DNA of 64,000 bases, from NCBI GenBank assembly GCA_946626905.1, contig CAMOVA010000001.1, positions 1,677 through 65,676 on the forward strand, read 5' to 3'. The notes below the pieces were generated by a model that searched no databases, was not told the origin of the DNA, and saw only the letters and a program-made list of their open reading frames with translations. The position numbers and the translations under genes were made by a program. Of this stretch, positions 1-64,000 are shown in pieces (within the stretch, counting starts at the first letter, position 1; the number at the start of each line of letters is the position of its first letter). The stretch is from an uncultured Bacillota bacterium. GTDB taxonomy: Bacteria > Bacillota_I > Bacilli_A > RF39 > UBA660.

Positions 1-1483
1 ATATTAAATCTTTACTAGATAATATTGAATAATCATCTACACCTTTTAATTTAATAATATTATTAAAACCTTTTAAAGTGATTTCATCTGAATCATTTAA
101 ATTACGTACTTGAATATTATGATAACTTTCTTTATAGAATAATCCAGAAACTTTAAATAAACTATTTGTAAAGAATGATAAAGCTATAAATATAGAAATA
201 CTTACTACTAAAGATATAACAGTTGTACGATATTTTTTCTTATTTCTTTTTAAATTTTTATATGATATTACTCCACCTATTCCAAATAATTTATTAATAA
301 TCTTAGGTGTTTTTAATTTTTTCTTTTTGATTTTTATATCATTATTTGATCTAATTGCGACAATTGGGGATACTTTCGATGCTTTAACAGCAGATTTTAA
401 TGACGAAAGTAATATTGTTATTGAGCCAAGTATAATAGACATTAAAATAGCTAAGGCAGGAATATTTACTACAAATTTATCAGTTCCTGAAATCATATCA
501 GCAAACATAGTATTAGTAAATAATATTAAGATATGTATTACTGAATATCCAAGTAATATACCTAATGGAATACCTATAACACCTAAAATAAATCCTTCAA
601 ATAAAACAGATTTTCTTATTTGTTTTTTAGTAGCTCCTATACTTGCTAACATACCAAATTGTTTCATTTTTTCAGTTATTGATATTTCAAAACTATTTCT
701 TATTACAAATACACTTGTAACAACTATAATACCTAATACAATTGCGACAATTGAGTAAAGTGACTTCATAGTTTCACTATTACCAGAAACACCACTCCAC
801 ATAAGTAAATCTTTATTATATTGAACACTATAATTTTTCTTTATTTTATCAGTTGTTTTATAAGTTTTTCTGATATTTTTATAAACTAACTTTATACTTA
901 ATGCCTTATCAGCTGTTTCTAGTTTAGTAATAAATGAATCTAAACCATAATCACCGGTATATATTCCTACTACTTTATAATTTAGTGTTTTTTCATGTTG
1001 CTCACTATTTTCTAATTCTTCTTCTCCATAAATTATTTCATTATAATTATCAGGAACAACATATGCTTGTAATGTTACATTTTCATTTAACTTGTAATTA
1101 GAATTAGCAGAAACAATTACTTCATTTTTATTTTTTGGTAATCGTCCTTTTTCTAAATTCATAGTATTTAATTCATTTTTATCATAAGCAATTATAGGAA
1201 AACCTTCAGAAGCATATCCTATTGCTTTTTCTAAATAATATTTTTTTACATCATGATTATACATATAATATTTTAAATCTTTTTCATTTACATCCATAAT
1301 CATCGCATGATAATCACCTTCACTTCTAACTATTGCATTAGTAATCGTTTTAGTAAATGAAGAAAACATACCTGCGACTGTACAAATTAAAGCTGTTGAT
1401 AGAACTATTCCAATGATAGTTACAATACTTCTTTTTTTATTTAATTTTACATTTTTTAAAGTGAAATTATTTAATACTTTCAT
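1..1483 (-). CDS. ABC transporter permease, FtsX/MacB-like; C-terminal part lies beyond the window start
   Basis: Minus-strand translation from the ATG at 1483..1481 gives MKVLNNFTLKNVKLNKKRSIVTIIGIVLSTALICTVAGMFSS..., an FtsX-type N-terminal TM followed by a long extracytoplasmic domain. The ATG overlaps the TAA of the upstream ATPase (TAATG). No stop codon is reached before position 1, which explains its absence from the ORF track. Confidence 0.6.
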   Translation of the reverse strand, partial: MKVLNNFTLKNVKLNKKRSIVTIIGIVLSTALICTVAGMFSSFTKTITNAIVRSEGDYHAMIMDVNEKDLKYYMYNHDVKKYYLEKAIGYASEGFPIIAYDKNELNTMNLEKGRLPKNKNEVIVSANSNYKLNENVTLQAYVVPDNYNEIIYGEEELENSEQHEKTLNYKVVGIYTGDYGLDSFITKLETADKALSIKLVYKNIRKTYKTTDKIKKNYSVQYNKDLLMWSGVSGNSETMKSLYSIVAIVLGIIVVTSVFVIRNSFEISITEKMKQFGMLASIGATKKQIRKSVLFEGFILGVIGIPLGILLGYSVIHILILFTNTMFADMISGTDKFVVNIPALAILMSIILGSITILLSSLKSAVKASKVSPIVAIRSNNDIKIKKKKLKTPKIINKLFGIGGVISYKNLKRNKKKYRTTVISLVVSISIFIALSFFTNSLFKVSGLFYKESYHNIQVRNLNDSDEITLKGFNNIIKLKGVDDYSILSSKDLI

Positions 1484-2163
1484 TAGTTATTCCTTTCATC
1501 TTTAATTATTTTGCCATCTTCAATTGTAATAACTCTATCAGCATTTGACGCTATATCTAAATCATGTGTAATCATAATAATAGTTTGTTTATATTTCTTA
1601 TTTGATAATTTAAGTAATGAAATTATATCTTCACCAGAATTTTTATCTAAGTTACCTGTTGGTTCATCTGCAAGTATAATTGCTGGATTATTAATAATAG
1701 CTCTAGCAATTGCTACTCTTTGTTGTTGACCTCCAGATAATTCATTAGGTAAATGTGTTTCTCTATTTTTTAAATTAAGTAATTTTAATACTTCATTTAA
1801 TCTTTCTTGATCTACTTTATTTGAATCTAATTCTATTGGTAATGTAATATTTTCTTTAACATTTAATATAGGTATTAAATTATAAAATTGATATATTAAA
1901 CCTATTTGTCTTCTTCTAAATATAGATATATCATCACTACTCATTTTATATATATCTACATCATCAATTATTACTTTACCACTTGTTGGTTTATCTACAC
2001 CACCTATTAAATGAAGTAATGTTGATTTACCAGAACCAGAAGCACCAACGATAGCTACAAATTCACCTTGTTCTACTTCAAAGGATACATTATCAACTGC
2101 GACTACCTTATTATTACCTTTCCCATATATTTTATTTAATTTTTCTACTTTTAAAATTGCCAT
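1483..2163 (-). CDS. ABC transporter ATP-binding protein, MacB/LolD-like, paired with the FtsX permease
   Basis: Walker A GASGSGKST, Q-loop, signature LSGGQQQRVAIARA, Walker B ILADEPTGNLD; about 226 aa. Confidence 0.9.
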   Translation of the reverse strand: MAILKVEKLNKIYGKGNNKVVAVDNVSFEVEQGEFVAIVGASGSGKSTLLHLIGGVDKPTSGKVIIDDVDIYKMSSDDISIFRRRQIGLIYQFYNLIPILNVKENITLPIELDSNKVDQERLNEVLKLLNLKNRETHLPNELSGGQQQRVAIARAIINNPAIILADEPTGNLDKNSGEDIISLLKLSNKKYKQTIIMITHDLDIASNADRVITIEDGKIIKDERNN

Positions 2164-2212
2164 TTTATCTCCTCCATAATAAGTATATTAAATTAAAGTG
2201 ACTTTAAAGTGA

Positions 2213-2241
2213 CAAAAAAAATAACTAATCATATAGTTATT
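2213..2241 (-). terminator. rho-independent terminator of the GT4 gene
   Basis: Minus-strand RNA AAUAACUA-UAUGAU-UAGUUAUU followed by UUUUUUUUG. The hairpin overlaps the stop codon at 2237. Confidence 0.5.
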
Positions 2242-3238
2242 TTTCTTCTAATACTTTTTTATAAATATCTATTAATTCTTTTCCAACTAATTTTACATCT
2301 CTAGACATAGCAACTTTATAACCTTTATCAGTTAAATCAGGTAATTCATTATTTAATATTTTTTTAATTTTAGTTTCAAATTCATCAACATTTTTAGCTT
2401 TATAAACATTTATTGAATCTTCTAACCAATCTTCAAATACTCCTATGTCTCTAATTATTGCTTTACATTTACAAGCACAAGCTTCCATAATAGGGATTCC
2501 TTCTGTTTCTTCCAATGTTGGAAATATATATAAATCTGCACCTGATAAAGCACTTTTTATCATAGATGGTTCTACATAACCAGCAAAAGTTAAATTTGGA
2601 AGTTTTGTTGTTACTGCATCTTTTATTTTTTTAGGTACTAATTTTAAATCAGTATAACCAAACCAAATAAATTTATATTCTGGCATTCTTTTAGCAAGTT
2701 CAACAAAATCTAGTATTCCTTTTCTTTCTAGATATAATCCTATTGCCATTACAACTTTATCTTCTTTTTTATATCCATATTTTTTTCTAAAGTCATTTCC
2801 TAATTTTTCATCTCTTTTGAAAAATTTAGTATCAATACCATTAGAAATTGCTGTTATGTTTTTAAGCCCATAACCTTCTAATAATCTTTTTGAATAAGGT
2901 GTCGGTGTAATTATATGATCACCTAATCTATAACATTTACATATCCACCATTTAAATAATGGCGCAATCATATTTGAAAATTTAAATGAATTTCTAAAAT
3001 CTTCCTCTGTTGAATGTGCATGATATATAACCTTTTTACCATGTTTTTTTGCTTTTTTAGCCATTCTATATGACTTAGGTCCAAAAAAGTTTATATGAAC
3101 AATATCATAATCATCTTTAGGATTAGTAGTATATGGAATATTATTATCTTCTAATGCTCTCATTTGATGTTTTATAGCTTTTCCTAATCCTGATTTTCCT
3201 ATTGCTTTTTCCATTTCTGTATATAATAGTACTTTCAT
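2237..3238 (-). CDS. glycosyltransferase, GT4 (GT-B fold) family
   Basis: 333 aa. C-terminal EETEGIPIMEA motif is typical of GT4/GT1 retaining transferases. N-terminal acceptor domain present. Confidence 0.75.
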   Translation of the reverse strand: MKVLLYTEMEKAIGKSGLGKAIKHQMRALEDNNIPYTTNPKDDYDIVHINFFGPKSYRMAKKAKKHGKKVIYHAHSTEEDFRNSFKFSNMIAPLFKWWICKCYRLGDHIITPTPYSKRLLEGYGLKNITAISNGIDTKFFKRDEKLGNDFRKKYGYKKEDKVVMAIGLYLERKGILDFVELAKRMPEYKFIWFGYTDLKLVPKKIKDAVTTKLPNLTFAGYVEPSMIKSALSGADLYIFPTLEETEGIPIMEACACKCKAIIRDIGVFEDWLEDSINVYKAKNVDEFETKIKKILNNELPDLTDKGYKVAMSRDVKLVGKELIDIYKKVLEEK

Positions 3239-3268
3239 ACAATCACCAAATTAATTATAACAAATTAA

Positions 3269-3490
3269 TTAATTTGTATCAACAAGTATTACATCTTCAC
3301 CTATCTTTTTTATTTGATTCCATTTTATTTCTTCATCACTATTTCCTCTAAATAAATTAAACTTTGCCTTACCTATAATTAAAGCATTAATAGTTCCACT
3401 AGTATTTATTGAAATATCCACAATATTGCCTATTTTTTTACCATCTTTAATACTTACAATATCTTTATTTTGTAATTCTGATAAATACAT
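3269..3490 (-). CDS. ylmC: YlmC/YmxH-family PRC-barrel sporulation protein
   Basis: 73 aa MYLSELQNKDIVSIKDGKKIGNIVDISINTSG..., typical of YlmC/YmxH and immediately downstream of sigG as in Bacillus. Confidence 0.7.
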   Translation of the reverse strand: MYLSELQNKDIVSIKDGKKIGNIVDISINTSGTINALIIGKAKFNLFRGNSDEEIKWNQIKKIGEDVILVDTN

Positions 3491-3512
3491 GTTATCACCA
3501 ATTAATTATATG

Positions 3513-4289
3513 TTATAGAATCATTCTTTTGATATTGTCTAATCCATTTTTTTCTAATCTTGATATTTGAGCTTGCGATATTCCTAAAATATCTGCGAGT
3601 TCTAACTGTGTTTTACCAGTTATATATCTTTCAATTAAAATATATCTTTCTTTTTCTTTTAATTTTTTTAATGCTTCTTTTAAAGCAATTTTATAATCTA
3701 ATGAATAATAATTATTCTTTTTATCATCTAATTGATCTTCTAAATAAATGGTATCTCCACCATCATTATAGATTGGTTCAAACATACTTATGGGGCTTAC
3801 CATGGCATCTAATGCATTGGCAACTTCAAATTCTGTAATTCCTAAATATTTTGCAATTTCACTTGTAGTTGGTTCTTTTCCATATTTATTTGTCAATTCT
3901 TCTTTTAATTTCATTATTTTATATGCTATATCCTTAACACTCCTTGAAACTCTAATACTCCCAGAATCTCTTAAGTATCTTCTTATTTCTCCTAATATCA
4001 TTGGAACAGCATATGTTGAAAATTTAACATCATATTTTAAATCAAAATTATCAATTGCTTTAATTAAACCTATACACCCTATTTGAAACAAATCATCCAT
4101 ATTATCTACTCTAGTCTTATATTTTTTTAATATTGATAATACTAATTTTAAGTTTCCTTTTATTAATTCTTCTTTAGCTCTTTCATCTCCTCCTTGATAT
4201 TTTTTAAACAATTCTACCATTTCAGTATTTGTTAAAACTTTAATATTCGCAGTATTCACATTACAAATTTCTACTTTGAAACGTGACAT
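3513..4289 (-). CDS. sigG: sporulation sigma factor SigG (forespore late sigma)
   Basis: Starting at the internal Met, MSRFKVEICNVNTANIKVLTNTEM... aligns almost residue-for-residue with B. subtilis SigG (MSRNKVEICGVDTSKLPVLKNEEM..., DDLFQ.GCIGL.K.IDNFDL...KFSTYAVPMI.GEIRRYLRD, GISQAQ.SRLEK). The track ORF starts 5 codons upstream at a non-consensus position. Confidence 0.85.
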   Translation of the reverse strand: MSRFKVEICNVNTANIKVLTNTEMVELFKKYQGGDERAKEELIKGNLKLVLSILKKYKTRVDNMDDLFQIGCIGLIKAIDNFDLKYDVKFSTYAVPMILGEIRRYLRDSGSIRVSRSVKDIAYKIMKLKEELTNKYGKEPTTSEIAKYLGITEFEVANALDAMVSPISMFEPIYNDGGDTIYLEDQLDDKKNNYYSLDYKIALKEALKKLKEKERYILIERYITGKTQLELADILGISQAQISRLEKNGLDNIKRMIL

Positions 4290-4369
4290 TTTATCTCCTT
4301 TCATTTATGTTATGATTATTTTTGATAATTTTATACATTTTATTGTATAATATATCTGTGAGGTAGATT

Positions 4370-5557
4370 ATGAAAAAGATATTTTTATTTTTATTAGCAG
4401 TTATTTTATTTAATGGTTGTGGATATGACATGTATAAAATGCCAAAAGATGTTTATATTGATTTAAATGAAAATAAATTTAATGTTTTTGAAAAACATTC
4501 AACTAATGAATTAATTAAAAAAACTAATGCTAAAATAATATCAAAAGATATTTTAAATACAAATAAAATTGGCAAACATAAATATACAATTACTTATAAG
4601 TATAAAAAAAGAACTTATAAATATGATATTAAATACAATGTTGTTGATACTACTAAACCTGTATTTATAAGTAGTTTAAATAATGTAACTATTAAAATTA
4701 ATAATGAAGAAGACTTATGTGATAGAATTTCATATGGTGATAATTATGATAAGAAAGTAACATGTAAAGTAGATGGTTTTATTGATTTTACAAAAGTTGG
4801 AATATATAATTTGGAATTTATATTAACTGATTCATCTAAAAATGAAAATAGGAAAAAATTTACAGTAGACATTGTAGATAAAATAAATACTAAAAAAGAA
4901 ATTGATACTCCTAAATATATATACATAAATGATATAAAAAAATATAAAAATGATAATACTAGTATTGGTATAGATGTTTCTAAATGGCAAGGAAACATTG
5001 ATTTTAACAAAGTTAAAAATGCGGGTATTGAATTTGTAATAATGAGACTTGGTTATCAAAAACAACCAAATGATAATTTTGAATTAGATCCAAATTTTAA
5101 AGAATATTATAAACAAGCAAAAGAAGCAGGTCTTAAAGTTTCCGTTTATGTATATAATGTTTCATTAAATGAATCTGATGGTATAAAGTGTGCGAAATGG
5201 GTTTTAAAACAATTGAATGGTGATAAATTAGATTTACCTATCGGATATGATTTTGAAAATTGGAAAGATTTTAAAAATTATAATACATCTATCCACGAAT
5301 TAAGTCATGGATATTTAGCTTTTGAAAAATACTTAAAAAAGCATAACTATGAATCAATGTTATATTCTTCTAAATTCTATTTAGAAAATGTATGGTTAGA
5401 TTATAACAATTCTAATATATGGTTAGCTCATTATACTAGTAAAACAGACTATAAAGGAAAATATATGTTATGGCAAATGACATCATCTGCTTTAATAGAT
5501 GGTATAAAAGAAAACTCTGTTGATATTGATATATTGTACACAAAAAAAGAGAATTAA
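4370..5557 (+). CDS. lipoprotein with C-terminal GH25 (Lyc-type) muramidase domain
   Basis: Signal peptide plus lipobox LFNGC. C-terminal region [31 protein letters not shown]...YVY is the GH25 lysozyme signature. Confidence 0.7.
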
Positions 5558-6093
5558 TAATTCTCTTTTAATATTTCAAAATAACTTTGTGGGTGTGCAC
5601 AAACTGGACAAACTTCTGGAGCTTCACTTCCATAATGGATGTGTCCGCAATTACGACAAATCCACATTTTTTCTTCAGTTCTTTTAAATACTTTTCCTGA
5701 TTCAATGTTATCTAATATTTTTCTATATCTTTCTTCATGATGTTTTTCAATATTACCCACTGATTCAAATAGATAAGCGATATGATCAAAACCTTCTTCT
5801 TTAGCAGTTTCTGCGAATTCTTTATACATATCTGTCCATTCAAAATTTTCACCATTAGCTGCATCTTTTAAATTTTCTATTGTTGATGGAACACCGTCAT
5901 TGTGTAATAATTTAAACCACATTTTAGCATGTTCTTTTTCATTATTTGCTGTTTCTTCAAAAATAGCAGCCACTTGTTCATAACCTTCTTTTTTTGCTTT
6001 TGAAGCATAATAAGTATATTTATTTCTTGCTTGTGATTCACCTGCAAATGCTGCCATTAAATTTTGTTCTGTCTTACTTCCTTTTAATTCCAT
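5554..6093 (-). CDS. rbr: rubrerythrin
   Basis: 179 aa. Ferritin-like di-iron domain with E..H motifs, plus a C-terminal rubredoxin-like CRNCGH...CPVC. Confidence 0.85.
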
Positions 6094-6146
6094 ACTTTAC
6101 CTCTTTTCTTATTTCATTATAAATTAAATTTTTATGACAGTCAATA

Positions 6147-8339
6147 TTATAAAAGTTTAAACTGTGAATTATATAATTCTGCATAAAAACCATTTTTTTC
6201 TATTAAACTATCATGTGTACCTTGCTCTATTATATTACCATCTTTCATAACTAAAATTAAATCTGCATTCTTTATGGTTGATAATCTATGAGCAATTATA
6301 AATGATGTTTTACCTTTTGTTAATTTATCCATAGCAGTAGCTACTAATTCTTCTGTTCTTGTATCAACATTAGATGTTGCTTCATCAAGTATCAAGAAAG
6401 GTGCATCTTCAAGCATACCACGAGCTATTGTAAGTAATTGTCTTTGTCCTGCTGAAATTGAATCATTATCTTTTATATTTGAATCATATCCTTTAGATAA
6501 TGTTTTAATGTAATGATCAACACCGACTTCCTTACAAACTTTATATATATCTGAGTCAGATACATTTTCTTTATTGAAAATAATATTTTCTTTTATTGTT
6601 CCATCAAATACCCAAGTATCTTGTAATACCATTGTAAATAGTTCATGAATATTTTCTCTTGATAATTCCTTAATAGATATATTATCTATTAAAATGTCTC
6701 CATCATTTATTTCATAAAATTTCATAAGTAAATTTACTAATGTTGTTTTTCCAGCTCCTGTAGGACCTACAATAGCTACTTTTTTACCTGGTTTTGCGAT
6801 TGCACTAAAATTATGAATTGTTGGTTTTTGATTTCCATCATATGTAAATGATATATTTTTAAATTCAATTGTTCCTTTAACATCTTTTTTATTTAATACT
6901 TTATATGACGATTCATTTTCTAATTCTTCTTCATCTAAAAATTCAAATACTCTTTCTGAAGCAGCAGCTGTTGCTTGAAGCTGTGTAAATGCTTGCCCTA
7001 TTTGTGAAAGAGGTGATGTGAATAATCTAACATAAGCCATGAATGCAACTATTACACCAAAACTTATTACATCATTCATTGTTAAAAGAGCTCCTACTAT
7101 ACAAACCATAACATATCCAAAGTTACCTATAAATCCCATTAATGGCATCATAAGACCTGATAAAAATTGACTTTTCATATTTGAATCATATAATTCTTCA
7201 TTAAGTTCATTAAATTTTTTCTTTGATTCTTCTGTACCATTATATACTTTTACCACATTTAAACTTGAATATATTTCTTCAATGTGTCCATTCAAATTTC
7301 CTAAACTTTCTTGTTTTTTTACAAAATATTTTTGTGATTTTGATAAGATTACTGCCATAAATATAAATCCAAATAATGTAGATACAATCGCAGTTATAGC
7401 CATTATATAATTAGTTATAAACATCATTATTATTGTTCCAAAGAACAATGTTACTGATGAGACTAATGTCGCTAATGAATGATTCATTGTAGATGCTATC
7501 ATATCTACATCATTAGTTACTCTTGATAATATATCACCTGATTTATGTTTATCAAAATATTTAAGTGGTAATTTATTGATTTTTCTTGATATAGTTTTTC
7601 TTAATCTTTTAGCAAATTTATTAGAAACTATTGTCATTATTATTTGTTCAATATAAGTAAATAATGCACTAAGTACATATAAACAAATTAACAACAGTGT
7701 AATTTGTTTTATTTTACTCATATTTATTTTTGGATCTATAACTTTTTTAACACTATTAGGCATTTTATCTAGTTGTTTATATATTTTTTTAGAATCCATA
7801 TCTTTACTAATTTTACTACTAATTAAAATATAATTAATTTGATCTTCAGAAGATATTTTTATACCATCTATTTTTATTTCTTCTAATAATATTTGTTTTA
7901 CACTATTTGGTATTTCTATATCTTTAAAATTTCTATTATTTAAATTTAAAAGAGTTTTTTGTAATTTTATTTTTTCTTCTTTTTTTATTAATTGACCTTT
8001 ATAAGTACTATCATTTTCTTCTTTTAATATATTTGTTATTGTTTTTTTAGTGCTATCACTATTTATATTTAACATTACTTCTTTTGTTAATTTTTCAGTA
8101 TTATTTGTATCAACTATTAAACCCTTTGTTATTTCATTTGTTAAATCTCTAAGTCTATTAGGAGATACTATTGATAATATAGCACCTAAAACAGCAAGTG
8201 AAAGTGAAATAATAATTGAAGTCTTATAAGAATCTAATTCTTTTATTAGTCTTTTAATTGAACCTTTAAAATCATTTGCTTTATCCCCTACGCCTTTCAT
8301 TGGTCCATGAGCTAAAGGAGTATTTTTTTTCTTACTCAT
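6147..8339 (-). CDS. ABC exporter, fused TMD-NBD half-transporter (heterodimer partner A), with an unusually long first extracellular loop
   Basis: 730 aa. Type-I exporter TMD followed by an NBD (GPTGAGKTT, LSAGQRQLLTIARG, ILDEATS). Roughly 150 low-complexity residues lie between TM1 and TM2. Confidence 0.85.
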   Translation of the reverse strand: MSKKKNTPLAHGPMKGVGDKANDFKGSIKRLIKELDSYKTSIIISLSLAVLGAILSIVSPNRLRDLTNEITKGLIVDTNNTEKLTKEVMLNINSDSTKKTITNILKEENDSTYKGQLIKKEEKIKLQKTLLNLNNRNFKDIEIPNSVKQILLEEIKIDGIKISSEDQINYILISSKISKDMDSKKIYKQLDKMPNSVKKVIDPKINMSKIKQITLLLICLYVLSALFTYIEQIIMTIVSNKFAKRLRKTISRKINKLPLKYFDKHKSGDILSRVTNDVDMIASTMNHSLATLVSSVTLFFGTIIMMFITNYIMAITAIVSTLFGFIFMAVILSKSQKYFVKKQESLGNLNGHIEEIYSSLNVVKVYNGTEESKKKFNELNEELYDSNMKSQFLSGLMMPLMGFIGNFGYVMVCIVGALLTMNDVISFGVIVAFMAYVRLFTSPLSQIGQAFTQLQATAAASERVFEFLDEEELENESSYKVLNKKDVKGTIEFKNISFTYDGNQKPTIHNFSAIAKPGKKVAIVGPTGAGKTTLVNLLMKFYEINDGDILIDNISIKELSRENIHELFTMVLQDTWVFDGTIKENIIFNKENVSDSDIYKVCKEVGVDHYIKTLSKGYDSNIKDNDSISAGQRQLLTIARGMLEDAPFLILDEATSNVDTRTEELVATAMDKLTKGKTSFIIAHRLSTIKNADLILVMKDGNIIEQGTHDSLIEKNGFYAELYNSQFKLL

Positions 8340-10089
8340 ATTCTAATTCCTCCTTTGATAATTGAGAAAAAGCAATTTGTTTATATACATCACATTTTTT
8401 CAATAATTCTTTATGTGTACCTATTCCTACTGCTTTACCATTTTCTAGAACTATTATTTTATCTGCATTCATAATAGTTCCAATTCTACCTGAAACTATT
8501 AAATTAGTTGCATTCTTAGTATATTTTTTTAATTCTGTTCTTAAAACATAATCTGTTTTATAATCAAGAGCACTAAATGAATCATCAAATATATATATTT
8601 CAGGTTTTCTTGCGATTGCACGCGCTATAGATATTCTTTGTTTTTGACCACCCGAAATATTAGTTCCACCACTTGAAATATGTGAGTTATATTTATGATC
8701 TAATTTTAAAACAAATTCTTCTGCTTGAGCAACTTTAATTGCTTCTTTAACAATACTCTCTGTATATTCTTTTCCATTATCACCATATGTAATATTTTCT
8801 TTTACAGTTCCATCAAAAATAACTGCTTTTTGAGGAACATATCCTATTTTATTATGAAGTGCTTCTAATTTATAATCTTTGATATTAATACCATCTATTA
8901 ATATTTCACCTTCTGTTACATCATAAAAACGTGGCACTAAATTAATTAATGTTGATTTACCACTACCTGTTGATCCAATAAATGCGATTGTCTCTCCTTC
9001 ATTTACTTTAAATGAAATATCTTCTATTACATAGTCAACCGCATCAGGATATTTAAATGAAACATTTTTAAATTCAATTGTTCCTTTTAAATCTGTATCA
9101 TCACTAAACTTACCATCTTTTATACTATTTTTTGTATCTAATACTTCATTAATACGTTTTGCAGATACACTTGCTCTTGGAAAAAAGATAAATATCATTG
9201 CTAACATTAAAAAAGACATAATTACTTGCATTGCATATGATGAGAATACAATCATATCACTAAATATTGATAATTTAAGTGATAATGTAGCTTCCTTTAT
9301 TAAATATGCTCCTATAAAATAAATGCTTAGTGTTAAAAAATACATAACTAAATACATAACTGGAGACATTACCGCAAATGATTTTTGTACAAACATTTGC
9401 TTACTTGTTAATTCATTATTTACTTTTCCAAATTTATCTTCCCAGAATTTTTCAGCATTAAATGCTCTAACTACTCTAATACCCGAAAGTTGTTCTCTAG
9501 TTACTCCATTCATCTTATCTGTTAATTTTTGTAACAACTTAAACTTTGGAACTACAATAAGTATTATTGTTGAAATTACTAACAACAAAATCATAACAGC
9601 TAAAGCTGTTGATAAACTCCATTCATAACTTTTATTAACTATTTTAGTTATAGCCCAAACAGCTGTTATAGGAGCTTTAATTAGTAACTGTAATCCCATT
9701 CCTATTAACATTTCTATTTGTGTAATATCATTAGTAGTTCTTGTTATTAAACTACTAACAGAAAAATCTTTTACTTCTCCTGTCGATAGTCCTAATACTT
9801 TCTTAAAAAGTTTCTTTCTTAATTTCAAAGAAAACTTAGAAGATAAAACTGCAATTACATATCCAACTATGACTGCAGTTACTAAACTACCAAATGCACA
9901 AAGCAACATAAACATACCATTATATAATATATCACCCATACTACTTCCTTCAGTTTGAACTAAAGTAGTAATTTCTGACATGTAATCTGGTATTTTTAAT
10001 TCTAACCACACTTGTATAAAAATACATATAAATATTATTACTACTGTTAACCACTCTTTAACAGAAAAATTTTTTAATAATCTTATCAA
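8332..10089 (-). CDS. ABC exporter, fused TMD-NBD half-transporter (heterodimer partner B)
   Basis: 585 aa. GSTGSGKST, ISGGQKQRISIARA, IFDDSFSALD. Overlaps the partner gene by 8 nt. Confidence 0.85.
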   Translation of the reverse strand: MIRLLKNFSVKEWLTVVIIFICIFIQVWLELKIPDYMSEITTLVQTEGSSMGDILYNGMFMLLCAFGSLVTAVIVGYVIAVLSSKFSLKLRKKLFKKVLGLSTGEVKDFSVSSLITRTTNDITQIEMLIGMGLQLLIKAPITAVWAITKIVNKSYEWSLSTALAVMILLLVISTIILIVVPKFKLLQKLTDKMNGVTREQLSGIRVVRAFNAEKFWEDKFGKVNNELTSKQMFVQKSFAVMSPVMYLVMYFLTLSIYFIGAYLIKEATLSLKLSIFSDMIVFSSYAMQVIMSFLMLAMIFIFFPRASVSAKRINEVLDTKNSIKDGKFSDDTDLKGTIEFKNVSFKYPDAVDYVIEDISFKVNEGETIAFIGSTGSGKSTLINLVPRFYDVTEGEILIDGINIKDYKLEALHNKIGYVPQKAVIFDGTVKENITYGDNGKEYTESIVKEAIKVAQAEEFVLKLDHKYNSHISSGGTNISGGQKQRISIARAIARKPEIYIFDDSFSALDYKTDYVLRTELKKYTKNATNLIVSGRIGTIMNADKIIVLENGKAVGIGTHKELLKKCDVYKQIAFSQLSKEELEYE

Positions 10090-10155
10090 ATTATCACCTT
10101 ACTAACATTATTCATTTTATCAAAATAACATATGTAAGTCAATTTAAATTATTAC

Positions 10156-10293
10156 TCATTTACTATAAACAACATTAGTGTTTGTATATTGATTATTATT
10201 TAATTTTTCAATTCCTTTTGAGTTTAAAACTATAATTCCCATTACTACTACTATGAATAAAATCATATATTTGTTACTTACCATTTCTAACAT
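10156..10293 (-). CDS. 45-aa single-TM peptide divergent from lexA; candidate SOS-induced cell-division inhibitor (SosA/YneA-like)
   Basis: Strong RBS AAAGGAGTG 7 nt before the ATG. Encodes MLEMVSNKYMILFIVVVMGIIVLNSKGIEKLNNNQYTNTNVVYSK. Its promoter carries a Cheo-type LexA box in the spacer. Below the 60-aa cut-off of the ORF track. Confidence 0.4.
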   Translation of the reverse strand: MLEMVSNKYMILFIVVVMGIIVLNSKGIEKLNNNQYTNTNVVYSK

Positions 10294-10317
10294 ACTATCA
10301 CTCCTTTTTCTATATTG

Positions 10318-10346
10318 ATTATATTACAAACACTTGTTCGTGTCAA
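10318..10346 (-). promoter_or_regulatory. sigmaA promoter (TTGACA-17-TATAAT) with a LexA box filling the spacer
   Basis: Minus strand reads TTGACA cgaacaagtgtttgtaa TATAAT. The spacer contains CGAACAAGTGTTTG (10327-10340), which matches the Firmicute LexA consensus CGAAC-N4-GTTYG. Confidence 0.55.
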
Positions 10347-10393
10347 TACAAAATACAAAAAAATGTTCGTACTTTACATTTGCGAACAAACAT

Positions 10394-10422
10394 TTGACAA
10401 ACAAACAGATGTATGGTATAAT
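10394..10422 (+). promoter_or_regulatory. lexA sigmaA promoter, TTGACA-17-TGgTATAAT (extended -10)
   Basis: Read directly: catTTGACAaacaaacagatgtatgGTATAATtttcc. A degenerate box CGAACAAACATTTG overlaps the -35. Confidence 0.55.
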
Positions 10423-10444
10423 TTTCCTATCGAGGAGGGATTTT

Positions 10445-11062
10445 ATGGCTGAGCTTACAAAGCGTCAAGATGAAATATTATCATATATAAAAAAGTATAT
10501 GGTAAAGCATGGATATCCACCTACTATAAGAGAAATTGGTAAAGCACTTGATCTATCAAGTCCTGCGACTATTCATGCACACATTAAAAATTTAGAGAAA
10601 AAAGGATTAATAAAAAAAGGAAGTTCAAAAAACAGAGCATTAGAATTATTAGTTGATAATGAATTTGCACATAAGGATGATTTAACTGTTGATGTACCAC
10701 TACTTGGTAAAATAACTGCGGGAAGCCCTATTGAGGCTATTGAACATCCTGATGAATATTTCTCATTGCCAACTTACTTAGTCCCTAAAAACAAAAAAGT
10801 ATTTACTTTAAATGTAAGTGGAACAAGTATGATTAATGCTGGTATATTAGATGGTGACATTGTTATTGTAGAACAAGCTAATACAGCACGCAACGGTGAA
10901 ATCGTAGTTGCTATGACAGATGAAAATGAAGTTACTTTAAAAACATTTTATAAAGAGGATAACTACTTTAGATTACAACCAGAAAACGATACAATGGAAC
11001 CTATTATTTTACAAAATGTTACTATTCTTGGTAAAGCCATCGGATTATATAGAAAAATATAA
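10445..11062 (+). CDS. lexA: LexA repressor
   Basis: RBS GAGGAGGG before the ATG. MAELTKRQDEILSYIKKYMVKHGYPPTIREIG... wHTH domain. Autocleavage site AG, then S-K peptidase domain (GTSM...K). Likely true start is inside the longer track ORF. Confidence 0.9.
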   Translation: MAELTKRQDEILSYIKKYMVKHGYPPTIREIGKALDLSSPATIHAHIKNLEKKGLIKKGSSKNRALELLVDNEFAHKDDLTVDVPLLGKITAGSPIEAIEHPDEYFSLPTYLVPKNKKVFTLNVSGTSMINAGILDGDIVIVEQANTARNGEIVVAMTDENEVTLKTFYKEDNYFRLQPENDTMEPIILQNVTILGKAIGLYRKI

Positions 11063-11091
11063 AAAAGAAATCATTTATTGATTTCTTTTTT
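11061..11091. terminator. bidirectional rho-independent terminator between convergent lexA and queH
   Basis: AAAAAAGAAATCA-TTTAT-TGATTTCTTTTTT, a palindromic stem flanked by A/T runs on both strands. Confidence 0.5.
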
Positions 11092-11700
11092 CATTCTCTC
11101 TATTTTTGAATAAGTACATCCACAAAAGTTTTGTCTATATAAATTATATAATTTTGAAAGTTCTATACTTCTTTTATATCCATTACTTTTTTTGAAATCA
11201 GAACTTAAAAATTTAACGCCATATTTTTTTTCAAGTTTTTCCCCTATTTCATTTATTTTTTCTGCATTTTTATGAGGACTTACTGATAGTGTTGTTGTAA
11301 AGTAGTCAAAACCTTCTTCACTTGCTATTTTAGCAGCTGCTTCCATTCGAAGTGCATAGCATCCAAAGCATCTTAAGCCACCTTCTTTTTCTTGTTCTAA
11401 ACCTTTTACTACTTTCTTAAATTTATCTCTATCATACTTTCCTTTTTTAAAATGTACTTTATTTTTAAATACCATTAATTTGATCAATCGCTCTTGTTCT
11501 TTTAATCTTTTTAAATATTCTTCTTCAGTATCTATATTTGGATTATAATAATACACTGTTATTTCAAAATAATTAGATAAGTATTCTAAAACATAACTAC
11601 TACAAGGGCCACAACAACTTTGTAATAATAATTTCTTAGGATGTTCTGGATCTTGAGTCTTTAATATTTCTTCTAATTGTTTTTGATAATTTACTTTCAT
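11071..11700 (-). CDS. queH: epoxyqueuosine reductase QueH (DUF208)
   Basis: CCGPCSSY and CFGC...FCGC cysteine motifs with the length of QueH. Confidence 0.75.
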   Translation of the reverse strand: MKVNYQKQLEEILKTQDPEHPKKLLLQSCCGPCSSYVLEYLSNYFEITVYYYNPNIDTEEEYLKRLKEQERLIKLMVFKNKVHFKKGKYDRDKFKKVVKGLEQEKEGGLRCFGCYALRMEAAAKIASEEGFDYFTTTLSVSPHKNAEKINEIGEKLEKKYGVKFLSSDFKKSNGYKRSIELSKLYNLYRQNFCGCTYSKIERMKKEINK

Positions 11701-12624
11701 TTAATCTTCTTCAATAAATAGTTTTTTAATGTTTTTAAGTGGTAACATTATTTTAACATTTCTAACTATTTTGATTTCAAATGTATTTGTATCACCAACA
11801 TATTTTTCACCATCTAAACTCCATTTTGGATTATCTACATCATTAAATGTTACTTTAAATTTATCTGTTTTATAAAAATTAAATCCTGGCGCTTTTGTTA
11901 TATCTGAAGTTTTTAATCTATACAATCCACGAGCTATATCACGTTTTGCAGTGGCATCACACATTAATATTTCTATTCTATTATCATCCAATTTTATATT
12001 TTTATAAAAATTTTGAATACCAGCTATTCTATTAGCATTAGATATTAGAACAAATGAGAATTTTCCACTTATTGTTTTACCATCTACTTCATATGTTAAA
12101 TCATATAATTTAGTTGGTCCATTAAAATCTTTTAAAGCTTCTATTAAATAAGCAAAGTATCCATATTTTTTCTTAAGTTCACGAGGTGTTTCATAAGATA
12201 TATTAACAAATTTACCAAATCCTGCCGAATAAGTAAATGGTGTATCATTTATTGTACATATATCTATATTTTTTACTTTTCCATTTAATAATAATTTTAA
12301 ATTACGTATTAAATGTTTACTATATCCATACATTGCTCCTATATCATTAGCAGTTCCAACTGGTATGTGAGCTAATAATAATTTACGAGTTCTTTTGAAA
12401 TTACCAGACATAACTTCATTAAATGTTCCATCTCCACCTATTGATATAACTAAATCAACTGATTTCAATGATTCAATTATTTCTAATGCATGTCCTTTAT
12501 ATTCTGTTTTATAAATTATTGCTTCATACTCATAATCAAGCAATATTTTTTTTATTTTTTCTAATTCTTTATCAGTTATACCCTTTCCACTGTTTGGGTT
12601 ATATATAACAGCACATGTTTTCAT
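11701..12624 (-). CDS. diacylglycerol-kinase-family lipid kinase (DagK/YegS/BmrU-like)
   Basis: AVIYNPNSGKG...GGDGTFNEV catalytic-domain motifs. RBS AGAGGTGA before the ATG of MKTCAV; the track ORF starts at an upstream GTG. Confidence 0.8.
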   Translation of the reverse strand: MKTCAVIYNPNSGKGITDKELEKIKKILLDYEYEAIIYKTEYKGHALEIIESLKSVDLVISIGGDGTFNEVMSGNFKRTRKLLLAHIPVGTANDIGAMYGYSKHLIRNLKLLLNGKVKNIDICTINDTPFTYSAGFGKFVNISYETPRELKKKYGYFAYLIEALKDFNGPTKLYDLTYEVDGKTISGKFSFVLISNANRIAGIQNFYKNIKLDDNRIEILMCDATAKRDIARGLYRLKTSDITKAPGFNFYKTDKFKVTFNDVDNPKWSLDGEKYVGDTNTFEIKIVRNVKIMLPLKNIKKLFIEED

Positions 12625-12679
12625 ATAGTCACCTCTAATCACTTATATTATACATATTTAAAGTAAAAAAGCAAGAAAG

Positions 12680-12943
12680 TTAATTATTTTTTATATATTT
12701 TTCTAACTCTTCTAATTTTTCTCCACGAAGTGGTCGACATTTTTTATAAGCTTCTAAATTTTTTAACATTTCTTTTGCCATACCAGCACATGATCCATAA
12801 CCACATGCTCCACAATTATAACCAGGCAATCTTTTTAAATATTCTTCTTCTTTTGGATTTGTTTTATTTATTTTATTATCAACAACTACTAATACTATTC
12901 CTAAAATAAGTGCGGTTAAAGTTATTATAAGTATTCCTATCAT
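12680..12943 (-). CDS. rnfB: minimal RnfB (membrane anchor plus first Cys cluster only, no ferredoxin domains)
   Basis: 87 aa: TM helix followed by LPGYNCGACGYGSCAGMAKE...C (C-x2-C-x4-C-x16-C), the RnfB N-terminal cluster. The protein ends there; the dagK-like gene follows after 37 nt. Confidence 0.6.
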   Translation of the reverse strand: MIGILIITLTALILGIVLVVVDNKINKTNPKEEEYLKRLPGYNCGACGYGSCAGMAKEMLKNLEAYKKCRPLRGEKLEELEKYIKNN

Positions 12944-13071
12944 TTTTTCATCTCCTTATATAAATTACATCCCATGCATTTATCACAATTATGGTCACAT
13001 TTATTTTTATTTGATAAATATAATGTTATAGCAAATAACACTATTATTAATAAAAATGGTACTATAATCAT
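12940..13071 (-). CDS. 43-aa micro-ORF: single TM plus a CxxxCxxCxxC tail, translationally coupled between rnfA and rnfB
   Basis: MIIVPFLLIIVLFAITLYLSNKNKCDHNCDKCMGCNLYKEMKK. Its ATG overlaps the rnfA stop (ATGA) and its TGA overlaps the rnfB ATG (ATGA). Resembles FeoB-associated Cys-rich membrane peptides. Confidence 0.4.
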   Translation of the reverse strand: MIIVPFLLIIVLFAITLYLSNKNKCDHNCDKCMGCNLYKEMKK

Positions 13072-13631
13072 AAATATCTTGCGAAAAGCAATGCCATAAT
13101 TGCAGCTGTAAGTAATGCTATTGGATGTCCTTTAAAAGATGCAGGTATATCATTTTTATCTATTTTTTCTCTCATACTAGAGAATAAATATATTACAAAT
13201 GTAAAACCTAAACTACTAGAAATACTATATACAAGCATTTCTACAAAACTATAGTTATTTGTTATATTAAGTAATACTATTCCAAGAACTGCACAATTAG
13301 TAGTTATAAGTGGTAAATAAAGCCCTAAAACTTGATGTATTTTATTTAAATATTTTTTTAATAATATTTCTAATAACTGAACAAGTGAAGCAATAACTAA
13401 AATAAATAATACTGTTTTTAAATATTCTGTTTCAGTTGGAACTAATAAATATTTATATAAACACCAAGTTATTATAGAAGATAATGTAACTACTAACATT
13501 ACTGATATACCCATATAAATTGCATTACTTCTTTTTTTAGATGTTCCAATGAATGGACATATACCTAAAAATTTTGTTAATACTACATTTTCAGTAAGTA
13601 AGGCTGTTAAGCATATATTAATTAGATTCAT
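13068..13631 (-). CDS. rnfA: Rnf complex subunit A
   Basis: 187 aa, 6-TM NqrDE/RnfAE family (GICPF..., LGLYLPLITTNCAVLG). Confidence 0.85.
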   Translation of the reverse strand: MNLINICLTALLTENVVLTKFLGICPFIGTSKKRSNAIYMGISVMLVVTLSSIITWCLYKYLLVPTETEYLKTVLFILVIASLVQLLEILLKKYLNKIHQVLGLYLPLITTNCAVLGIVLLNITNNYSFVEMLVYSISSSLGFTFVIYLFSSMREKIDKNDIPASFKGHPIALLTAAIMALLFARYL

Positions 13632-14256
13632 TCTTATTACCTCCTCTTATATAGTTAAACAAAGCAAGTAAGCATGCTAATGTTATAAAAGCTCCTGCTG
13701 GTTTATTAAATATGTTTATAGGAAATAAATCTGAATGAAAATTAATTTTAAGAATTATTTCATGATGTGTAATATTACTTATTTCTTTCATTATAGTTAT
13801 TGTTTCATTACCTAATACTTCTCTTATTAACCCTAATACCATAAGAACAACTGTATAACCAAGTCCTACTCCTAAACCATCTAATACACTATTTTTAACA
13901 TTTTCTTTAGATGCAACAGATAAAGCTCTACCTAAAACAATACAATTTACTACTATAAGTGGTAAATATATTCCTAATACTTTATATAAAGGATTAACAT
14001 ATTCTTTTAATAAAATTTCTAGTACAGTTACTAATGTTGAAATAATAAGAATATATACTGGTATTTCTACATTTTTTGTTACATATTTACTTATTAATGA
14101 AACTATTAAATTAGAACAAATTAATACAATTGTTACACAAATTCCCATAATGTAGGAATTTTCAAAATTATTAGTTATAGCAAGTGCTGAACATAAACCT
14201 AATAATAATACTAAAACAGGATTTTCATTTACTATTCCATTTATTATTCTTTTCAT
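13618..14256 (-). CDS. rnfE: Rnf complex subunit E
   Basis: 212 aa NqrDE/RnfAE family (LGLCSALA, LGIYLPLIVVNCIVLGRA). Confidence 0.85.
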   Translation of the reverse strand: MKRIINGIVNENPVLVLLLGLCSALAITNNFENSYIMGICVTIVLICSNLIVSLISKYVTKNVEIPVYILIISTLVTVLEILLKEYVNPLYKVLGIYLPLIVVNCIVLGRALSVASKENVKNSVLDGLGVGLGYTVVLMVLGLIREVLGNETITIMKEISNITHHEIILKINFHSDLFPINIFNKPAGAFITLACLLALFNYIRGGNKNESN

Positions 14257-14356
14257 TTTAACCTCCTATTTAACTAAATTAGTAACAACGTATAATATTG
14301 TTCCACAAATTAATGCTGTTAATGTTAAAACAATAATACCTTGATATTTTTTCATA

Positions 14357-15775
14357 TTATTTCTCCATATCTTTCTTTACATTAATACACATTTTCTTTA
14401 AAGCTGTTGATGATATAGTAGCACCTGAAACAGTATCTACTTTATCTAAATTATTTTGATTATCTATTAATGTTTTAATATAATTTTTATTTGTAACCAA
14501 TTTATAATAATTTTCTGTTTCATTATTTTCTATTATTTTTATTTTTGTTATTTCATTATCTTTAATATATATTTTTGCTTTAATAGGTCCTCCATTACCA
14601 ACTTGTGAAACCACATAATAATTATCTTTCTTTTCTATTATTTTAAATTTTGAATCACTAGAATCACTATTAATATATTTATTTCCAACTAATAAACTAA
14701 CACCTAATAATAAACATGTTATTATTCCCATAGGAATTAATATTTGCATTATTGATTCTTTCTTTTTAGATCCTAATCTATCTAATAAGACAACAAACAT
14801 ATTCATTGTTAAAATCGATGTTAATACTCCTTCAGGAGCACTTGTATAATTTCTAAATAAAACAGTAAGTATACCTAAACAAAATGCATATATTACTTGT
14901 CCCAAACAAGTCGTTGGACTTGTAACAGGATCTGTAGCCATAAATACTGCTCCAAATAATAATCCTCCACTTAATATATTAAATGTTGGATACCATATTC
15001 CTTCTCCATTCATAGAGCCTATTATTAAAGTCATTACGAATACTGTTGATACATATATTAAAGGAATTTTCCATTTGATAACTTTCTTTAATACCAAATA
15101 TATATAAGCAACAATTATAAGAATTGAACAAGTTTCACCTACTGTTCCAGGAATCATTCCAAATAAGAAATCTTTTAAATCACCATATGGTTTTACTACT
15201 TTGTCATAATTACCTATTCCATCAATCATGTGATAATTAGTAAGTGGTGTCGCACTTCCTATTGTATCTAATTCATATTTATTTATATATCCACCATTAC
15301 TATTAATAACTGAGCCATAACAAGTAAGTACAAAAAGACAACCTATAAGTGCTGGATTAAAAATATTTTGCCCAAATCCACCATATAACATTTTCCCTAC
15401 AATAATTGCTACTACTGCACCTATTATTAATATAGGTAATGGTGTATTAAGAGGTAATACTAAAGATACAAATAGTCCTGGTAAAAAACTATATGAGTTT
15501 TTTATACTGTTAATTAAATCTTTATTTTTCTTTTTTAATACTAGATATGTATATATTGTTTCAGTAATAAAACTAGTAAATGTTCCTACAAAAACAAATA
15601 TAAGTGGATAAAACATTCCATATGTATCAGTTAAATTATGTTTGTATAATACTACACCATTTTTATAAAATGAAAATAAAATGATTGGTAGTAAAGCTAC
15701 TACTAAATGAAGCATAATCTTATTAGTTTTATTAGGGCTTTTTATGTATGGCCCTTTATAAGTATTAAATTCCAT
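14357..15775 (-). CDS. rnfD: RnfD-RnfG fusion protein
   Basis: 472 aa. N-terminal roughly 350 aa is RnfD/NqrB-like, including the flavinylation motif GSATPL. C-terminal roughly 110 aa is an FMN-binding RnfG/NqrC-like domain with SGATISS. Confidence 0.75.
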   Translation of the reverse strand: MEFNTYKGPYIKSPNKTNKIMLHLVVALLPIILFSFYKNGVVLYKHNLTDTYGMFYPLIFVFVGTFTSFITETIYTYLVLKKKNKDLINSIKNSYSFLPGLFVSLVLPLNTPLPILIIGAVVAIIVGKMLYGGFGQNIFNPALIGCLFVLTCYGSVINSNGGYINKYELDTIGSATPLTNYHMIDGIGNYDKVVKPYGDLKDFLFGMIPGTVGETCSILIIVAYIYLVLKKVIKWKIPLIYVSTVFVMTLIIGSMNGEGIWYPTFNILSGGLLFGAVFMATDPVTSPTTCLGQVIYAFCLGILTVLFRNYTSAPEGVLTSILTMNMFVVLLDRLGSKKKESIMQILIPMGIITCLLLGVSLLVGNKYINSDSSDSKFKIIEKKDNYYVVSQVGNGGPIKAKIYIKDNEITKIKIIENNETENYYKLVTNKNYIKTLIDNQNNLDKVDTVSGATISSTALKKMCINVKKDMEK

Positions 15776-16986
15776 TATTTCACCTTACCTTTTGCTTCCT
15801 TTAAATATTCACGCAAATTTATTCTAGCAGGACATATGAAAGAACATATTCCACATTCTATACATCTTGAAACATCTAATCTTTTTAATTCCTCTTTATC
15901 ATTTATATTATCTTTTACTAATACTGGGCATATTTTTGCTGGACAATGATCACTACATTTTCCACATCTAATACAAGTAGTTGCAATATCTTCTTTTGCT
16001 TTTTTTAATGCCAAAACGGCATTAACACTTGGATCTAATACAAATGATTCTTTTGATAAAGAATATCCCATCATAGGACCACCTGATATTAATGTAACAT
16101 CATCATTTTTATACCCTTTATAAATATCTTTCAATTCTTCAAATAATGTTCCTATTTTTATTTTAACGTTTATTTTTTTCTTAAATGATTCTCCACTAAT
16201 AGTTATTACTCTTTCAATTAGTGGTTTACCTTCTAATGCTTCAGATATTGAATAAATTGTTGAAGCATTTGAAACAACTATATTTTTTTCAGTTGGTAAT
16301 TTTTCATAATCTGTATGTTTTATATATCTAACAAGTGATTTTTCCCATCCCATTGGATATAAATTTGGCACTTGTACTACTGAAATAAAATCATAAGAAT
16401 TAATTGCTGGTATAATTTTTTCAAGTAAATTTCTATTACCAATTTTAATAGCAATAATTATCTCTTCTATAGAAAATATTTCTTTTATTTGCTCTAGTGC
16501 CTTTACAATTTTATTTATATATTTAAAACATACAACATTATCAGCTGTTATATATGGTTCACATTCAACAGCATTTACTATTAATGTTTTGATTTCATTA
16601 TCATATTTTATATATGAAGGAAATCCATTACCACTTAATCCTATAATTCCTTTTTCTTTTAACAATTCTATAAAATCTTCTTTTGTTTTAACAATAGGCT
16701 TTTTAAAACTATGATTTTCTTTAAAATCATTTTCTATTTCTAAAAATTTACATACATTATTTTTTGAATCCAATAGCTCTACTATTTTAGTTACTTTACC
16801 ACTAACACTACTATTAATAAAATAATTTCTCTCAATTATTTTATCTCCCATTTTAACTTTATCATTTTCTTTAACAAGTAATTTATCTTTTTCATCTATT
16901 TTAAAATATACATATTTAGGATTCAAAAATTCTTTTAATTTATATTTTGTATCTTTTTTATTTGCTTTTAATCTAATGCCTATCAT
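15775..16986 (-). CDS. rnfC: Rnf complex subunit C
   Basis: 403 aa. NADH/FMN-binding fold plus two C-terminal 4Fe-4S motifs, CIRCGKCSDHCP and CIECGICSFICP. Confidence 0.85.
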   Translation of the reverse strand: MIGIRLKANKKDTKYKLKEFLNPKYVYFKIDEKDKLLVKENDKVKMGDKIIERNYFINSSVSGKVTKIVELLDSKNNVCKFLEIENDFKENHSFKKPIVKTKEDFIELLKEKGIIGLSGNGFPSYIKYDNEIKTLIVNAVECEPYITADNVVCFKYINKIVKALEQIKEIFSIEEIIIAIKIGNRNLLEKIIPAINSYDFISVVQVPNLYPMGWEKSLVRYIKHTDYEKLPTEKNIVVSNASTIYSISEALEGKPLIERVITISGESFKKKINVKIKIGTLFEELKDIYKGYKNDDVTLISGGPMMGYSLSKESFVLDPSVNAVLALKKAKEDIATTCIRCGKCSDHCPAKICPVLVKDNINDKEELKRLDVSRCIECGICSFICPARINLREYLKEAKGKVK

Positions 16987-17002
16987 TATATCACCCTATT
17001 TC

Positions 17003-17032
17003 AATTATACTCTATTTACCAGTTAAATACAA
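17003..17032 (-). promoter_or_regulatory. candidate sigmaA promoter of the rnf operon (TTGTAT-18-TATAAT)
   Basis: Read directly on the minus strand upstream of rnfC, just downstream of the eno terminator. Confidence 0.35.
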
Positions 17033-17035
17033 ATA

Positions 17036-17056
17036 AAAACTAGATAAATCTAGTTT
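17036..17056 (-). terminator. rho-independent terminator of eno
   Basis: Perfect palindrome AAACTAGAT-AA-ATCTAGTTT followed on the minus-strand RNA by UUUUAUUUG. Confidence 0.5.
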
Positions 17057-18282
17057 AATTCTTCACTTATTCTAAGTAGTTCATTATATTTACAAATTCT
17101 ATCAGTTCTAGACATAGAACCTGTTTTAATTTGACCTAAATCAAGTCCAACTGCAAGTGATGATATTGTTGTATCTTCTGTTTCACCGCTTCTATGAGAA
17201 ATGATAGTTTTATAGTTATTTGCTTTAGCAAGTTCTATTGTTTCTAATGTTTCTGTTATTGTTCCTATTTGATTTACTTTTAATAAAATTGCATTACCAG
17301 CTTTCATTTCAATAGCTTTTTGTAAATACTCTTTATTAGTTACAAATAAATCATCACCAACTAATTGAATTCTATCACCAATTCTTTTTGTTATTTCACT
17401 AAATCCTTCAAAGTCATTTTCGTAAACAGGATCTTCTATTGAGATAATTGGATACTTATTAACTAATTCTTCATAAAAAGAAATTAATTCTTCTTTTGTT
17501 AGTGATTTATTTTCACCTACTAATTCATATCTTTCAGTATCTTTATTATAAAATTCACTAGCAGCAACATCTATTCCTAAATAAACATTTTCACCTGGTT
17601 TATATCCAGCACGATTTATTGCTTCAATTATTAAATCAAATGCTTCACTATTAGAGTTTAAATCTGGAGCAAATCCTCCTTCATCACCTACTGATGTTAC
17701 AAGTGATTTTTCTTTCAACACTTTTTTTAATGAATGAAATATTTCACTACCCATTCTAATTCTTTCATTAATTGTATTAGCAAATGGTATAATCATAAAT
17801 TCTTGAAAATCTAATTTATTATCAGCATGAGCTCCACCATTTATGATATTCATCATAGGATATGGTAAATTTTTACCATCACCAATATATTTATGAAGTG
17901 GAACTTTTTTAGAAATTGCAGCAGCTTTCAAATTAGCCATCGATACACCTAATATAGCATTAGCGCCTAAATTAGATTTTGTCTTTGTACCATCTAATTT
18001 TATCATAGCATAATCAAGTTCTTTTTGATTATAAGCATCCATTCCAACAACTAATTCTTTTATAGGTCCATTAACATTATTAACAGCCTTTAAAACACCT
18101 AATCCATTATATCTACTAGAATCACCATCTCTAAGTTCTAAAGCTTCTCTACTTCCTGTAGATGCTCCACTAGGAACTGATGCTCGTCCTAATGTACCAT
18201 CTTCTAATATTACATCTACTTCTACTGTAGGATTACCTCTAGAATCAAGTATTTCTCTAGCCACTATATTTTCTATTTTCAT
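17050..18282 (-). CDS. eno: enolase
   Basis: [20 protein letters not shown], complete enolase length and motifs. Confidence 0.9.
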
Positions 18283-18283
18283 A

Positions 18284-19621
18284 TTATTCACCTTCTAATT
18301 CTTTTACTAAATCTTTAAATAAGTTACCTCTTTCTTCAAAAGTCTTAAATTGATCCCAAGAAGCACAAGCTGGTGAAAGTAAAACAACATCATTTGTTTC
18401 ACTTAATTCATAAGCTTTTTTTACAGATTCATTTAAATTTTCAAATACATAACATTCTTTATTACATCCATCTGCGAACTCTTTTATTTTTTCTTTAGTT
18501 TCACCATAACAAACAATTGCTTTTACATTATCCATATAATCCTTCAAAGGATCAAATGGAATATTTCTATCTAATCCACCCATTATAAGAATTGTAGGAT
18601 TTTTAAATGTATTTAAAGCAGTAATTGTTGCTTCATTGTTTGTTGACTTTGAATCATTATAATAGTCTACTCCATTTACTGTTTTGACAAATTCAATACG
18701 ATGTTCAACACCACCAAATGTCGCATAATATTCTTTTATTAAATCATTTGAAACGCCAAATTCTTTTAATACTAATATGGCTGCCATAATATTTTCATAA
18801 TTATGGATTCCTTTTATTTTTATTTCAGATGTTTTGATAACTTCTTCACCTTTATAGTAAATAGTATCATCTTTTAAATATGCATCTTTTTCTTCATTTA
18901 TAGAAAAGTATTTTTTATTTGATTTAATATCTTTTGTTAATTCCATTACATCATCATTATCATAATTTAAGATTGCTAAATCATTTTCCGTATGATTATT
19001 AAATATACGTTTTTTCATTGCTTTATATATTTCATAAGTACCATGAAAATCAATATGAGCATGAACTAAATTAAGTAATAAACTTATATCAGTTTTAAAA
19101 TCATACATATCACACAATTGATGATCAGATATTTCCATAACTAAAATAGAATTTTCTTTTATTTCATTAACTATACTAGCTAAAGGATAACCTATATTTC
19201 CACCTAAATATACATTATCAAATTGTTTTTTTAGTATTTCATATATCATTGTAGTAGTTGTCGTTTTTCCATTTGAACCAGTAATCCCTACTATCTTTAC
19301 ATTTTCAGGTAAAAAATGATATGCACACTCTATTTCATTTATGATTTTCATACCCATACTTCTTGCTTTTTCAACCACTGGATTATTTGCTGGAATACCA
19401 GGGTTTTTAATCATAATATCAAATGTATCATCTATTAAATCTACTTGATTAGTAGTTATTTCTACTTTAACTCCTAATTCTTCTAATTCTTTTACATGAT
19501 CAGCATCTTGTTCTTTACCATCTGTTATTAATATTTCATTATTATATTTTGATAATAGTTTTGCTACCTCATAACCACTCTTGGCCATACCAAATATAAA
19601 TATTTTTTTATTTTCAAACAT
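18284..19621 (-). CDS. murD: UDP-N-acetylmuramoyl-L-alanine--D-glutamate ligase (MurD-type Mur ligase)
   Basis: N-terminal [13 protein letters not shown] Rossmann fold, central [16 protein letters not shown]-loop, 445 aa. Lies outside a dcw cluster, next to femAB-family and eno. Confidence 0.75.
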
Positions 19622-19721
19622 AACTATTCACCCATTACATTATATCAAAAAATTTATTTAATGTTAATATATATTTTAATATTAAAATATGTTATAATAT
19701 CTTATGTAAAGGAGGGATATT

Positions 19722-20963
19722 ATGATGTTAAAAGAATTAACAATTAATGAATTTGAAATGTTTAAAAGAAACTATAATATTAGTTCTGTTTATCAAAGTG
19801 CAGCATATATGAGTGTTATGAGTCAAGAAAACTTTGAAACTGTTTTATTAGGTCTTATTGATAACAATAATATTTTAGCTGCATCATTAATTTTAATTGA
19901 TAAAAACAAAAAATTACGAAGAGCATTTGCTCCTAAAGGATTTTTAATTGATTATAACAATTTAAATTTACTTTCATATTTTACTAATGAAGTAAAAAAA
20001 TATTTATCTAAAAAAAATGTAATGTCATTAAAAATATCCCCACCCATAACTAAAGTTATTACTGATTTTAAATACAATATTTTTAATTATAATAATTATT
20101 ATGATAATATGTTATTTAATCTTAATAAAGTTGGTTTTAAACACCTAGGATACAACAATTATTTTGAAGCATTAAAACCAAGATTTGAAGCTATACTAGA
20201 TATAACTACTCCTTACTATATTTTATTTAAAAATATCAAAAAAGAATTTAGAACAAAAATTAGAAGTGCGGAAGCAAATGGTATAAAAATATATAAAGGA
20301 AATGAAAAAGATCTAGAATATTTATATAATCAAATTAAATTAAAATATCCAAGAAAATTTGAGTATTTCTTACATACATATAATGAATTTAACAAATATA
20401 AAAATATTGATTTATATTTTGCTAAACTAGATACTCAACACTACTTAGATTATTTACAAAAAGAATTAATAAAGCAAGAAAATGAATGTGCTCATTTTAA
20501 TACATTAATATCAAGTAATAATGAGAAAAATGAACAAAATTTAGCTAGAAAAATGAGAGCTGATCAAGAATTAAACAGAATTAGAAAACAACTAGTAAAA
20601 GCAACTAGATATTTAAAGGATAATCCAAATGGAATCATTATTTCAACTGCTTTAGTTATTAAAGATAATGAAGAAGCATACTTATTAGTAGATGGATATG
20701 ATAAAAAGTATAAATATTTAAATGCTAAACATTTATTAATCTGGAAATTAATAGAAAATTATTCTAATCAAGGATATAGAATCTTAAATTTAGGTGGAAT
20801 AACTAATCCTAATTTAAAAAATAATCAGTATCAAGGATTAAATGATTTCAAATTAAACTTTAATACACTATGTTATGAATATATTGGAGATTTAGAAATA
20901 ACTTGTAATGATACATTAGCTTTTCTTTCTAAAACGCCATTAAAAAGCATATTAAAAATCTGA
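19722..20963 (+). CDS. FemAB-family peptidoglycan interpeptide-bridge aminoacyltransferase (FemX/FmhB-like)
   Basis: 413 aa, two GNAT-like halves with a coiled-coil insert as in FemA/FemX. Confidence 0.7.
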   Translation: MMLKELTINEFEMFKRNYNISSVYQSAAYMSVMSQENFETVLLGLIDNNNILAASLILIDKNKKLRRAFAPKGFLIDYNNLNLLSYFTNEVKKYLSKKNVMSLKISPPITKVITDFKYNIFNYNNYYDNMLFNLNKVGFKHLGYNNYFEALKPRFEAILDITTPYYILFKNIKKEFRTKIRSAEANGIKIYKGNEKDLEYLYNQIKLKYPRKFEYFLHTYNEFNKYKNIDLYFAKLDTQHYLDYLQKELIKQENECAHFNTLISSNNEKNEQNLARKMRADQELNRIRKQLVKATRYLKDNPNGIIISTALVIKDNEEAYLLVDGYDKKYKYLNAKHLLIWKLIENYSNQGYRILNLGGITNPNLKNNQYQGLNDFKLNFNTLCYEYIGDLEITCNDTLAFLSKTPLKSILKI

Positions 20964-20980
20964 TATAATCAGATTTTTTA
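20955..20980 (+). terminator. terminator of the femAB-family gene
   Basis: AAAATCTGAT-ATA-ATCAGATTTTTT. Confidence 0.5.
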
Positions 20981-20994
20981 TTTAATATAAACAT

Positions 20995-21027
20995 AAAAAA
21001 ACATACTTTTTCAAGTATGTTTTTATT
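20995..21027 (-). terminator. terminator of tuf
   Basis: AAACATACTT-tttc-AAGTATGTTT with a U-run on the minus-strand RNA. Confidence 0.5.
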
Positions 21028-21038
21028 ATTTACATTAA

Positions 21039-22223
21039 TTATTTAATAATTTCAGAAATGTTTCCTGAACCAACTGTTCTACCACCTTCACGGATTGAGA
21101 ATTTAGTTCCGTTTTCAATAGCGATTGGAGCAATTAATTCAACTGTCATTTCAACATTGTCTCCTGGCATAACCATTTCAACACCTTCTGGTAATTCAAT
21201 AACACCAGTTACGTCTGTAGTTCTGAAATAGAATTGTGGACGATAGTTGCTGAAGAATGGAGTATGTCTTCCACCTTCTTCTTTGCTTAGTACATAAACT
21301 TGAGCTTTGAATTTAGTGTGTGGAGTAACTGAACCTGGTTTTGCTAATACTTGACCACGTTCTACATCATCTCTTGAGATACCACGTAATAAGATACCTG
21401 CGTTATCTCCTGCTTGTGCATAGTCTAATTGTTTACGGAACATTTCAATTCCTGTAACAACTGATTTTTGAGTATCTCTTAAACCAACGATTTCAACTTC
21501 ATCATTTAATTTTAATTGTCCTCTTTCAACACGACCTGTAACAACAGTTCCACGTCCTGTAATTGTAAATACATCTTCAATTGGCATTAAGAATGGTTTG
21601 TCTAATTCATGAGTTGGAGTTTCAATCCATGAGTCAACAGCATCCATTAATTCGTCAATTTTACCAGTCCAAGCTGGATCTCCTTCAAGAGCTTTTAATG
21701 CAGATCCTCTAATGATTGGAGTATTGTCTCCATCGAATCCGTATTCGTTTAATAATTCACGAATTTCCATTTCAACTAAGTCTAATAATTCTTCGTCATC
21801 AACCATATCACATTTGTTCATGAATACAACCATACGAGGTACACCAACTTGACGTGATAATAAGATATGTTCACGAGTTTGTGCCATAGGTCCGTCAGTT
21901 GCAGCTATAACTAAGATAGCTCCGTCCATTTGAGCAGCACCTGTAATCATGTTTTTAACATAGTCAGCATGTCCTGGACAGTCTACGTGTGCGTAGTGTC
22001 TTTTTTCAGTTGAGTATTCGATATGTGCAGTATTAATTGTAATACCACGTTCTCTTTCTTCTGGAGCTTTGTCGATATTAGCGAAATCAACAGCTTCATT
22101 TCCGTATTTTCCTGCTAAACATTTTGAAATTGCAGCAGTTAAAGTAGTTTTACCATGGTCTACGTGTCCGATAGTACCAATGTTAACATGTTCTTTTGAA
22201 CGATCATATTTTGCTTTTGCCAT
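21039..22223 (-). CDS. tuf: elongation factor Tu
   Basis: [28 protein letters not shown]... The true start is the internal Met of the track ORF. Confidence 0.95.
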
Positions 22224-22293
22224 AATTTTTCCTCCTTTTATTACATACAAATATATTTTATATTATTGGCATAAAAATTTCAAGTGTTTTATA

Positions 22294-24366
22294 TTAATTT
22301 GTTCCATTTTTCTTTATTATTTCGTCTTGGATATTCTTTGGAACTTCTTCATAATGATCGAATACCATAGTGAAGTTTCCTCTACCTTGTGTATTAGATC
22401 TTAATGAAGTAACATATCCAAACATTTCAGCAAGTGGTACCATTGCATCAATTGCTAGAGCATTTCCTCTTGATTCTTGACCCATTGGTTTACCTCTTCT
22501 TGAAGTAATGTCACCCATTACATTTCCTAGATATTCATCTGGTACAACAACTTGTACTTTCATGATTGGTTCTAGAATAACAGGTTTACATTTATTTTTA
22601 GCTTCTTTTAATGCTAATGAAGCAGCTATTTTGAAAGCCATTTCTGATGAGTCTACATCATGGTAAGATCCATCAAATAATGTTGCTTTAACATCAATCA
22701 TTGGGAATCCAGCTAAAACACCAGTTTCCATAGCTTCTTGTAATCCTTTATCAGTAACTGGAATATATTCTCTTGGAACAACTCCACCTACTACAGCATC
22801 AACGAATTCATAACCTTTATCTTTATTAGGTTCGAATTTAACCCATACATGTCCATATTGTCCACGTCCACCTGATTGTTTGATATATTTACCTTCACAT
22901 TCAGCTGTTTGTGTAATTGTTTCACGATAAGAAACTTGTGGTTTACCAATATTAGCTTCTACATTGAATTCTCTTTTCATTCTATCTACGATGATATCAA
23001 GGTGTAATTCACCCATACCAGCGATAATAGTTTGACCAGTTTCATGATTTGTTGAAGCTCTAAATGTTGGATCTTCTTCTGCTAATTTTTGTAAAGCTAT
23101 AGCCATTTTATCTTGATCTGCTTTTGATTTAGGTTCTACTGTAAGTTCAATAACAGGTTCTGGGAATTCCATTGATTCTAGGATACATGGATGTTTTTCA
23201 TCACATAAAGTATCTCCTGTTGTTGTATCTTTAAATCCTACAGCTGCTGCTATATCTCCTGTATATACTTCAGATATTTCAGTACGATTGTTAGCATGCA
23301 TTTGAAGAATACGTCCTAATCTTTCTTTTTTATCTTTAGTAGCATTTAATACATATGAACCACTACTTAAGTGTCCTGAATATACTCTAAAGAATGTTAA
23401 TCTACCAACGAATGGATCTGTCATTACTTTGAATGCTAATGCACTAAATGGTTCAGAATCACTTGGATGTCTTTCAATTTCTTTACCATTCATATCTATA
23501 CCTTTAATTGATTCAATATCAGTTGGAGCTGGCATGTAATCAATTACAGCATCTAAAAGTAATTTAGTTCCTTTGTTACCTAAAGCAGTACCACACATTA
23601 CTGGGAAGAATTTAACTTCAAGTACTCCTTTACGAATTGCAGCTTTGATTTGTTCAGTAGAAATTTCTTCACCTTCAAGGTATTTTTCCATTAAATCATC
23701 ATCAAATTCTGCTACTGCTTCTATTAATTCTGCTCTTTTTTCTTCTGCAGTTGCTTTTAATTCTTCTGGAATTTCTATTTCAGTTGGTTCTTCTACTTGT
23801 TGTCCATCATAATGATATGCTTTCATTGTTACTAAATCAATAATTCCATCAAATTCTGATTCAGCACCTATTGGCCATTCAATTGGTGCATAATTTACAC
23901 CTAATCTTTCTCCAATAGATTTAAGTGACATTTCAAAGCTTGCTCCTAATTTATCCATTTTATTACAGAAAATTATACGAGGTACTTTGAATTCATCTGC
24001 TTGTCTCCAAACAGTTTCAGTTTGTGGTTCTACACCTGCGTTAGAATCTAGAAGTGCAACAGCACCATCTAGTACACGAAGTGATCTTGATACTTCAACT
24101 GTAAAATCCACGTGACCTGGAGTATCGATTATATTTAATCTATATCCTTTCCAGTATGCAGTTGTTGCAGCTGATGTAATAGTTATACCACGTTCTTGTT
24201 CTTGTTCCATCCAGTCCATTTGAGATTCACCATCATGTGTTTCTCCAATTTTATGGATTTTGTGAGTATGGAACAAAATACGTTCAGTCATTGTTGTTTT
24301 TCCAGCATCAATGTGAGCCATGATACCGAAATTACGAGTATTTTCTAAGCTATATTCACGAGCCAT
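22294..24366 (-). CDS. fusA: elongation factor G
   Basis: AHIDAGKTT, 690 aa EF-G. Confidence 0.95.
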
Positions 24367-24381
24367 ACTAATTTTTCCTTT

Positions 24382-24849
24382 CTACCATCTATAATGAGCA
24401 AATGCTTTATTAGCTTCTGCCATTCTATGTGTATCTTCACGTTTTTTAACTGCAGCTCCAGTTCCTTCTGCTGCATCCATAATTTCGTTAGCTAGATTTT
24501 CAGCCATTGAATGACCTCCACGTAATCTTGAATAATTAACTAACCAACGTAAGGCTAATGCTTGCGCTCTATCGCCTTTTATTTCAACTGGTACAGAATA
24601 GTTAGCACCACCAACACGACGTGATTTAACTTCAAGTGCTGGTCTAATGTTTTCCATTGCTGCTTCAAAAACTTCCATTGGTTCTTTACCAGTTTTTTCT
24701 TTTATCATGTCAAATGCTTCATATAAGATTTTTTGAGCAGTTCCTTTTTTACCATCAAGCATAATTTGATTAATTAATTTTGTAACTAATTTTGAATTAT
24801 ACATTGGATCTGCTAATACATCTCTTTTAACAGCACGTCTTTTACGCAT
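24382..24849 (-). CDS. rpsG: 30S ribosomal protein S7
   Basis: 155 aa, conserved S7 sequence. Confidence 0.95.
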
Positions 24850-24866
24850 TTAGTTTCCTCCTTCTA

Positions 24867-25277
24867 TTATTTAGGTTTTTTAGTTCCATATTTTGAACGT
24901 CCTTGACGTCTTTTATCAATTCCTGCTGTATCTAATGTTCCACGTACAATGTGATATCTAACTCCGATTAAGTCTTTAACACGACCTCCACGAATTAATA
25001 CAACACTATGTTCTTGTAAGTTATGTCCTTCACCACCAATATAAGCAGTTACTTCCATACCATTACTTAAACGTACACGAGCATATTTTCTTAATGCTGA
25101 GTTTGGTTTCTTAGGTGTCATAGTACCTACACGAGTACAAACTCCACGTTTTTGTGGTGAGTTTTGATTAGTAGTCTTTTTAGTTCTACTATTGTATCCA
25201 ACTCTAAGTACTGGTGCTTTTGGTTTTCTAGTTTTCTTTGATCTACCATTTCTAACTAATTGATTAATTGTTGACAT
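24867..25277 (-). CDS. rpsL: 30S ribosomal protein S12
   Basis: [24 protein letters not shown]... Confidence 0.95.
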
Positions 25278-25422
25278 AATTGCCTCCTCTCATTCCACAC
25301 TTCCAGGTGTTTCTTTTTATGCCTTAATTTTAAGATTTGCCTCAACAAACCTTTAAATACATGCGTAATTAATATACCATTTTATTATATTAAAGTCAAT
25401 ATATTTTATGCTGGTTTACATA

Positions 25423-25450
25423 AAAAAAGCAGATTTTTTTCTGCTTTTTT
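25423..25450. terminator. bidirectional intrinsic terminator ending the ncRNA-oapA-like-518aa unit
   Basis: AAAAAAAGCAGA-TTTTTTT-TCTGCTTTTTT. Confidence 0.55.
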
Positions 25451-25451
25451 A

Positions 25452-27008
25452 CTATCTTACTGTTTGAAGACTTCTCATTAATTTTTGAAATCCTAAACTA
25501 TTATTTAATCTATTTTGAATTTGAGTCTTCTCTGCTTCAGTAATATTTTCATATTTTACTGAATTTGTAAAACTTGGCATATCAATTTTATCAACATATT
25601 TAGTAGATATTTTGTCAGTTAAATTAACTTTAACTAATCCCATAACGCTTCCTGTTACTACAATTGTTCCGTTATCTTTATCTCCATCATATGATATTGT
25701 TCCATCCATTACAGTTGTACCATTTGATAAAACTTTATATGAATATGTTGTTTTACTTCCTTTTGTGTTTTTAACTACTTCTATAGCTGCAACTGATTTA
25801 TCACCAGATTTCATATCAATAGTTAATTTATCATCTTTCTTTAGCGCAACTAATTCTGAACCACTTCCTACAATGTTAAATTGTTTTGTATCTCCATTTT
25901 CATAATAAGTTGCTTTTGTTTTGCTTGTACTTGTTTCTAAACTAAATCCTACAAAACTATTTGTTAATCCTTTTACATAACAACTTAATGAAATAGATTC
26001 TTTTGAATCAGCTGACTTCATATCTTCTTTAATTTTTTTAACAGCTTCTTTTAAACTTTTTTTGATTTCTGATTCTTTAGTATCAGCTATTTTTGCGATT
26101 ATCTTAACAAATTTACTATCATTTTCTAAATCTTCAACCATTTTATAAGATAACTCATCAATAGTTTTTTGTGTAAATTTATATGTTATTTTTGTTGTTT
26201 TTACTTTTTTACCATCAATAACAACTGTTTCTTTTGATTTTTTAAAATCTTTACTATTTAAATTTTTATTAAATGAGTTTTTAACAGTTCTTAAAATATA
26301 TTTAACATCATCTTTAGAAATATTAATATCTGTTCCTTCAGTTTTAACCATATCAGTTATATCAATATATTTATCATATAACCCTTTTAATTCAACATAA
26401 TATTTTCCATCGTTTAAATATGTTCCAACATTTATTAAATCTGAATTGTCATATAATGCATTTATAATCATTTTTAAATTATTGTTTTTTGCATCTACTC
26501 CAACTTCACTTTTGATTTCTAATTTATTTAATTCATCAAGCATTGCTTTTGTACTAGCATCTTTAACAATTGTTGGATCTGCAGTTATTTTTAATTTAAC
26601 ATCTTGTTTTACTATAGCTGTTTTTCCAACTTTTTTAGTATCCCAATTATCATCAATCCATTTTTCTAACTTATCATATTTTTTATCAATTGATTTAGTA
26701 AAAACAGATTTAGCATTGAACATTTTAGTGTATGCTACAAAAGCTCCTAAAACAACCAATATAACAGCACAAATTGTAGCTATTATTGGAGTTTTACTTT
26801 TTTTATTATCTCCATCATTATTATATGTAGGTGCTGGTTTTACAGCCTCTTCAATTGGTCCATTTTCTTCTAATGAAGAAACTGGTGCTTCTACTTCTAC
26901 AGCTGCAGGTTCTACCTCATTTTGAATTGTATCATCTATTGAAGGTAAACTTTCTGGCGTAGTAGTTTCTTGAACATTTTGTTCTAATTCTTTATTCTCT
27001 TCCATCAT
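25452..27008 (-). CDS. hypothetical membrane-anchored protein (acidic N-terminus, one TM, large extracytoplasmic domain)
   Basis: 518 aa. TM IIATICAVILVVLGAFVAY near residue 75. No recognisable catalytic motifs. Co-directional with, and 50 nt downstream of, the OapA-like gene. Confidence 0.5.
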   Translation of the reverse strand: MMEENKELEQNVQETTTPESLPSIDDTIQNEVEPAAVEVEAPVSSLEENGPIEEAVKPAPTYNNDGDNKKSKTPIIATICAVILVVLGAFVAYTKMFNAKSVFTKSIDKKYDKLEKWIDDNWDTKKVGKTAIVKQDVKLKITADPTIVKDASTKAMLDELNKLEIKSEVGVDAKNNNLKMIINALYDNSDLINVGTYLNDGKYYVELKGLYDKYIDITDMVKTEGTDINISKDDVKYILRTVKNSFNKNLNSKDFKKSKETVVIDGKKVKTTKITYKFTQKTIDELSYKMVEDLENDSKFVKIIAKIADTKESEIKKSLKEAVKKIKEDMKSADSKESISLSCYVKGLTNSFVGFSLETSTSKTKATYYENGDTKQFNIVGSGSELVALKKDDKLTIDMKSGDKSVAAIEVVKNTKGSKTTYSYKVLSNGTTVMDGTISYDGDKDNGTIVVTGSVMGLVKVNLTDKISTKYVDKIDMPSFTNSVKYENITEAEKTQIQNRLNNSLGFQKLMRSLQTVR

Positions 27009-27058
27009 ATCACTCCCATATTATAACTATAACATTATATTCATTTTTAGTCAATAAA

Positions 27059-27658
27059 TTATTTTTTTGGTTTGTAAACCAAATATATTATTTTTGTAGC
27101 TTCATATAAAATGGTATTTGCATTATTAATTGCATAGCTTTTACATAAAGCTTTTAACCCTATTATAATTGATGCTATTAAAGAAGTTATCAACAATGAT
27201 GTCATATATAAATTTAAGTCAAATGTACTTGAAAGTCCTGCTGATATTGTTACCCCTACTGTACCTGATACAACACCACAAATATCTCCTATTACATCAT
27301 TGCAAAATGAAGCAGTCTTATCAGCATTTTGTTTTAATTTTATTGCAAGTTTTGCTTCTTTTATTTTTCTTGCTGCCATTGAATTAAACGGAGTAATATC
27401 TGCTGCTGTAACAGCTACCCCAATCATATCAAATAAAACACCTATCACCACAAAAAAAACTAATATTAATAATTCTACCCATAGTGAAACATGTGGAATA
27501 GTTGATTCTGAAAAAGTAGCAAATAAAAAAGAAACTATAAAAGCTATTATTACTATTTTTAATATCCATACTTTATCAACATGTTCTTTATGTTTAGCAT
27601 TTTTTCTCTTAGTTTGTATTTTTAAATTTTTTAGTTCACTTGTTTTTTGTTTTTTCAT
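27059..27658 (-). CDS. small 4-TM membrane protein, OapA-like (OLE-associated protein A candidate); internal two-fold repeat with DMIG/DVIGD (DxxxD) motifs
   Basis: 199 aa, basic N-terminus, 4 predicted TM helices. Motifs LFDMIGVAVTAAD and NDVIGDICG. Directly downstream of the large structured RNA. Confidence 0.45.
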   Translation of the reverse strand: MKKQKTSELKNLKIQTKRKNAKHKEHVDKVWILKIVIIAFIVSFLFATFSESTIPHVSLWVELLILVFFVVIGVLFDMIGVAVTAADITPFNSMAARKIKEAKLAIKLKQNADKTASFCNDVIGDICGVVSGTVGVTISAGLSSTFDLNLYMTSLLITSLIASIIIGLKALCKSYAINNANTILYEATKIIYLVYKPKK

Positions 27659-27671
27659 CTTACCACCATAA

Positions 27672-28250
27672 TTATATGTGATGGCAAAAATATGGTTAAC
27701 TTTACGTCTTAGGTCAAGTAGAATTTCTCTAGTCTCTACAGTATGTTACCACGCTGCGGTTCCCCTTTAAAGAGACTAATATATTGTCACCAAATATATG
27801 ACTTGATTGCCACTTAGTACGTACTGCAATCCCATATTTTCACTCTAGAAGTTTTCCTCAACATTTTGTTTATTATTAATTCTCTTTTGCAAATATAATT
27901 TCATGAAGCAATAATCAATACCTTTTGGCCAAAAGATATTAATCTGTCATCAATTCCATATACTCACTCAAGACAAGCTACGCTACTCGTAAGTTTCCCC
28001 ACATAGTAGGTTCAAGCCTAAGTCGTCATAAGTCCGTCAACATACGTGTATAGGCTTATAACAAGTTTAGGTCTCCACGAAAGCTGGGTCAGAAATCGTA
28101 TGCCATTACGGTTGCCCAACAATCTAACCTTTCAGCACCCACCCAAATCTGGGCGAAATAAGCAAGCACCAAAAGTTTCACAGATATGCTCTTTAGTGGA
28201 TTTTTAGCCCCACCTTCATAATAAACTTAATGACTAGAATAGTGTGCCAT
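27672..28250 (-). ncRNA. large (about 580 nt) structured non-coding RNA, OLE-like candidate; unclassified
   Basis: No ORF of 60 aa or more in any frame. GC content visibly higher than the flanks. Many perfect hairpins: CUUUUGGCCAAAAG, CCCAGAUUUGGG, AAGCCUA...UAGGCUU, AGUCUCU...AGAGACU. Own promoter at 28258-28286. 3'-terminal hairpin CCAUCAC-auauaauuau-GUGGUGG contains the SD of the downstream gene. Confidence 0.5.
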
Positions 28251-28257
28251 CAAATAA

Positions 28258-28286
28258 ATTATATCAAAATAATTCTTCTAAGACAA
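28258..28286 (-). promoter_or_regulatory. sigmaA promoter of the large ncRNA, TTGTCT-17-TGaTATAAT (extended -10)
   Basis: Read on the minus strand directly downstream of the rpoC terminator. Confidence 0.5.
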
Positions 28287-28313
28287 CAAAAAATGGACTA
28301 TTTAATTAGTCCA
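28284..28313 (-). terminator. rho-independent terminator of rpoC
   Basis: Minus-strand RNA AUGGACUA-AUUAAA-UAGUCCAU followed by UUUUUUGUUG. The stem overlaps the rpoC stop codon. Confidence 0.6.
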
Positions 28314-31300
28314 TTAATTGATTTTCTAAAAGTTGTAATGGTTCTTCATCTACAGCATTTTCTAATTTATAATCTGAAGCTTGATATCTCTTTGCACCTG
28401 TTCCGGCAGGTATTAATTTACCAATAATTACATTTTCTTTAAGACCGTTTAAATGATCTACTCTACCATGTATAGCAGCATCTGTTAAAATTCTTGTTGT
28501 TTCTTGGAATGATGCAGCTGATAAGAATGAATCTGTTTCAAGTGAAGCTTTAGTAATACCTAACAATACTGGTCTACCAGTTGCTGGTGTTTTACCTTCT
28601 AATATTAATGCAGTATTTTTGCTTGTAAATTCATTAATATTAACCATTGTTCCAGGTAAGAAGTAAGAATCACCTGAGTTTACAATCTTAATTTTTGAAA
28701 TCATTCTTTTTGCCATTACTTCAATATGCTTATCTGAAATATCAACACCTTGTGAACGATAAACTTTTTGAATTTCCATAACTATATATTGTTGTACTGT
28801 TATAGGGTCTGTAACTACTAATAATTCTTTTGGACTAATAGCACCATGAGTTAAACGTTGACCTGCTTTAACTTCATCACCCTTAGCAACAGCTAATTTT
28901 GCACCATAGTTAGATGTATGTTCTCTAACTTGAGCATCATTTTTAACAGAAATAATATATTTACCGTTTGATTCTTCGATTTCTGTAACTGTACCATTAA
29001 TTTCAGAAATAGTTGCTTTACCTTTTGGATTACGAGCTTCGAACAACTCTTGAACACGAGGTAAACCTTGTGTAATATCGTCTCCGGCAACACCACCTGA
29101 GTTGATAGTACGCATTGTAAGTTGGGTACCTGGTTCACCAATTGATTGAGCAGCCATAATACCAACAGCTTCTCCTATTTCAACAACATGACCAGTAGCT
29201 AAGTTACGACCATAACAATGTTTACATACTCCATTTTCACTCTTACATGTTAGTAATGTTCTAATAGATACTTTTGTAACACCAGCTTTAATTATTTTAT
29301 CAGCTAATTGTTCTGTAATATAAACATTTTTATCTACAATCATTTCTTTAGTTTCTGGGTCTAATACTTTTTTATTTGTATATCTTCCTAAGATTCTTTC
29401 ACGTAATGGTTCAATTATAGTTCCATCAGTATTGTATAGTGTTTCTACAACTACACCTGAATCTGTACCACAATCTTCTTCTTTTACGATTATATCTTGT
29501 GCTACATCAACTAATCTTCTTGTTAAGTAACCAGCATCTGCTGTTTTTAACGCTGTATCAACAAATCCTTTTCTGATACCATGTGTACCTGTAAAGAATT
29601 CTGAAACGCTTGCACCATCAATAAATGATGATTTGATTGGAATTTCATCTGGTTCACCTGTTGGTTTAGCCATAAGTCCACGCATACCAGCCATTTGGTT
29701 ATAGTTACTTAAGTTACCACGAGCTCCTGAATCTATCATAATAGAAATAGGATTTTCTTTATGTTCTTTTATAATTGTAGCAAGTTCATCTGCTATTGTA
29801 GATGTTGCTCCATTCCATGTTTCAATTACTTTTTCATATCTTTCACGATCAGTAATTAAACCACGTTTAAATTGTTTATTAATTTGAGCAATAGTTTCAC
29901 TTGCTTGTTTTAATACTTCTGGTTTTTTCTTAGAAGCAATGATATCACCTATACCTATTGAAATACCAGATAATGTTGATTCTTTGAAACCTAAATCTTT
30001 CATCTTATCAAGCATTATAGATGTTTCAGTTGTTTGATATCTTTTATATACTTGAGCAATTAATTTTGTTAGAACTTTTTTACCAAATGGTTTTACAAGT
30101 TCCATGTTTTCAATTGCTTCTTTTATATTTGTTCCTTTTTTAAGGAAATATTTATTTGGAGTTATTCCTTCTATATTTTCATCTGTTCCTTCATTTATAT
30201 ATTGGAATGAATCTGGGAATATCTCATTAAATTTAATTTTACCTGGTGTTGTTACTAAATATTTTTCTTTTTGAGAATCTGTAAATAAAGTATGTTTAAA
30301 TCCACTTGCTGGAATAGCAATTCTTGTATGTAAAGAGATTTCTCTTCTTTCATAAGCCATTAAAGCCTCATCTGGATTTCTAAATACTCTACCTTCTCCT
30401 ACTTCACCAGCTTTTTCTATAGTAATATAGTAGTTACCTAAGATCATATCTTGACCTGGAGTAACGATTGGATTACCATCTGATGGTTTCAAGATGTTAT
30501 TAGCACCTAACATTAATACTCTTGCTTCTGCTTGTGCTTCAACACTTATAGGTACGTGAACGGCCATTTGGTCTCCATCAAAGTCAGCGTTAAATGCTGT
30601 ACAAACAAGTGGATGAAGTCTTATTGAACGTCCTTCGATTAGTTTTGGTTCAAATGCTTGAATACCAAGTCTATGAAGAGTTGGTGCACGGTTAAGCATT
30701 ACTGGATGTTCTTTTATTTTTTCTTCTACAACATCCCATACTCTTTCATCTTGATTTTCAATCATTCTTTTTGCAGCTTTAATATTTGAAGCTATTCCTT
30801 TTGTAACTAATCCATTTATAACATGTGGTTTGAATAATTCTAAAGCCATTTCTTTAGGTATACCACATTCATACATCTTAAGTGATGGTCCAACTACGAT
30901 AACTGAACGACCTGAATAGTCAACACGTTTACCAAGTAAGTTTTGACGGAAACGTCCTTGTTTTCCTTTTAACATACTTGAAAGTGATTTAAGTGGTCTG
31001 TTTCCAGCTCCTGTAACATTACGACCTCTTCTACCATTATCGAATAAAGCATCTACTGCTTCTTGAAGCATACGCTTTTCGTTTTGGATGATAATAGAAG
31101 GAGCTCCTAATTCTAATAATTTCTTTAAACGATTATTTCTATTAATAATACGTCTATATAAATCATTTAAATCTGAAGTAGCAAATCTACCACCATCTAA
31201 TTGAATCATTGGTCTTAAATCAGGTGGAATTACTGGAAGAACATCCATAATCATCCATTCTGGTTTATTTCCTGATTCTAAGAATGCATCTAATACATCT

Positions 31301-31935
31301 AATCTTTTAATTAAACGTATTCTTTTTTGATTTGACGAATCTTTGATTTCATCAATTTCTTTTTGTAGTTTTTCTACTTCGTCTTTAATATTAACTTCTT
31401 TAAGTAAAGTTTGGATAGCTTCAGCACCCATTCCTACTTTAAAAGTATCACCATATTTTTCATAATATGCACGATATTCTTTATCTGAAATTGTTTGTTT
31501 TTTCTCTAAAGGTGCAGGTCCTGGATCTAAAACAACATATGATACGAAATATAATACTTCTTCTAGATCTCTTGGTGACATATCAAGTACTAATCCCATA
31601 CGTGATGGTACACCTTTAAAGAACCAAATGTGTGAGACAGGAGTTGCTAATTCAATATGTCCCATACGTTCACGACGTACTTTAGAACGAGTTACTTCAA
31701 CTCCACATCTATCACATACAACATTTTTATATCTTAATCTTTTATATTTTCCACAAGAACATTCATAGTCTTTTGTAGGACCAAAGATTTTTTCGCAATA
31801 TAAACCGTCTCTTTCAGGTTTTAAAGTACGATAATTAATTGTTTCTGCTTTTTTAACTTCTCCATAAGACCAATCTCTTATTTTTTCTGGTGAAGCTATT
31901 CCAATTCTTAAACCTTCAAAACTGTTTGCATCCAT
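28306..31935 (-). CDS. rpoC: DNA-directed RNA polymerase subunit beta'
   Basis: 1209 aa. NADFDGD motif, zinc-binding Cys clusters. Confidence 0.97.
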
Positions 31936-34900
31936 TAATCTTCAACCCCTTTCATAACTGATTCAAGATCCTCTAAAGTTGGTTCCATATCATCTAGATT
32001 TTCTTCAACTTCTTCAGGTTCTTCTTCCTCTAGTTCTTCTTGTGGTTCTGATTCTTCTTCAGTAGGAACTTGATAATCTACTGATTCTAAGAAATCATTT
32101 TCTTCTTCCCCTTCAAGTTCTTTTAAATCTACAAAATTTCCTTCTTTATTTAGAACTGTAATATCAAGTCCTAAAGCTTGGAATTCTTTTATTAATACAC
32201 GGAAACTTTCTGGTACTCCTGATGGTGGAAGTGGTGTTCCTTTAACAAGTGATTCATACACTTTAACACGACCAACTACATCGTCTGATTTAACTGTCAT
32301 CATTTCTTGAAGAACATGTGCAGCACCATATGCATATAATGCCCAAACTTCCATTTCTCCAAATCTTTGTCCACCAAATTGAGCTTTACCACCAAGTGGT
32401 TGTTGTGTAACAAGTGAGTAAGGTCCTGTTGATCTTGCATGTAACTTATCATCAACCATATGGTTAAGTTTTATAAAGTACATAACACCAACACTTACTT
32501 TATTATCAAATGGTTCACCTGTACGTCCATCATATAATTGGAATTTTCCATCTTCTGGTAATTTAGCTTCTTTTAAAGCTTCAATTACTTCGTCACGAGT
32601 TGCTCCATCAAATACTGGAGTTGCTACATAAACACCTAATTCACGAGCTGCCATTCCTAAATGCATTTCTAGAATTTGTCCAATGTTCATACGTGATGGA
32701 ACTCCTAGTGGGTTAAGTAAAATATCTACTGGTGTACCATCTTCTAAGTATGGCATATCTTCTTCTGGTAATACAAGTGAGACAACACCTTTGTTACCAT
32801 GACGTCCTGCCATTTTATCTCCAACGCTTATTTTACGTTTTTGTGCTATATAAACTCTAATTATTTTAGAAACACCAGCTGGTAGTTCATCTGAATCCTC
32901 TTTTGTAAAGATTTTTACATCATGAACAATACCTCCACCACCGTGTGGAACACGAAGTGATGTATCTCTAACTTCACGAGTTTTTTCTCCAAATATAGCA
33001 TGTAATAATTTTTCTTCTGAAGTAAGTTCAGCCATTCCTTTTGGAGTAACTTTACCTACTAAGATATCATCATCTTTAACTTCTGTACCTATTCTGATAA
33101 TACCATTTTCATCTAAGTTTTTACGTGCTTCTTCACCAACATTAGGAATATCTCTTGTGAATTCTTCTGGTCCTAATTTAGTGTCACGACATTCAATTTC
33201 ATAATCTTCGATATGAATAGATGTAAATGTATCATCTTTAACTAATCTTTCGTTTAAAACGATAGCGTCTTCATAGTTATATCCATTAAAGTTCATAAAT
33301 GCTACTGTAACATTTCTACCTAAAGCCATTTCTCCTTTATTAGTAGAAGGTCCATCAGCAATTACTTCATCTTTTTTAACTTTATCTCCTAATTTAACAA
33401 TAGGAACTTGATGATAACAAGTACCAGCATTACTTCTTTCAAATCCATTTAAGTAATATGTATCCATTCCTTTTGCTGTCTTAACAATAATCTTGTTAGC
33501 ATCTACATAATCAACAACACCATCAGCTTTACTGATAATAACAGCTCCTGAATCTTTAGCAGCTATTGCTTCAATTCCAGTACCAACTATTGGTGCTTCT
33601 GTTTTAATTAATGGTATAGCTTGACGTTGCATGTTGGCACCCATAAGTGCACGTTTACCATCATCATGATCCAAGAATGGGATACCTTGAGTAGCTATTG
33701 ATACTACTTGTTGAGGTGAAACGTCTGCATAATCTATCTTATCTGAATCAATCATAATATTGTCAGAACGATATCTAACAGGTACTCTTTCATCTAAAAT
33801 CTTACCATTTTCATCTACATTTAATGAAGCTTGTGAAATATAGTAATCTAATTCTTCATCTGCAGTCATATATACTACTTCATCTGTTAACACACCATCT
33901 TTTACTTTTCTATATGGTGTCATAATAAATCCATAATCATTTACTCTAGCATATGATGCTAAAGAAGTAATAAGTCCAATGTTAGGCCCTTCTGGTGATT
34001 CAACTGGACATAATCTACCATAATGTGATGGATTAACGTCACGAACGTCCATACCAGCTCTATCTCTTGAAAGACCTCCAGGTCCTAATGAAGATAATCT
34101 TCTTTTGTTTGTAAGTTCTGCAACTGGGTTAATTTGATCCATGAATTGTGATAATTGACTTGAACCAAAGAACTCTTTGATTGATGCAGTAAGTGGTCTA
34201 ATATTTATTAAAGATTTTGGAGTAACTTCAGTTATTTCTTGAGTACTCATTCTATCTCTAATTACTCTATCAATACGACTTATACCTATTTTGAATTGAT
34301 TTTGAAGTAATTCACCAACTTGTCTAACACGTCTGTTTGATAAGTGATCTATTTCATCAAATTTTCCAATTCCTTCTAATAAGTTTAAGTAATATGATGT
34401 TGCACCATAAATATCTGGTATAGTAAGTCTCTTAACATCTATTGATTGATCATTACCAATAACATTAACTACTTTATCAGGATTTACTTTTGAATAAACT
34501 TTAACCATTTGAACTTTATCATAAGTATCTAAATCTTTATTTATTAAAACTTCTTTTAATCCATATCCATTAGCTAAAATTGGTTTTAATTTTTCGATTG
34601 TTTCTTTATCAATTACTGTTCCTGCTTCAATTACAGTTTTTCCATCTTTGATAGTTTCAGCTAAAGTACATCCAAGTAATCTGTCTGTTAAGTTTAATTT
34701 TTTATTAAATTTATAACGACCTACACGTGCTAGATCATATCTAAATGAATCAAAGAATCTAGTAATCAATTGATTCTTAGCACTATCTAATGTAGATGGT
34801 TCACCTGGTCTTAATTTAGCATGAATATCTATTAATGATTCATCTGTATTTTTATTAGAATCTTTAGCAATTGTATTTTCTAAGTATTCACTCTTACCAA

Positions 34901-35531
34901 ATAAATCTAAAATATCCTCATCACTAGATAAACCTACAGCACGTAATAATGTTGTTAATGGAACTTTTCTTGTTCTATCAATTCTAACATAAATTACATT
35001 TCTAGCATCTACTTCATATTCTAACCAAGTACCTCTATTTGGTATCATTTGTGAAGTTATTACTAGTCTTCCATTTTTGTCTACTTCTTTTCCAAAATAG
35101 ATTGATGGTGATCTAACAAGTTGAGATACGATAACTCTTTCTGCACCATTAATAACGAAAGTTCCGCTTTCGGTCATAACAGGCATATCTCCAAGATAAA
35201 TTTCTTGTTCTTTTACTTCTCCTGTTTCATGATTAAAAAGTCTTGCTTCAACTTTTAAAGGCGCTGCATAAGTTGAATATCTTTCTTTACAACCTTTTAT
35301 TGAGTATCTAGGTTGTTCAAATGAATAGTCACCAAATTCCAAGGATAACTTTCCTTGGAAGTCTTCTATAGGGAATATTTCATCAAATACCTCTTTTATT
35401 CCTTCAGTTATAAACCAATCATATGATTTTTTTTGAATTTCTAATAAGTTAGAAAGTTCAATAGCATTCTTTGTTTTTCCATAATTTCTTCTCTTACGAT
35501 GGTCACCAAATTTTTTAACTTTATATGCCAC
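31935..35531 (-). CDS. rpoB: DNA-directed RNA polymerase subunit beta
   Basis: 1198 aa, conserved throughout, with an acidic C-terminal tail. Confidence 0.97.
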
Positions 35532-35616
35532 TTAATCACCCCTATATACTATAATTAACAAAGATTGTGCTCTAAAAATAAGCACATGTAACCAATTTAA
35601 AATTTTACCAAAATTA

Positions 35617-36210
35617 TTAAGATTTGTCAATGGGTTTTGCCTTTATTATATAAAACCCTTTGTTTTTTTTCACTGTTTCTAAAACATAATGGTCGCTTAG
35701 TCTCTTTATAACAGTTTTTGCTCCTTGATTTTTATTAATAACAAACCATAATTCTCCATCTTTTTTCAAATGTTCTTTAGCACCAATTAATATCTCATAA
35801 AGTATTTCATTTCCAACTCTAATTGGTGGATTTGTTATTATAAAATCATACTTTTTACTAACATTACTATATATATTGCTTTCAAAAGCATTTACTTCTA
35901 CTTTGTTGAGTTTAGAATTTTTTGTTACCAAATCCAAAGCTCGTAAGTTAATATCAATCATGTCAGGCACTATATTTTTAACTTTTGCTATAAAAATACC
36001 AATAGCACCATATCCACAACCAAAATCTAAAACATCACCTTTTATATTATCTAAGTCTATATTTTCAAGTAATGAACGTGTTCCAAAATCCAATCCTTTT
36101 TTTGAAAAAACACCATTATCTGTTATAAACTCAAATTTGTGATTTCTAATTATACAACTAGTATTTTTTTCATTACTAACAATATTTTCATTTGTAAAAT
36201 AATGTGCCAT
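35617..36210 (-). CDS. ybxB: class I SAM-dependent methyltransferase, YbxB/RsmC-like
   Basis: VLDFGCGYG SAM motif, TNPP catalytic motif. Same rplL-ybxB-rpoB position as in Bacillus. Confidence 0.8.
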   Translation of the reverse strand: MAHYFTNENIVSNEKNTSCIIRNHKFEFITDNGVFSKKGLDFGTRSLLENIDLDNIKGDVLDFGCGYGAIGIFIAKVKNIVPDMIDINLRALDLVTKNSKLNKVEVNAFESNIYSNVSKKYDFIITNPPIRVGNEILYEILIGAKEHLKKDGELWFVINKNQGAKTVIKRLSDHYVLETVKKNKGFYIIKAKPIDKS

Positions 36211-36265
36211 AACTACTCCTTTTAAAGACGGTAAAAGCCCATACTTAAGTATAGGCTAATATTTA

Positions 36266-36637
36266 TTATTGTAATTCTACAGTAGCTCCAGCTTCTTCGA
36301 ATTTAGCTTTTAATTCGTTAGCTTCGTCAGCTGATGCGTTTTCTTTAACAACTCCACCGTTGTCAGCAATGTCTTTAGCTTCTTTAAGTCCTAATCCTGT
36401 AATATCTCTAACTAATTTGATAACAGCTATTTTGTTAGCTCCTGCACTAGTTAATACTACGTTTGATGAACTTGGTCCTTCTTCAGCAGCAGCTCCAGCA
36501 GCTGGTGCAGCAGCAACAGCTACAGCACTTGGATCTACACCAAATTCCTCTTTCATTAAATCTACAACTTCTTTAATTTCTAATAAAGACATTTCTTTTA
36601 AAGAATCAATAATTTCTTTTGCGCTTAATTTTGCCAT
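36266..36637 (-). CDS. rplL: 50S ribosomal protein L7/L12
   Basis: 123 aa, Ala-rich hinge, conserved C-terminal domain. Confidence 0.95.
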   Translation of the reverse strand: MAKLSAKEIIDSLKEMSLLEIKEVVDLMKEEFGVDPSAVAVAAAPAAGAAAEEGPSSSNVVLTSAGANKIAVIKLVRDITGLGLKEAKDIADNGGVVKENASADEANELKAKFEEAGATVELQ

Positions 36638-36663
36638 GTTTATTCCTCCTTCTTTCTATTTAA

Positions 36664-37155
36664 TTAATCTTCTAAATTTTTACTATGTAAATCTAAGCAA
36701 ATTGCAAAATCTCTTGGTATTGCCATAAGTCCACTTGCAAACATTGTAAGTAAACCTTCTCTTGATGGAATAGATGCTAATTCTTTTAACATATTAATAT
36801 CAGCTACTTCTCCATCAACATATCCGACTTTTAATTCTAAAGCTTTGTGTTCTTTAGCAAAGTCACTTAAAACCTTAATAGGTGCAACTGCATCTGTACC
36901 AAAGGCAATTGCTTTTGGACCATTTAAATTATCACCTAAATCGATTTTTAAATTATCTAATGCTCTTTTTGTTAAAGTATTTTTATATACCTTATATTCA
37001 GAGTCTGTTTCTTTTAATTTTCTTCTAAGTTCATTTGTTTCACCAACTGTAAGTCCTCTGTATTCGAATAAAACTACTGATGATGAATCTTTGATTTTAG
37101 ATTCGATTTCTGAAACAACATTAGCTTTAGCTTCAATCACTTTTTGATTTGCCAC
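36664..37155 (-). CDS. rplJ: 50S ribosomal protein L10
   Basis: Aligns with B. subtilis L10 from a GTG (MANQKVIEAKAN...) that sits 5 nt after a GGAGGTG RBS. The track ORF starts 10 codons upstream. Confidence 0.85.
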   Translation of the reverse strand: MANQKVIEAKANVVSEIESKIKDSSSVVLFEYRGLTVGETNELRRKLKETDSEYKVYKNTLTKRALDNLKIDLGDNLNGPKAIAFGTDAVAPIKVLSDFAKEHKALELKVGYVDGEVADINMLKELASIPSREGLLTMFASGLMAIPRDFAICLDLHSKNLED

Positions 37156-37315
37156 TACTACACCTCCATCCATATAAAGTACCATATAAAAGCCTTACAT
37201 ACAGTAAGGCCAAAGAATCTAAAAAAGTTCCTCGGTAGGATATTAAGATTTCTCCCCTACTGTCTACGGTACATATAAATTTTCAAACGACAAATTGATT
37301 ATATCATAAACATAA
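37156..37315 (-). promoter_or_regulatory. rplJ leader, probable L10 autoregulatory leader element
   Basis: 160-nt untranslated gap between rplA and rplJ with GC-rich pairing segments (GUAGACAGUAGGGGAGAAAUC...CCUACCGAGGAAC). Confidence 0.4.
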
Positions 37316-38011
37316 TTAAATGTCAAAACTATTTGTATCTATTTTGATACCAGGACCCATAGTAGATGCAACTGATATATTTAAAATATATTTTCCTTTA
37401 ACTACTGCAGGTTTAGATTTTTTAATAACTGCTACAAAAGCATCTAAGTTTTCTACTAATTTAGCATCATCAAATGATACTTTACCAATAATAGCATGAA
37501 CGTTACCAAAACTATCTGTACGATATTCAACACGTCCACGTTTTACATCTTCAACAGCTTTTTTAGTATCCATTGTTACAGTTCCAGTTTTTGGATTAGG
37601 CATTAATCCTTTTGGCCCTAATAACTTACCAATTTTACCTAAAGCAGGCATCATATCTGGAGTAGCGATCATTGTATCGAAATCGAACCAACCTTCTTTT
37701 TCGATTTTTTCAATATAATTCATATCTCCTACATAATCAGCTCCAGCTTCAGTAGCAGCTTTTGCTGCATCACCTTTTGCTAAAACTAAAACTTTTTTAG
37801 TTTTACCAGTACCATTTGGTAATACTATAGCTCCTCTTAATTGTTGTTCTGCTTTTTTAGTATCAAGATTTAATCTCATTGCTATTTCAACAGAACCATC
37901 AAATTTTGTTGTTGAAGTTTCTTTAACTAATTTAATAGCTTCTTCTTTTGTATATAATTTTTGCTTTTCAATTTTTTGTGCAGCTTCTAAATATTTCTTT
38001 CCTTTTTTCAT
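37316..38011 (-). CDS. rplA: 50S ribosomal protein L1
   Basis: 231 aa, conserved. Confidence 0.95.
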
Positions 38012-38073
38012 TATTTAACCTCCTTATGTGGTCTAGCGGATATTCCTTCCACATAGGTATAACCTATGATTAA

Positions 38074-38502
38074 TTAATCTTCTTCAACAGAAACGCCCAT
38101 GTTTTTAGCAGTTCCTGCAACTATTTTCATAGCATCTTCTACTGTATATGCATTTAAATCTGGTAATTTAATTTCTGCTATTTGTTTTAATTGTTCTTTT
38201 GTTAATTTTCCTACTTCTTCATTAGCACCTTTAGTAGCACCTTTTTTAATTCCGATAGTTTTCTTAATTAAAAATGGTGTTGGTGGAGTTTTAATTACAA
38301 AGTCAAAACTTCTATCTTCATAAACAGAAATTTCAACAGGTAATACATCACCCATTCTATCTCTTGTTGCATCATTATATTTAGTACAGAATTCTTGTAA
38401 GTTAACTCCAGCAGGTCCTAAAACAGTTCCAACTGGTGGAGCTGGTGTAGCTTTACCTGCTTCTATTTGAATTTTAATTACTTTTGTTACTTCCTTTGCC
38501 AC
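38074..38502 (-). CDS. rplK: 50S ribosomal protein L11
   Basis: GTG start 8 nt after AGGAGG gives [30 protein letters not shown]. Confidence 0.93.
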
Positions 38503-38684
38503 GAAAAACACCTCCTATTTATTTTTTCGCGAGTGGTACAAATGCCCAAACTCTAACTTCCGCGCTCCCACTAATCGCTATAAAAAGATATAGCCATGAC
38601 TAATAATAACACAAAAAGTCTTTTTTGTAAATAATTTATTGGCTTTTTTATTAAAAATATATGCATATTTAAAAAAAATAGAAA

Positions 38685-39632
38685 TTAATCTATTTTTTCT
38701 AATTTTTTAATTATATAATTACTATCTTCTTTTTCAAAAGTATATTTATATTTAGCAAACTTATCTTTATTTTCATTTATATATTTTTTAGCTGCTTTTT
38801 CTATTTTTTCATCATCATTTTTAACATTTGGAACATCTACATATTTAGTATTTATCTTTTTATCAGAATTAAGATTTACATAATCAAAATATAATCGATA
38901 AGAACCTTTAGCAATATTAATATCTTCTCTCCAATTACTTTCAGCTCCTATACCAGATGAAACAGTAGTATAAATATATAAATTATTTTTTGTTTGTGTT
39001 ACTTTATCAATAATTATATGCAATTCATCTCCTGCACTACAACCAGTAGGTTTAGCCAAGACATATAGTTTTTGAGTTTTATTATATACAAATGGTTCTA
39101 CAGATTTATGTTGCCATTTTATATTTTTTCCAAAAATTTCTTTTACTTTTTTTTCTACTTTAGAAGCTGATATTGTTTCGTATTCTCTATCAGGATCTAC
39201 TTCTGCCCCAAATCCATCATACCAAGATAAATCATAAACATCTTTTTTATCTAAATAAGTATTTTCTCTAGGAAGTTCAGAAAAAACTAATCGCAATATT
39301 TCTTCATTCGTTAATTTATTTGTTTTATATTGTTCAAAATAATAATTACTGCATAACACTTTACCAGTTAAATTATCAATTAAATATCTATAACTTTCTG
39401 GGTTATATACTTCTATTTCTTTATCTTCTTTAGTCTCTTCTTTCTTAGTAGTTTCTTCTTGTTTAGTTTCTTTCTTTGTTTGATCTTCTTTTTTAGTATC
39501 TTTATTATTATTGTTTAATAATACTACTGTTGCCGATCCTATAAGCGCTAATATAATCATAGTTAAACATACTATAATTACATTCCCTTTCTTTTTATTT
39601 GTGCCCCCGTTATAATTCATTTCTTCATTCAT
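38685..39632 (-). CDS. hypothetical membrane-anchored protein with a K/E/T-rich linker
   Basis: RBS AGGAGAG before ATG (MNEEMNYNGG...). One TM, then a low-complexity KEET-rich stretch and a globular extracytoplasmic domain. Confidence 0.5.
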   Translation of the reverse strand: MNEEMNYNGGTNKKKGNVIIVCLTMIILALIGSATVVLLNNNNKDTKKEDQTKKETKQEETTKKEETKEDKEIEVYNPESYRYLIDNLTGKVLCSNYYFEQYKTNKLTNEEILRLVFSELPRENTYLDKKDVYDLSWYDGFGAEVDPDREYETISASKVEKKVKEIFGKNIKWQHKSVEPFVYNKTQKLYVLAKPTGCSAGDELHIIIDKVTQTKNNLYIYTTVSSGIGAESNWREDINIAKGSYRLYFDYVNLNSDKKINTKYVDVPNVKNDDEKIEKAAKKYINENKDKFAKYKYTFEKEDSNYIIKKLEKID

Positions 39633-39665
39633 AATTACTCTCCTACCTTTCACTATAAATATAAC

Positions 39666-39706
<41 letters not shown>

Positions 39707-39718
39707 AACTTTACATTT

Positions 39719-41482
39719 TTATGTAAAGTTTTCTAATTCTTTTTTTAAATTAACAGCTACATTATGAGGAATAATTGTTTCTAATTCTTCTATTTCAGCA
39801 TTCTTTATGTTATTAATTGTTTTATATTTTTTAAGAAGTTCATTCTTTCTAGTTTTACCTATTCCCTCTATATTATCTAAAACAGATGATATAGCTCCTT
39901 TACTTCTTATTTGTTTATGATAATTGATAGTAAATTTATGAACTTCATCTTGCATTCTTTCTAGATAATAGAACAAATTACTTCTTTTATCTATTTTTAT
40001 TTCTTCATTTGAAGAAGTTATTAGTGCTTCTGTTGTATGTCTATTATCTTTTTTTAGTCCTACAACAGGTATTTTTAAATTTAAACTATCTAATACTTTT
40101 TTAGCTACATTTATTTGTCCAATACCACCATCTACTATTATTAGATCAGCTTTTTCTAAATTATCCATAAGTACTCTAAAATATCTTCTATAAATTACTT
40201 CTTTCATTGTAGCATAGTCATCGTTTTCATCAACTGATATTTTATATTTTCTATAATCATTTTTAGATGGTAATCCACTTTTAAATACAACCATTCCTGA
40301 AACATTATAAGTTCCAAATAAATGTGCATTATCAAATAGTTCTATTCTATCTAATTTATCTAGCGAAAGAACTTCTTTTAATTGTTCATTCGCTTGATAA
40401 GTTCTATCTTTATCTTTATTGATTAATTCATAATCATTTTCTATTTTTATTTTAGCATTTTCTATTGCCATATCCACTATTCTTTTTTTCATACCTTTTT
40501 GTGGAATCACAACTTTAGTATTTAAATATTCTTCTAATATTTTACTATCTACTACATTTGGTACCAATATTTCTTTTGGAACTAATACTTCTTTACTATA
40601 GAATGTTGCGATAAAACGAGTAAGTTCTTCATTAACATCATCAACAATTTCTAAAACTTTTGAAATCCTTCCTTGGATTCTACCATTTCTAATAAAGAAT
40701 ATTTGAACACTTAGATATCCTTTAAATTCATAATATCCTATAACATCTCTATCTACATTATCTACTTCTACTTTTTGCTTAGTTAATGTTATATTTATAT
40801 AATCAAGTAAATCTTTTATTTCTTTAGCGCGTTCAAATTCTAAATTATTTGAATACATTTCCATTTCTTTAGTAAGTTTATTACTAACATCAGATAAATT
40901 TCCTTTTAAAAATTCTATTATATCTTTCTCCATTTGTTTTATTTTATCTTGCTCTACTTCATTTACACAATATCCTAAACATTGTCCTATATGGTAATAA
41001 AGACATGGTTTTTTAGGATATGTGCGACATTTTCTTAAAGGATAAACTCTATTAAGTAAATTGACTACACTTCTAGCAGCTGTTACATTTGGATAAGGTC
41101 CATATAATCTATCTTTATTTTTCTTTTTACCTAAATGTCTTACAACTAAAAGTCTTGGTGATTTTTCATTTGTTAATTCTATGTACGGATATGATTTATC
41201 ATCACGAAGAAGTATATTATATTTTGGATCATATTTCTTTATCAAATTAATTTCAAGTATTAATGATTCTGTTTCGGATTCTACTACTATATATTCAAAA
41301 TCTACTATTTCACTAACAAGTTTAGCTGTTTTACCAGTGTGAATTCTATTAAAATACGAGGAAACTCTTCTTTTTAAATTTTTAGCTTTTCCAACATATA
41401 TAATCACACCATCTTTATTCTTCATTAAATAACATCCTGGTCTATTAGGAAGTATTTCTAATTTCTTCTTGATAAAATCCAT
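39719..41482 (-). CDS. uvrC: excinuclease ABC subunit C
   Basis: GIY-YIG N-terminus (PGCYLMKNKDGVIIYVGKAKNLKRR), UvrBC-binding region, RNase H-like endonuclease and HhH domains. Confidence 0.9.
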   Translation of the reverse strand: MDFIKKKLEILPNRPGCYLMKNKDGVIIYVGKAKNLKRRVSSYFNRIHTGKTAKLVSEIVDFEYIVVESETESLILEINLIKKYDPKYNILLRDDKSYPYIELTNEKSPRLLVVRHLGKKKNKDRLYGPYPNVTAARSVVNLLNRVYPLRKCRTYPKKPCLYYHIGQCLGYCVNEVEQDKIKQMEKDIIEFLKGNLSDVSNKLTKEMEMYSNNLEFERAKEIKDLLDYINITLTKQKVEVDNVDRDVIGYYEFKGYLSVQIFFIRNGRIQGRISKVLEIVDDVNEELTRFIATFYSKEVLVPKEILVPNVVDSKILEEYLNTKVVIPQKGMKKRIVDMAIENAKIKIENDYELINKDKDRTYQANEQLKEVLSLDKLDRIELFDNAHLFGTYNVSGMVVFKSGLPSKNDYRKYKISVDENDDYATMKEVIYRRYFRVLMDNLEKADLIIVDGGIGQINVAKKVLDSLNLKIPVVGLKKDNRHTTEALITSSNEEIKIDKRSNLFYYLERMQDEVHKFTINYHKQIRSKGAISSVLDNIEGIGKTRKNELLKKYKTINNIKNAEIEELETIIPHNVAVNLKKELENFT

Positions 41483-41543
41483 ACGCATCACCACTTATAT
41501 TATACCAAATATTTAAAAAATATGTTAAAATTAAATTGGTGAT

Positions 41544-42116
41544 TTGATGAAACAAATTAAAAACAATATTTCTCACACTTATATTATTAATAAATCCAAA
41601 TTTATTTGTTACTTAATAAAAGTGAATTCTATAGATGAAATAAATGAAAATTTAGAAAAATTAAAGATTGAATACAAAGATGCGACACATCATTGTTATG
41701 CATATATATTAGATAATACAAAACGTTTTAACGATGACAACGAACCTGGTGGAACTGCCGGAATGCCTATTTTAAATGTTTTAGAAAACAATGAATTAAA
41801 CCATATATTATGTGTAGTTATAAGATACTTTGGTGGTATTAAATTAGGAGCTGGTGGATTAGTTAGAGCATATACTAAATCTGTTACTGAAGCATTAGAA
41901 AAAACAGATATAATAGATTTAGTAAAAGGTTATAAAGTAACCATTCAATTTTCATATGATGAAGTAAAAAAAATAGATAATATTCTTAAAGATGTTAATA
42001 TAATAAATAAATCATTTGATGATAAAATAATATATACTTTTTTAATAAGTGATCAAGAATATCAAAAAATAGAAAACAATTTAAATATAATAGAAAAAGA
42101 AGAAGTTTTAATTTAA
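41544..42116 (+). CDS. yigZ: YigZ/IMPACT-family (UPF0029) protein
   Basis: 190 aa, conserved GG.GMPIL and KLGAGGL motifs. Confidence 0.7.
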   Translation: MMKQIKNNISHTYIINKSKFICYLIKVNSIDEINENLEKLKIEYKDATHHCYAYILDNTKRFNDDNEPGGTAGMPILNVLENNELNHILCVVIRYFGGIKLGAGGLVRAYTKSVTEALEKTDIIDLVKGYKVTIQFSYDEVKKIDNILKDVNIINKSFDDKIIYTFLISDQEYQKIENNLNIIEKEEVLI

Positions 42117-42128
42117 ACTTCTTCTTTT

Positions 42129-43622
42129 TTATCTATATAATACCCAAGGGCTTAATCTAGTTCCACCTCTATATGGCATACCACCTTTATATACTTCAAA
42201 GTGTAAGTGTGGACCAGTAGCAGCTCCAGTTTGACCAACTCTACCTATTACTTGACCACGAGATACATTCATACCTGGACTTACAAGTTTTTTACTCATA
42301 TGTGCATATAAAGTATAGTATCCATTATTATGATTAATTAATAAACATATACCATAACTCCAATGACAATTAAATGAAGCAACCGTACCATTGTTAACCG
42401 CATATATAGGTGAACCATATCCTGTACCTGAAATATCAATACCAAAGTGAAGATTACGTCTTCTTGTATATGGATCAATACGATATCCATAATCAGAAGA
42501 AATTGTATAACCACTGTTTGTAGGCCATCCCCATGATTTAGTAGAACCTACACCAGATACTTGTTTTTGACCATAAACAATAATTCTATCAGTCGATGGT
42601 CTTAATTCTTTCTTACCAATTGGTTTTACATATGTAATTGTACCATTAGTAACCTCTACTTCTTGACTAATACGTTCTAGACCATTTTCACCCTTTTGAA
42701 TAACTTGATCATAACCAACTTGTCTAGATGCATCATAACGTTCAACCGTTTTAAATCTATTAACTTCATCTTTAACAACCGATTTTTCAATTACTACTTG
42801 AATTTGTGGGTCTGTCATACCAATAACAACGCTTTGACCTGGGAAAAGTAAACTTTTATCACTAGTAAATGATGGATTTGAAAGCAAAAATTCCTCCACA
42901 CTTATATGATTTTGATAAGCAACTGTAGAAATTGTATCTCCACTTTTAACAGTATAATTCTTTTTTTTGTTGTCCTTACCAAACAGTAAATATTGAGATA
43001 ATTCTTTTGAATCACTATATATTGTCTCAGTAACCGGAATATTCATTTTCTTAATTGTAATATCATCTTTTACATAAATATTATTAATATATGAACCTGT
43101 TGATATTATTTTTTGTTGAGTTTCATTTTTATATTTTTCATACTCTTCAATACCCGCATATGTTTTAAACATATTAACAACTGATTCATCAAATACATTT
43201 TTATCAGTAGTATAAACTACAATTTTTTTATTTGATTCTTTTTTCTTACCTTTTACTTTCGTATTAATAGTAAATTTATATCCTTTAACAGTAAAAGGTT
43301 TTAATTCTTGAATTTGATCATATATATCTTCAACAGAATCTAATTTACCATTATAAGTTAGTATTTTTTGTATAGAAATACCATTTGGCGAATAAACCTT
43401 ATTCACATTAAATTGTCTTTTATATACTTCATTATTTTTATCAATATATTCTTCTAACTCAGATTTTGATTTAACAACACCAAGCATATCACCATCTAAA
43501 TAAATTTCATAAAACTCATCAGGTTCTTTATTACTTTGATAAGAAGATGGTAATAAAATAGCTATAATAGCTACACTTAATAGAGTTAATAAACATATTA
43601 AAATTTCCTTTGTGTTTTTCAT
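42129..43622 (-). CDS. membrane-anchored M23 metallopeptidase with LysM domain
   Basis: LysM (YTVKSGDTISTVAY). C-terminal M23 HxxxD...HLHFE (GIDISGTGYGSPIYAV...GPHLHFEV). Confidence 0.75.
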   Translation of the reverse strand: MKNTKEILICLLTLLSVAIIAILLPSSYQSNKEPDEFYEIYLDGDMLGVVKSKSELEEYIDKNNEVYKRQFNVNKVYSPNGISIQKILTYNGKLDSVEDIYDQIQELKPFTVKGYKFTINTKVKGKKKESNKKIVVYTTDKNVFDESVVNMFKTYAGIEEYEKYKNETQQKIISTGSYINNIYVKDDITIKKMNIPVTETIYSDSKELSQYLLFGKDNKKKNYTVKSGDTISTVAYQNHISVEEFLLSNPSFTSDKSLLFPGQSVVIGMTDPQIQVVIEKSVVKDEVNRFKTVERYDASRQVGYDQVIQKGENGLERISQEVEVTNGTITYVKPIGKKELRPSTDRIIVYGQKQVSGVGSTKSWGWPTNSGYTISSDYGYRIDPYTRRRNLHFGIDISGTGYGSPIYAVNNGTVASFNCHWSYGICLLINHNNGYYTLYAHMSKKLVSPGMNVSRGQVIGRVGQTGAATGPHLHFEVYKGGMPYRGGTRLSPWVLYR

Positions 43623-43683
43623 AACATCACCATTTTTAACATAAAAATTATATCATAAGAAAACTATATTAGTCAAACAAATA

Positions 43684-43718
43684 AAAAGAACCTTTACATA
43701 TCAGGTTCTCCTTTTTTT
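43684..43718. terminator. bidirectional terminator after the cadherin-like surface-protein gene
   Basis: AGAACCT-ttacatatc-AGGTTCT flanked by A-run and T-run. Confidence 0.45.
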
Positions 43719-45142
43719 AACTTCTTTTTCTCTGCTTTTTCTTTTTTCTTTATTTCTTTTTGATTTTTCTTTTCTTGTGCTTTTGTTTTCTTTTCAATGT
43801 TTCTAATATCTCTTTTAGTTAATTCTTCCACGTCTTCAACACTTTTACCACGTCTAGTAAGTGAGATAGTTGTAATTAAGATAAGTAATCCAATAACACC
43901 TGCTAGAATTAAACCAAATTTTTGATATTTTTTAATTAATTCATTTTTAGATTTTACTTCTTCCTTATCATATAACTGAATAGTATTTTCTGAACTTTCA
44001 TATTTGTATATACCTTCTTTTCCAGTATCTGGATTAACTCCATAAACTAAACTATATTTTGATTTACTATTTAGTTTATATACAACATACTTAACATCAT
44101 TAATTACTTCTTCATATTTTTTATAACCACTAGGTATTTTTGATTTAGGAAAATCTAAATAAATTAAATTGAAATCTTTTACACTTAAAAACTTTAATAA
44201 ATGATATTCCATAGGTTTTTCATCATTTTTAAAAGATACAAATTTATAAAAATCAACTTTACCTTCAGAATCCTTTAAACCTATTAAAATATAACCTATT
44301 TTATCAAGACGATATGCATCAACTTCTTGTTCTTCTAAAGTCAATTTCATATCAGAATGTTCTATCTTAAGTTCAGGTAATTCATCCTTGTTTTTAACAA
44401 CTGAGTATTCCTTACCATCTACTTTAACAACAATTGGCTTTTTATCTACATTAACATTTAAAGATATAGTTTTTCTTGTACCATCTTCTGCAGTTACAAC
44501 AACATTAAATTTATTTTCACCTATTGTTACTTCTTTATCACCAATACCTGTTACTGTTTGTTTATCACTACTTCTAGATGTATAAATAGTTATTTTAGTT
44601 GTATCATAAGGTACAGTTAACGAATAAGAATTTGTATCATTATTAAATTCTGGAGTTATTTTATATCCCTTAACACCAAATTCTTCTAATTTAGTACTGC
44701 TTGATTTAGTTTTTTCTTTCTTAATAACGTTATTTGTAGAAGTGCCACCACCATTGTTGTTAGAAGATGATTTTTCAACTACAGTAACAGTTCTAGAACC
44801 TGATAAATTTTGTCTATTTAAGTTTTGATCAGTAGCATTACCTGATAAACTTACAGTAATATTACCAGTTCCTGTTGCTTTACATGAAACAGTATAGCTT
44901 TTTGAGCCATTATTACCACTTGGTGTAGTATCTGCAAAACTTCCTGAGCATCCACTTACTGGCCCTGATGCACTAATTCGTATACTCCATGATGCAACGC
45001 CACTAACACTTGCTGTTGCCGAAAAAGTAGAACCTACAGTAACTTTGCCAGAACTAGTTGATATATAACCAGATGCCAAAACTTTATTATTTGCTAGCGC
45101 AAATAAAGCCATTGTAAATACTAAATATTTTAGTTTTTTCAT
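43694..45142 (-). CDS. surface protein: signal peptide, Ser/Thr/Gly-rich Ig-like region, cadherin-like beta-sandwich domain, C-terminal TM and K/E-rich tail
   Basis: LEEFGVKGYKITPEFNNDTNSYSLTVPYDTTKITIY matches the cadherin-like (PF12733-type) domain common in clostridial surface proteins. Confidence 0.5.
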   Translation of the reverse strand: MKKLKYLVFTMALFALANNKVLASGYISTSSGKVTVGSTFSATASVSGVASWSIRISASGPVSGCSGSFADTTPSGNNGSKSYTVSCKATGTGNITVSLSGNATDQNLNRQNLSGSRTVTVVEKSSSNNNGGGTSTNNVIKKEKTKSSSTKLEEFGVKGYKITPEFNNDTNSYSLTVPYDTTKITIYTSRSSDKQTVTGIGDKEVTIGENKFNVVVTAEDGTRKTISLNVNVDKKPIVVKVDGKEYSVVKNKDELPELKIEHSDMKLTLEEQEVDAYRLDKIGYILIGLKDSEGKVDFYKFVSFKNDEKPMEYHLLKFLSVKDFNLIYLDFPKSKIPSGYKKYEEVINDVKYVVYKLNSKSKYSLVYGVNPDTGKEGIYKYESSENTIQLYDKEEVKSKNELIKKYQKFGLILAGVIGLLILITTISLTRRGKSVEDVEELTKRDIRNIEKKTKAQEKKNQKEIKKKEKAEKKKLKKGEPDM

Positions 45143-45152
45143 AATACACCTC

Positions 45153-46511
45153 CTATGAAATCTTTCTAGTTCCAACTAAATGTTGTTTTACCATTAATAA
45201 ATCTATTGAATCTATTGTTCCATCTTTATTAATATCAGATGCAGTCATTGAATTACCTGATAATTTTCTTGAACCAACTAGATGTTGTTTTACCATTAAT
45301 AAATCTATTGAATCTATTGTTCCGTCACTATTGATATCACCTATTTTAACATTGCCACTACTTGATGTAGATGCTCCTGTATTAGGTGCTCCTGTAAATA
45401 TTGGAATGTAGAATATATATTTAAAATTCTTACCAATATAATTTATATTTGAATTATATGTTGTAACTGATTCTGTATATGGTGCTTGTATATTTTGCAT
45501 ATATTGATGACCACCTAAATTTGGACCATATGGATCCCATTTTTGTAAGTAATTTGTCATTTGACCTTTTACATTATATGTGTCATTTGCTCCAATATAT
45601 CCTTTATACATAAATTTTGCTGCACCTTCTATTGATAAATATGGTGAAGTCCAATTGTATCCATTACATAATTTAGTTCCTTTAGAACTTGTTAGTGTAC
45701 CAGCAGCACATTTTATACCATTTGAAATTACTTCACTATTACTAGATCCAGTAGCTTGAATATTGAATAAATTGTAATATTTTGTACAATTTGCTTCTTC
45801 TTTTAAACATTTTCCAGCAGCTAAAGCTTCTGTCCCTCTTGGATTTTCTTGTCTTAAACGAGAAGCAAGCATATAAGCACTAACATTAGTTTTTTTAGCT
45901 ATTTCTAATATTGCTTGAGCATAAGTTTTGCCATTTGATCCAGGACATTCTTTATTCTTATATGCATCTGATAGTATACCATTAACCCCAGCTTCTGTTT
46001 CTGATGGATTATAGTATTGTGACTGAAACATAAATACATGTTTTTCATCTAAGAAATTATATGGATTCATATAATGTTCTATTGCTGCTTTTGTTGCATA
46101 ATACCATGTTTTTTCAGCATTATAGGCTTTACCTTTATAATTAGCTGGAGCTGTATGCCATATTAAACTTTCATCTCCTGTTTCTGCTTTTACCATATCA
46201 TTCCATGCAACTGGAATTTCTGTATAAAAATATTTTTTATTCGCTTCTTTCCATTTTGTACATTCACTTTTACTTAAACCAGATGGACATACTCCCCATA
46301 ATAAGAATTTATCTTGTTTTACAAATACTGCATTTGGATATATTTTATGTAATTCTTTTATTTTTTCTTGATATTGTGCTGGAAATTTAGCAAGTTCTGC
46401 TTCATAACTTCCAACTTGGCTATCAGAATATACGGCTTTTACCTTGTTTACAAAGCAAAAAGAGATGATGAAAATACATATATAACATAATATATTTAAT
46501 TGTTTTTTCAT
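45153..46511 (-). CDS. secreted GH73-like N-acetylglucosaminidase with C-terminal type-I dockerin
   Basis: Signal peptide. Central region with RLRQENPRG...YNLFNI (compare GH73 E...NNLFGI). C-terminus has two dockerin Ca-binding repeats, GDINSDGTIDSIDLLMVKQHLVG and SDINKDGTIDSIDLLMVKQHLVG. Confidence 0.6.
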   Translation of the reverse strand: MKKQLNILCYICIFIISFCFVNKVKAVYSDSQVGSYEAELAKFPAQYQEKIKELHKIYPNAVFVKQDKFLLWGVCPSGLSKSECTKWKEANKKYFYTEIPVAWNDMVKAETGDESLIWHTAPANYKGKAYNAEKTWYYATKAAIEHYMNPYNFLDEKHVFMFQSQYYNPSETEAGVNGILSDAYKNKECPGSNGKTYAQAILEIAKKTNVSAYMLASRLRQENPRGTEALAAGKCLKEEANCTKYYNLFNIQATGSSNSEVISNGIKCAAGTLTSSKGTKLCNGYNWTSPYLSIEGAAKFMYKGYIGANDTYNVKGQMTNYLQKWDPYGPNLGGHQYMQNIQAPYTESVTTYNSNINYIGKNFKYIFYIPIFTGAPNTGASTSSSGNVKIGDINSDGTIDSIDLLMVKQHLVGSRKLSGNSMTASDINKDGTIDSIDLLMVKQHLVGTRKIS

Positions 46512-46611
46512 AAAATCACCTCTTTCTAGATTTACATTAATTATATCAAATAATGCTTTTAATGTATAGGAATGATGCTTATTTTGCTTACTTGTTTACA
46601 CTATTTTACAT

Positions 46612-47883
46612 TTAATTTTTTCTTTTCAAATACGACAATAAATAAAGAATTCCTATAAAAGATGAATAACTAAGTATTATAAAAATATATACTTTTATAT
46701 CACTTGTCTTTGGATTATCAGGTATATCATTTTTTATGTTTAAAATAGGTATTTCTTCTTTATTATCTAATGATATTTCTTCTTTTTTTATTTCTAATGG
46801 GGTTTCTTCTTTTTGTTCTGTTTTAATTATCTTTTTTTCTTTTATTTTTTCATTAGTTAATTCTATTTCTTGATTATCTGAATTTATATCTACTTCATGC
46901 ATTTCTAAATCTATTTTATAGCCATCTTTAGCTTCTTTTTCTTTTATATAATATTTATCATATAACAATCTATCAAAAAGTGCTTCTCCACTTAAATCAG
47001 TAGCTTTTGTAGATAAGAGTGAATTGTTTTTGTCATATAATTCAAAAACAACATTTTCTAATGGTTCTTTAGTTTCTGAATCTATTTTTTTAACTGTTAG
47101 TTTCCCATTAATAACATTAATATCAATTTTATAATTAAGTGTTTTTAAGTTGCCTGGCAACAATAAATTTTGTCCTTTTGAAGCTTTAAAATATGTACTA
47201 TAATCTGAATATAAATTGTATTTTTTATTTAAATTTAAAGTGTATTTACCTTCCATTTTAGTTTCAATATTTAGTTTGTTATTATTTATATTCGCATTTA
47301 TATCATTTGCTTTTTCTACCTCATATTCTTTTAATACATTATTTTTATCATCAACAGATATAGTACTTTCAGGCAAAAGATCAGGCACTTCAATACTTGG
47401 TAATATATCAGAATTTTTCACTAAATTTTCAAGTTCATTAATTTCATCTGTATATTTAACAACTCTATTTCCATCAAACTTATCTGTAAAAAATATATCC
47501 ATATTAGGTTCTACTGTTTTCCATATCATAAATTGTGTTATCGCATACCACTTATTAGTTGTATGATTTTTATATCCATAGCCATAATAAGCAAGTTTTT
47601 CAATTCTATTTAATTGATAATTAGATAAATTAATATTTGTAGATTTAGTATAAACTTCATCTTCATATAATCTAACTCTTGGGCTTATACAATAAGTTGC
47701 TTTATTATCAGATTTTCTTCTAATAAATCTCATTAATTGTGGTTTGGAAAAATCCCCTTCTTTTAAATTTGCATATATACCACTTATCCAATTATCTTCA
47801 TAAAAATAATCAGCTTTTACAGAATTAATTCTAATAACAGTTACAAACAATACAAGTAAACATATTTTTATTGTTTTTTTCAT
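46612..47883 (-). CDS. cell-surface adhesin candidate: possible thioester domain (YC... / TQxxIW), CnaB/SpaA-like domain, NPKTS plus TM plus KRKN sorting signal
   Basis: Motifs ATYCISP (Cys65) and YAITQFMIW (Gln117). VVFELYDKNN...GYK CnaB-like fold. C-terminal NPKTSD-hydrophobic-KRKN resembles sortase-B-type signals (NPKTG/NPQTN/NPKSS). Confidence 0.45.
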   Translation of the reverse strand: MKKTIKICLLVLFVTVIRINSVKADYFYEDNWISGIYANLKEGDFSKPQLMRFIRRKSDNKATYCISPRVRLYEDEVYTKSTNINLSNYQLNRIEKLAYYGYGYKNHTTNKWYAITQFMIWKTVEPNMDIFFTDKFDGNRVVKYTDEINELENLVKNSDILPSIEVPDLLPESTISVDDKNNVLKEYEVEKANDINANINNNKLNIETKMEGKYTLNLNKKYNLYSDYSTYFKASKGQNLLLPGNLKTLNYKIDINVINGKLTVKKIDSETKEPLENVVFELYDKNNSLLSTKATDLSGEALFDRLLYDKYYIKEKEAKDGYKIDLEMHEVDINSDNQEIELTNEKIKEKKIIKTEQKEETPLEIKKEEISLDNKEEIPILNIKNDIPDNPKTSDIKVYIFIILSYSSFIGILYLLSYLKRKN

Positions 47884-47957
47884 ATATTTCTCCTTTCACG
47901 AAAGATAATATATTAAAAAACTAAATAACTCAAATGTATTTTTTTGTTTGTTTTTAT

Positions 47958-47990
47958 ATATAAAAAAGCAGATTTTAACAATCTGCTTTA
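47958..47990 (-). terminator. terminator after the pseudopilin-like gene
   Basis: AAAGCAGATT-gttaaa-AATCTGCTTT then a U-run on the minus-strand RNA. Confidence 0.5.
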
Positions 47991-48020
47991 TAATTATTTA
48001 TTTTATATATTTATAAGCCA

Positions 48021-48443
48021 CTAATTAACAAATTTATTATCAAACCCAAAAGTTGTATAAGTACCATCACATGCGATATATGGTTTATATGAACTATCTT
48101 TATAACTATACAAAACATAACCTTCACAAGTATTTGTACTAACTACTGGATCTTTTAATTCTTTTAATAAATTAGCACGCTTAAGCATTTTTACAGTAAT
48201 TACATAATCATTATTTTTATCAAAACTATATTTAATTGATGCATTTTTTAAACTGTCTTCAAGATCTTGATAATATTGATCAGTATCCTCAGCCGGCATA
48301 ATAGATTTATCAGTTATTTTAGTATCATATTTATTATCAGTGCGAAAATAACGATTTAAATAAATAGAAATAACAATTAATATAAACATTGAAATTCCCA
48401 TAAAAACTAAAACTTCTGGTAATCCAAACCCTTTTTTATTCAT
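48021..48443 (-). CDS. type IV pilin-like (prepilin-type N-terminal cleavage domain) protein
   Basis: MNKKGFGLPEVLVFMGISMFILIVIS carries G|F...E at +5 and a hydrophobic helix, the class-III signal architecture. No pilus assembly genes nearby. Confidence 0.45.
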   Translation of the reverse strand: MNKKGFGLPEVLVFMGISMFILIVISIYLNRYFRTDNKYDTKITDKSIMPAEDTDQYYQDLEDSLKNASIKYSFDKNNDYVITVKMLKRANLLKELKDPVVSTNTCEGYVLYSYKDSSYKPYIACDGTYTTFGFDNKFVN

Positions 48444-49086
48444 AGTAAACATTTTTATCATCAGTTTCTTTAAAACTATATAGAGTAGCTGGTCTACCAC
48501 TCATTGAAACATTTTTCTCATTAGTATTTTCAATAATATCAAGACTTAATAATTTTTTTCTAAAGTTTCTTCTATCGATTTCTTTACCTAATAATTGTTC
48601 AAATAATTTTTGTAATTCTGGCATTGTGAAATCACTTGGAAAGAATTTTCTTAAATATTTAGTATTTAATAGTTTAGTCTTAAATAAATCTGTAGTTTTT
48701 TTAATAATTTCTCCATGATCATAAATTGTTTTTGGAATATTATCGACATTAAACCACTCATATTCTTCACTTTCTTCTATATTAAGGTTTAATTTTACAG
48801 TATCAATAATAGCAATCATAGAAATACCAACTATTCTAGTGTCAGGAATTCTATCAATTTGTGTTGTTATAATTCCTGGTTCAGTATAAACATCATTTAC
48901 ACCTAATTTTTCACTTATAGTTGCTTCTGCACATTCTTCAATTGTTTCTTTGTTAATCATAAGATTACTTGGAAGCATCCAATAACCTTTAAATGGATCA
49001 TCCATCTTTTTGAATAATAGTATTTTTAATTCTCCATTATCTACTGTATAAAGATTTACTAAGGCTTCTATTTTATTATTAAACAT
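48436..49086 (-). CDS. NrtR-like Nudix-related transcriptional regulator
   Basis: N-terminal Nudix fold. C-terminal PELQKLFEQLLGKEIDRRNFRKKLLSL...GRPATLY matches the NrtR wHTH domain. RBS AAGGAGAG before the ATG (MFNNKIEALV); the track ORF starts upstream. Confidence 0.55.
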   Translation of the reverse strand: MFNNKIEALVNLYTVDNGELKILLFKKMDDPFKGYWMLPSNLMINKETIEECAEATISEKLGVNDVYTEPGIITTQIDRIPDTRIVGISMIAIIDTVKLNLNIEESEEYEWFNVDNIPKTIYDHGEIIKKTTDLFKTKLLNTKYLRKFFPSDFTMPELQKLFEQLLGKEIDRRNFRKKLLSLDIIENTNEKNVSMSGRPATLYSFKETDDKNVYYE

Positions 49087-49119
49087 AATAACTCTCCTTT
49101 TGTGTAATATTAACAATTA

Positions 49120-49148
49120 AATTATAATATATTTTTAAATTATTGTCA
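49120..49148 (-). promoter_or_regulatory. consensus sigmaA promoter TTGACA-17-TATAAT for the nrtR-like/pilin-like pair
   Basis: Read directly on the minus strand. Confidence 0.55.
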
Positions 49149-49150
49149 AA

Positions 49151-49177
49151 TAAAAAGCAATGAATACATTGCTTATT
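49151..49177 (-). terminator. terminator after the Hpt-REC gene
   Basis: AAGCAATG-aata-CATTGCTT followed by UUUUAUUUG on the minus-strand RNA. Confidence 0.45.
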
Positions 49178-49964
49178 TAAACATAATAGTTTTTTCTACT
49201 ACTCTTTTAACATCTCTTTCATTAAAAGGTTTTTGTAACATATCAATTATTGGATACTTAAATGCTTTATCAATTGATTCTCTATCATCAGCACCTGTTA
49301 TTATTGATACAGGATATTTAGTAAACATATTGTTTTGAGTAAAGTAATCTAATACATCAAATCCATTAACATTAGGCATATTTAAATCAAGTAATACACC
49401 TTTTATTTTATCATCAACATTATTTTGTAATATATTTATTGCTTCATTACCATCGTGAGCTAGAACAACTTCATATGTATCATTAAATATTTTTGAAATA
49501 AAGTTACCTATCATATCAGAATCATCAACTACTAAAATAGCACTTGTCTTAGGTCCACTACTATAAACAGGTTGTACTTGTTTAACAGCTTCTTTACCTA
49601 AATATCTAGAAGTTAAATCAATAATTCTATTTGTTTCTGAAATAAGTTCTTCATAATGATTGAATACAAATCCAGCATCATTTGCTTTACCTTGTAACTC
49701 ATGTTGAAGCGCTAATTCAGCTAATCTTGTAAATCCTAAATATCTAGCATCACTTTTTAAAGAATGCGCATATATTGCATAATTAGACATATCTGAAGCT
49801 TCTTTATATTTTTTTAAATTTTCTAATTTTTCATTAACTCCATCTAAGAATTCTCCTAATGTTTCATCATATGTTGCCATATCTCCAAATAGTTCTAAAC
49901 TTTTAGCAACATCTACACCATTATTTGTTAATAAACTTACATCTCTCATATTATCACCTACCAT
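49173..49964 (-). CDS. Hpt-receiver (REC) fusion protein with no output domain
   Basis: N-terminal HPt motif HSLKSDARYLGFTRLAELA. C-terminal CheY-like receiver (VVDDSD...D...LDLNMP...K). Confidence 0.65.
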   Translation of the reverse strand: MVGDNMRDVSLLTNNGVDVAKSLELFGDMATYDETLGEFLDGVNEKLENLKKYKEASDMSNYAIYAHSLKSDARYLGFTRLAELALQHELQGKANDAGFVFNHYEELISETNRIIDLTSRYLGKEAVKQVQPVYSSGPKTSAILVVDDSDMIGNFISKIFNDTYEVVLAHDGNEAINILQNNVDDKIKGVLLDLNMPNVNGFDVLDYFTQNNMFTKYPVSIITGADDRESIDKAFKYPIIDMLQKPFNERDVKRVVEKTIMFK

Positions 49965-49995
49965 AAATTATAACATATTAAAGCCTTTTAAGCAA

Positions 49996-50619
49996 TTAAT
50001 TCTTCTTCTTTCCTAACTTACTGTCAATTATCTGTACAATACTTCCATAACCTACAAAGAATACATATATAACAAGTAGATTAACCATAACCCCTAACAT
50101 TCCATATTTTTCTACATCCATATAGTAATAAGGGTATGTATTTCCATGTAAGAAAGTACCTCCTAAAGAAATATATACAAGTACAAATAATTGATAAACT
50201 ATTATTATAAAACTCCATATAATTGGATATTCACGTTTTAAATGTCCTTTTTCACCAAATAAAATATAATCAAGTATAACTAGTATTGGAACTACTAAAT
50301 GAACTAAATTACATTCTAAAGCATGATCCTTAAAGTCTGAAATTTGACCAGCTAAAACAAAATTATAGATAAAAAATGTCGCAGTTATTCCCATAGTAAC
50401 TGTACCTTTGGTTATATAGTAAGCTCCATTCTTTTTTAATTTATTGGTTAACATTAAAATAACTAATATTAAAAAATATACTAAGCATAATAAATTACTT
50501 AAATTTGTAAAATAAAGTATTCCCTTTTCAAATGATAAAAATCTGAAATTCAAATACAAAGATAAAGCTGCGACTACTATAATAACCATTCTATATAGTA
50601 ATACAATTTTATTTTTCAT
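49996..50619 (-). CDS. polytopic membrane protein (6-7 TM), family uncertain
   Basis: 207 aa, hydrophobic throughout. Confidence 0.45.
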   Translation of the reverse strand: MKNKIVLLYRMVIIVVAALSLYLNFRFLSFEKGILYFTNLSNLLCLVYFLILVILMLTNKLKKNGAYYITKGTVTMGITATFFIYNFVLAGQISDFKDHALECNLVHLVVPILVILDYILFGEKGHLKREYPIIWSFIIIVYQLFVLVYISLGGTFLHGNTYPYYYMDVEKYGMLGVMVNLLVIYVFFVGYGSIVQIIDSKLGKKKN

Positions 50620-50696
50620 AGTACCACCATTTTAATTATATCAAACACAAAATAAAAGTAAACAAGATTAGTAAAGTAAACGTAAAAAAAAATTAA

Positions 50697-51122
50697 TCAA
50701 TCATGATTAATCATATTTAATAAATTAATTTTAAACATATCTTTTTCAGAATGTTGTTTTGAAACCATAACTCCTTTATAAGTTACAAGTTCTGATTGAT
50801 GTCCTTCACTTAAAATAGCCTCTGGTTCTAACTTATCTAAAAGAATCATCTTATCATTTTCATATACGACATAAAGTAATTTAATTTCTCCATGAACTTT
50901 AGCAAACAAAGAATCTGTTGGAAGCTTTAATTCATAACTTTTTGTATTATTTTCTTTATTAGTAGAAACAATTTCCCCTAAAAAATCTCCTTCTTTTAAA
51001 CTTGGATAGTAATCGAAGTGTAATTTTTTATAGGCTAACATATTATATTTTTTTAATGATCTTTCTAGTTTATGAAATTCATTTTCATTTACGTAATCAA
51101 ACAAATATGTTTCTTTCATCAA
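50697..51122 (-). CDS. hypothetical cytoplasmic protein
   Basis: 141 aa, no recognisable motifs. Confidence 0.4.
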   Translation of the reverse strand: MMKETYLFDYVNENEFHKLERSLKKYNMLAYKKLHFDYYPSLKEGDFLGEIVSTNKENNTKSYELKLPTDSLFAKVHGEIKLLYVVYENDKMILLDKLEPEAILSEGHQSELVTYKGVMVSKQHSEKDMFKINLLNMINHD

Positions 51123-51195
51123 AAGCCTCCTTTGCTATCTTATCATCTATAATAAATATTATCACAATTAATTTTCAAAGTCAATAAAATAAAAA

Positions 51196-51226
51196 GTCAA
51201 AAAAAAGAGGAATTATCCTCTTTTTG
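51196..51226 (-). terminator. terminator after the lipoprotein gene
   Basis: AAGAGGA-UAAUU-CCUCUU then UUUUUUUUG. The stop codon lies in the loop. Confidence 0.5.
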
Positions 51227-53132
51227 TCATAACTTTTACTCCGGTATTTTCGTTAACTAAAGAATTTCTTAAAGCATATAAGTTTGCTTTTGCAGTTGCG
51301 ATTAAGTTTAATTTTTTATTAACAACTACTTCTTCTACTTCTTCTACTTCTTCTTCAATAAGTTCTTCTTCGCCTTCGAATTTTTCAAAGTATTGATCAT
51401 TTTTTTGTTCAATTACTTTTTCAGTTTCTTTCTCAGTTACTGTTTCTTGTTGTTTTCCAGTAATTGTTTCAACTTTTCCATCACTTACTTTTTCTTCTTT
51501 ACCGTTTTTCTTTTCTTTATATTCAGTTGTTGGTTTTTGATAAGCAGCTTTAGCTGATCTTACATAATTGTTCCATCCATCGATATATCCATCTTTATAT
51601 CCTTTAATATAATCTGCATCATGTGATCCACTTGGATTTGGTGCGGAAGATATAGTTGATGGTATTTTTCCAGAACTAATTTGTTGATTGTAAGCAGCTC
51701 TAGAACCAGCTGTTTCACCAGCTCCTTTACCAGCGATATATGAATCACCAGATTCAGAAGCTTTTTTAGTTTCATCATACTTAGAAGTATCTTGATTTTG
51801 TTTTTTATCTCTATTATACTTCTTAGTTGATTTTTCACGTTTATCTTCTGGTACATTCTTTTCATCAGTTGTTCTAGTTGTTGTTGTACCAACTTGTTTT
51901 TCCCAATATTCAGTTTGATCTTCATTATTTTTACCATAGTTGAATTCATTAATATAATCAACTGCATCAACTCTTTTATATAATGACCAATCAATTTTAC
52001 TATAAACTCTTTCTATTATATTTTCTTCATAATATTCTTCATTAGCATTTAATATCATTGTATTAGATATAATAGAATTAAAATCTTCTAAAGTATAGTA
52101 TACTGTATAACTTAAAGCATCTGTTTCATTAAGTAAAGAACCTGTAAATGTATTACCGTCTTTAATAGTTGCTAATATTTGTTCAGAAGACATATTTTCA
52201 TATCCCTTTATACCGAATTCTTTAGCCATTTTTCTTAACTTATCAGCACTATATACTTCAAGTTCATCTGAACAATCTGCTAATAAAACATTAAATGGTT
52301 TATTATAGATTCCTGTTCTATCTTCTTTATCATTTATGATATTTCCATCTAATCTATCTAAATCATATAAACTAGATAAAGCCATAAATGTTGAAGTTAA
52401 ATCTAAATTATATTTGATATATGAACCATTAGTTTCTGAATTTAAATCAATTAATTCTTTTTTAACACCAATGATTTTTTTAACTAACTTATTATATTTA
52501 CTTGTATCATCTTTTTTATTTGCTTTATGTAATTTAGCTTTTAAATCAGATAATTTAGTAAATAATTCAGCTTTTTTACTATCCATAAATAGATTATTAT
52601 AATCCATTTTTTTACTTGGAGTAGTAATAGTTAATTGATCACCAAATATTTGCATAAATTTAGTAAATTGTTCACGCATTTTAGTATCAGTTAATGTTCT
52701 TTTACCATTAATAATTGCTAAAGGTACTCCACCTATTTCATCTCTATTAACTAATAGATTTGAATATAAAGTCATTTTAACAATTTCTCTTTTTTGATCT
52801 TCTGTTAATTCCTTACCATAATCATAGAAACCATTTTCAAGACCATCATTTATAAATGCAACTGTTTTATTTTCAATAGAATCAATTGTATTATAAGCAT
52901 CTTGATATTCATCTACTACGACTGGATTTTCTGGAATTTCTGGAATTTCAGTTGAGATTTCTTTTTCTACTACTGGTTTTGTTGTTTCATTACCTATATT
53001 TTTATTATTACATCCTACTGCTCCTAGTAAAGTAGCACCAATTGTTCCAGCTAGAACAAGTGGAGCTGCTTTAGAAGTTCTTTTTTTGATTTTATATTTT
53101 AAACCATCTATAAACATTTCTAATTCAGTCAT
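51213..53132 (-). CDS. large lipoprotein (lipobox GAVGC) with acidic (EEVEEVEEV) C-terminal region
   Basis: 639 aa. Signal peptide plus Cys lipobox. Low-complexity K/E/T-rich segments. Confidence 0.5.
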   Translation of the reverse strand: MTELEMFIDGLKYKIKKRTSKAAPLVLAGTIGATLLGAVGCNNKNIGNETTKPVVEKEISTEIPEIPENPVVVDEYQDAYNTIDSIENKTVAFINDGLENGFYDYGKELTEDQKREIVKMTLYSNLLVNRDEIGGVPLAIINGKRTLTDTKMREQFTKFMQIFGDQLTITTPSKKMDYNNLFMDSKKAELFTKLSDLKAKLHKANKKDDTSKYNKLVKKIIGVKKELIDLNSETNGSYIKYNLDLTSTFMALSSLYDLDRLDGNIINDKEDRTGIYNKPFNVLLADCSDELEVYSADKLRKMAKEFGIKGYENMSSEQILATIKDGNTFTGSLLNETDALSYTVYYTLEDFNSIISNTMILNANEEYYEENIIERVYSKIDWSLYKRVDAVDYINEFNYGKNNEDQTEYWEKQVGTTTTRTTDEKNVPEDKREKSTKKYNRDKKQNQDTSKYDETKKASESGDSYIAGKGAGETAGSRAAYNQQISSGKIPSTISSAPNPSGSHDADYIKGYKDGYIDGWNNYVRSAKAAYQKPTTEYKEKKNGKEEKVSDGKVETITGKQQETVTEKETEKVIEQKNDQYFEKFEGEEELIEEEVEEVEEVVVNKKLNLIATAKANLYALRNSLVNENTGVKVMTKRG

Positions 53133-53156
53133 AATATCCCTCCTTAAACTTTTCTA

Positions 53157-54821
53157 TTAACCAACTAATTCAGTTTTACATACACCTGTGTATACATATC
53201 CTAAATTTAATAATGTTAAATCATTATAAGTACTCCATTTATAAGATACTGATCCTGGTGTAGTTGATTTAGTTCTTGATCTATATGAAGTTTTTGTGTA
53301 ATATTCATACACTGGTTCTTTTTCAGTTATTTTTTCATAACCTGTAACAATCATACGTTGTGTAGTATAACCTGTTGTATATGTTGAGTAAGATGCACAA
53401 CGATAATTTGAAGATGATGTAACTGGTGTGATTTGATATACTCTATATAAGTATACAACACCATATGTACATTCATTAGTACAATAATAATTATATTTAC
53501 CTACATATTCATATCTATATGAAGATGTTTTTAAATTAGCTGGAGCAGAAGTTAATTTAACTGTTCCAATTAATGTTTCTTTATAACTATTTACTGTTAC
53601 ATCAACAGTATATTTTGTACATACTTTTGTAGTTGAAGATCCAACTACTACAGTTTCTTCTTTTGTAATTGGTTTTGATAAATCATCTTTTGTAGTAACA
53701 TTCCATCCAATTTGTTTTCTATATTTAGAAGTTTTCTTTTGTACTTCTACATTAGATGTAGCAGATATTTCTTTTTCTGTCCAAGCAGACCATTCAGAAT
53801 ATTTAACTACACCTGCTGTTGTTTTCTTATATTCACAAACAGTTCTATATGATGGAAGACAAGCTTTCTTGTATTCTTCTTTACTTACTACATTACCATT
53901 ATCATCATAATATTTTCCATTTACTACTCTACAATAATATTTTTCTATAATAGTAGGTTCACAAGCTTTCTTGTATTCTTCTTTGCTTACTACATTACCA
54001 TAATTATCATAATATTTTCCATTTACTACTCTACAGTAATATTTTTTAGAATCACAAGCTTTTTTATATTCTTCTTTACTTACAACGTTACCATTGTTGT
54101 CATAATATTTTCCATTTACTACTCTACAGTAATATTTTTTAACAACAACTTTACTATGACATGATCTTTCATAAGCAGCTTTACTTACTACATAACCATG
54201 TTTATCATAATATTTTCCATTTACTACTTTACAATAGTATTTTTTAGGTGTTTTAACAACTACAGTATGTACTTTAGAAGCTTTCTTCTTAACATTATAT
54301 ACTTTAGTTGGTGTTCCTTTCTTCTCACAAACTGTTTTAGAACAATAATCATAACATCCCATATATACTAATAGATAATTTTCTTCTTCACCACATTTTA
54401 AGTTAACTTTCATGACATATTCATCGTTTTTCTTAGTTACTTTTACATATGATTTAGTTTTACTACATTGATTTCCATTTTTATCTTTAAATGGTAATAC
54501 AATTTTTTTATCTAACATTTCTTGTAATGTTAAAATTACTGATTCACCAGTTTTTCCTGGTAAACGCTCAATTGTAAAATAGCTTTGTGCTCCTTCTTTC
54601 ATTGACATTAAATTTTCATTGAAAATTCTGTCATATAAAATTGATAAATCTGCATTCTCTGTAACAGTAGTTGAACCACCATTATCTGATGATTTTGTAG
54701 CTTTCTTTAAATCAGTTTTAGTTGGAAATAACCAAAGTAAAATAAAGATAAATAAAGCCACAAATAAAAATTGTAAAATTACGCTTCTTACGCTAAAATT
54801 ATTTCTTGATTCAGTATACAT
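53157..54821 (-). CDS. N-terminally TM-anchored protein with 4-5 tandem 33-aa Cys-containing repeats (KYYCRVVNGKYYDnnGNVVSKEEYKKAC) and a Tyr/Thr/Ser-rich C-terminal domain
   Basis: 554 aa. Repeats read directly from the translation. The NGKYYD core is reminiscent of cell-wall/choline-binding repeats (NGKWYY). Confidence 0.5.
   Translation of the reverse strand: MYTESRNNFSVRSVILQFLFVALFIFILLWLFPTKTDLKKATKSSDNGGSTTVTENADLSILYDRIFNENLMSMKEGAQSYFTIERLPGKTGESVILTLQEMLDKKIVLPFKDKNGNQCSKTKSYVKVTKKNDEYVMKVNLKCGEEENYLLVYMGCYDYCSKTVCEKKGTPTKVYNVKKKASKVHTVVVKTPKKYYCKVVNGKYYDKHGYVVSKAAYERSCHSKVVVKKYYCRVVNGKYYDNNGNVVSKEEYKKACDSKKYYCRVVNGKYYDNYGNVVSKEEYKKACEPTIIEKYYCRVVNGKYYDDNGNVVSKEEYKKACLPSYRTVCEYKKTTAGVVKYSEWSAWTEKEISATSNVEVQKKTSKYRKQIGWNVTTKDDLSKPITKEETVVVGSSTTKVCTKYTVDVTVNSYKETLIGTVKLTSAPANLKTSSYRYEYVGKYNYYCTNECTYGVVYLYRVYQITPVTSSSNYRCASYSTYTTGYTTQRMIVTGYEKITEKEPVYEYYTKTSYRSRTKSTTPGSVSYKWSTYNDLTLLNLGYVYTGVCKTELVG
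53850..54270. repeat. imperfect tandem DNA repeats of roughly 99 nt, 4-5 copies, encoding the 33-aa protein repeats
   Basis: Recurring blocks ...tattttccatttactactctacagtaatattttt... / ...cttgtattcttctttgcttactacattacc... Confidence 0.6.
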
Positions 54822-54853
54822 AATACTCCCCCCTTAAAAATTTTACGAGGCCT

Positions 54854-54882
54854 ATGATAACACAAAAATATATTATTGTCAA
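54854..54882 (-). promoter_or_regulatory. sigmaA promoter TTGACA-17-TATCAT for the repeat-protein/lipoprotein operon
   Basis: Read directly on the minus strand. Confidence 0.45.
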
Positions 54883-54904
54883 GTTTTTAATATCTTTTTA
54901 GCAA

Positions 54905-54937
54905 ACAAAAATAACCCTTAAATTATAAGGGCTATTT
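54905..54937 (-). terminator. terminator after the Smr gene
   Basis: AUAGCCCUUAUAAUUUAAGGGUUAU then UUUUUG. Confidence 0.45.
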
Positions 54938-55192
54938 TACATTTATTCGAACAATAGTACTTCCTGTATTATTATAACAAATTTTATACTCTAAAACATG
55001 CTTATTTTTCCTTAAAACCTCATGTGTTGTTGCTTTTAAAACACCTGTTCCAATACCATGAACTATTACAAATTCTTTATTTTTTAATTTAATATTATCA
55101 TTTATGAAGTCTATTATAGCTACTCTAGCACTTTCTCTATCAAATCCATGTAAATCTAGTGATGGTAAATTTTTTATAAATACTGTATCCAT
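54932..55192 (-). CDS. stand-alone Smr-domain protein
   Basis: LDLHGFDRESARVAI...IVHGIGTGVLK are Smr motifs. Confidence 0.6.
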   Translation of the reverse strand: MDTVFIKNLPSLDLHGFDRESARVAIIDFINDNIKLKNKEFVIVHGIGTGVLKATTHEVLRKNKHVLEYKICYNNTGSTIVRINVK

Positions 55193-55193
55193 A

Positions 55194-56342
55194 CTAACCT
55201 ATTCTTCTTTTGTGTTTAGCAATAATATTAGTAAGAATTATAAAGAAAATACTAAATATTACCATCATAAACATATTTGTAAATATAGGTTTTAAAGTAT
55301 CAAAATTAACTATTTCTAGAGTTGACGCTCTATTATTATTATCAACATAATAATAAGTTGGAAGTATACGACTTATTTTTATAACACTATTAGGTAAATA
55401 TTCTACTGGTACAAATACACCACATACAAAACTTGATCCTATAGCTAAAACATTAATAATTCCTGAAATAGCATTCTTATTATTCAAGATATTTCCTATT
55501 AGGAATGCTAGTGCTGTACTTGATAATATAAATACTAATAAATTAATAATATATATAACACCTTGTTTTGAAGTCATAACATTACCAATTAATATAAAAC
55601 TTAGTAATACATAAAAAGCCCATAAACTTAAAGAAAATAAACCATTAGATATTAATAATTGTCTATTATGTTTTTTATAATTCATACTACTAATAGATGT
55701 TCTTTTTCTTATTTTTTCACATTTAAAACTAGATAAAACTATACAAATAATATAAACTAATGACGCTAATACACTATATGCTGTAAAAGTATAATAGAAA
55801 TTTGCTTTTGCTAATTTATTTGTATCTAACTTAGTTGTTACTTTAACAGAAGCTTCCTTTTTTATTGTTTGATTTATTTTATTAATAAGTTCATCTTCAT
55901 TTTTAACACTTTTTAAGTATATATTAGATATTTTTAAATATCTTGTAATTATTTGTTCTGCTAATGCTGAATTATAGTTATCCTTTTTCTTAATACTTAA
56001 TTTAGGATTTTTTAGATTTAAATAATCTTCAGTATAGTTTTTTGGAATATAAACAATATAATGTACATCTTCATAGAAAATAGCATCATCTCTTGCTTCT
56101 TCTGTATCATTTATTTTAACTTGTTTACTATTATCTTTAATATATTTAATAAAGTTTTTTGTTATCTTAGTATCTTTATCTTCATTTATAACTAAAATAT
56201 TAGGTTTAGCTGCACTAAATTTAGTAGCAGAATCACTGTTATTTAAACTGAAAACTGTAAAAAACACTAATAAAGATGTATATAAAATTAAATATGCTTT
56301 ATTCTTTTTAAATATTTTTAACATTGTTTTAAATACTATCAT
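55194..56342 (-). CDS. ABC-2 family transporter permease
   Basis: 382 aa. N-terminal TM, extracytoplasmic domain, 5 C-terminal TMs. Confidence 0.65.
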   Translation of the reverse strand: MIVFKTMLKIFKKNKAYLILYTSLLVFFTVFSLNNSDSATKFSAAKPNILVINEDKDTKITKNFIKYIKDNSKQVKINDTEEARDDAIFYEDVHYIVYIPKNYTEDYLNLKNPKLSIKKKDNYNSALAEQIITRYLKISNIYLKSVKNEDELINKINQTIKKEASVKVTTKLDTNKLAKANFYYTFTAYSVLASLVYIICIVLSSFKCEKIRKRTSISSMNYKKHNRQLLISNGLFSLSLWAFYVLLSFILIGNVMTSKQGVIYIINLLVFILSSTALAFLIGNILNNKNAISGIINVLAIGSSFVCGVFVPVEYLPNSVIKISRILPTYYYVDNNNRASTLEIVNFDTLKPIFTNMFMMVIFSIFFIILTNIIAKHKRRIG

Positions 56343-57465
56343 ATTTTTGTCTCCTTAAACTATTATAAGATAATAAGATTAATATAAATGAAAATAATAG
56401 TAAACTAATAATATCAAAATAGTATCTATTAAATGTATCATAGTAATATAGTGAATAAAAACCATCAGTTATCATATTAGCTGGATTTATTTTGTTAAGT
56501 AGTGGTATATTTTTATCTATTATATATTTCATAGTAACACCCATCATACCTGCGAAGAAAACACCAACCATTGAAATACTAAGAATTATTCCAAGTTTAC
56601 CATTTTCACTTGTTTTAACAACGGTTGATACAAAAAGGCCTAAAGATAAACCTGCTAAACTACCAACCAATGATAACAAAATTATATATTCTAAATGATT
56701 ACCATAATCAACATTTAAAGCAAATATTGTATACAAATATAGAAGAATTAATCCTACTAATTGAACTAAATAAGATGATAAAAGTGAACTAAATACTAAT
56801 TTCATCTTTTTTGTAGGAGAAACAGAAATTCTTTTACCTACATTAGTCATATCAGGTAAAACTTTGTTAACCGCAGCCATAGATAACATTGCTCCATATA
56901 AACAAGTCATCGCAATTAGTGTGTAAAACTCTACCATCATAACATCTACATCTGTTTTAGATTTGTTATCATATTCAATATTATCATTAAGCATTGCTTC
57001 AACCGTTTGATATATTTGTTTATAATCAATTTCTTTTGATGTACTACCTATTATGTATCTTGCTTCTTCTAATTCATCCACTACATATTTAAATATAGTT
57101 TCATTAATACCATTTGAATTTATTGTTAAAACAGGATCATTATTTTTTAATTCTAAATATCCAACTATTTTTTTATCTTTAAGTAATTTTTTAGCTTTTG
57201 TTTCTGTCACATATTTAGTATTGAATAATTTTTCATCACCTTTACTTAAAAAATCAAATGTTGTTTTATAAATTACATTATTATTAAATTCTTCTGAATT
57301 AATAACTGCTATATCAATTGTCTTTAATTTATCATTTTCTGCTATATCTTTAAATGCCATATGAAAAAAGGTTCCTAATATTAAAGGAAAAGCAAAAGTC
57401 CAAAATATTAAACTTTTATCCTTTAATAAAGTTTTTAACGAATATTTAAAATTATGAAAAAACAT
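56329..57465 (-). CDS. ABC-2 family transporter permease
   Basis: 378 aa, same architecture; overlaps the neighbouring gene. Confidence 0.65.
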   Translation of the reverse strand: MFFHNFKYSLKTLLKDKSLIFWTFAFPLILGTFFHMAFKDIAENDKLKTIDIAVINSEEFNNNVIYKTTFDFLSKGDEKLFNTKYVTETKAKKLLKDKKIVGYLELKNNDPVLTINSNGINETIFKYVVDELEEARYIIGSTSKEIDYKQIYQTVEAMLNDNIEYDNKSKTDVDVMMVEFYTLIAMTCLYGAMLSMAAVNKVLPDMTNVGKRISVSPTKKMKLVFSSLLSSYLVQLVGLILLYLYTIFALNVDYGNHLEYIILLSLVGSLAGLSLGLFVSTVVKTSENGKLGIILSISMVGVFFAGMMGVTMKYIIDKNIPLLNKINPANMITDGFYSLYYYDTFNRYYFDIISLLLFSFILILLSYNSLRRQKYDSI

Positions 57466-58403
57466 TAATCTCTAAGTTCCTTACCAGTTAATTCTAAGAA
57501 TACATCGTTTAAAGTTGGTCTTTCTGAATATATTCTTGTATATTTAATTTTCTTGTTTTTTAAATATTCCATTATTTCAACCAAATTATTTCTACCTTTT
57601 TTATAAGTTATAACAAGCATATTATCACTATAAGATACAACATCTACATTTTTGAAACTTGTTATTTCTTCAATATGTTTATCACTTATTCCATTAACTT
57701 CAACAATAACTTTTTCTTGAGTACTTGTTAATTTCTTTAATTCATCACATGTTCCACCAGCTATTATTTTACCTTTATCTAGAATAATAACTCTATCGCA
57801 TAGTATTTCTACTTCTTCCATATAATGAGTTGTATATACAATAGTGGCACCATTATCTCTTAATTTTTTAATTCCATTTAAAATATTGTTTCTACTTTGT
57901 GGATCTACCGCAACTGTTGGTTCATCTAAGAATATTAAAGAAGGTTTATGCGCTATACCACAAGCTATATTAAGTCTTCTAAGTAAACCACCTGATAATT
58001 GTTTTGGATAATATTTTTTAAAATCAGCTAATCCAACTAAATTAATAGCTTCTTCCACATATTTTTGTCTAACTTCTTTATCTTTTATATATAGTCCACA
58101 AAAATAATTAATATTATCTAATACTGTTAATTCATCAAAAACAGCAACATCTTGGAATATAACACCTATTTTTGATTTAATGTTATATGCACTTGGTTTC
58201 ATTTCTTTACCAAATATTTTTATTTTACCGTTACTATATTTAAGTAAAGATAAAATACAATTAATAGTTGTAGACTTACCACTACCATTTGGGCCTAATA
58301 GTCCTAAGATTTCACCTTTATTAACTTCAAATGACAAATCATCTACTGCTTTTACATTCTTATACTCTTTTGTTAAATTCTTAACTTCTATTATCTTTTC
58401 CAT
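57465..58403 (-). CDS. ABC transporter ATP-binding protein (ABC-2/bacitracin-type with C-terminal extension)
   Basis: GPNGSGKST, LSGGLLRRLNIACG, IFLDEPTVAVD. Confidence 0.9.
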   Translation of the reverse strand: MEKIIEVKNLTKEYKNVKAVDDLSFEVNKGEILGLLGPNGSGKSTTINCILSLLKYSNGKIKIFGKEMKPSAYNIKSKIGVIFQDVAVFDELTVLDNINYFCGLYIKDKEVRQKYVEEAINLVGLADFKKYYPKQLSGGLLRRLNIACGIAHKPSLIFLDEPTVAVDPQSRNNILNGIKKLRDNGATIVYTTHYMEEVEILCDRVIILDKGKIIAGGTCDELKKLTSTQEKVIVEVNGISDKHIEEITSFKNVDVVSYSDNMLVITYKKGRNNLVEIMEYLKNKKIKYTRIYSERPTLNDVFLELTGKELRD

Positions 58404-58488
58404 TTGTTCACCTCGTATAAAATTATATAGTTTATTTTAGTTGCACTCCACCAATCACACTTGGAAATTTGTCAACTTTGCTTAACAA

Positions 58489-59118
58489 TCACTTTTTTAA
58501 TATGTATTTTTTGACTAATTTTCTATATTCATCATCCAATTTTTTATAATGAGCTTTATATTCTTCTTCACTTCTTTCTTGAAAATATTTATTAGCGTTA
58601 ACATCATAACTTATACATTCAAGAACTCCACCTCTTGGACTGCTTTTGTCAAATGGTTTAGTTGTTAATAAAAACTTAGTTTCTTCAATACAATCTGAAT
58701 AAACATTTCCATCTTTATCTATTAAACATACTCCTGTATGATAAGCAGCTAAACTCTCTTTACCATGTTCGTTTAATTTATCAATATAATATTTTAATAT
58801 AACTTCATCTGATAATCCTTCTACACCATTAATACGTTTAACAAACAATCCTGGTTGTTCTTCATTGCTAAATTTATCAATATATAATCCAGAATCTTCT
58901 GCAATAGTAGGTATTTTAGTAGCTTCATAATATTGTTTTGCTTTTTTGATAGCATTTTCTTCTGGAGTATTTCCATCTTCTACAATATCTAAATCTAGTC
59001 CAATCATTTTAGGTGTTATAACATTTATCTCCTTAAATTCTTTTAAACGTTCTTTCATCATCTTATATTTCATTTCATTTCCTGTTCCAAATAATAAATC
59101 CATATCACATTCCTCCAC
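58489..59118 (-). CDS. Ham1/RdgB-like non-canonical NTP pyrophosphatase (divergent)
   Basis: FGTGNEMKYKMMKERLKEF, PEENAIKKA, AEDSGLYID...QPGLFVKR. Confidence 0.5.
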   Translation of the reverse strand: MEECDMDLLFGTGNEMKYKMMKERLKEFKEINVITPKMIGLDLDIVEDGNTPEENAIKKAKQYYEATKIPTIAEDSGLYIDKFSNEEQPGLFVKRINGVEGLSDEVILKYYIDKLNEHGKESLAAYHTGVCLIDKDGNVYSDCIEETKFLLTTKPFDKSSPRGGVLECISYDVNANKYFQERSEEEYKAHYKKLDDEYRKLVKKYILKK

Positions 59119-59150
59119 TTAATTATTATAACATATAAAAAGTAGATATT

Positions 59151-59651
59151 TTATCTACTTTTTAATTCTACTGTCTTTAACATCTCAATAAATTCTCTAT
59201 ATTGTGTTTTAGTTATAAAATCATCAAAATTACTCATAGAAAATTCAAATACATAATCACCATCTTTAACATAAGCTCTTGCATTAACATCATCAAAATC
59301 ATCTTGTCCTGTATAACCTATATAAAATGTCTTACCATTTATTGTCATTGTTGTTTTATGAGTTAAATAATCTATATATTCATCAATATCTATTTTTTCA
59401 TTAGAAAAAACATCTATGCCTTTATAAGAAAAAACACCTACCATGAATCTTCCAAAATTATTTTTATTATCATAACTTATTTGAACTAAAGTTTTATTAT
59501 CATCATTCCAATATAATTTTTCACTAACTTTATAATTATCTAATATAGAATAATCTATCAATTTATCAAGACTTTCTGGTGTAGTTTTTTGATTTGATCT
59601 ACACCCTACCAATAATAATAAACACGCGCTTACTAATATTAGCTTTTTCAT
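59151..59651 (-). CDS. lipoprotein, hypothetical
   Basis: Lipobox LLVGC. Confidence 0.5.
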   Translation of the reverse strand: MKKLILVSACLLLLVGCRSNQKTTPESLDKLIDYSILDNYKVSEKLYWNDDNKTLVQISYDNKNNFGRFMVGVFSYKGIDVFSNEKIDIDEYIDYLTHKTTMTINGKTFYIGYTGQDDFDDVNARAYVKDGDYVFEFSMSNFDDFITKTQYREFIEMLKTVELKSR

Positions 59652-59659
59652 ATTATCAC

Positions 59660-60052
59660 CTAAACTTCAATTACTTTTGGATCTTCATAAAATGAATAAA
59701 TAGTTGCTTTTATATTTGTTAAATATAATACTTCTGTATTATCATCTTCTGCACTATACATTGCTTTAAGTTCTGGATTAGCATCTAACATACTCTTTTT
59801 AGCTTCTATTCTATCATCTCTAACAACAGTAGCTTCTACTCTAATCCATCTACCATCAAGAAATGCACTTATTTCTACATTTGGATTTATTTCCATTTGT
59901 TTTGATACTTCTTTTGATTTACCTGTTTGAATGTATAATTTATCTTCAAAAATATTTAGTGCTCCAAAAGGTCTTACTCTTGCATTTTTACCATCTGTAG
60001 TTGCTATATAAAAACATCCACATTTTTTTAAAAAATCATATATTTCTTTCAT
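59660..60052 (-). CDS. PNPOx-like FMN-binding split-barrel protein
   Basis: 130 aa, CFYIATTDGKNARVRPFG... typical of the pyridoxamine-phosphate-oxidase-like / general stress protein 26 fold. Confidence 0.55.
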   Translation of the reverse strand: MKEIYDFLKKCGCFYIATTDGKNARVRPFGALNIFEDKLYIQTGKSKEVSKQMEINPNVEISAFLDGRWIRVEATVVRDDRIEAKKSMLDANPELKAMYSAEDDNTEVLYLTNIKATIYSFYEDPKVIEV

Positions 60053-60054
60053 AA

Positions 60055-60558
60055 TTAATTCTCCTTATTCTTTCTAATTTTTATTTTAAAAATAGTCTCA
60101 TTTTCTTTTTCTTCACTATCAATAATTTCTACATTCTCTAAACAAGAATATATATATTTCTTGATTGTTTTTAATTCTTTTTTATATGCTAATGTGTTAG
60201 TATGCATTAAACTTCTATGAAGCTTTTTATCTATACAATTACACGAAAGAAGTGTATCTATAAAAAAGGCATTATCCATTCTGACGCATTCCCTATCATA
60301 TATAATCTCCTCTACAAATTCTTTTAAATTATATCCTTCTTCATACATCAATTTTATATAATTTTCTGCATCAGCTTCAACATAAATATATTTTGAAACA
60401 ATATATTTTTTTATTTCATTTTCTTTTTCTTCTTCATTTGTCCAAGAAGCAATGATTGTGTCAGAATCACCACATTCTTCACAAATAGAAGTTATAATTT
60501 CTTTATCTTGACTAGATACATAAATACCTCCAAGATGTGATTCAACTAAATATTTCAT
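60055..60558 (-). CDS. hypothetical protein
   Basis: 167 aa, a single CEEC pair, no family recognised. Confidence 0.4.
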   Translation of the reverse strand: MKYLVESHLGGIYVSSQDKEIITSICEECGDSDTIIASWTNEEEKENEIKKYIVSKYIYVEADAENYIKLMYEEGYNLKEFVEEIIYDRECVRMDNAFFIDTLLSCNCIDKKLHRSLMHTNTLAYKKELKTIKKYIYSCLENVEIIDSEEKENETIFKIKIRKNKEN

Positions 60559-60580
60559 GCTTACCTCCTATATAATTATA

Positions 60581-61108
60581 TCATCTTATTTTTGAATTAA
60601 AATTATTATTTAACATTAAAATATTTTTTACTTCTTCTTTATGTTTATATAAAAGTCCTTCTTCTTCTATATTTTCTGAATAATTAATTGTTTTAACTAA
60701 ATGATCTCTTACCTTATTTAAATCAGAACGACTGGCCCCTAAATCATCATCATCAATTACACAATAATGTTCTATTTCAGGATGATTATGTAAATACTCT
60801 AATATTTCATCTTCTTTCCAAATAGGTGTGAATACTCCAGGTCTTAATTCTTTTGCTACTGTAGGAGTTCTTCCAATACAATCTATCCCATATTTTTTAA
60901 AAAGATTTAATATATTTCTTATCCATTCTACACTTGTTTGTAATGTTACTTCATCTATACATTCTTTATGACTTGTTGATACTACTATTTTAGAATCTGT
61001 TTCTTTACATATTTCAGATAATATTTTAATTCTTCTTTCAATATCTATATCATTTTTATAGTGATATGTATTCAAAACTCCATCGAAATCTAAGAATATA
61101 ACATTCAC
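60581..61108 (-). CDS. HAD-superfamily hydrolase-like protein
   Basis: FLDFDGVLN (DxDG motif I) and a CVIDDD acidic motif. Confidence 0.5.
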   Translation of the reverse strand: MNVIFLDFDGVLNTYHYKNDIDIERRIKILSEICKETDSKIVVSTSHKECIDEVTLQTSVEWIRNILNLFKKYGIDCIGRTPTVAKELRPGVFTPIWKEDEILEYLHNHPEIEHYCVIDDDDLGASRSDLNKVRDHLVKTINYSENIEEEGLLYKHKEEVKNILMLNNNFNSKIR

Positions 61109-61182
61109 ATTATCACCTCATACTGTATAATATTATTTTAACATATTTAGTTATTTTTTTAAAATATATGTTATAATGTTTA

Positions 61183-61225
61183 CAACTAGTTGACCTACAC
61201 ACCCTAGTATAAAAAATGGAAGGAG
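61183..61225 (+). ncRNA. preQ1-I riboswitch (translational, sequesters the SD of the transporter gene)
   Basis: ACUAG-UUGACCUACACACC-CUAGU-AUAAAAAAUGGAAGGAG closely matches the B. subtilis queC preQ1-I aptamer AGAGG-UUCUAGCUACACC-CUCU-AUAAAAAACUAAGGA. 5-bp P1 stem, CUACAC(A)CC loop, A-rich tail running into the RBS. A TATAAT -10 lies at 61173-61178. Confidence 0.6.
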
Positions 61226-61233
61226 AAAAAGAT

Positions 61234-61893
61234 ATGAATATATTATATGGATTTATTAACATTGTAGTTACTTTTTCTTTAGTTGTTTTAATTGAAAAAT
61301 TGTTTAAAAAAGAAGGTATATATGTATGGCTTAGTATAGCTACTATCTTAGCAAACTTAACAGTTTGTAAAATGGTTGATATACTCGGTTATACAACTAG
61401 CCTAGGAAATGTATTATTTGCATCTACTTTTTTAGCAACTGATATCATGTCAGAAAAATATGGTAAAGCGGACGCTAAACGAGGTGTATATATTAGTATA
61501 TTTAGCGGATTAACATTCATTGTCATTACTCAATTAACACTTCTATTTATACCAAGTTCAGATGATGTTGTTAATGGTGCAATGAAAACATTATTTAATG
61601 TTTCTATTAGAACAACAGCAGCAAGTATGTTTATGTTTTTTATAAGTAATATGGCAGATATATATTTATATAATAAATTAAAGAACATATATCCTAAAAA
61701 AATATGGCTTAGAAATAATGTATCTACAATATTGTGTAATTGTATAGAAAACTATTTTTTCAATACACTTGCTTTTATAGGTATATTTCCAATGTCAGTT
61801 ATTATTTCTATAGCAACAACTACTACTGTTATCGAAATAATTATTGCACTTTGTGATACACCATTTTTATATTTATCTAAAAAACTAAAATAA
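61234..61893 (+). CDS. yhhQ: queuosine-precursor transporter, YhhQ/COG1738 (DUF165) family
   Basis: 6-TM protein with a TDxxxExYG-type motif (ATDIMSEKYGKADAKRGV). RBS GGAAGGAG before ATG (MNILYG). Confidence 0.65.
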   Translation: MNILYGFINIVVTFSLVVLIEKLFKKEGIYVWLSIATILANLTVCKMVDILGYTTSLGNVLFASTFLATDIMSEKYGKADAKRGVYISIFSGLTFIVITQLTLLFIPSSDDVVNGAMKTLFNVSIRTTAASMFMFFISNMADIYLYNKLKNIYPKKIWLRNNVSTILCNCIENYFFNTLAFIGIFPMSVIISIATTTTVIEIIIALCDTPFLYLSKKLK

Positions 61894-61921
61894 AAAAAGA
61901 TTTAGAAATTCTAAATCTTTT

Positions 61922-62263
61922 TTATTTTATTGGCATAAATATAAAAAACGAAATAATATCAATTACTAGTAATATCAAAAATAATATACCTAAAAATTTT
62001 ACAGCTTTAATTGTCATACCAGCAAGCTTTTCTGTATTTGAAACTTTTTCCACAACAATATTTTGAATATCATTATTCAAAAGATCATCTATGCTTACTT
62101 TTAAAACTTTAGATAAAAGTTTTAATTGTTCTGGATTTGGTGATGTTTCATTTAATTCCCAATTTGATATTGTTTGTCTAGTAACATCAACTAATTCTCC
62201 TAATTGTTCTTGAGAATATCCACACTTTTTTCTTAATTCTAATATTTTTTCTCCTAATGACAT
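61922..62263 (-). CDS. XRE-family HTH regulator with C-terminal TM anchor
   Basis: ILELRKKCGYSQEQLGELVDVTRQTISNWE plus a C-terminal hydrophobic helix. Confidence 0.7.
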   Translation of the reverse strand: MSLGEKILELRKKCGYSQEQLGELVDVTRQTISNWELNETSPNPEQLKLLSKVLKVSIDDLLNNDIQNIVVEKVSNTEKLAGMTIKAVKFLGILFLILLVIDIISFFIFMPIK

Positions 62264-62386
62264 ATTCTTTCTCCTTTCATTTTCATTATAAATAATTACA
62301 TATTAACATTTCTACCAAAGGTCTTTGGAAATTTGTCAAAGATATTTAACAATATAATTATATCATAAAAAAAACTAATTATATTC

Positions 62387-63145
62387 TTAGTTTTTTTTAT
62401 TTTTAATCAAAGCATTTGTTGTTATATATGCTGTTATAGGAATGACCAAAATACATCCAATTGCACTAAATAATATTCTAATTAATTCAGCTGCAAATGT
62501 TTTTTCATTTACAATATCTAAAAAAGAATAATCACATTTATAAAACCAAATTAATAAAGTCATGAAATCCCCTAAAAACGCAAACATTAAAGTATTTGTC
62601 GTTGTACATAAAATATCTTTACCAATATTCATTCCAGATTTAAACAATTCGCTTTTAGATAAATCTTTATTATTTTCATATACTTCATAAAGTGCTGAAG
62701 AAATAGCAATTGATGAATCAACAGTTGCGCCTATTAAACTTATTAAAATCATAGAAACAGCTATATCCGTATAATCTATTTTTACATCATATGAAAACAT
62801 ATTAATCTCTTCATAAGATTCATAACCAAAGCCAGCAATTCTAGATATATATGTCATAAAAAATATTAGAAATAATAATATAATCAAAACAATTACAATT
62901 GATTTTAAACTTGCTCTTGTTTTAATATTTTTTTCATTTACATAAAAAAGTATAATATAACTAACAATAAAACATCCTAACAAAGAACAAATAATTGGAT
63001 TTAAACCTAACGCTATCAAATAAAATATCATCATCAATATTAGAAAATTAAATACTAATGACAAAAATAATTTTATTCCTCTTTTTTTATCTATATATAT
63101 CATTAGTAAAAACAATAATAATATTAGTATTGTATTTGTTTTCAT
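62387..63145 (-). CDS. polytopic membrane protein (possibly YibE/F-like)
   Basis: 252 aa, hydrophobic throughout; paired with the next gene (4-nt overlap). Confidence 0.4.
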   Translation of the reverse strand: MKTNTILILLLFLLMIYIDKKRGIKLFLSLVFNFLILMMIFYLIALGLNPIICSLLGCFIVSYIILFYVNEKNIKTRASLKSIVIVLIILLFLIFFMTYISRIAGFGYESYEEINMFSYDVKIDYTDIAVSMILISLIGATVDSSIAISSALYEVYENNKDLSKSELFKSGMNIGKDILCTTTNTLMFAFLGDFMTLLIWFYKCDYSFLDIVNEKTFAAELIRILFSAIGCILVIPITAYITTNALIKNKKN

Positions 63146-64000
63146 TTAACACCTCTTTTCATCAATTTGATGGAAACAAATGTAGAAATAGGAATTGTCA
63201 TAATAATACCAATACTGCCTATTAAAAACCTTGATAATTCTAGCGTAAAATTTGTTGATATGTAATTATATATTGAAAACCCATTACGAATTGCTAAAAC
63301 AAAAATAGGAAGTCCTGCACATAGATAAGTAAAAAACAATACATTACTCATAGTACTCATTATATCTTTACCAATTTCCTTAGAAGATTTATTTAGTTTT
63401 TTTACAGATATATTTTTATCCTTATCAACAAGTTCTGATATAGAAGATGACATAGTAATAGCTACATCCATAATAGCTCCTACAGTTCCAATTAATAACT
63501 CAGGTAATATAACATCTTCAAGAGGAACTGTTAAAAACGATATTTCATTAAAATTTATTCCTTTATAATTAGTAATTTTAACAACAGTTAACAATAATAT
63601 CATCATTACAAATGTAGATATAATAACGGATATAATCGCAGATAAAGTTTTTTTATTTATACCACTTGCTAACGAAAGAGATAGAATACCAAAAGCAATC
63701 ATCTCAATCACAGTTATAAATAATAAATTTATTCCTTTAAAATATAAATATAATCCTATATAAAAAATAATCAAATTTAAAACAACACTAATTATAGATA
63801 ATAGACCCTTAAAAGATCCTACTATATAAATGGAATTTACAAATATTACAATTAATAGTGCAACATAGAAATCTCTTTTTAATTCAATATCATTACCACT
63901 TAAAATTACTTTGTCACCTACTCTATATTTATCAGTTATAACAGATGAATAAGTTTCTTCATATAATAATGACTTTTTTTTATTTTTATTTTTTCCATTT
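63142..64000 (-). CDS. polytopic membrane protein (possibly YibE/F-like); N-terminus lies beyond the window end
   Basis: The reading frame stays open upstream of the TTG called by the ORF track (..NGKNKNKKKSLLYEETYSSVITDKYRVGDKVILSGNDIELKRDFYVALLIVIFVNSIYIVGSFKGLLSIISVVLNLIIFYIG...), so the gene is 5'-truncated by the window. Confidence 0.45.
   Translation of the reverse strand, partial: NGKNKNKKKSLLYEETYSSVITDKYRVGDKVILSGNDIELKRDFYVALLIVIFVNSIYIVGSFKGLLSIISVVLNLIIFYIGLYLYFKGINLLFITVIEMIAFGILSLSLASGINKKTLSAIISVIISTFVMMILLLTVVKITNYKGINFNEISFLTVPLEDVILPELLIGTVGAIMDVAITMSSSISELVDKDKNISVKKLNKSSKEIGKDIMSTMSNVLFFTYLCAGLPIFVLAIRNGFSIYNYISTNFTLELSRFLIGSIGIIMTIPISTFVSIKLMKRGVK

Follow-up and report, generated by a model that had tools for sequence, protein, structure and literature searches.

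In an uncultured gut Bacilli genome, lexA is paired divergently with a micro-ORF for a 45-aa peptide with one membrane helix, and we find that this micro-ORF is a real protein-coding gene under purifying selection, conserved beside lexA across related genomes. The gene is most likely LexA-repressed and monocistronic in type, with a small bitopic membrane protein as its predicted product. We regard it as probably a much reduced and so far undescribed form of the damage-induced cell-division brake of Bacillus.

A LexA box fills the spacer of a perfect promoter divergent from lexA

The window, by which we mean the whole 64-kb stretch of DNA analyzed here, is very AT-rich, and the GC content of the host genome is ~27%. 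Its closest relatives are MAGs from human and animal guts, which are labelled uncultured Bacilli, Bacillales, or "Tenericutes" or carry the names Candidatus Coprosoma, Pelethosoma, Scybalousia, and Faecimonas. The gene divergent from the micro-ORF is a bona fide lexA (Table 1), and its translation visibly retains an Ala-Gly cleavage site in ITAGSP as well as the catalytic pair, a serine in GTSM and a lysine in LKTF. Upstream of lexA, an intergenic region of 151 nt holds two back-to-back perfect sigma-70 promoters, one for each gene. Perfect TTGACA-N17-TATAAT sequences occur four times in the 64 kb compared to 0.11 expected, and the micro-ORF and lexA promoters account for two of the four.

An earlier note on this DNA had described the micro-ORF promoter as a perfect TTGACA-17-TATAAT with a Cheo box in its spacer, and our analysis confirmed this: the promoter scores 12/12, its 17-nt spacer is CGAACAAGTGTTTGTAA, and the box is the sole exact CGAACN4GTTYG in the 64-kb window, where 0.01 would be expected. 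The proposed geometry, in which LexA would occlude RNA polymerase, was likewise upheld by the relatives. The consensus of 54 related promoters is TTGACA-CGAAcAaaTgTtcG-tgt-TAtaaT, with the box at spacer positions 1-14 in every one of them, and the same motif sits on the -35 of lexA (consensus aAACAnttGTTTGAC across 81 aligned sequences). Since the operator lies within the core promoter, LexA bound there would have to exclude RNA polymerase. LexA of B. subtilis bound Cheo boxes of metagenomic origin in an earlier study (PMC3998124). Autoregulation of lexA through this motif is likewise predicted, with a box on its own -35 as expected for an autoregulated repressor. The degenerate box between the two promoters is specific to the window, and most relatives have two boxes only. 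Two ORFs in this region, at 10315..10452(+) and 10324..10404(-), are spurious and were set aside; both lie across the promoters.

The Shine-Dalgarno sequence of the micro-ORF is unpaired in the predicted mRNA fold, which is no better than that of shuffled sequence (z = +0.64). Given a promoter of consensus strength, a short leader, and a strong RBS, derepression should give an immediate burst of expression.

Table 1. Features in and around the lexA/micro-ORF intergenic region (window coordinates)
Feature	Position	Strand	Remarks
lexA	10445-11062	+	205 aa; LexA_DNA_bind and Peptidase_S24 (Pfam); TIGR00498, E = 3e-69
lexA promoter	10394-10422	+	TTGACA, 17 nt, (TG)TATAAT
Degenerate LexA box 3	10383-10396	+	CGAACAAACATTTG; 8/10 matches; overlaps -35 of lexA promoter
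Degenerate LexA box 2	10356-10369	.	CAAAAAAATGTTCG on plus strand; 8/10 matches; between both promoters
Micro-ORF promoter, -35	10346-10341	-	TTGACA; invariant in 54/54 relatives
LexA (Cheo) box 1	10327-10340	-	CGAACAAGTGTTTG; occupies spacer positions 1-14 of 17
Micro-ORF promoter, -10	10323-10318	-	TATAAT; consensus of relatives TAtaaT
Shine-Dalgarno sequence	10306-10301	-	AAGGAG; 7 nt before ATG at 10293
Micro-ORF CDS	10293..10156	-	45 aa + stop; MLEMVSNKYMILFIVVVMGIIVLNSKGIEKLNNNQYTNTNVVYSK
Separate sigma-70-like promoter	10114-10142	-	TTGACT, 17 nt, TG, TAAAAT; between micro-ORF stop and ABC exporter gene 10089..8332

The micro-ORF is a conserved protein-coding gene

For comparison, we took the lexA loci of 80 further species-level genomes, whose LexA proteins are 65-83% identical. 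The earlier note had suggested looking for homologous micro-ORFs divergent from lexA in related genomes, and this search found the micro-ORF beside lexA in 65 of the 80 loci; about 14 are without it. Sixty loci have a 32-64-aa ORF with an RBS behind a promoter of identical design. Where the ORF directly follows the promoter, its start lies 18-32 nt past the -10, with just two exceptions. In L028, L030, L031, and L033, the same ORF is the second gene and has a start-stop overlap with a 60-62-aa non-membrane ORF, while L052 has the micro-ORF with a variant promoter and L047 a truncated copy of it. Three loci without the micro-ORF (L057, L061, and L078) have polA directly facing lexA, and these also lack the SOS-box promoter.

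Over the first 40 codons, the micro-ORF frame is open in 58/61 loci, compared to 0/61 for either of the other two frames (396 and 262 stops). Values of dN/dS range from 0.11 to 0.59, with a pooled pN of 0.19 against a pS of 0.51 (Nei-Gojobori, 24 pairs at 55-87% identity), and protein features persist among relatives as the nucleotide sequence diverges. The claim that the promoter serves a real small membrane peptide with a strong RBS is thus borne out by the conservation of frame, length, RBS, and TM helix in 65/80 loci together with these dN/dS values. Loss of the frame where the promoter is kept had been proposed as a sign of an sRNA; the frame is conserved, and the sRNA reading is rejected. 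One claim needs correcting, since the ORF had been called unannotated and exactly this 45-aa product is already called as a gene, unnamed, on 21 public contigs.

The 60-62-aa ORF (MEYYTINDIQILTGY..., at ~3665-3851(-) in L028), which lies between the LexA-box promoter and the micro-ORF in the four loci that have it, is of note in its own right. It has no Pfam match and weak excisionase-like matches in PHROGs (E = 0.003-0.06), and its product is predicted to be an SOS-controlled small HTH-like protein.

The products form a new family of minimal single-helix membrane peptides

The window peptide has one hydrophobic helix (Kyte-Doolittle 2.5), with the TM segment at about residues 9-26 (about nt 10216-10269), followed by a polar tail of ~20 aa that is predicted to lie outside the cell. 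AF2 with the family alignment returns a single helix, with a pLDDT of 91 over residues 11-20 and low confidence beyond residue 30. The family shares this layout: the N-terminus is basic, a single TM helix follows, and ~20 aa of acidic or polar character form the tail. Every member has one strongly hydrophobic segment (Kyte-Doolittle >1.8 in all), and the mean net charge is +2.9 on the N-side and -1.9 on the C-side. The N-side exceeds the C-side in 61/61, so an N-in/C-out topology is predicted.

Conservation is concentrated in three parts. The basic N-terminus reads MKE.LK.K or MKK.LKK, and next to the membrane lies the motif (N/D)-R-(I/F)-x-x-L-(E/N), which takes the form IEKLN in the window peptide. 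The third part, found in 55 of 66 members, is a motif of alternating hydrophobic residues just short of the C-terminus. The window peptide is not typical of the family, in that its N-side carries a net charge of just +1 and K-G replaces the juxtamembrane R of many relatives.

The window peptide found no match in Pfam (E<=1), NCBIfam, or PHROGs, and 54 family members searched against the same three collections gave only scattered chance matches to TM segments. As the earlier note had noticed, the peptide is without a LysM domain, and no Pfam family matches it even at E<=1. A word-indexed profile search of 5.8 billion proteins returned 72 relatives, none with a Pfam domain and all named "hypothetical protein". 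An exhaustive HMMER profile search of 1.84 billion representatives returned 146 clusters (50% identity level) at E<=1e-3. These are 33-83 aa long except for three long repetitive proteins, and the longer ones that we inspected are mis-called starts or read-throughs. We found no LysM or other added domain in the 146 family representatives. The micro-ORF product therefore represents a new sequence family with a minimal 45-aa architecture and, within the reach of these profile searches, no homology to the known inhibitors. The family is widespread in the uncultured gut Bacilli clade.

The lexA/micro-ORF pair is a conserved unit in the yneA slot

The gene downstream of the micro-ORF is tkt (transketolase) in 23 loci, polA (DNA polymerase I) in 15, an MGDG-synthase-like glycosyltransferase gene in 4, and assorted others elsewhere. 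In the window genome only, a heterodimeric ABC exporter pair (8332-10089 and 6147-8339, minus strand) is found downstream, in place of tkt-sirA-yneF. On contigs that we retrieved via family members alone, lexA is immediately upstream wherever the contig is long enough (L090-L092; L093 probably has a cut lexA). Downstream neighbors thus change from locus to locus whereas lexA stays, which marks the lexA/micro-ORF pair as the unit that is conserved. A functional link between the micro-ORF and the ABC exporter was rejected because the exporter is unique to the window genome.

The earlier note had placed the peptide gene in the position of yneA and sosA, divergent from lexA, and the relatives give this claim stronger support than it had at first. 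In L091 (3192-5834), lexA is divergent from a run of micro-ORF, tkt, a SirA gene (PF10747), and a UPF0154 gene (PF03672). The order in B. subtilis, which we take to be lexA / yneA-yneB-ynzC / tkt / sirA(yneE) / yneF, matches it, which places the micro-ORF in the ancestral yneA slot. Of the B. subtilis partner genes, ynzC corresponds to BSU17880 (PMC3814617); neither yneB nor ynzC has a counterpart in the window.

No terminator is predicted between the micro-ORF and the ABC exporter gene in the window, so SOS read-through into the exporter is possible, and the exporter gene is also preceded by a promoter of its own (Table 1). A terminator scan 3' of the micro-ORF found mostly weak AT hairpins, with convincing terminators in only ~8 loci. 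Transcription from the micro-ORF promoter may thus extend into tkt, polA, or, in the window, the ABC exporter.

Several neighborhoods are worth recording separately. In L035, L037, L039, and 12 other loci, polA follows ~30-160 nt downstream on the same strand, usually without a convincing terminator, and in those genomes polA may be SOS-inducible by read-through. In another sub-lineage (L089:324-629, L090:2242-2547, and L093:614-931), the micro-ORF overlaps the start of a 101-105-aa ORF without a Pfam family, which is followed by a SirA-domain gene, and the three may form an SOS operon. The presence of SpoVS and SirA indicates that sporulation-linked genes are kept in these reduced gut Bacilli. 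Directly downstream of lexA in L090 (107-1261) is a reverse-transcriptase (RVT_1) gene, which may belong to a group II intron or a retron.

The peptide is a candidate SOS-induced division inhibitor

The characterized Gram-positive SOS division inhibitors are all lexA-adjacent, have a single TM helix and an extracellular C-terminus, and show little homology to one another (PMC6851548). The TM helix of YneA binds TM7 of FtsW, and the same is predicted for SosA, ChiZ, and SidA (29 aa); FtsW is now considered a common target of the small membrane proteins by which the SOS response stalls division (PMC13396833). The micro-ORF shares the divergent, lexA-adjacent position of the functional class of YneA, SosA, DivS, and ChiZ, and its product is predicted to share the single N-terminal TM helix and the outward C-terminus. 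From this position and architecture, we favor with moderate confidence the reading that the peptide is an SOS-induced division inhibitor of the SosA/SidA kind.

In an undamaged cell, a LexA dimer on the spacer-filling box would exclude RNA polymerase from the -35 and -10, and the second box, in the window also the third, would serve to repress lexA itself. Upon DNA damage, RecA-stimulated self-cleavage of LexA would free the perfect-consensus promoter, and the short-leader mRNA with its strong RBS would yield a burst of the 45-aa peptide, which would insert N-in/C-out. Most likely, the TM helix would then dock on a septal peptidoglycan synthase (an FtsW-type target), and the conserved juxtamembrane and C-terminal motifs of the ectodomain would delay division until repair is complete. 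As LexA re-accumulates, the peptide would be removed, possibly by a C-terminal protease. The organism clearly makes peptidoglycan, as it has FemAB, a Mur ligase, a GH25 muramidase, and an M23-LysM-G5 protein, and we infer that a conventional septal synthase is to be expected as a target.

Several features count against a division inhibitor. The peptide is without a LysM domain and is predicted to have just ~20 extracellular residues, the window peptide is atypical in its N-side charge and juxtamembrane residues, about 14 of the 80 related genomes are without the gene beside lexA, most loci have no convincing terminator after it, and the AF2 model is of low confidence past residue 30. [quoted passage not shown] Since the TM domain of YneA localizes without inhibiting, any inhibition by the peptide would have to be of the SosA/SidA type, via its short conserved ectodomain, and not of the YneA/LysM type.

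Other roles and a membrane toxin are less well supported

In a different role, an SOS-induced membrane peptide might modulate a membrane protease, envelope synthesis, or a neighboring transporter, or serve one of these as an adaptor, or it might be linked to sporulation or replication via the nearby sirA. This would fit the many loci in which no terminator separates the micro-ORF from downstream genes, as well as the operons of small proteins in some lineages, with a 62-aa MEYYT.. ORF upstream or the 101-105-aa ORF and then SirA downstream. However, the downstream partner is inconstant and the pairing with lexA alone is constant, so a dedicated partnership with any one partner is improbable, and we consider another role of this kind unlikely overall.

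The main rival of a division inhibitor is a small toxin in the manner of TisB and DinQ, induced in the SOS response, which would depolarize or permeabilize the membrane and cause growth arrest or persistence, leaving the divisome untouched. The peptide, being hydrophobic, ~45 aa long, and predicted to be under LexA control, with one TM helix, does resemble TisB (29 aa) and DinQ (27 aa), the E. coli type I toxins, which are likewise LexA-repressed, single-TM, and under 50 aa (PMC3567139). The peptide also has no domain that would imply a specific target, and its AF2 model is a single helix. On the other hand, TisB and DinQ come with sRNA antitoxins and long processed leaders, neither of which is evident for the micro-ORF, and their genes are not lexA-adjacent. 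An Rfam search of 9900-10600 gave no antisense or antitoxin RNA (only noise, E>1), although a trans-encoded sRNA could lie elsewhere, and plus-strand promoter-like sites are weak, at the level of shuffled sequence. In most loci, the next gene begins after a mere 30-66 nt of unconserved sequence, too little to accommodate a convergent sRNA gene. With its ~11-25 nt and unpaired SD, the leader differs from those of tisB and dinQ, which are long, structured, and processed. The polar ectodomain, with its juxtamembrane and C-terminal motifs, is under purifying selection, which suggests a specific partner, and the fixed adjacency to lexA and the synteny of the yneA slot fit division inhibitors rather than known SOS toxins. 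We therefore regard a toxin as quite unlikely, and the division inhibitor is favored over it because of the missing long or structured leader, the lack of room for a convergent antisense gene, and the conserved ectodomain.

That the locus holds no protein gene at all, and that the promoter instead makes a LexA-controlled sRNA or the ORF arose by chance or serves the next gene as a leader peptide, might be suspected from an ORF so small and without a database family but is highly improbable and effectively refuted by the comparative data: a single frame stays open at ~27% GC, dN/dS is well below 1, the RBS/start spacing, TM helix, and charge asymmetry are conserved, the RNA folds no better than shuffled sequence, and the variable downstream gene excludes a leader peptide.

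Comparison with known SOS division inhibitors

SosA, the division inhibitor of S. aureus (77 aa), has its TM helix at aa 10-30, an extracellular C-terminus, and no LysM domain, and its conserved stretches lie just outside the membrane and at the very C-terminal end (PMC6851548). This pattern is also that of the new family. The two differ in length (77 compared to 45 aa), in ectodomain (~47 compared to ~20 aa), and in host lineage, that of the micro-ORF being uncultured gut Bacilli. The family profile search of 1.84 billion representatives, which returned 33-83-aa members of the family itself and no staphylococcal relatives of the 77-aa type, revealed no sequence relationship to SosA.

YneA of B. 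subtilis and Listeria (NF010723) occupies the same slot, divergent from lexA, and the intergenic region between the two genes likewise contains LexA boxes. Its TM helix is N-terminal and comes after a K/E-containing N-terminus, in which K5 and E6 are essential (PMC13396833), and the consensus of the new family begins with MKE..K.K. YneA is 105 aa compared to 45 aa, however, and needs its LysM domain for activity, whereas the micro-ORF product has none; its tail of ~20 aa is shorter than the 43-aa LysM model. The window peptide has no match to NF010723, and among 54 members a single one reaches E = 0.02, which is at chance level and far below the cut-off. With neither a LysM domain nor an NF010723 match, the peptide is not a member of the YneA family (NF010723 / PRK14125).

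SidA of Caulobacter crescentus (29 aa), an SOS-induced inhibitor of FtsW/FtsN, is likewise a minimal single-TM peptide without an accessory domain, and it demonstrates that so few residues suffice for a block of late division (PMC6851548, PMC13396833). It differs in coming from a Gram-negative alphaproteobacterium, in not being lexA-adjacent, and in having no homology to the micro-ORF product. The latter is shorter than any characterized Gram-positive inhibitor, and by inference it would work like YneA, SosA, and SidA.

A bolder reading, to which we give slightly less than an even chance, is that the family is the smallest known Gram-positive SOS checkpoint effector, a positional descendant or replacement of yneA without LysM, in which a TM helix and a conserved ectodomain of ~20 residues would be enough to shut down an FtsW-type septal synthase across an order-level clade of uncultured gut Bacilli with at least 146 clusters (50% identity level). 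A 45-aa family with more than 60 diverged sequences and clear motifs can be brought to bear on how such inhibitors stall division without LysM. These sequences form a compact set of variants for structure prediction, two-hybrid assays, and peptide design aimed at the inhibition of SEDS polymerases. The family would also supply the missing "cell-cycle" arm of the SOS regulon for abundant uncultured gut Bacilli, and its recovery illustrates that micro-ORFs below the customary cut-offs of annotation can be found from the logic of operator and synteny. No concept is overturned, since the arrangement is the expected one for Firmicutes, and the value of the finding lies in the minimal family and its motifs.

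Other features of the window

We found no LexA box upstream of uvrC (39719-41494). Nearby, the M23-LysM-G5 peptidase gene (42129-43622) adjoins a surface-protein gene cluster at 43694-47883(-), which encodes a cadherin-like domain, a type I dockerin, and an adhesin with thioester (TED) and SpaA-fold domains. In the Rnf operon, the RnfB-like function is apparently split into two ORFs. The first, at 12940-13071(-), is a 43-aa micro-ORF with a TM segment and a Cys-rich part (MIIVPFLLIIVLFAITLYLSNKNKCDHNCDKCMGCNLYKEMKK), and the second, at 12680-12943(-), encodes an 87-aa protein with an FeS domain (PF04060); an extra 29-aa gene is called between rnfD/G and rnfE. Finally, the window holds a full-length OLE (Ornate Large Extremophilic) RNA at 27665-28266(-) (RF01071, 402.9 bits, model positions 1-616), a notable presence in a gut Bacilli MAG. 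It is followed by an ORF for a 199-aa membrane protein at 27059-27658(-), which has a weak CNNM-like TM match and may be oapA.

Follow-up and report, generated by a model that had tools for sequence, protein, structure and literature searches.

A conserved, slimmed-down Rnf operon of uncultured low-GC gut Bacilli

The window analyzed here, 64,000 nt of DNA from an uncultured Bacillota MAG, contains an rnf operon on its minus strand (12680-16986) in which RnfB is very short, RnfD carries an additional FMN-binding domain, and a Cys-rich peptide is encoded between rnfA and rnfB. Is this a real Rnf, and where would electrons enter it? The MAG is very AT-rich, with a GC content of ~0.25.

Gene content and conservation of the operon

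The six ORFs named in a preliminary description of this DNA were all recovered at identical positions on the minus strand, and the full order is rnfC, rnfD::FMN_bind, m1, rnfE, rnfA, m2, and mini-rnfB. RnfC (16986..15775, 403 aa), the NADH/FMN subunit, scores 284.7 bits against TIGR01945 rnfC (cut-off 245.95), contains the Pfam domains RnfC_N, Complex1_51K, and Fer4, and possesses two [4Fe-4S] motifs, CIRCGKCSDHCP and CIECGICSFICP. RnfE (14256..13618, 212 aa; NF009070, 225 bits) and RnfA (13631..13068, 187 aa; TIGR01943, 224.7 bits) both match PF02508 and provide the intramembrane [2Fe-2S] ligands, C22 and C105 in RnfE and C25 and C113 in RnfA. Each of these cysteines is invariant in 54/54 loci, and those of A. 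woodii RnfA bear identical residue numbers (PMC11889175).

Comparison with the canonical RnfCDGEAB complexes of Acetobacterium woodii (PDB 9eri), Clostridium tetanomorphum (7zc6), and Azotobacter vinelandii Rnf1 (8ahx) identifies RnfC, RnfD, RnfE, and RnfA as clear homologues, arranged in the Firmicute order C-D-(G)-E-A-B, with no ligand of the U-shaped electron path missing. The differences lie elsewhere: RnfB has one cluster, compared with 3-8 in known RnfBs (PMC11889175), and lacks a ferredoxin-type domain; a new TM helix joins the FMN-binding domain to RnfD in one protein; RnfG is apparently shrunk to the 29-aa anchor m1; and m2 is an extra TM+Cys peptide between rnfA and rnfB.

The same layout occurs in 54 distinct related operons, all from uncultured Bacilli/'Mollicutes' MAGs, in which the fusion, the short RnfB, and the micro-ORF recur; together with the Pfam/NCBIfam assignments, this bears out the earlier view of the operon as an atypical Rnf. 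Every cofactor site of the electron path is retained and invariant among these relatives, comprising the two RnfC [4Fe-4S] motifs, the RnfD and FMN_bind Thr residues, the four RnfA/RnfE Cys, and the four proximal-cluster Cys of RnfB.

The preliminary description had also suspected frameshift artefacts at 12640-12680 and 14256-14357, and conservation excludes both. The broader reading blames assembly or sequencing errors, or decay of a pseudogenised operon, for the short RnfB, the fusion, and the small ORFs; it draws on that prior suspicion and on the AT-rich composition, and on nothing else. It is almost certainly wrong, refuted by comparative data: identical architecture in the 54 unique operons, which come from numerous independent assemblies, invariance of all cofactor ligands, purifying selection on both micro-ORFs, and exact copies of the window's proteins on several independent contigs. 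By comparative sequence evidence, the operon is a real, conserved, slimmed-down Rnf of uncultured low-GC gut Bacilli.

A single-cluster RnfB and an RnfD fusion

Mini-RnfB (12943..12680, 87 aa) consists of a TM helix and a single [4Fe-4S] domain, its only Pfam match being PF04060 'FeS' at residues 39-71; Pfam and NCBIfam profiles reveal no ferredoxin-type domains, and the RnfB models are matched over no more than their first ~80 positions. The cluster ligands follow the pattern C44-x2-C47-x4-C52-x16-C69, invariant in 32 homologues, and residues 5-75 align with positions 6-77 in A. vinelandii RnfB (8ahx_B). Downstream, the rnfB stop is followed after 37 bp by the start of a DAGK-type lipid kinase gene on the same strand (12642..11701), too close for a longer RnfB to fit. 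The claim that RnfB is cut to a TM anchor and one [4Fe-4S] cluster stands, and RnfB homologues of 52-94 aa form 192 protein clusters.

The AF2 model of mini-RnfB (pLDDT 89.7) folds as a TM helix with a small helical [4Fe-4S] domain, the latter resembling the N-terminal [4Fe-4S] domain of the corrinoid iron-sulfur protein (Foldseek probability 0.97-0.99). This likeness to the large subunit of that protein (PF04060; PDB 2ycl, 4djd) is confined to the one-cluster helical domain, as the corrinoid protein lacks a membrane anchor and serves methyl transfer in the acetyl-CoA pathway. In A. woodii, RnfB comprises TM1B, a mobile B8 domain (residues 30-100), and clusters B1-B7, and the B8 domain passes electrons to the [2Fe-2S] cluster AE1 (PMC11889175). 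Mini-RnfB is equivalent to TM1B together with the mobile B8 domain in characterised RnfB proteins.

The 472-aa RnfD::FMN_bind protein (15775..14357) harbors PF03116 at residues 7-337 (E 2e-78) and FMN_bind PF04205 at residues 393-463 (E 2.4e-13), with an extra TM helix joining the RnfD part to the one extracytoplasmic FMN_bind domain. It scores 209.1 bits against TIGR01946 rnfD and matches the PDB RnfD chains 7zc6_D, 9eri_D, and 8ahx_D. Both flavinylation motifs, DTIGSAT (T176, RnfD part) and DTVSGAT (T453, FMN_bind part), are present, with T176 and T453 invariant in 55/55 relatives. Among the closest 150 cluster representatives (450-1853 aa), proteins of PF03116 + PF04205 architecture are frequent, so that in itself the fusion is unremarkable; the window's clade also includes ~590-aa forms bearing two FMN_bind domains. 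Multi-flavinylated RNF shares this architecture (Méheust et al. 2021, PMC8238504); the window's clade differs in having m1 in place of a separate full-length RnfG and in combining the fusion with mini-RnfB.

The proposal of an RnfD-RnfG fusion holds in part. A single ORF does carry both flavinylation motifs, but the proposal is incomplete, since a putative anchor gene remains at the rnfG position. The 100-bp 'gap' at 14257-14356 contains the previously overlooked gene m1 (14355..14266), which encodes a conserved 29-aa single-TM micro-protein (MKKYQGIIVLTLTALICGTILYVVTNLVK) and is found in 61/61 related loci, with an invariant mid-membrane Cys17 (alignment A3) and a dN/dS of 0.31-0.38. Against canonical RnfG N-termini, hhalign gives m1 a probability of 96.7% (E 4e-10, score 39.4), compared with column shuffles averaging 4.1 (maximum 12.9) and with scores of 21.5 for the canonical RnfB TM, 13.8 for the link helix of the fusion, and 12.4 for m2. 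TM-helix composition contributes to this signal, as m1 is similar, too, to the TM helix of RnfB from its own clade (94%, score 29). These profile comparisons point to m1 as what is left of the N-terminal membrane anchor of RnfG, the helix TM1G, which contacts TM1B in A. woodii Rnf (PMC11889175). The link helix shows no resemblance to RnfG TM1 by hhalign. In the distant operons L087 and L091, both with an RnfD::FMN_bind fusion, a full-length rnfG occupies the m1 position; the FMN_bind domain of the fusion may derive from the former RnfG or from a paralogous domain.

The Cys-rich peptide between rnfA and rnfB

The peptide encoded by m2 (13071..12940, 43 aa) has a TM helix at its N-terminus, followed by a basic NKNK stretch and a cytoplasmic C-x3-C-x2-C-x2-C tail. 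The gene overlaps rnfA and rnfB by ATGA, one at each end; in all of 54 loci, it starts between -8 and +5 nt relative to the rnfA stop, and the 4-nt overlap with rnfB is present in 35, in agreement with the translational coupling proposed earlier. This ATGA coupling would suit a stoichiometric subunit and an assembly factor equally well. The micro-ORF is conserved, with m2 found in 61/64 related loci, and its dN/dS of 0.12-0.6 (<1) indicates purifying selection. The C-x2-C-x2-C core is invariant or ≥90% conserved (alignment A2), many members have a fourth, upstream Cys, and the total varies from 3 to 5.

The suggested similarity to FeoB-associated Cys-rich peptides is recovered, mostly at sub-threshold level. 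PF12669 is matched by 32/52 m2 members (best E 4.8e-7), most scoring 11-23 bits and the window's m2 11.4 bits, under the gathering cut-off of 27. The PF12669 peptides, 30-60 aa with a TM helix and a short Cys-rich tail, are found mainly in Firmicutes and Bacteroidetes and are linked to iron transport (PMC8749426). Their motif is Cx3-5Cx2-3Cx6-8C, compared with C-x2/3-C-x2-C-x2-C in m2, and m2 never adjoins feoB here, always lying within an rnf operon. By these profile matches, m2 is a sub-threshold relative of the PF12669 family.

A second likeness is to NqrM (DUF539, PF04400), the Na+-NQR maturation factor, which Kostyrko et al. are said to have described in 2016 as one TM helix with a Cys-rich portion after it on the cytoplasmic side, an architecture that m2 shares. 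Both genes reside in operons of Rnf/Nqr-type pumps with an intramembrane [2Fe-2S] cluster, and in NQR the small membrane-bound NqrM is required for insertion of that cluster (PMC12174285). Differences are that m2 is about half the size, that its gene lies between rnfA and rnfB and not after apbE, and that its maturation role is putative; no PF04400 (NqrM) or RseC similarity was detected among 52 m2 members.

The preliminary description had placed m2 in a 'rewired electron-input module'. In that reading, m2 is a true redox subunit whose CxxCxxC tail, completed by its own fourth Cys or by dimerization, binds an Fe-S cluster on the membrane surface and replaces the lost RnfB polyferredoxin as the ferredoxin docking and entry point. 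The near-invariant core, the frequent fourth Cys, and a gene position whose overlaps imply co-production with RnfA and RnfB would fit, as does an m2-like TM+Cys ORF accompanying mini-RnfB even in the distant L087 operon. The loci lacking m2 argue otherwise: L021, L028, and L043 have lost it and kept a short RnfB, and L091 has a 107-aa RnfB and no m2-type ORF. In addition, a tail of ~12-20 residues is too short to shield a cluster alone, the Cys number varies, a weak Fer4 match occurs in only 1/52 members, and the B8-type domain is already mobile and solvent-exposed in known Rnf (PMC11889175). We consider this reading doubtful. Given its loss in 3/64 loci with a short RnfB, m2 more likely assists or matures the complex, much as NqrM does, than stands in as a new module for electron input.

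Alternatively, m1 and m2 might be purely structural small subunits of the CydX type, their TM helices gluing the reduced complex together and the m2 cysteines binding Zn or nothing. Each is a single-TM peptide whose conservation follows that of the operon, translational coupling suggests stoichiometric synthesis, and TM1B-TM1G packing in A. woodii suits m1; for m2, however, conservation is concentrated in the Cys motif and not the helix, some loci dispense with the peptide, and the PF12669 relatives are tied to iron transport, making the structural reading unlikely as a whole.

A putative route for electrons

Loss of the polyferredoxin, and with it the basic 'fishing hook' for ferredoxin, raises the possibility that ferredoxin is no longer a substrate of the complex. 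RnfB, with its single cluster, would then serve another partner, as when E. coli Rsx reduces SoxR, or NADH would feed an extracytoplasmic acceptor via the FMN domains. Many relatives have at least two FMN_bind domains on RnfD, and Méheust et al. tie multi-FMN_bind arrangements to extracytosolic electron transfer (PMC8238504), but the window's fusion has only one such domain, and the operon and its flanks encode no candidate alternative partner. The invariance of the RnfB cluster and RnfA/RnfE [2Fe-2S] ligands further argues that the cytoplasmic input branch is in use, leaving a ferredoxin-free complex improbable.

We favor, as the probable reading of the sequence evidence, a functional streamlined Rnf, a ferredoxin:NAD+ oxidoreductase-type ion pump with direct ferredoxin-to-B8 input, m1 in the TM1G slot, and m2 as an accessory. 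A soluble low-potential carrier (ferredoxin, possibly flavodoxin) would reduce the tethered B8-type cluster without a polyferredoxin wire. Direct reduction of mini-RnfB by ferredoxin is most likely, and we infer it solely because the polyferredoxin part is missing. Within the 64-kb window, no Fer4 gene is present besides rnfC, and a trans-encoded partner of mini-RnfB may lie outside it. The small B8 domain would swing onto RnfA/RnfE and deliver the electron to the [2Fe-2S] cluster, from which it would pass to the outer-domain FMN tethered to RnfD, the RnfD flavin, RnfC, and finally NAD+, reversibly coupled to Na+/H+ translocation. With the FMN domain now hanging from RnfD, m1 would take the TM1G structural slot beside the RnfB helix. 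At the cytoplasmic membrane face, m2 would most likely act as an accessory factor, a functional analogue of NqrM and not an obligatory electron-entry site, whose Cys tail may bind iron or a labile Fe-S cluster and help build or stabilise the RnfA/RnfE [2Fe-2S] or the RnfB cluster. Judged by its gene content and relatives, the operon appears to be an atypical, lineage-specific variant of the known Rnf system.

Layout, identity and conservation of the rnf operon

On the minus strand of the very AT-rich window (GC about 0.25), the operon runs from rnfC (16986..15775, 403 aa), preceded upstream by enolase, through an rnfD fused to an FMN_bind domain (15775..14357, 472 aa), a 29-aa single-TM ORF termed m1 (14355..14266, MKKYQGIIVLTLTALICGTILYVVTNLVK), rnfE (14256..13618, 212 aa), rnfA (13631..13068, 187 aa) and m2, a 43-aa ORF with a TM helix and a Cys tail (13071..12940), to rnfB (12943..12680, 87 aa). 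In the 63-bp enolase-rnfC spacer (16987-17049), a T-run follows an AT-rich hairpin (AAACTAGATTTATCTAGTTTTT), and a TATAAT box is present as well; this suggests that the operon has its own promoter. A consensus promoter/terminator scan was uninformative in this AT-rich DNA, with 43 sites observed against 44 expected.

RnfC, RnfE and RnfA are assigned unambiguously by Pfam and NCBIfam. RnfC scores 284.7 bits against TIGR01945 (cut-off 245.95) and comprises a Complex1_51K (NADH/FMN) domain and two Fer4 ([4Fe-4S]) motifs; the RnfD part reaches 209.1 bits against TIGR01946 (cut-off 207.05), with the predicted flavinylation threonine T176 present; RnfE passes NF009070, and RnfA lies slightly below the TIGR01943 cut-off (224.7 vs 229.3). 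The four Cys residues for the intramembrane [2Fe-2S] cluster are present in the RnfA/RnfE pair (RnfA C25/C113, RnfE C22/C105), those of RnfA bearing residue numbers identical to their A. woodii counterparts (PMC11889175). A Na+-NQR identity was rejected: the operon contains no NqrF-like gene, Rnf models outscore Nqr models for each subunit, and the A/C-type subunit carries Fe-S and FMN-domain motifs, in contrast to the cofactor-free NqrA of Na+-NQR. By every core criterion, the operon encodes an Rnf complex.

Related loci were collected from the contexts of three homologues and by searching a single genome of each GTDB species with the RnfB alignment, yielding 64 loci with a short RnfB and 54 unique operons; a scan of genome contigs with the fused RnfD protein alone returned 0 matches, whereas the short-RnfB alignment did find loci. 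All hosts are uncultured MAGs labelled Bacilli, Firmicutes, 'Mollicutes', 'Tenericutes' or Muribaculaceae (the last likely mislabelled), from human, Hadza, rabbit, deer and ruminant guts and from digesters. An ORF/BLAST survey revealed the order rnfC, rnfD::FMN_bind, m1, rnfE, rnfA, m2, short rnfB throughout, with m1 in 61/61 loci covering both neighbours and m2 in 61/64. The layout given in the preliminary description, which did not include m1, recurs across the 54 unique operons. The fused RnfD spans 452-598 aa, with two FMN_bind domains in the ~590-aa forms. The RnfA and RnfE cluster ligands are invariant in 54/54 loci, as are the flavinylation threonines T176 and T453 in 55/55. In properly aligned pairs, m2 has a dN/dS of 0.12-0.6 and m1 one of 0.31-0.38, and sequences identical to the window's m2, RnfB and fused protein are found on several independent contigs (NCBI, ENA, Logan). 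The recurring layout, invariant ligands, selection and independent copies together exclude artefact, frameshift and pseudogene readings, and the 100-bp 'gap' at 14257-14356, where a frameshift had been suspected, holds the conserved m1.

About 15 related operons (L007-L011, L014-L017, L021, L022, L028, L032, L038 and L044) carry an extra gene of ~178-276 aa between m1 and rnfE that is missing from the window; two representatives had no Pfam match. In its 273-276-aa form, a Cys/His/Asp pattern (GAAMCLERSAIL...HSYNI...YDISNP) is reminiscent of a transglutaminase-like or cysteine-protease fold. In loci L005/L006 (1-2849), SUF genes encoding a SufC-like ABC ATPase, a SUFBD_core protein and a SufS-type aminotransferase lie directly upstream of rnfC, which may be coincidental or relevant to Fe-S maturation of the complex. 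The more distant mini-RnfB operon L087 has a divergent apbE flavin-transferase gene upstream of rnfC (2337-3449, minus strand).

Elsewhere in the window, a full-length OLE (ornate large extremophilic) RNA at 27665-28266 on the minus strand scores 402.9 bits (E 7e-115), notable for a small, very AT-rich gut Bacilli MAG. A ribosomal protein L10 leader is positioned at 37176-37287 (minus strand, 67.5 bits). GC is higher at ~22-38 kb, and ORFs of 1198-1209 aa at 28306-35531 point to ribosomal and RNA polymerase genes as the probable content of this stretch.

A one-cluster RnfB and a free-standing anchor helix

The 87-aa RnfB matches only PF04060 ('FeS'), and RnfB models are matched over their first ~80 positions only: TIGR01944 gives 36.5 bits (cut-off 68.7) across model positions 8-83 of 190. 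Pfam and NCBIfam identify no Fer4 domain in the protein, leaving a TM anchor and the PF04060 domain, in agreement with the initial reading of an RnfB devoid of ferredoxin-type domains. A DAGK-type kinase gene, followed by QueH, starts 37 bp past the rnfB stop; no RnfB portion is missing at this locus. Homologues form 192 clusters at 90% identity, with lengths of 52-94 aa among the 120 listed, and nearly all clusters listed are annotated with PF04060 only. C44, C47, C52 and C69 are invariant in 32 homologues, and the more distant operons L087 and L091 encode FeS-only RnfBs of 103-107 aa. Residues 5-75 align with residues 6-77 of A. vinelandii RnfB (8ahx_B). The AF2 model (pLDDT 89.7) consists of a TM helix and a small helical domain, its nearest solved folds being the N-terminal [4Fe-4S] domain of the corrinoid Fe-S protein, which belongs to the same Pfam domain.

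Three parts make up A. woodii RnfB: the TM helix TM1B; the 'B8 domain' (residues 30-100), which is highly mobile and holds one cluster; and the polyferredoxin body B1-B7, on which ferredoxin docks. By swinging over to RnfA/E, B8 reduces the intramembrane [2Fe-2S] cluster, B8-ligand mutants formed part of the electron-path test in that study, and other known RnfBs contain 3-6 clusters (PMC11889175). Compared with this protein, the window RnfB corresponds exactly to TM1B plus B8 without B1-B7, so the most parsimonious arrangement would have a soluble donor or acceptor reacting directly with the tethered cluster. No other Fer4 genes were found in the window or in the operon flanks of relatives.

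The fused 472-aa protein matches PF03116 at residues 7-337 (E 2e-78) and FMN_bind at residues 393-463 (E 2.4e-13), with a TIGR01947 rnfG match of only E 0.098. A separate RnfG, combining a TM anchor with a covalent-FMN domain, is not present; the FMN_bind domain resides on RnfD, and the anchor is a gene of its own, m1. The RnfD-RnfG fusion of the preliminary description is incomplete, as it leaves out the separately encoded anchor. An exhaustive search with the fused protein showed RnfD+FMN_bind fusions to be frequent among the closest 150 cluster representatives (450-1853 aa), and the fusion alone is therefore unremarkable. Very long RnfDs with many tandem FMN_bind domains include P0215 (1853 aa), P0146 (990 aa), P0148, P0158 and P0164, with up to 13 matched stretches.

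Aligned, 42 m1 sequences give the consensus MxKKIKxILVLTLTALICSxLxYLV, with Cys17 invariant mid-helix and T11 near-invariant. Local-mode hhalign against the N-termini of eight full-length RnfGs, from other phyla and from L087 and L091, matched 31 columns from residue 1 with 96.7% probability (E 4e-10, score 39.4). The corresponding values are 94.1% (score 29.0) for the same-clade RnfB helix, 56.7% (21.5) for canonical RnfB helices, 5.9% (13.8) for the link helix within the fused protein and 3.8% (12.4) for m2. In global mode, a separate comparison of m1 with six canonical RnfG N-termini scored 35.5, with 100 column shuffles of m1 averaging 4.1 (sd 2.5, maximum 12.9). m1 occupies the rnfG slot of canonical operons, between rnfD and rnfE, where L087 and L091 have a full rnfG, and it stops at 29 aa, directly past the helix, with no covalent-FMN domain and no S-G-A-T site. 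Judged by profile and position, m1 is the RnfG anchor helix, TM1G. Because TM1B packs on TM1G in A. woodii Rnf (PMC11889175), m1 may have been retained to keep this contact. The survival of the anchor as a 29-aa gene argues for a structural job of the helix apart from the flavin domain.

Two further features of the helices were observed. Cys17 of m1 (14305-14307) is not conserved in canonical RnfG anchors, with a Cys nearby in L062, L076 and L091. The RnfB anchor helix (12900-12943) resembles m1 (14266-14340), with IITLTALILG vs IVLTLTALICG, a BLAST cross-match and a 94% hhalign probability; the likeness could reflect co-adapted packing helices or shared ancestry.

In L087 (33% identity), rnfD::FMN_bind is followed by a full 277-aa rnfG; in L091 (40% identity), a 990-aa rnfD with about five FMN_bind repeats precedes a full, normal 180-aa rnfG, and a sporulation gene lies nearby. 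Set beside the layout of the window's clade, these operons suggest that RnfD::FMN_bind with mini-RnfB is the older, wider state and that rnfG later shrank to its anchor helix in that clade. When the fused FMN_bind domain was compared by phmmer with canonical RnfG and with the L087 and L091 domains, both those in RnfG and those fused to RnfD, all scores were weak and similar (6-28 bits); its ancestor could be the old RnfG domain or a paralogue.

The Cys-rich microprotein between rnfA and rnfB

The raw sequence confirms that m2 overlaps both rnfA and rnfB by ATGA, as first described, and displays a strong AAGGAG before rnfB. Across 54 operons, the m2 start lies -8 to +5 nt from the rnfA stop in 54/54, and a 4-nt overlap of its stop with the rnfB start is seen in 35/54. 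SD-like motifs precede m2 in only 20/54, vs 50/54 for rnfB and rnfE, so m2 translation is likely to depend on rnfA. A role as a regulatory leader peptide for rnfB is unlikely, given the conserved TM helix and Cys motif and a dN/dS <1.

A TM helix, a LYSKNK-like basic stretch and a Cys tail are common to all 52 distinct m2 sequences; in the tail, CxxC is invariant and a third Cys is present in at least 90%, defining a C-x2-C-x2-C core. Many have a fourth, upstream Cys, the window copy reading C-x3-C-x2-C-x2-C. No second m2-type copy was found in the window. m2 is cleanly lost in L021, L028 and L043 and absent from L091, with a short RnfB in all four, and L087 has a 64-aa ORF with a TM helix and four Cys in the m2 position that lacks detectable PF12669 similarity. 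An m2 profile retrieved only 5 matches from 5.8 billion proteins; ORFs this short are seldom annotated, and E-values penalise them heavily.

Published description of PF12669 peptides is limited to that of small, Cys-rich and presumably iron-binding proteins whose genes follow feoB or are fused with it in Firmicutes and Bacteroidetes (PMC8749426). On the likeness to FeoB-associated peptides noted at the outset, 32/52 m2 members match PF12669 at E<=10 (best E 4.8e-7), with the window copy at 11.4 bits and ten tested relatives at 11-23 bits, below the gathering threshold of 27 bits. m2 is neither feoB-adjacent nor feoB-fused, lying between rnfA and rnfB in 61 loci. Among the 52 members, no RseC match was found, and Fer4 models gave a single weak Fer4_2 match. 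No member matched the NqrM family PF04400 at E<=10, although HMMER filters may hide very weak matches.

By positive-inside reasoning, the m2 Cys tail would lie on the cytoplasmic face, adjoining the B8 docking site. The small membrane protein NqrM is needed to install the equivalent [2Fe-2S] cluster of Na+-NQR (PMC12174285). NqrM, which Kostyrko et al. 2016 reportedly describe as a single TM helix with conserved Cys, is similar in architecture to m2 and is the closest functional precedent, although m2 lacks a PF04400 match. The placement of the tail and the NqrM precedent tentatively favour an accessory role for m2, in iron or Fe-S handling or in stabilisation. A purely structural role ranks second and appears unlikely; a true electron-entry cluster formed by m2 ranks third and is less probable still. 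The accessory role has a more specific form, possible if doubtful, in which m2 would be an Rnf-dedicated PF12669 branch acting as an NqrM-like, membrane-tethered donor of iron or Fe-S to the RnfA/E [2Fe-2S] site.

The position of m2, wedged between rnfA and rnfB, would tie PF12669, a widespread family whose function is unassigned, to a membrane Fe-S enzyme, and suggests an NqrM-like factor for Rnf. Interest would be higher were m2 an Rnf maturation factor: the donor role would give PF12669 its first testable function and Rnf its missing cluster-insertion factor.

Electron path and significance

Every redox site along the Rnf path is conserved, with RnfB pared down to its essential shuttle domain. 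Electrons would pass from ferredoxin or flavodoxin to the RnfB [4Fe-4S] cluster, then to the RnfA/E [2Fe-2S] cluster, the FMN on the RnfD-tethered outer domain, the RnfD flavin, and finally the RnfC clusters and FMN to NAD+, in a reversible path predicted to be coupled to Na+/H+ transport.

Literature searches on truncated or short RnfB, RnfD-G fusion and Rnf in 'Tenericutes'/RF39 returned no account of such a variant; neither an RnfB with a single cluster, nor an RnfG anchor encoded on its own, nor a Cys-rich microprotein in rnf operons was found described. According to a recent cryo-EM proposal, RnfB communicates with the membrane core solely through its small mobile domain, which carries one cluster. 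The short-RnfB family, which retains only this domain, represents a natural test of that proposal and a convenient minimal system for structural and mechanistic work. If m2 is the cluster donor, the operon, with its one-cluster RnfB and free-standing RnfG anchor, would be the minimal natural Rnf.

Rnf is the main energy-coupling site in many anaerobes. The short RnfB carries the label 'RnfB' at JGI or 'hypothetical protein' at NCBI (two records). Most fetched records call m1, several (L001-L004) leave m2 uncalled, and the micro-ORFs that are called are unnamed. Metabolic reconstructions that define Rnf through RnfB annotation could therefore misjudge its presence in these gut Bacilli.

What the first reader, a model, noticed from the sequence alone, without database searches (positions are those of the whole stretch)
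25423..28313. Large structured ncRNA plus 4-TM DxxxD protein plus membrane-anchored protein inserted between rpoC and rpsL: an OLE/OapA-like unit, or a novel analogue
In Firmicutes rpoC is normally followed almost directly by (ybxF-)rpsL-rpsG-fusA-tuf. Here rpoC is followed by its own terminator, then a consensus sigmaA promoter, a ~580-nt ORF-free block, a 199-aa protein and a 518-aa protein. A terminator closes the unit before rpsL.

- The 580-nt block (27672-28250) is GC-enriched relative to the flanks and dense in perfect hairpins.
- The 199-aa protein has 4 TMs, an internal two-fold repeat, and conserved DMIG / DVIGD (DxxxD) acidic motifs inside membrane helices.
- The 518-aa protein is membrane-anchored with a large extracytoplasmic domain.

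This matches the ole-oapA arrangement of OLE RNA: a ~600-nt ornate RNA immediately upstream of a small 4-TM protein with a DxxxD motif, found in anaerobic and extremophilic Firmicutes. The genomic position is unlike the ispA-ole-oapA-dxs context I recall for Bacillus halodurans. I could not confirm OLE primary-sequence signatures by eye, so this may be a new large-RNA class with its own membrane partner.
Basis: partly seen in the sequence, partly recalled or inferred. Interest (0 to 1): 0.85.

Follow-up and report, generated by a model that had tools for sequence, protein, structure and literature searches.

The report
OLE RNA operon beside rpoC
The ORF-free block is a full-length OLE RNA followed by its known membrane partner OapA, so this is a known system; what is new is its position between rpoC and rpsL and a third, uncharacterised membrane-protein gene that travels with it in related gut bacteria.

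Summary
Between rpoC and rpsL lies a separate minus-strand unit: terminator, sigma-A promoter, about 600 nt of non-coding sequence, a 199-aa gene, a 518-aa gene and a terminator.

- **RNA.** The block is OLE RNA. Rfam RF01071 scores 402.9 bits against a threshold of 50, covering model positions 1-616. No other family matches.
- **Structure.** Across 27 homologues, 101 of 160 predicted base pairs show compensatory changes.
- **199-aa protein.** This is OapA. It has four transmembrane helices and an invariant DxxxD motif. Its best structural match is the CorB/CNNM membrane domain. An OLE gene sits directly upstream of about 75 of its 80 homologues examined.

The "novel RNA class" alternative is therefore rejected.

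- **Position.** The rpoC-ole-oapA-P518-rpsL layout recurs in a clade of uncultured gut Bacilli.
- **518-aa protein (P518).** It is a single-pass membrane protein with a beta-rich outer domain and matches no known family. Close relatives sit next to ole/oapA in at least four different genomic contexts, once in the order ole-P518-oapA. More distant relatives are not linked to OLE.

P518 is a candidate lineage-specific OLE partner, supported by gene neighbourhood only. Overall this is a new member of a known kind, of moderate interest.

The parts
28292..28315 (-). Intrinsic terminator of rpoC; it overlaps the rpoC stop codon
   Evidence: Stem of 9 pairs, loop of 6, then TTTTTTG. Folds at -13.2 kcal/mol, z = -6.2. 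The same hairpin is present in the related species L087.
28258..28286 (-). Dedicated sigma-A-type promoter for ole (TTGTCT-17-TATAAT with TG extended -10); predicted start near 28251
   Evidence: Scores 10 of 12 consensus positions plus the TG. A TTGACx-17-TAxAxT promoter with TG lies at the same distance before the conserved GAUGGCACAUUAUUCUAGUCA block in 5 species, in three genomic contexts (alignment A3). H. halodurans ole also has its own proximal promoter (PMC3413148).
27665..28266 (-). OLE RNA gene, full-length type. The Rfam match includes about 15 nt of promoter at its 5' end.
   Evidence: RF01071 at 402.9 bits (threshold 50), E = 7e-115, model 1-616, not truncated. Across 27 homologues, 160 consensus pairs were predicted and 101 show compensatory changes.
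27059..27658 (-). oapA (199 aa): OLE-associated membrane protein A, a CNNM-like four-helix membrane domain with a DxxxD motif
27026..27054 (-). Possible internal promoter (TTGACT-17-TATAGT with TG) in the oapA-P518 spacer
   Evidence: Found by the consensus scan. The 50-nt spacer is nearly identical in L087 although the flanking proteins are only 60% and 37% identical. There is no terminator-like fold here. Inference only.
25452..27008 (-). P518: single-pass membrane protein with an acidic disordered N-terminus, a transmembrane helix at residues 73-96 and a beta-rich C-terminal domain. Candidate lineage-specific OLE-module gene.
   Evidence: No Pfam or NCBIfam family. AlphaFold pLDDT 75, with most of the domain in the 80s to low 90s. 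Only generic beta-sheet fold matches. Homologues sit next to ole/oapA in L008, L010, L011, L024, L087, L090, L095-L097, L104, L105 and L106.
25420..25450 (-). Intrinsic terminator closing the unit
   Evidence: AAAAAGCAGA-loop-UCUGCUUUUU followed by a U-run; -13.4 kcal/mol, z = -5.6. An equivalent terminator follows the P518 homologue in L087.
25371..25399 (-). rpsL promoter (TTGACT-17-TATATT with TG). It marks the boundary and is not part of the OLE unit.
   Evidence: Found by the consensus scan. The sequence is nearly identical in L087.

Best explanation
This is a genuine ole-oapA locus, the gene for OLE RNA followed by the gene for its membrane partner OapA.

**Transcription (inferred from sequence).** The unit forms its own transcription unit in the gap between rpoC and rpsL. 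Transcription starts at a strong extended -10 sigma-A promoter about 7 nt before the first conserved OLE block. It runs through the ~600-nt RNA into oapA with no terminator between them, continues into the 518-aa gene, which may also have its own promoter, and stops at an intrinsic terminator before the rpsL promoter.

**Function (transferred from experiments in Halalkalibacterium halodurans).** The RNA folds into the ornate OLE structure. It is bound by a dimer of OapA, a four-helix membrane protein related to the CNNM/CorB Mg2+-transporter domain, and is held at the cell membrane as part of a ribonucleoprotein. That complex helps cells cope with alcohol, cold, excess Mg2+ and poor carbon sources.

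**The third gene (synteny only).** P518 is a single-pass membrane protein with a large beta-rich domain predicted to lie outside the cell. It is most likely a lineage-specific accessory of this membrane complex. I put the probability of that at about 0.35.

Shown here: family membership of the RNA and of OapA, covariation, transcription signals at consensus level, and gene neighbourhood. Inferred: expression, RNA processing, complex formation and physiological role.
For: **RNA**
- RF01071 hit of 402.9 bits against a threshold of 50, full model, no competing family.
- 101 of 160 consensus pairs show compensatory changes across 27 homologues.

**OapA**
- Invariant DxxxD motif and four long membrane helices.
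- Sub-threshold PF01595 similarity, as published for OapA.
- 11 Lys/Arg in the first 30 residues and 7 in the loop between helices 2 and 3. This fits the published cytoplasmic basic cluster (PMC12265935).
- OLE lies directly upstream, on the same strand, of about 75 of 80 OapA homologues. These include Clostridium oceanicum in the canonical ole-oapA-dxs context.

**Transcription unit**
- Promoter and both terminators. The promoter is conserved in 5 species.
- An own promoter for ole is known from H. halodurans (PMC3413148).

**P518 linkage**
- The arrangement rpoC-OLE-oapA-P518-rpsL occurs in L087, L095, L096 and L097; L090 shows its oapA-P518-rpsL part.
- The three-gene block also occurs after rnfD and before cotE (L008, L010, L104), between rarA and holA (L011, L024) and before fhs (L106).
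- L105 has the order OLE-P518-oapA.
- 8 of the 9 members of P518's 35-member subclade whose context I could see are adjacent to ole/oapA.
Against: - No expression, processing or binding data exist for this uncultured organism.
- oapB and oapC were not found among the free-standing small ORFs of the 64-kb window. The rest of the genome is not available.

Against P518 as a partner:
- Only 4 of the 80 OapA-centred genome loci carry a P518 homologue.
- The wider P518 family is large, with 1,123 cluster representatives at E <= 1e-10. Its distant members lie elsewhere, next to cotE or near a PBP5-type penicillin-binding-protein gene and proS.
- In L008 and L010 a terminator-like hairpin and a separate promoter lie between oapA and the P518 homologue, so the genes are not always one operon.
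- The model's fold gives no functional clue.
Confidence: 0.93

Rival explanations
1. The ole-oapA assignment is right, but the 518-aa gene is only a neighbour. On this view it is an envelope or sporulation-related membrane protein that sits beside oapA through inherited gene order, with no functional tie to the OLE complex.
For: - The P518 family is large and mostly not linked to OLE.
- Members repeatedly sit beside cotE, both with OLE (L008, L010, L104) and without it (L091, L092).
- 76 of 80 OapA loci lack a P518 homologue.
- A terminator-like hairpin and separate promoter precede the gene in L008 and L010.
Against: - The adjacency survives at least four changes of flanking genes and one change of internal order, OLE-P518-oapA in L105.
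- 8 of 9 sampled subclade members are linked.
- A second, very divergent lineage (L011, L024) is also adjacent to oapA.
- Linked loci form three separate clades in the OapA tree.
Confidence: 0.55
2. The 600-nt block acts mainly in cis, as a long structured 5' leader of the oapA-P518 mRNA, rather than as a stable stand-alone RNA.
For: - The window has no terminator between OLE and oapA.
- The last OLE nucleotides (GCCA) can pair either with the 5' UGGC to form helix P1 or with the oapA ribosome-binding site GGUGG.
Against: - The alternative hairpin is weak (-10.9 kcal/mol, z = -2.0).
- In L008, L010 and L024 a hairpin plus T-run separates OLE from oapA, implying a discrete RNA.
- H. halodurans OLE is a discrete, very stable and abundant RNA with a processed 3' end (PMC3413148; PMC11332333).
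- About 600 nt of near-invariant sequence with heavy covariation is far more than a leader needs.
Confidence: 0.05
3. The block is a new large-RNA class, a degenerate group II intron or a frameshifted pseudogene, not OLE.
For: None found.
Against: - Full-length RF01071 match at 403 bits and no other Rfam family at E <= 1.
- No ORF of 50 aa or more on its strand.
- Conserved with covariation in 27 genomes.
Confidence: 0.01

Closest known systems
OLE RNA (Rfam RF01071), studied mainly in Halalkalibacterium (Bacillus) halodurans
   Same: - About 600 nt, with the same conserved blocks and helices; the full covariance model is matched.
- Own proximal promoter (PMC3413148).
- oapA lies immediately downstream.
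- The host belongs to Bacillota.
   Different: - The neighbours are rpoC and rpsL, not ispA and dxs.
- GC is low (0.36).
- The host is an uncultured, apparently gut-associated Bacilli lineage, not an extremophile.
- A third conserved gene follows oapA.
- There is no terminator between ole and oapA in this species.
OapA (BH2780), OLE-associated protein A
   Same: - Four transmembrane helices and the DxxxD motif.
- Basic cytoplasmic segments.
- Weak CNNM similarity and a CorB-like fold.
- Encoded directly after ole.
   Different: The closest cultured homologue retrieved, from Clostridium oceanicum, is 44% identical.
CNNM/CorB/CorC/MpfA Mg2+ transporters (PF01595 membrane domain)
   Different: - The protein has no CBS pair and no CorC/HlyC domain.
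- It has four rather than three membrane helices.
- It carries a DxxxD motif that CNNM domains lack (PMC11332333).
- The Pfam score is below threshold (19.8 against 28.4 bits).
- It is therefore not a member of that family.
Variant OLE RNAs of the TANB77 and RF39 gut clades (Fernando and Breaker 2024)
   Same: The hosts are uncultured gut Bacillota with small, AT-rich genomes.
   Different: - The published variants shorten or lack helices P7-P9.
- The window's RNA matches the whole model and keeps both GNRA-capped hairpins of the 3' domain.
- One relative in my set, L078, does lack this region.
ybxF (rplGB), whose H. halodurans orthologue is OapC, the kink-turn-binding OLE partner
   Same: From my own knowledge of the Bacillus subtilis gene order, ybxF occupies the same rpoC-rpsL gap that ole-oapA-P518 occupies here. 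I could not confirm this with the literature tools.
   Different: No L7Ae-type gene lies in this gap in the window. The overlap in position may be coincidence.

Membership tests
OLE RNA (RF01071) | Covariance-model score above the curated gathering threshold, covering the whole model | tested here: met
   402.9 bits against 50; model 1-616 of 616; not truncated; E = 7e-115.
OLE RNA (RF01071) | Ornate secondary structure supported by covariation in related genomes | tested here: met
   RNAalifold on 27 homologues predicted 160 pairs; 101 have at least one double compensatory change; covariation term -26.8 kcal/mol.
OLE RNA (RF01071) | oapA is the immediate downstream neighbour | tested here: met
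   oapA starts 7 nt after the Rfam match. The same holds in about 75 of 80 homologous loci.
OLE RNA (RF01071) | Full-length type (P7-P9 and the P13 hairpin present) rather than variant 1 or 2 | tested here: met
   All helices of the model's structure line are aligned; the only gap is a 15-nt unpaired insert. Both GGUGAC and GGUAAC GNRA-type loops are present. The kink-turn and OapA palindromes were not mapped individually.
OLE RNA (RF01071) | Host in Bacillota, typically anaerobic or extremophilic | tested here: inconclusive
The nearest relatives are MAGs labelled Bacilli, Tenericutes or Mollicutes. An EF-Tu cluster-mate is labelled 'Bacilli bacterium'.
OLE RNA (RF01071) | Abundant, stable, membrane-localised transcript | not testable with these tools
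   Needs RNA-seq, a Northern blot and cell fractionation.
OapA | Four predicted transmembrane helices | tested here: met
   AlphaFold helices 29-56, 59-85, 112-146 and 150-178; pLDDT 83.7.
OapA | Conserved DxxxD motif in a membrane helix | tested here: met
   D121-V-I-G-D125 is invariant in 26 sequences. The motif is cited as distinctive for OapA in PMC11332333.
OapA | Distant CNNM-domain similarity; predicted fold best matches CorB (7M1U) | tested here: met
OapA | Sequence homology to the characterised H. halodurans protein BH2780 | not tested
Indirect support: 44% identity to the protein encoded in the canonical ole-oapA-dxs locus of Clostridium oceanicum.
OapA | Binds OLE RNA (2 proteins per RNA) and localises it to the membrane | not testable with these tools
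   Biochemical assay needed.
MpfA/CorB/CorC Mg2+ transporters | CNNM domain followed by a CBS pair and a CorC/HlyC domain | tested here: not met
   The protein has 199 aa and only the membrane domain. No CBS or CorC hit; CNNM is below threshold.
OapB (KOW small beta-barrel) and OapC (YbxF, L7Ae-like) | A gene for either protein present near the locus | tested here: inconclusive
   The free-standing ORFs of 70-130 aa in the window match PRC-barrel, FeS, Smr and HTH families. None is KOW or L7Ae. The PRC-barrel ORF does not match OapB in the PDB. Only 64 kb of the genome is available.
Any curated protein family, for the 518-aa protein | Score above threshold in Pfam or NCBIfam, or a specific structural match | tested here: not met

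The most novel reading that the evidence does not exclude
The 518-aa protein and its subclade are a previously unrecognised, lineage-specific component of the OLE ribonucleoprotein, an "OapD"-type partner. Its transmembrane helix would contact OapA, and its large outward-facing domain would act on the outer side of the membrane. That would fit the 2025 proposal that OLE RNA spans the membrane. It would also give the first OLE-linked protein with an extracytoplasmic domain.
Probability: 0.3. Interest if true: 0.65.

Novelty: new member of a known kind. Interest (0 to 1): 0.4.

Why it matters
OLE RNA is one of the largest conserved bacterial RNAs whose biochemical function is still unknown. Its researchers state that they are looking for further protein partners, a possible "OapD" (PMC11332333).

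The RNA and OapA here add nothing new in kind. Two things may be useful:

- **A compact unit.** This clade has a self-contained ole-oapA unit with clear promoter and terminators, set among core transcription and translation genes.
- **A candidate partner.** An uncharacterised single-pass membrane-protein gene stays next to ole/oapA through several genome rearrangements. Earlier phylogenetic profiling was anchored on H. halodurans proteins and reported no extra partners from its reference-free run. A partner found only in this clade could therefore have been missed.

If the link is real, it offers a testable handle on what the complex does at or beyond the membrane.

Tried and rejected
- **Internal two-fold repeat in OapA.** hhalign of its two halves gave E = 0.32, so this is rejected.
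- **Solved structures.** A PDB sequence search with OapA found nothing.
- **RNA binding by P518.** Its outer domain has pI 9.2, against a window median of 8.8. This is not distinctive, so no charge-based argument can be made.
- **More distant P518 homologues after oapA.** A broader HMM built from 154 family members found no further cases in the 80 OapA loci.
- **P518-centred metagenome scan.** It returned only 7 loci: one identical to the window's species, three in the rpoC/rpsL arrangement and three distant and unlinked.
- **OapB or OapC in the window.** None found among the small ORFs.
- **cotE in the window.** Absent.
- **Literature on ybxF between rpoC and rpsL.** No paper found or held. 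That point rests on my own knowledge.
- **Older OLE papers.** Those from 2006 and 2019 are not held. The 2023 review listing ole's commonest gene neighbours has no PMC id in the reference list and did not appear in the searches.
- **oapA without ole.** L007, L044 and L065 carry oapA homologues with no OLE in the fetched flank. I treated these as exceptions and did not explain them.
Full report
**1. What is in the sequence**

All genes from 20 to 36 kb are on the minus strand, in this order:

| Feature | Coordinates |
|---|---|
| rpoB | 31935-35531 |
| rpoC | 28306-31935 |
| ORF-free gap | about 600 nt |
| 199-aa ORF | 27059-27658 |
| 518-aa ORF | 25452-27008 |
| rpsL | 24867-25277 |
| rpsG, fusA, tuf | downstream |

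- rpoC ends in a 9-bp hairpin followed by a T-run at 28315-28292. It folds at -13.2 kcal/mol with z = -6.2.
- Next comes a promoter-like site, TTGTCT-17-TATAAT with a TG extended -10, at 28286-28258.
- After the 518-aa ORF there is a second hairpin and U-run at about 25450-25420 (-13.4 kcal/mol, z = -5.6).
- Then comes the rpsL promoter, TTGACT-17-TATATT, at 25399-25371.
- The gap has GC of 0.36-0.41, against 0.19-0.32 in the two ORFs after it.

**2. The RNA**

A scan of the whole window against Rfam finds OLE (RF01071) at 27665-28266 on the minus strand. The score is 402.9 bits against a gathering score of 50. The match covers model positions 1-616 and is not truncated.

A permissive scan of 27400-28500 at E <= 1 finds nothing else. 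That rules out ROOL, GOLLD, raiA, HEARO and group II introns. All helices in the model's structure line are aligned. The only notable gap is a 15-nt unpaired insert. Both GNRA-type hairpin loops of the 3' domain are present. This is therefore the full-length form, not the shortened variants reported for the TANB77 and RF39 gut clades (PMC11332333).

I aligned the window's RNA with 26 homologues taken from other genomes. RNAalifold predicted 160 consensus pairs, and 101 of them carry at least one double compensatory change. The structure is therefore conserved and co-varying.

**3. The 199-aa protein**

- **Curated families.** Pfam and NCBIfam give no hit above threshold. The best is the CNNM membrane domain PF01595, at E = 6.8e-4 and 19.8 bits against a 28.4-bit cut-off. 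This weak similarity is exactly what is published for OapA (PMC11332333).
- **Homologues.** The large protein collection holds 1,651 homologues. In an alignment of 26, the motif C-N-D121-V-I-G-D125-I-C-G is invariant, as is F-D77-M. DxxxD is cited as the distinctive OapA motif, and CNNM domains lack it.
- **Charge.** The N-terminal 30 residues hold 11 Lys/Arg and the loop between helices 2 and 3 holds 7. This agrees with the described cytoplasmic basic cluster (PMC12265935).
- **Neighbourhood.** I scanned one genome per species with the OapA alignment and kept the 80 best loci. nhmmer with the window's RNA finds OLE directly upstream, on the same strand, in about 75 of them. Clostridium oceanicum (L076) and L081 have a dxs-like gene after oapA, the canonical context.
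- **Not supported.** The claimed internal repeat gave E = 0.32 in hhalign.

I conclude that this protein is OapA. One gap remains: I could not align it directly with the H. halodurans protein.

**4. The transcription unit**

I aligned the region upstream of OLE from five species that represent three genomic contexts. In each, a TTGxxx-17-TAxAxT promoter with TG lies at a fixed short distance before the conserved GAUGGCACAUUAUUCUAGUCA block. This matches the experimentally shown proximal promoter of H. halodurans ole (PMC3413148).

In the window and in L087 there is no terminator between OLE and oapA. In L008, L010 and L024 a hairpin plus T-run lies there. How the RNA is separated from the mRNA probably differs between species.

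The 50-nt spacer between oapA and the 518-aa gene holds a second promoter-like site. The spacer is almost identical in L087, although the flanking proteins are only 60% and 37% identical.

**5. Genomic position**

The same species appears on six other contigs with the identical layout. A related species has RpoC 91% and OapA 60% identical to the window's. It shows rpoB-rpoC-OLE-oapA-(483-aa homologue)-rpsL-rpsG-fusA-tuf (L087). L095, L096 and L097 repeat that arrangement. A more distant genome, with RpsL 78% identical, has oapA-homologue-rpsL (L090).

In the OapA tree these loci form one clade. The insertion into the rpoC-rpsL gap is therefore a conserved trait of a lineage and not an assembly artefact.

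From my own knowledge, Bacillus subtilis has ybxF in this gap. Its H. halodurans orthologue is the OLE partner OapC (PMC9723947). I could not confirm the gene order with the literature tools and treat the overlap in position as a curiosity.

**6. The 518-aa protein (P518)**

*What it looks like*
- It matches no curated family.
- The AlphaFold model (pLDDT 75) shows a disordered acidic N-terminus, one transmembrane helix at residues 73-96, a helical hairpin and a long beta-rich domain. pLDDT over that domain is mostly in the 80s to low 90s.

*How large the family is*
- A profile search of 1.84 billion cluster representatives finds 1,732 relatives at E <= 1e-3 and 1,123 at E <= 1e-10.
- Ten distant members also have no Pfam family.

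*Where its relatives sit*

| Context | Loci |
|---|---|
| rpoC ... rpsL (L090 shows only oapA-P518-rpsL) | window, L087, L090, L095-L097 |
| after rnfD, before cotE (L104 lacks the upstream flank) | L008, L010, L104 |
| between rarA and holA | L011, L024 |
| before fhs | L106 |
| order OLE-P518-oapA | L105 |

*Evidence for a link to OLE*
- In a tree of 158 family members, all linked genes except the L011/L024 type fall in one 35-member subclade.
- I could see the context of 9 members of that subclade, and 8 are adjacent to ole/oapA.
- The L011/L024 type is a separate, very divergent lineage that is also adjacent to oapA.

*Evidence against a link*
- Only 4 of the 80 OapA-centred loci have a P518 homologue.
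- Distant family members lie next to cotE or elsewhere with no OLE nearby.
- L008 and L010 have a terminator-like hairpin and a separate promoter before the gene.

I conclude that the adjacency is more persistent than plain inherited gene order. It still amounts only to gene-neighbourhood evidence for a functional tie. I put the probability that P518 is a real, lineage-specific partner of the complex at about 0.3-0.35.

**7. How it most likely works**

*Shown here*
- The RNA and OapA belong to their families.
- The unit has its own consensus promoter and terminators.
- The three genes stay together across genomes.

*Taken from H. halodurans work*
- OLE RNA is abundant and stable. An OapA dimer binds it and holds it at the membrane.
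- Loss of the complex sensitises cells to alcohols, cold, Mg2+ above 2 mM and poor carbon sources (PMC3413148, PMC11332333, PMC12265935).

*Inferred*
- The same holds in this organism.
- P518, with its N-terminus inside and its large domain outside, would act at the outer face of the membrane.

**8. Novelty and score**

OLE is a curated family, with 2,822 hits reported across Bacillota genomes. This locus is a new member of a known kind.

I did not find the position between rpoC and rpsL, or the linked P518 gene, described in the papers I could search. The field states that it is still looking for further partners.

Interest is 0.4. The main claim resolves to a known system, with one modest lead worth following.

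Noticed in passing
L105 1-2531: The gene order is OLE (3' part, cut by the contig end), then the P518 homologue (468 aa), then oapA (197 aa, DxxxD intact). Here the third gene lies between ole and oapA.
   Followed up: yes
L007, L044, L065 (oapA at 6001-6594, 5516-6061 and 4930-5514): These loci have oapA homologues 50-52% identical to the window's, but no OLE at Rfam gathering score in about 5-6 kb of upstream flank. In L065, oapA lies about 900 nt before rpsL-rpsG-fusA, separated by a NUDIX/NrtR-like gene, and there is no rpoC upstream.
   Followed up: partly
window 27650-27700 (-): The 3'-terminal GCCA of OLE pairs with the 5' UGGC to form helix P1. It can alternatively pair with the oapA ribosome-binding site GGUGG (-10.9 kcal/mol, z = -2.0). 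OLE folding might therefore be coupled to oapA translation. The effect is weak and the idea is speculative.
   Followed up: partly
L008 about 5960-6000, L010 about 3970-4010, L024 about 4470-4500: A short hairpin followed by a T-run lies between OLE and oapA in these species but not in the window or L087. The way OLE's 3' end is formed seems to differ between relatives.
   Followed up: no
L008 9282-9845, L010 6337-6885, L012 7358-7897 (-), L091, L092, L104: Genes for CotE-like proteins (PF10628, E about 1e-51) repeatedly sit next to P518-family genes, both with and without OLE nearby. This hints at a link to sporulation or the cell envelope. No cotE is present in the window.
   Followed up: partly
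L011 6670-7380 and 7341-8177: The P518 homologue is split into two overlapping ORFs. This is either a frameshift or pseudogene, or an assembly error in the MAG.
   Followed up: no
L078 5383-5915: This OLE homologue lacks about 70 alignment columns (about 233-325 of alignment A4) that all 26 other sequences have. It resembles the published variant that lacks P7-P8.
   Followed up: no
L007, L028, L047, L058, L062, L064, L079; also L009, L013, L014, L022, L034, L043, L045, L063, L085: In many other gut Bacilli the gene after oapA is either a prepilin-type protein (N-terminal GFTLIELLGV) or a protein of about 225 aa. L065 has a 206-aa kinase-like ORF (Pkinase/APH Pfam hits) immediately upstream of oapA. 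These are recurrent neighbours that I did not find described for OLE.
   Followed up: no
window 37176-37287 (-): Rfam ribosomal protein L10 leader (RF00557, 67.5 bits) lies upstream of rplJ-rplL, as expected.
   Followed up: no
window 35617-36210 (-): A 197-aa methyltransferase gene (MTS/PrmA-type Pfam hits on the identical contig) lies between rplL and rpoB. It is conserved in the related species L087.
   Followed up: no
window about 12680-16986 (-): An Rnf-type electron-transport cluster (rnfC, rnfD/G, rnfE, rnfA, rnfB-like) lies about 10 kb from the OLE unit. In L008 and L010, OLE sits directly after rnfD.
   Followed up: no
window 3269-3490 (-): A 73-aa PRC-barrel protein (PF05239, E = 1e-10). 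It is not OapB: its only PDB sequence match, at E <= 1, is MTH1895 (E = 0.018).
   Followed up: yes
L093 2518-4668 (-) and 6001-7983 (+): Two P518-family paralogues lie in one locus, near a PBP5-type carboxypeptidase gene and with no OLE. The wider family therefore has OLE-independent roles.
   Followed up: no
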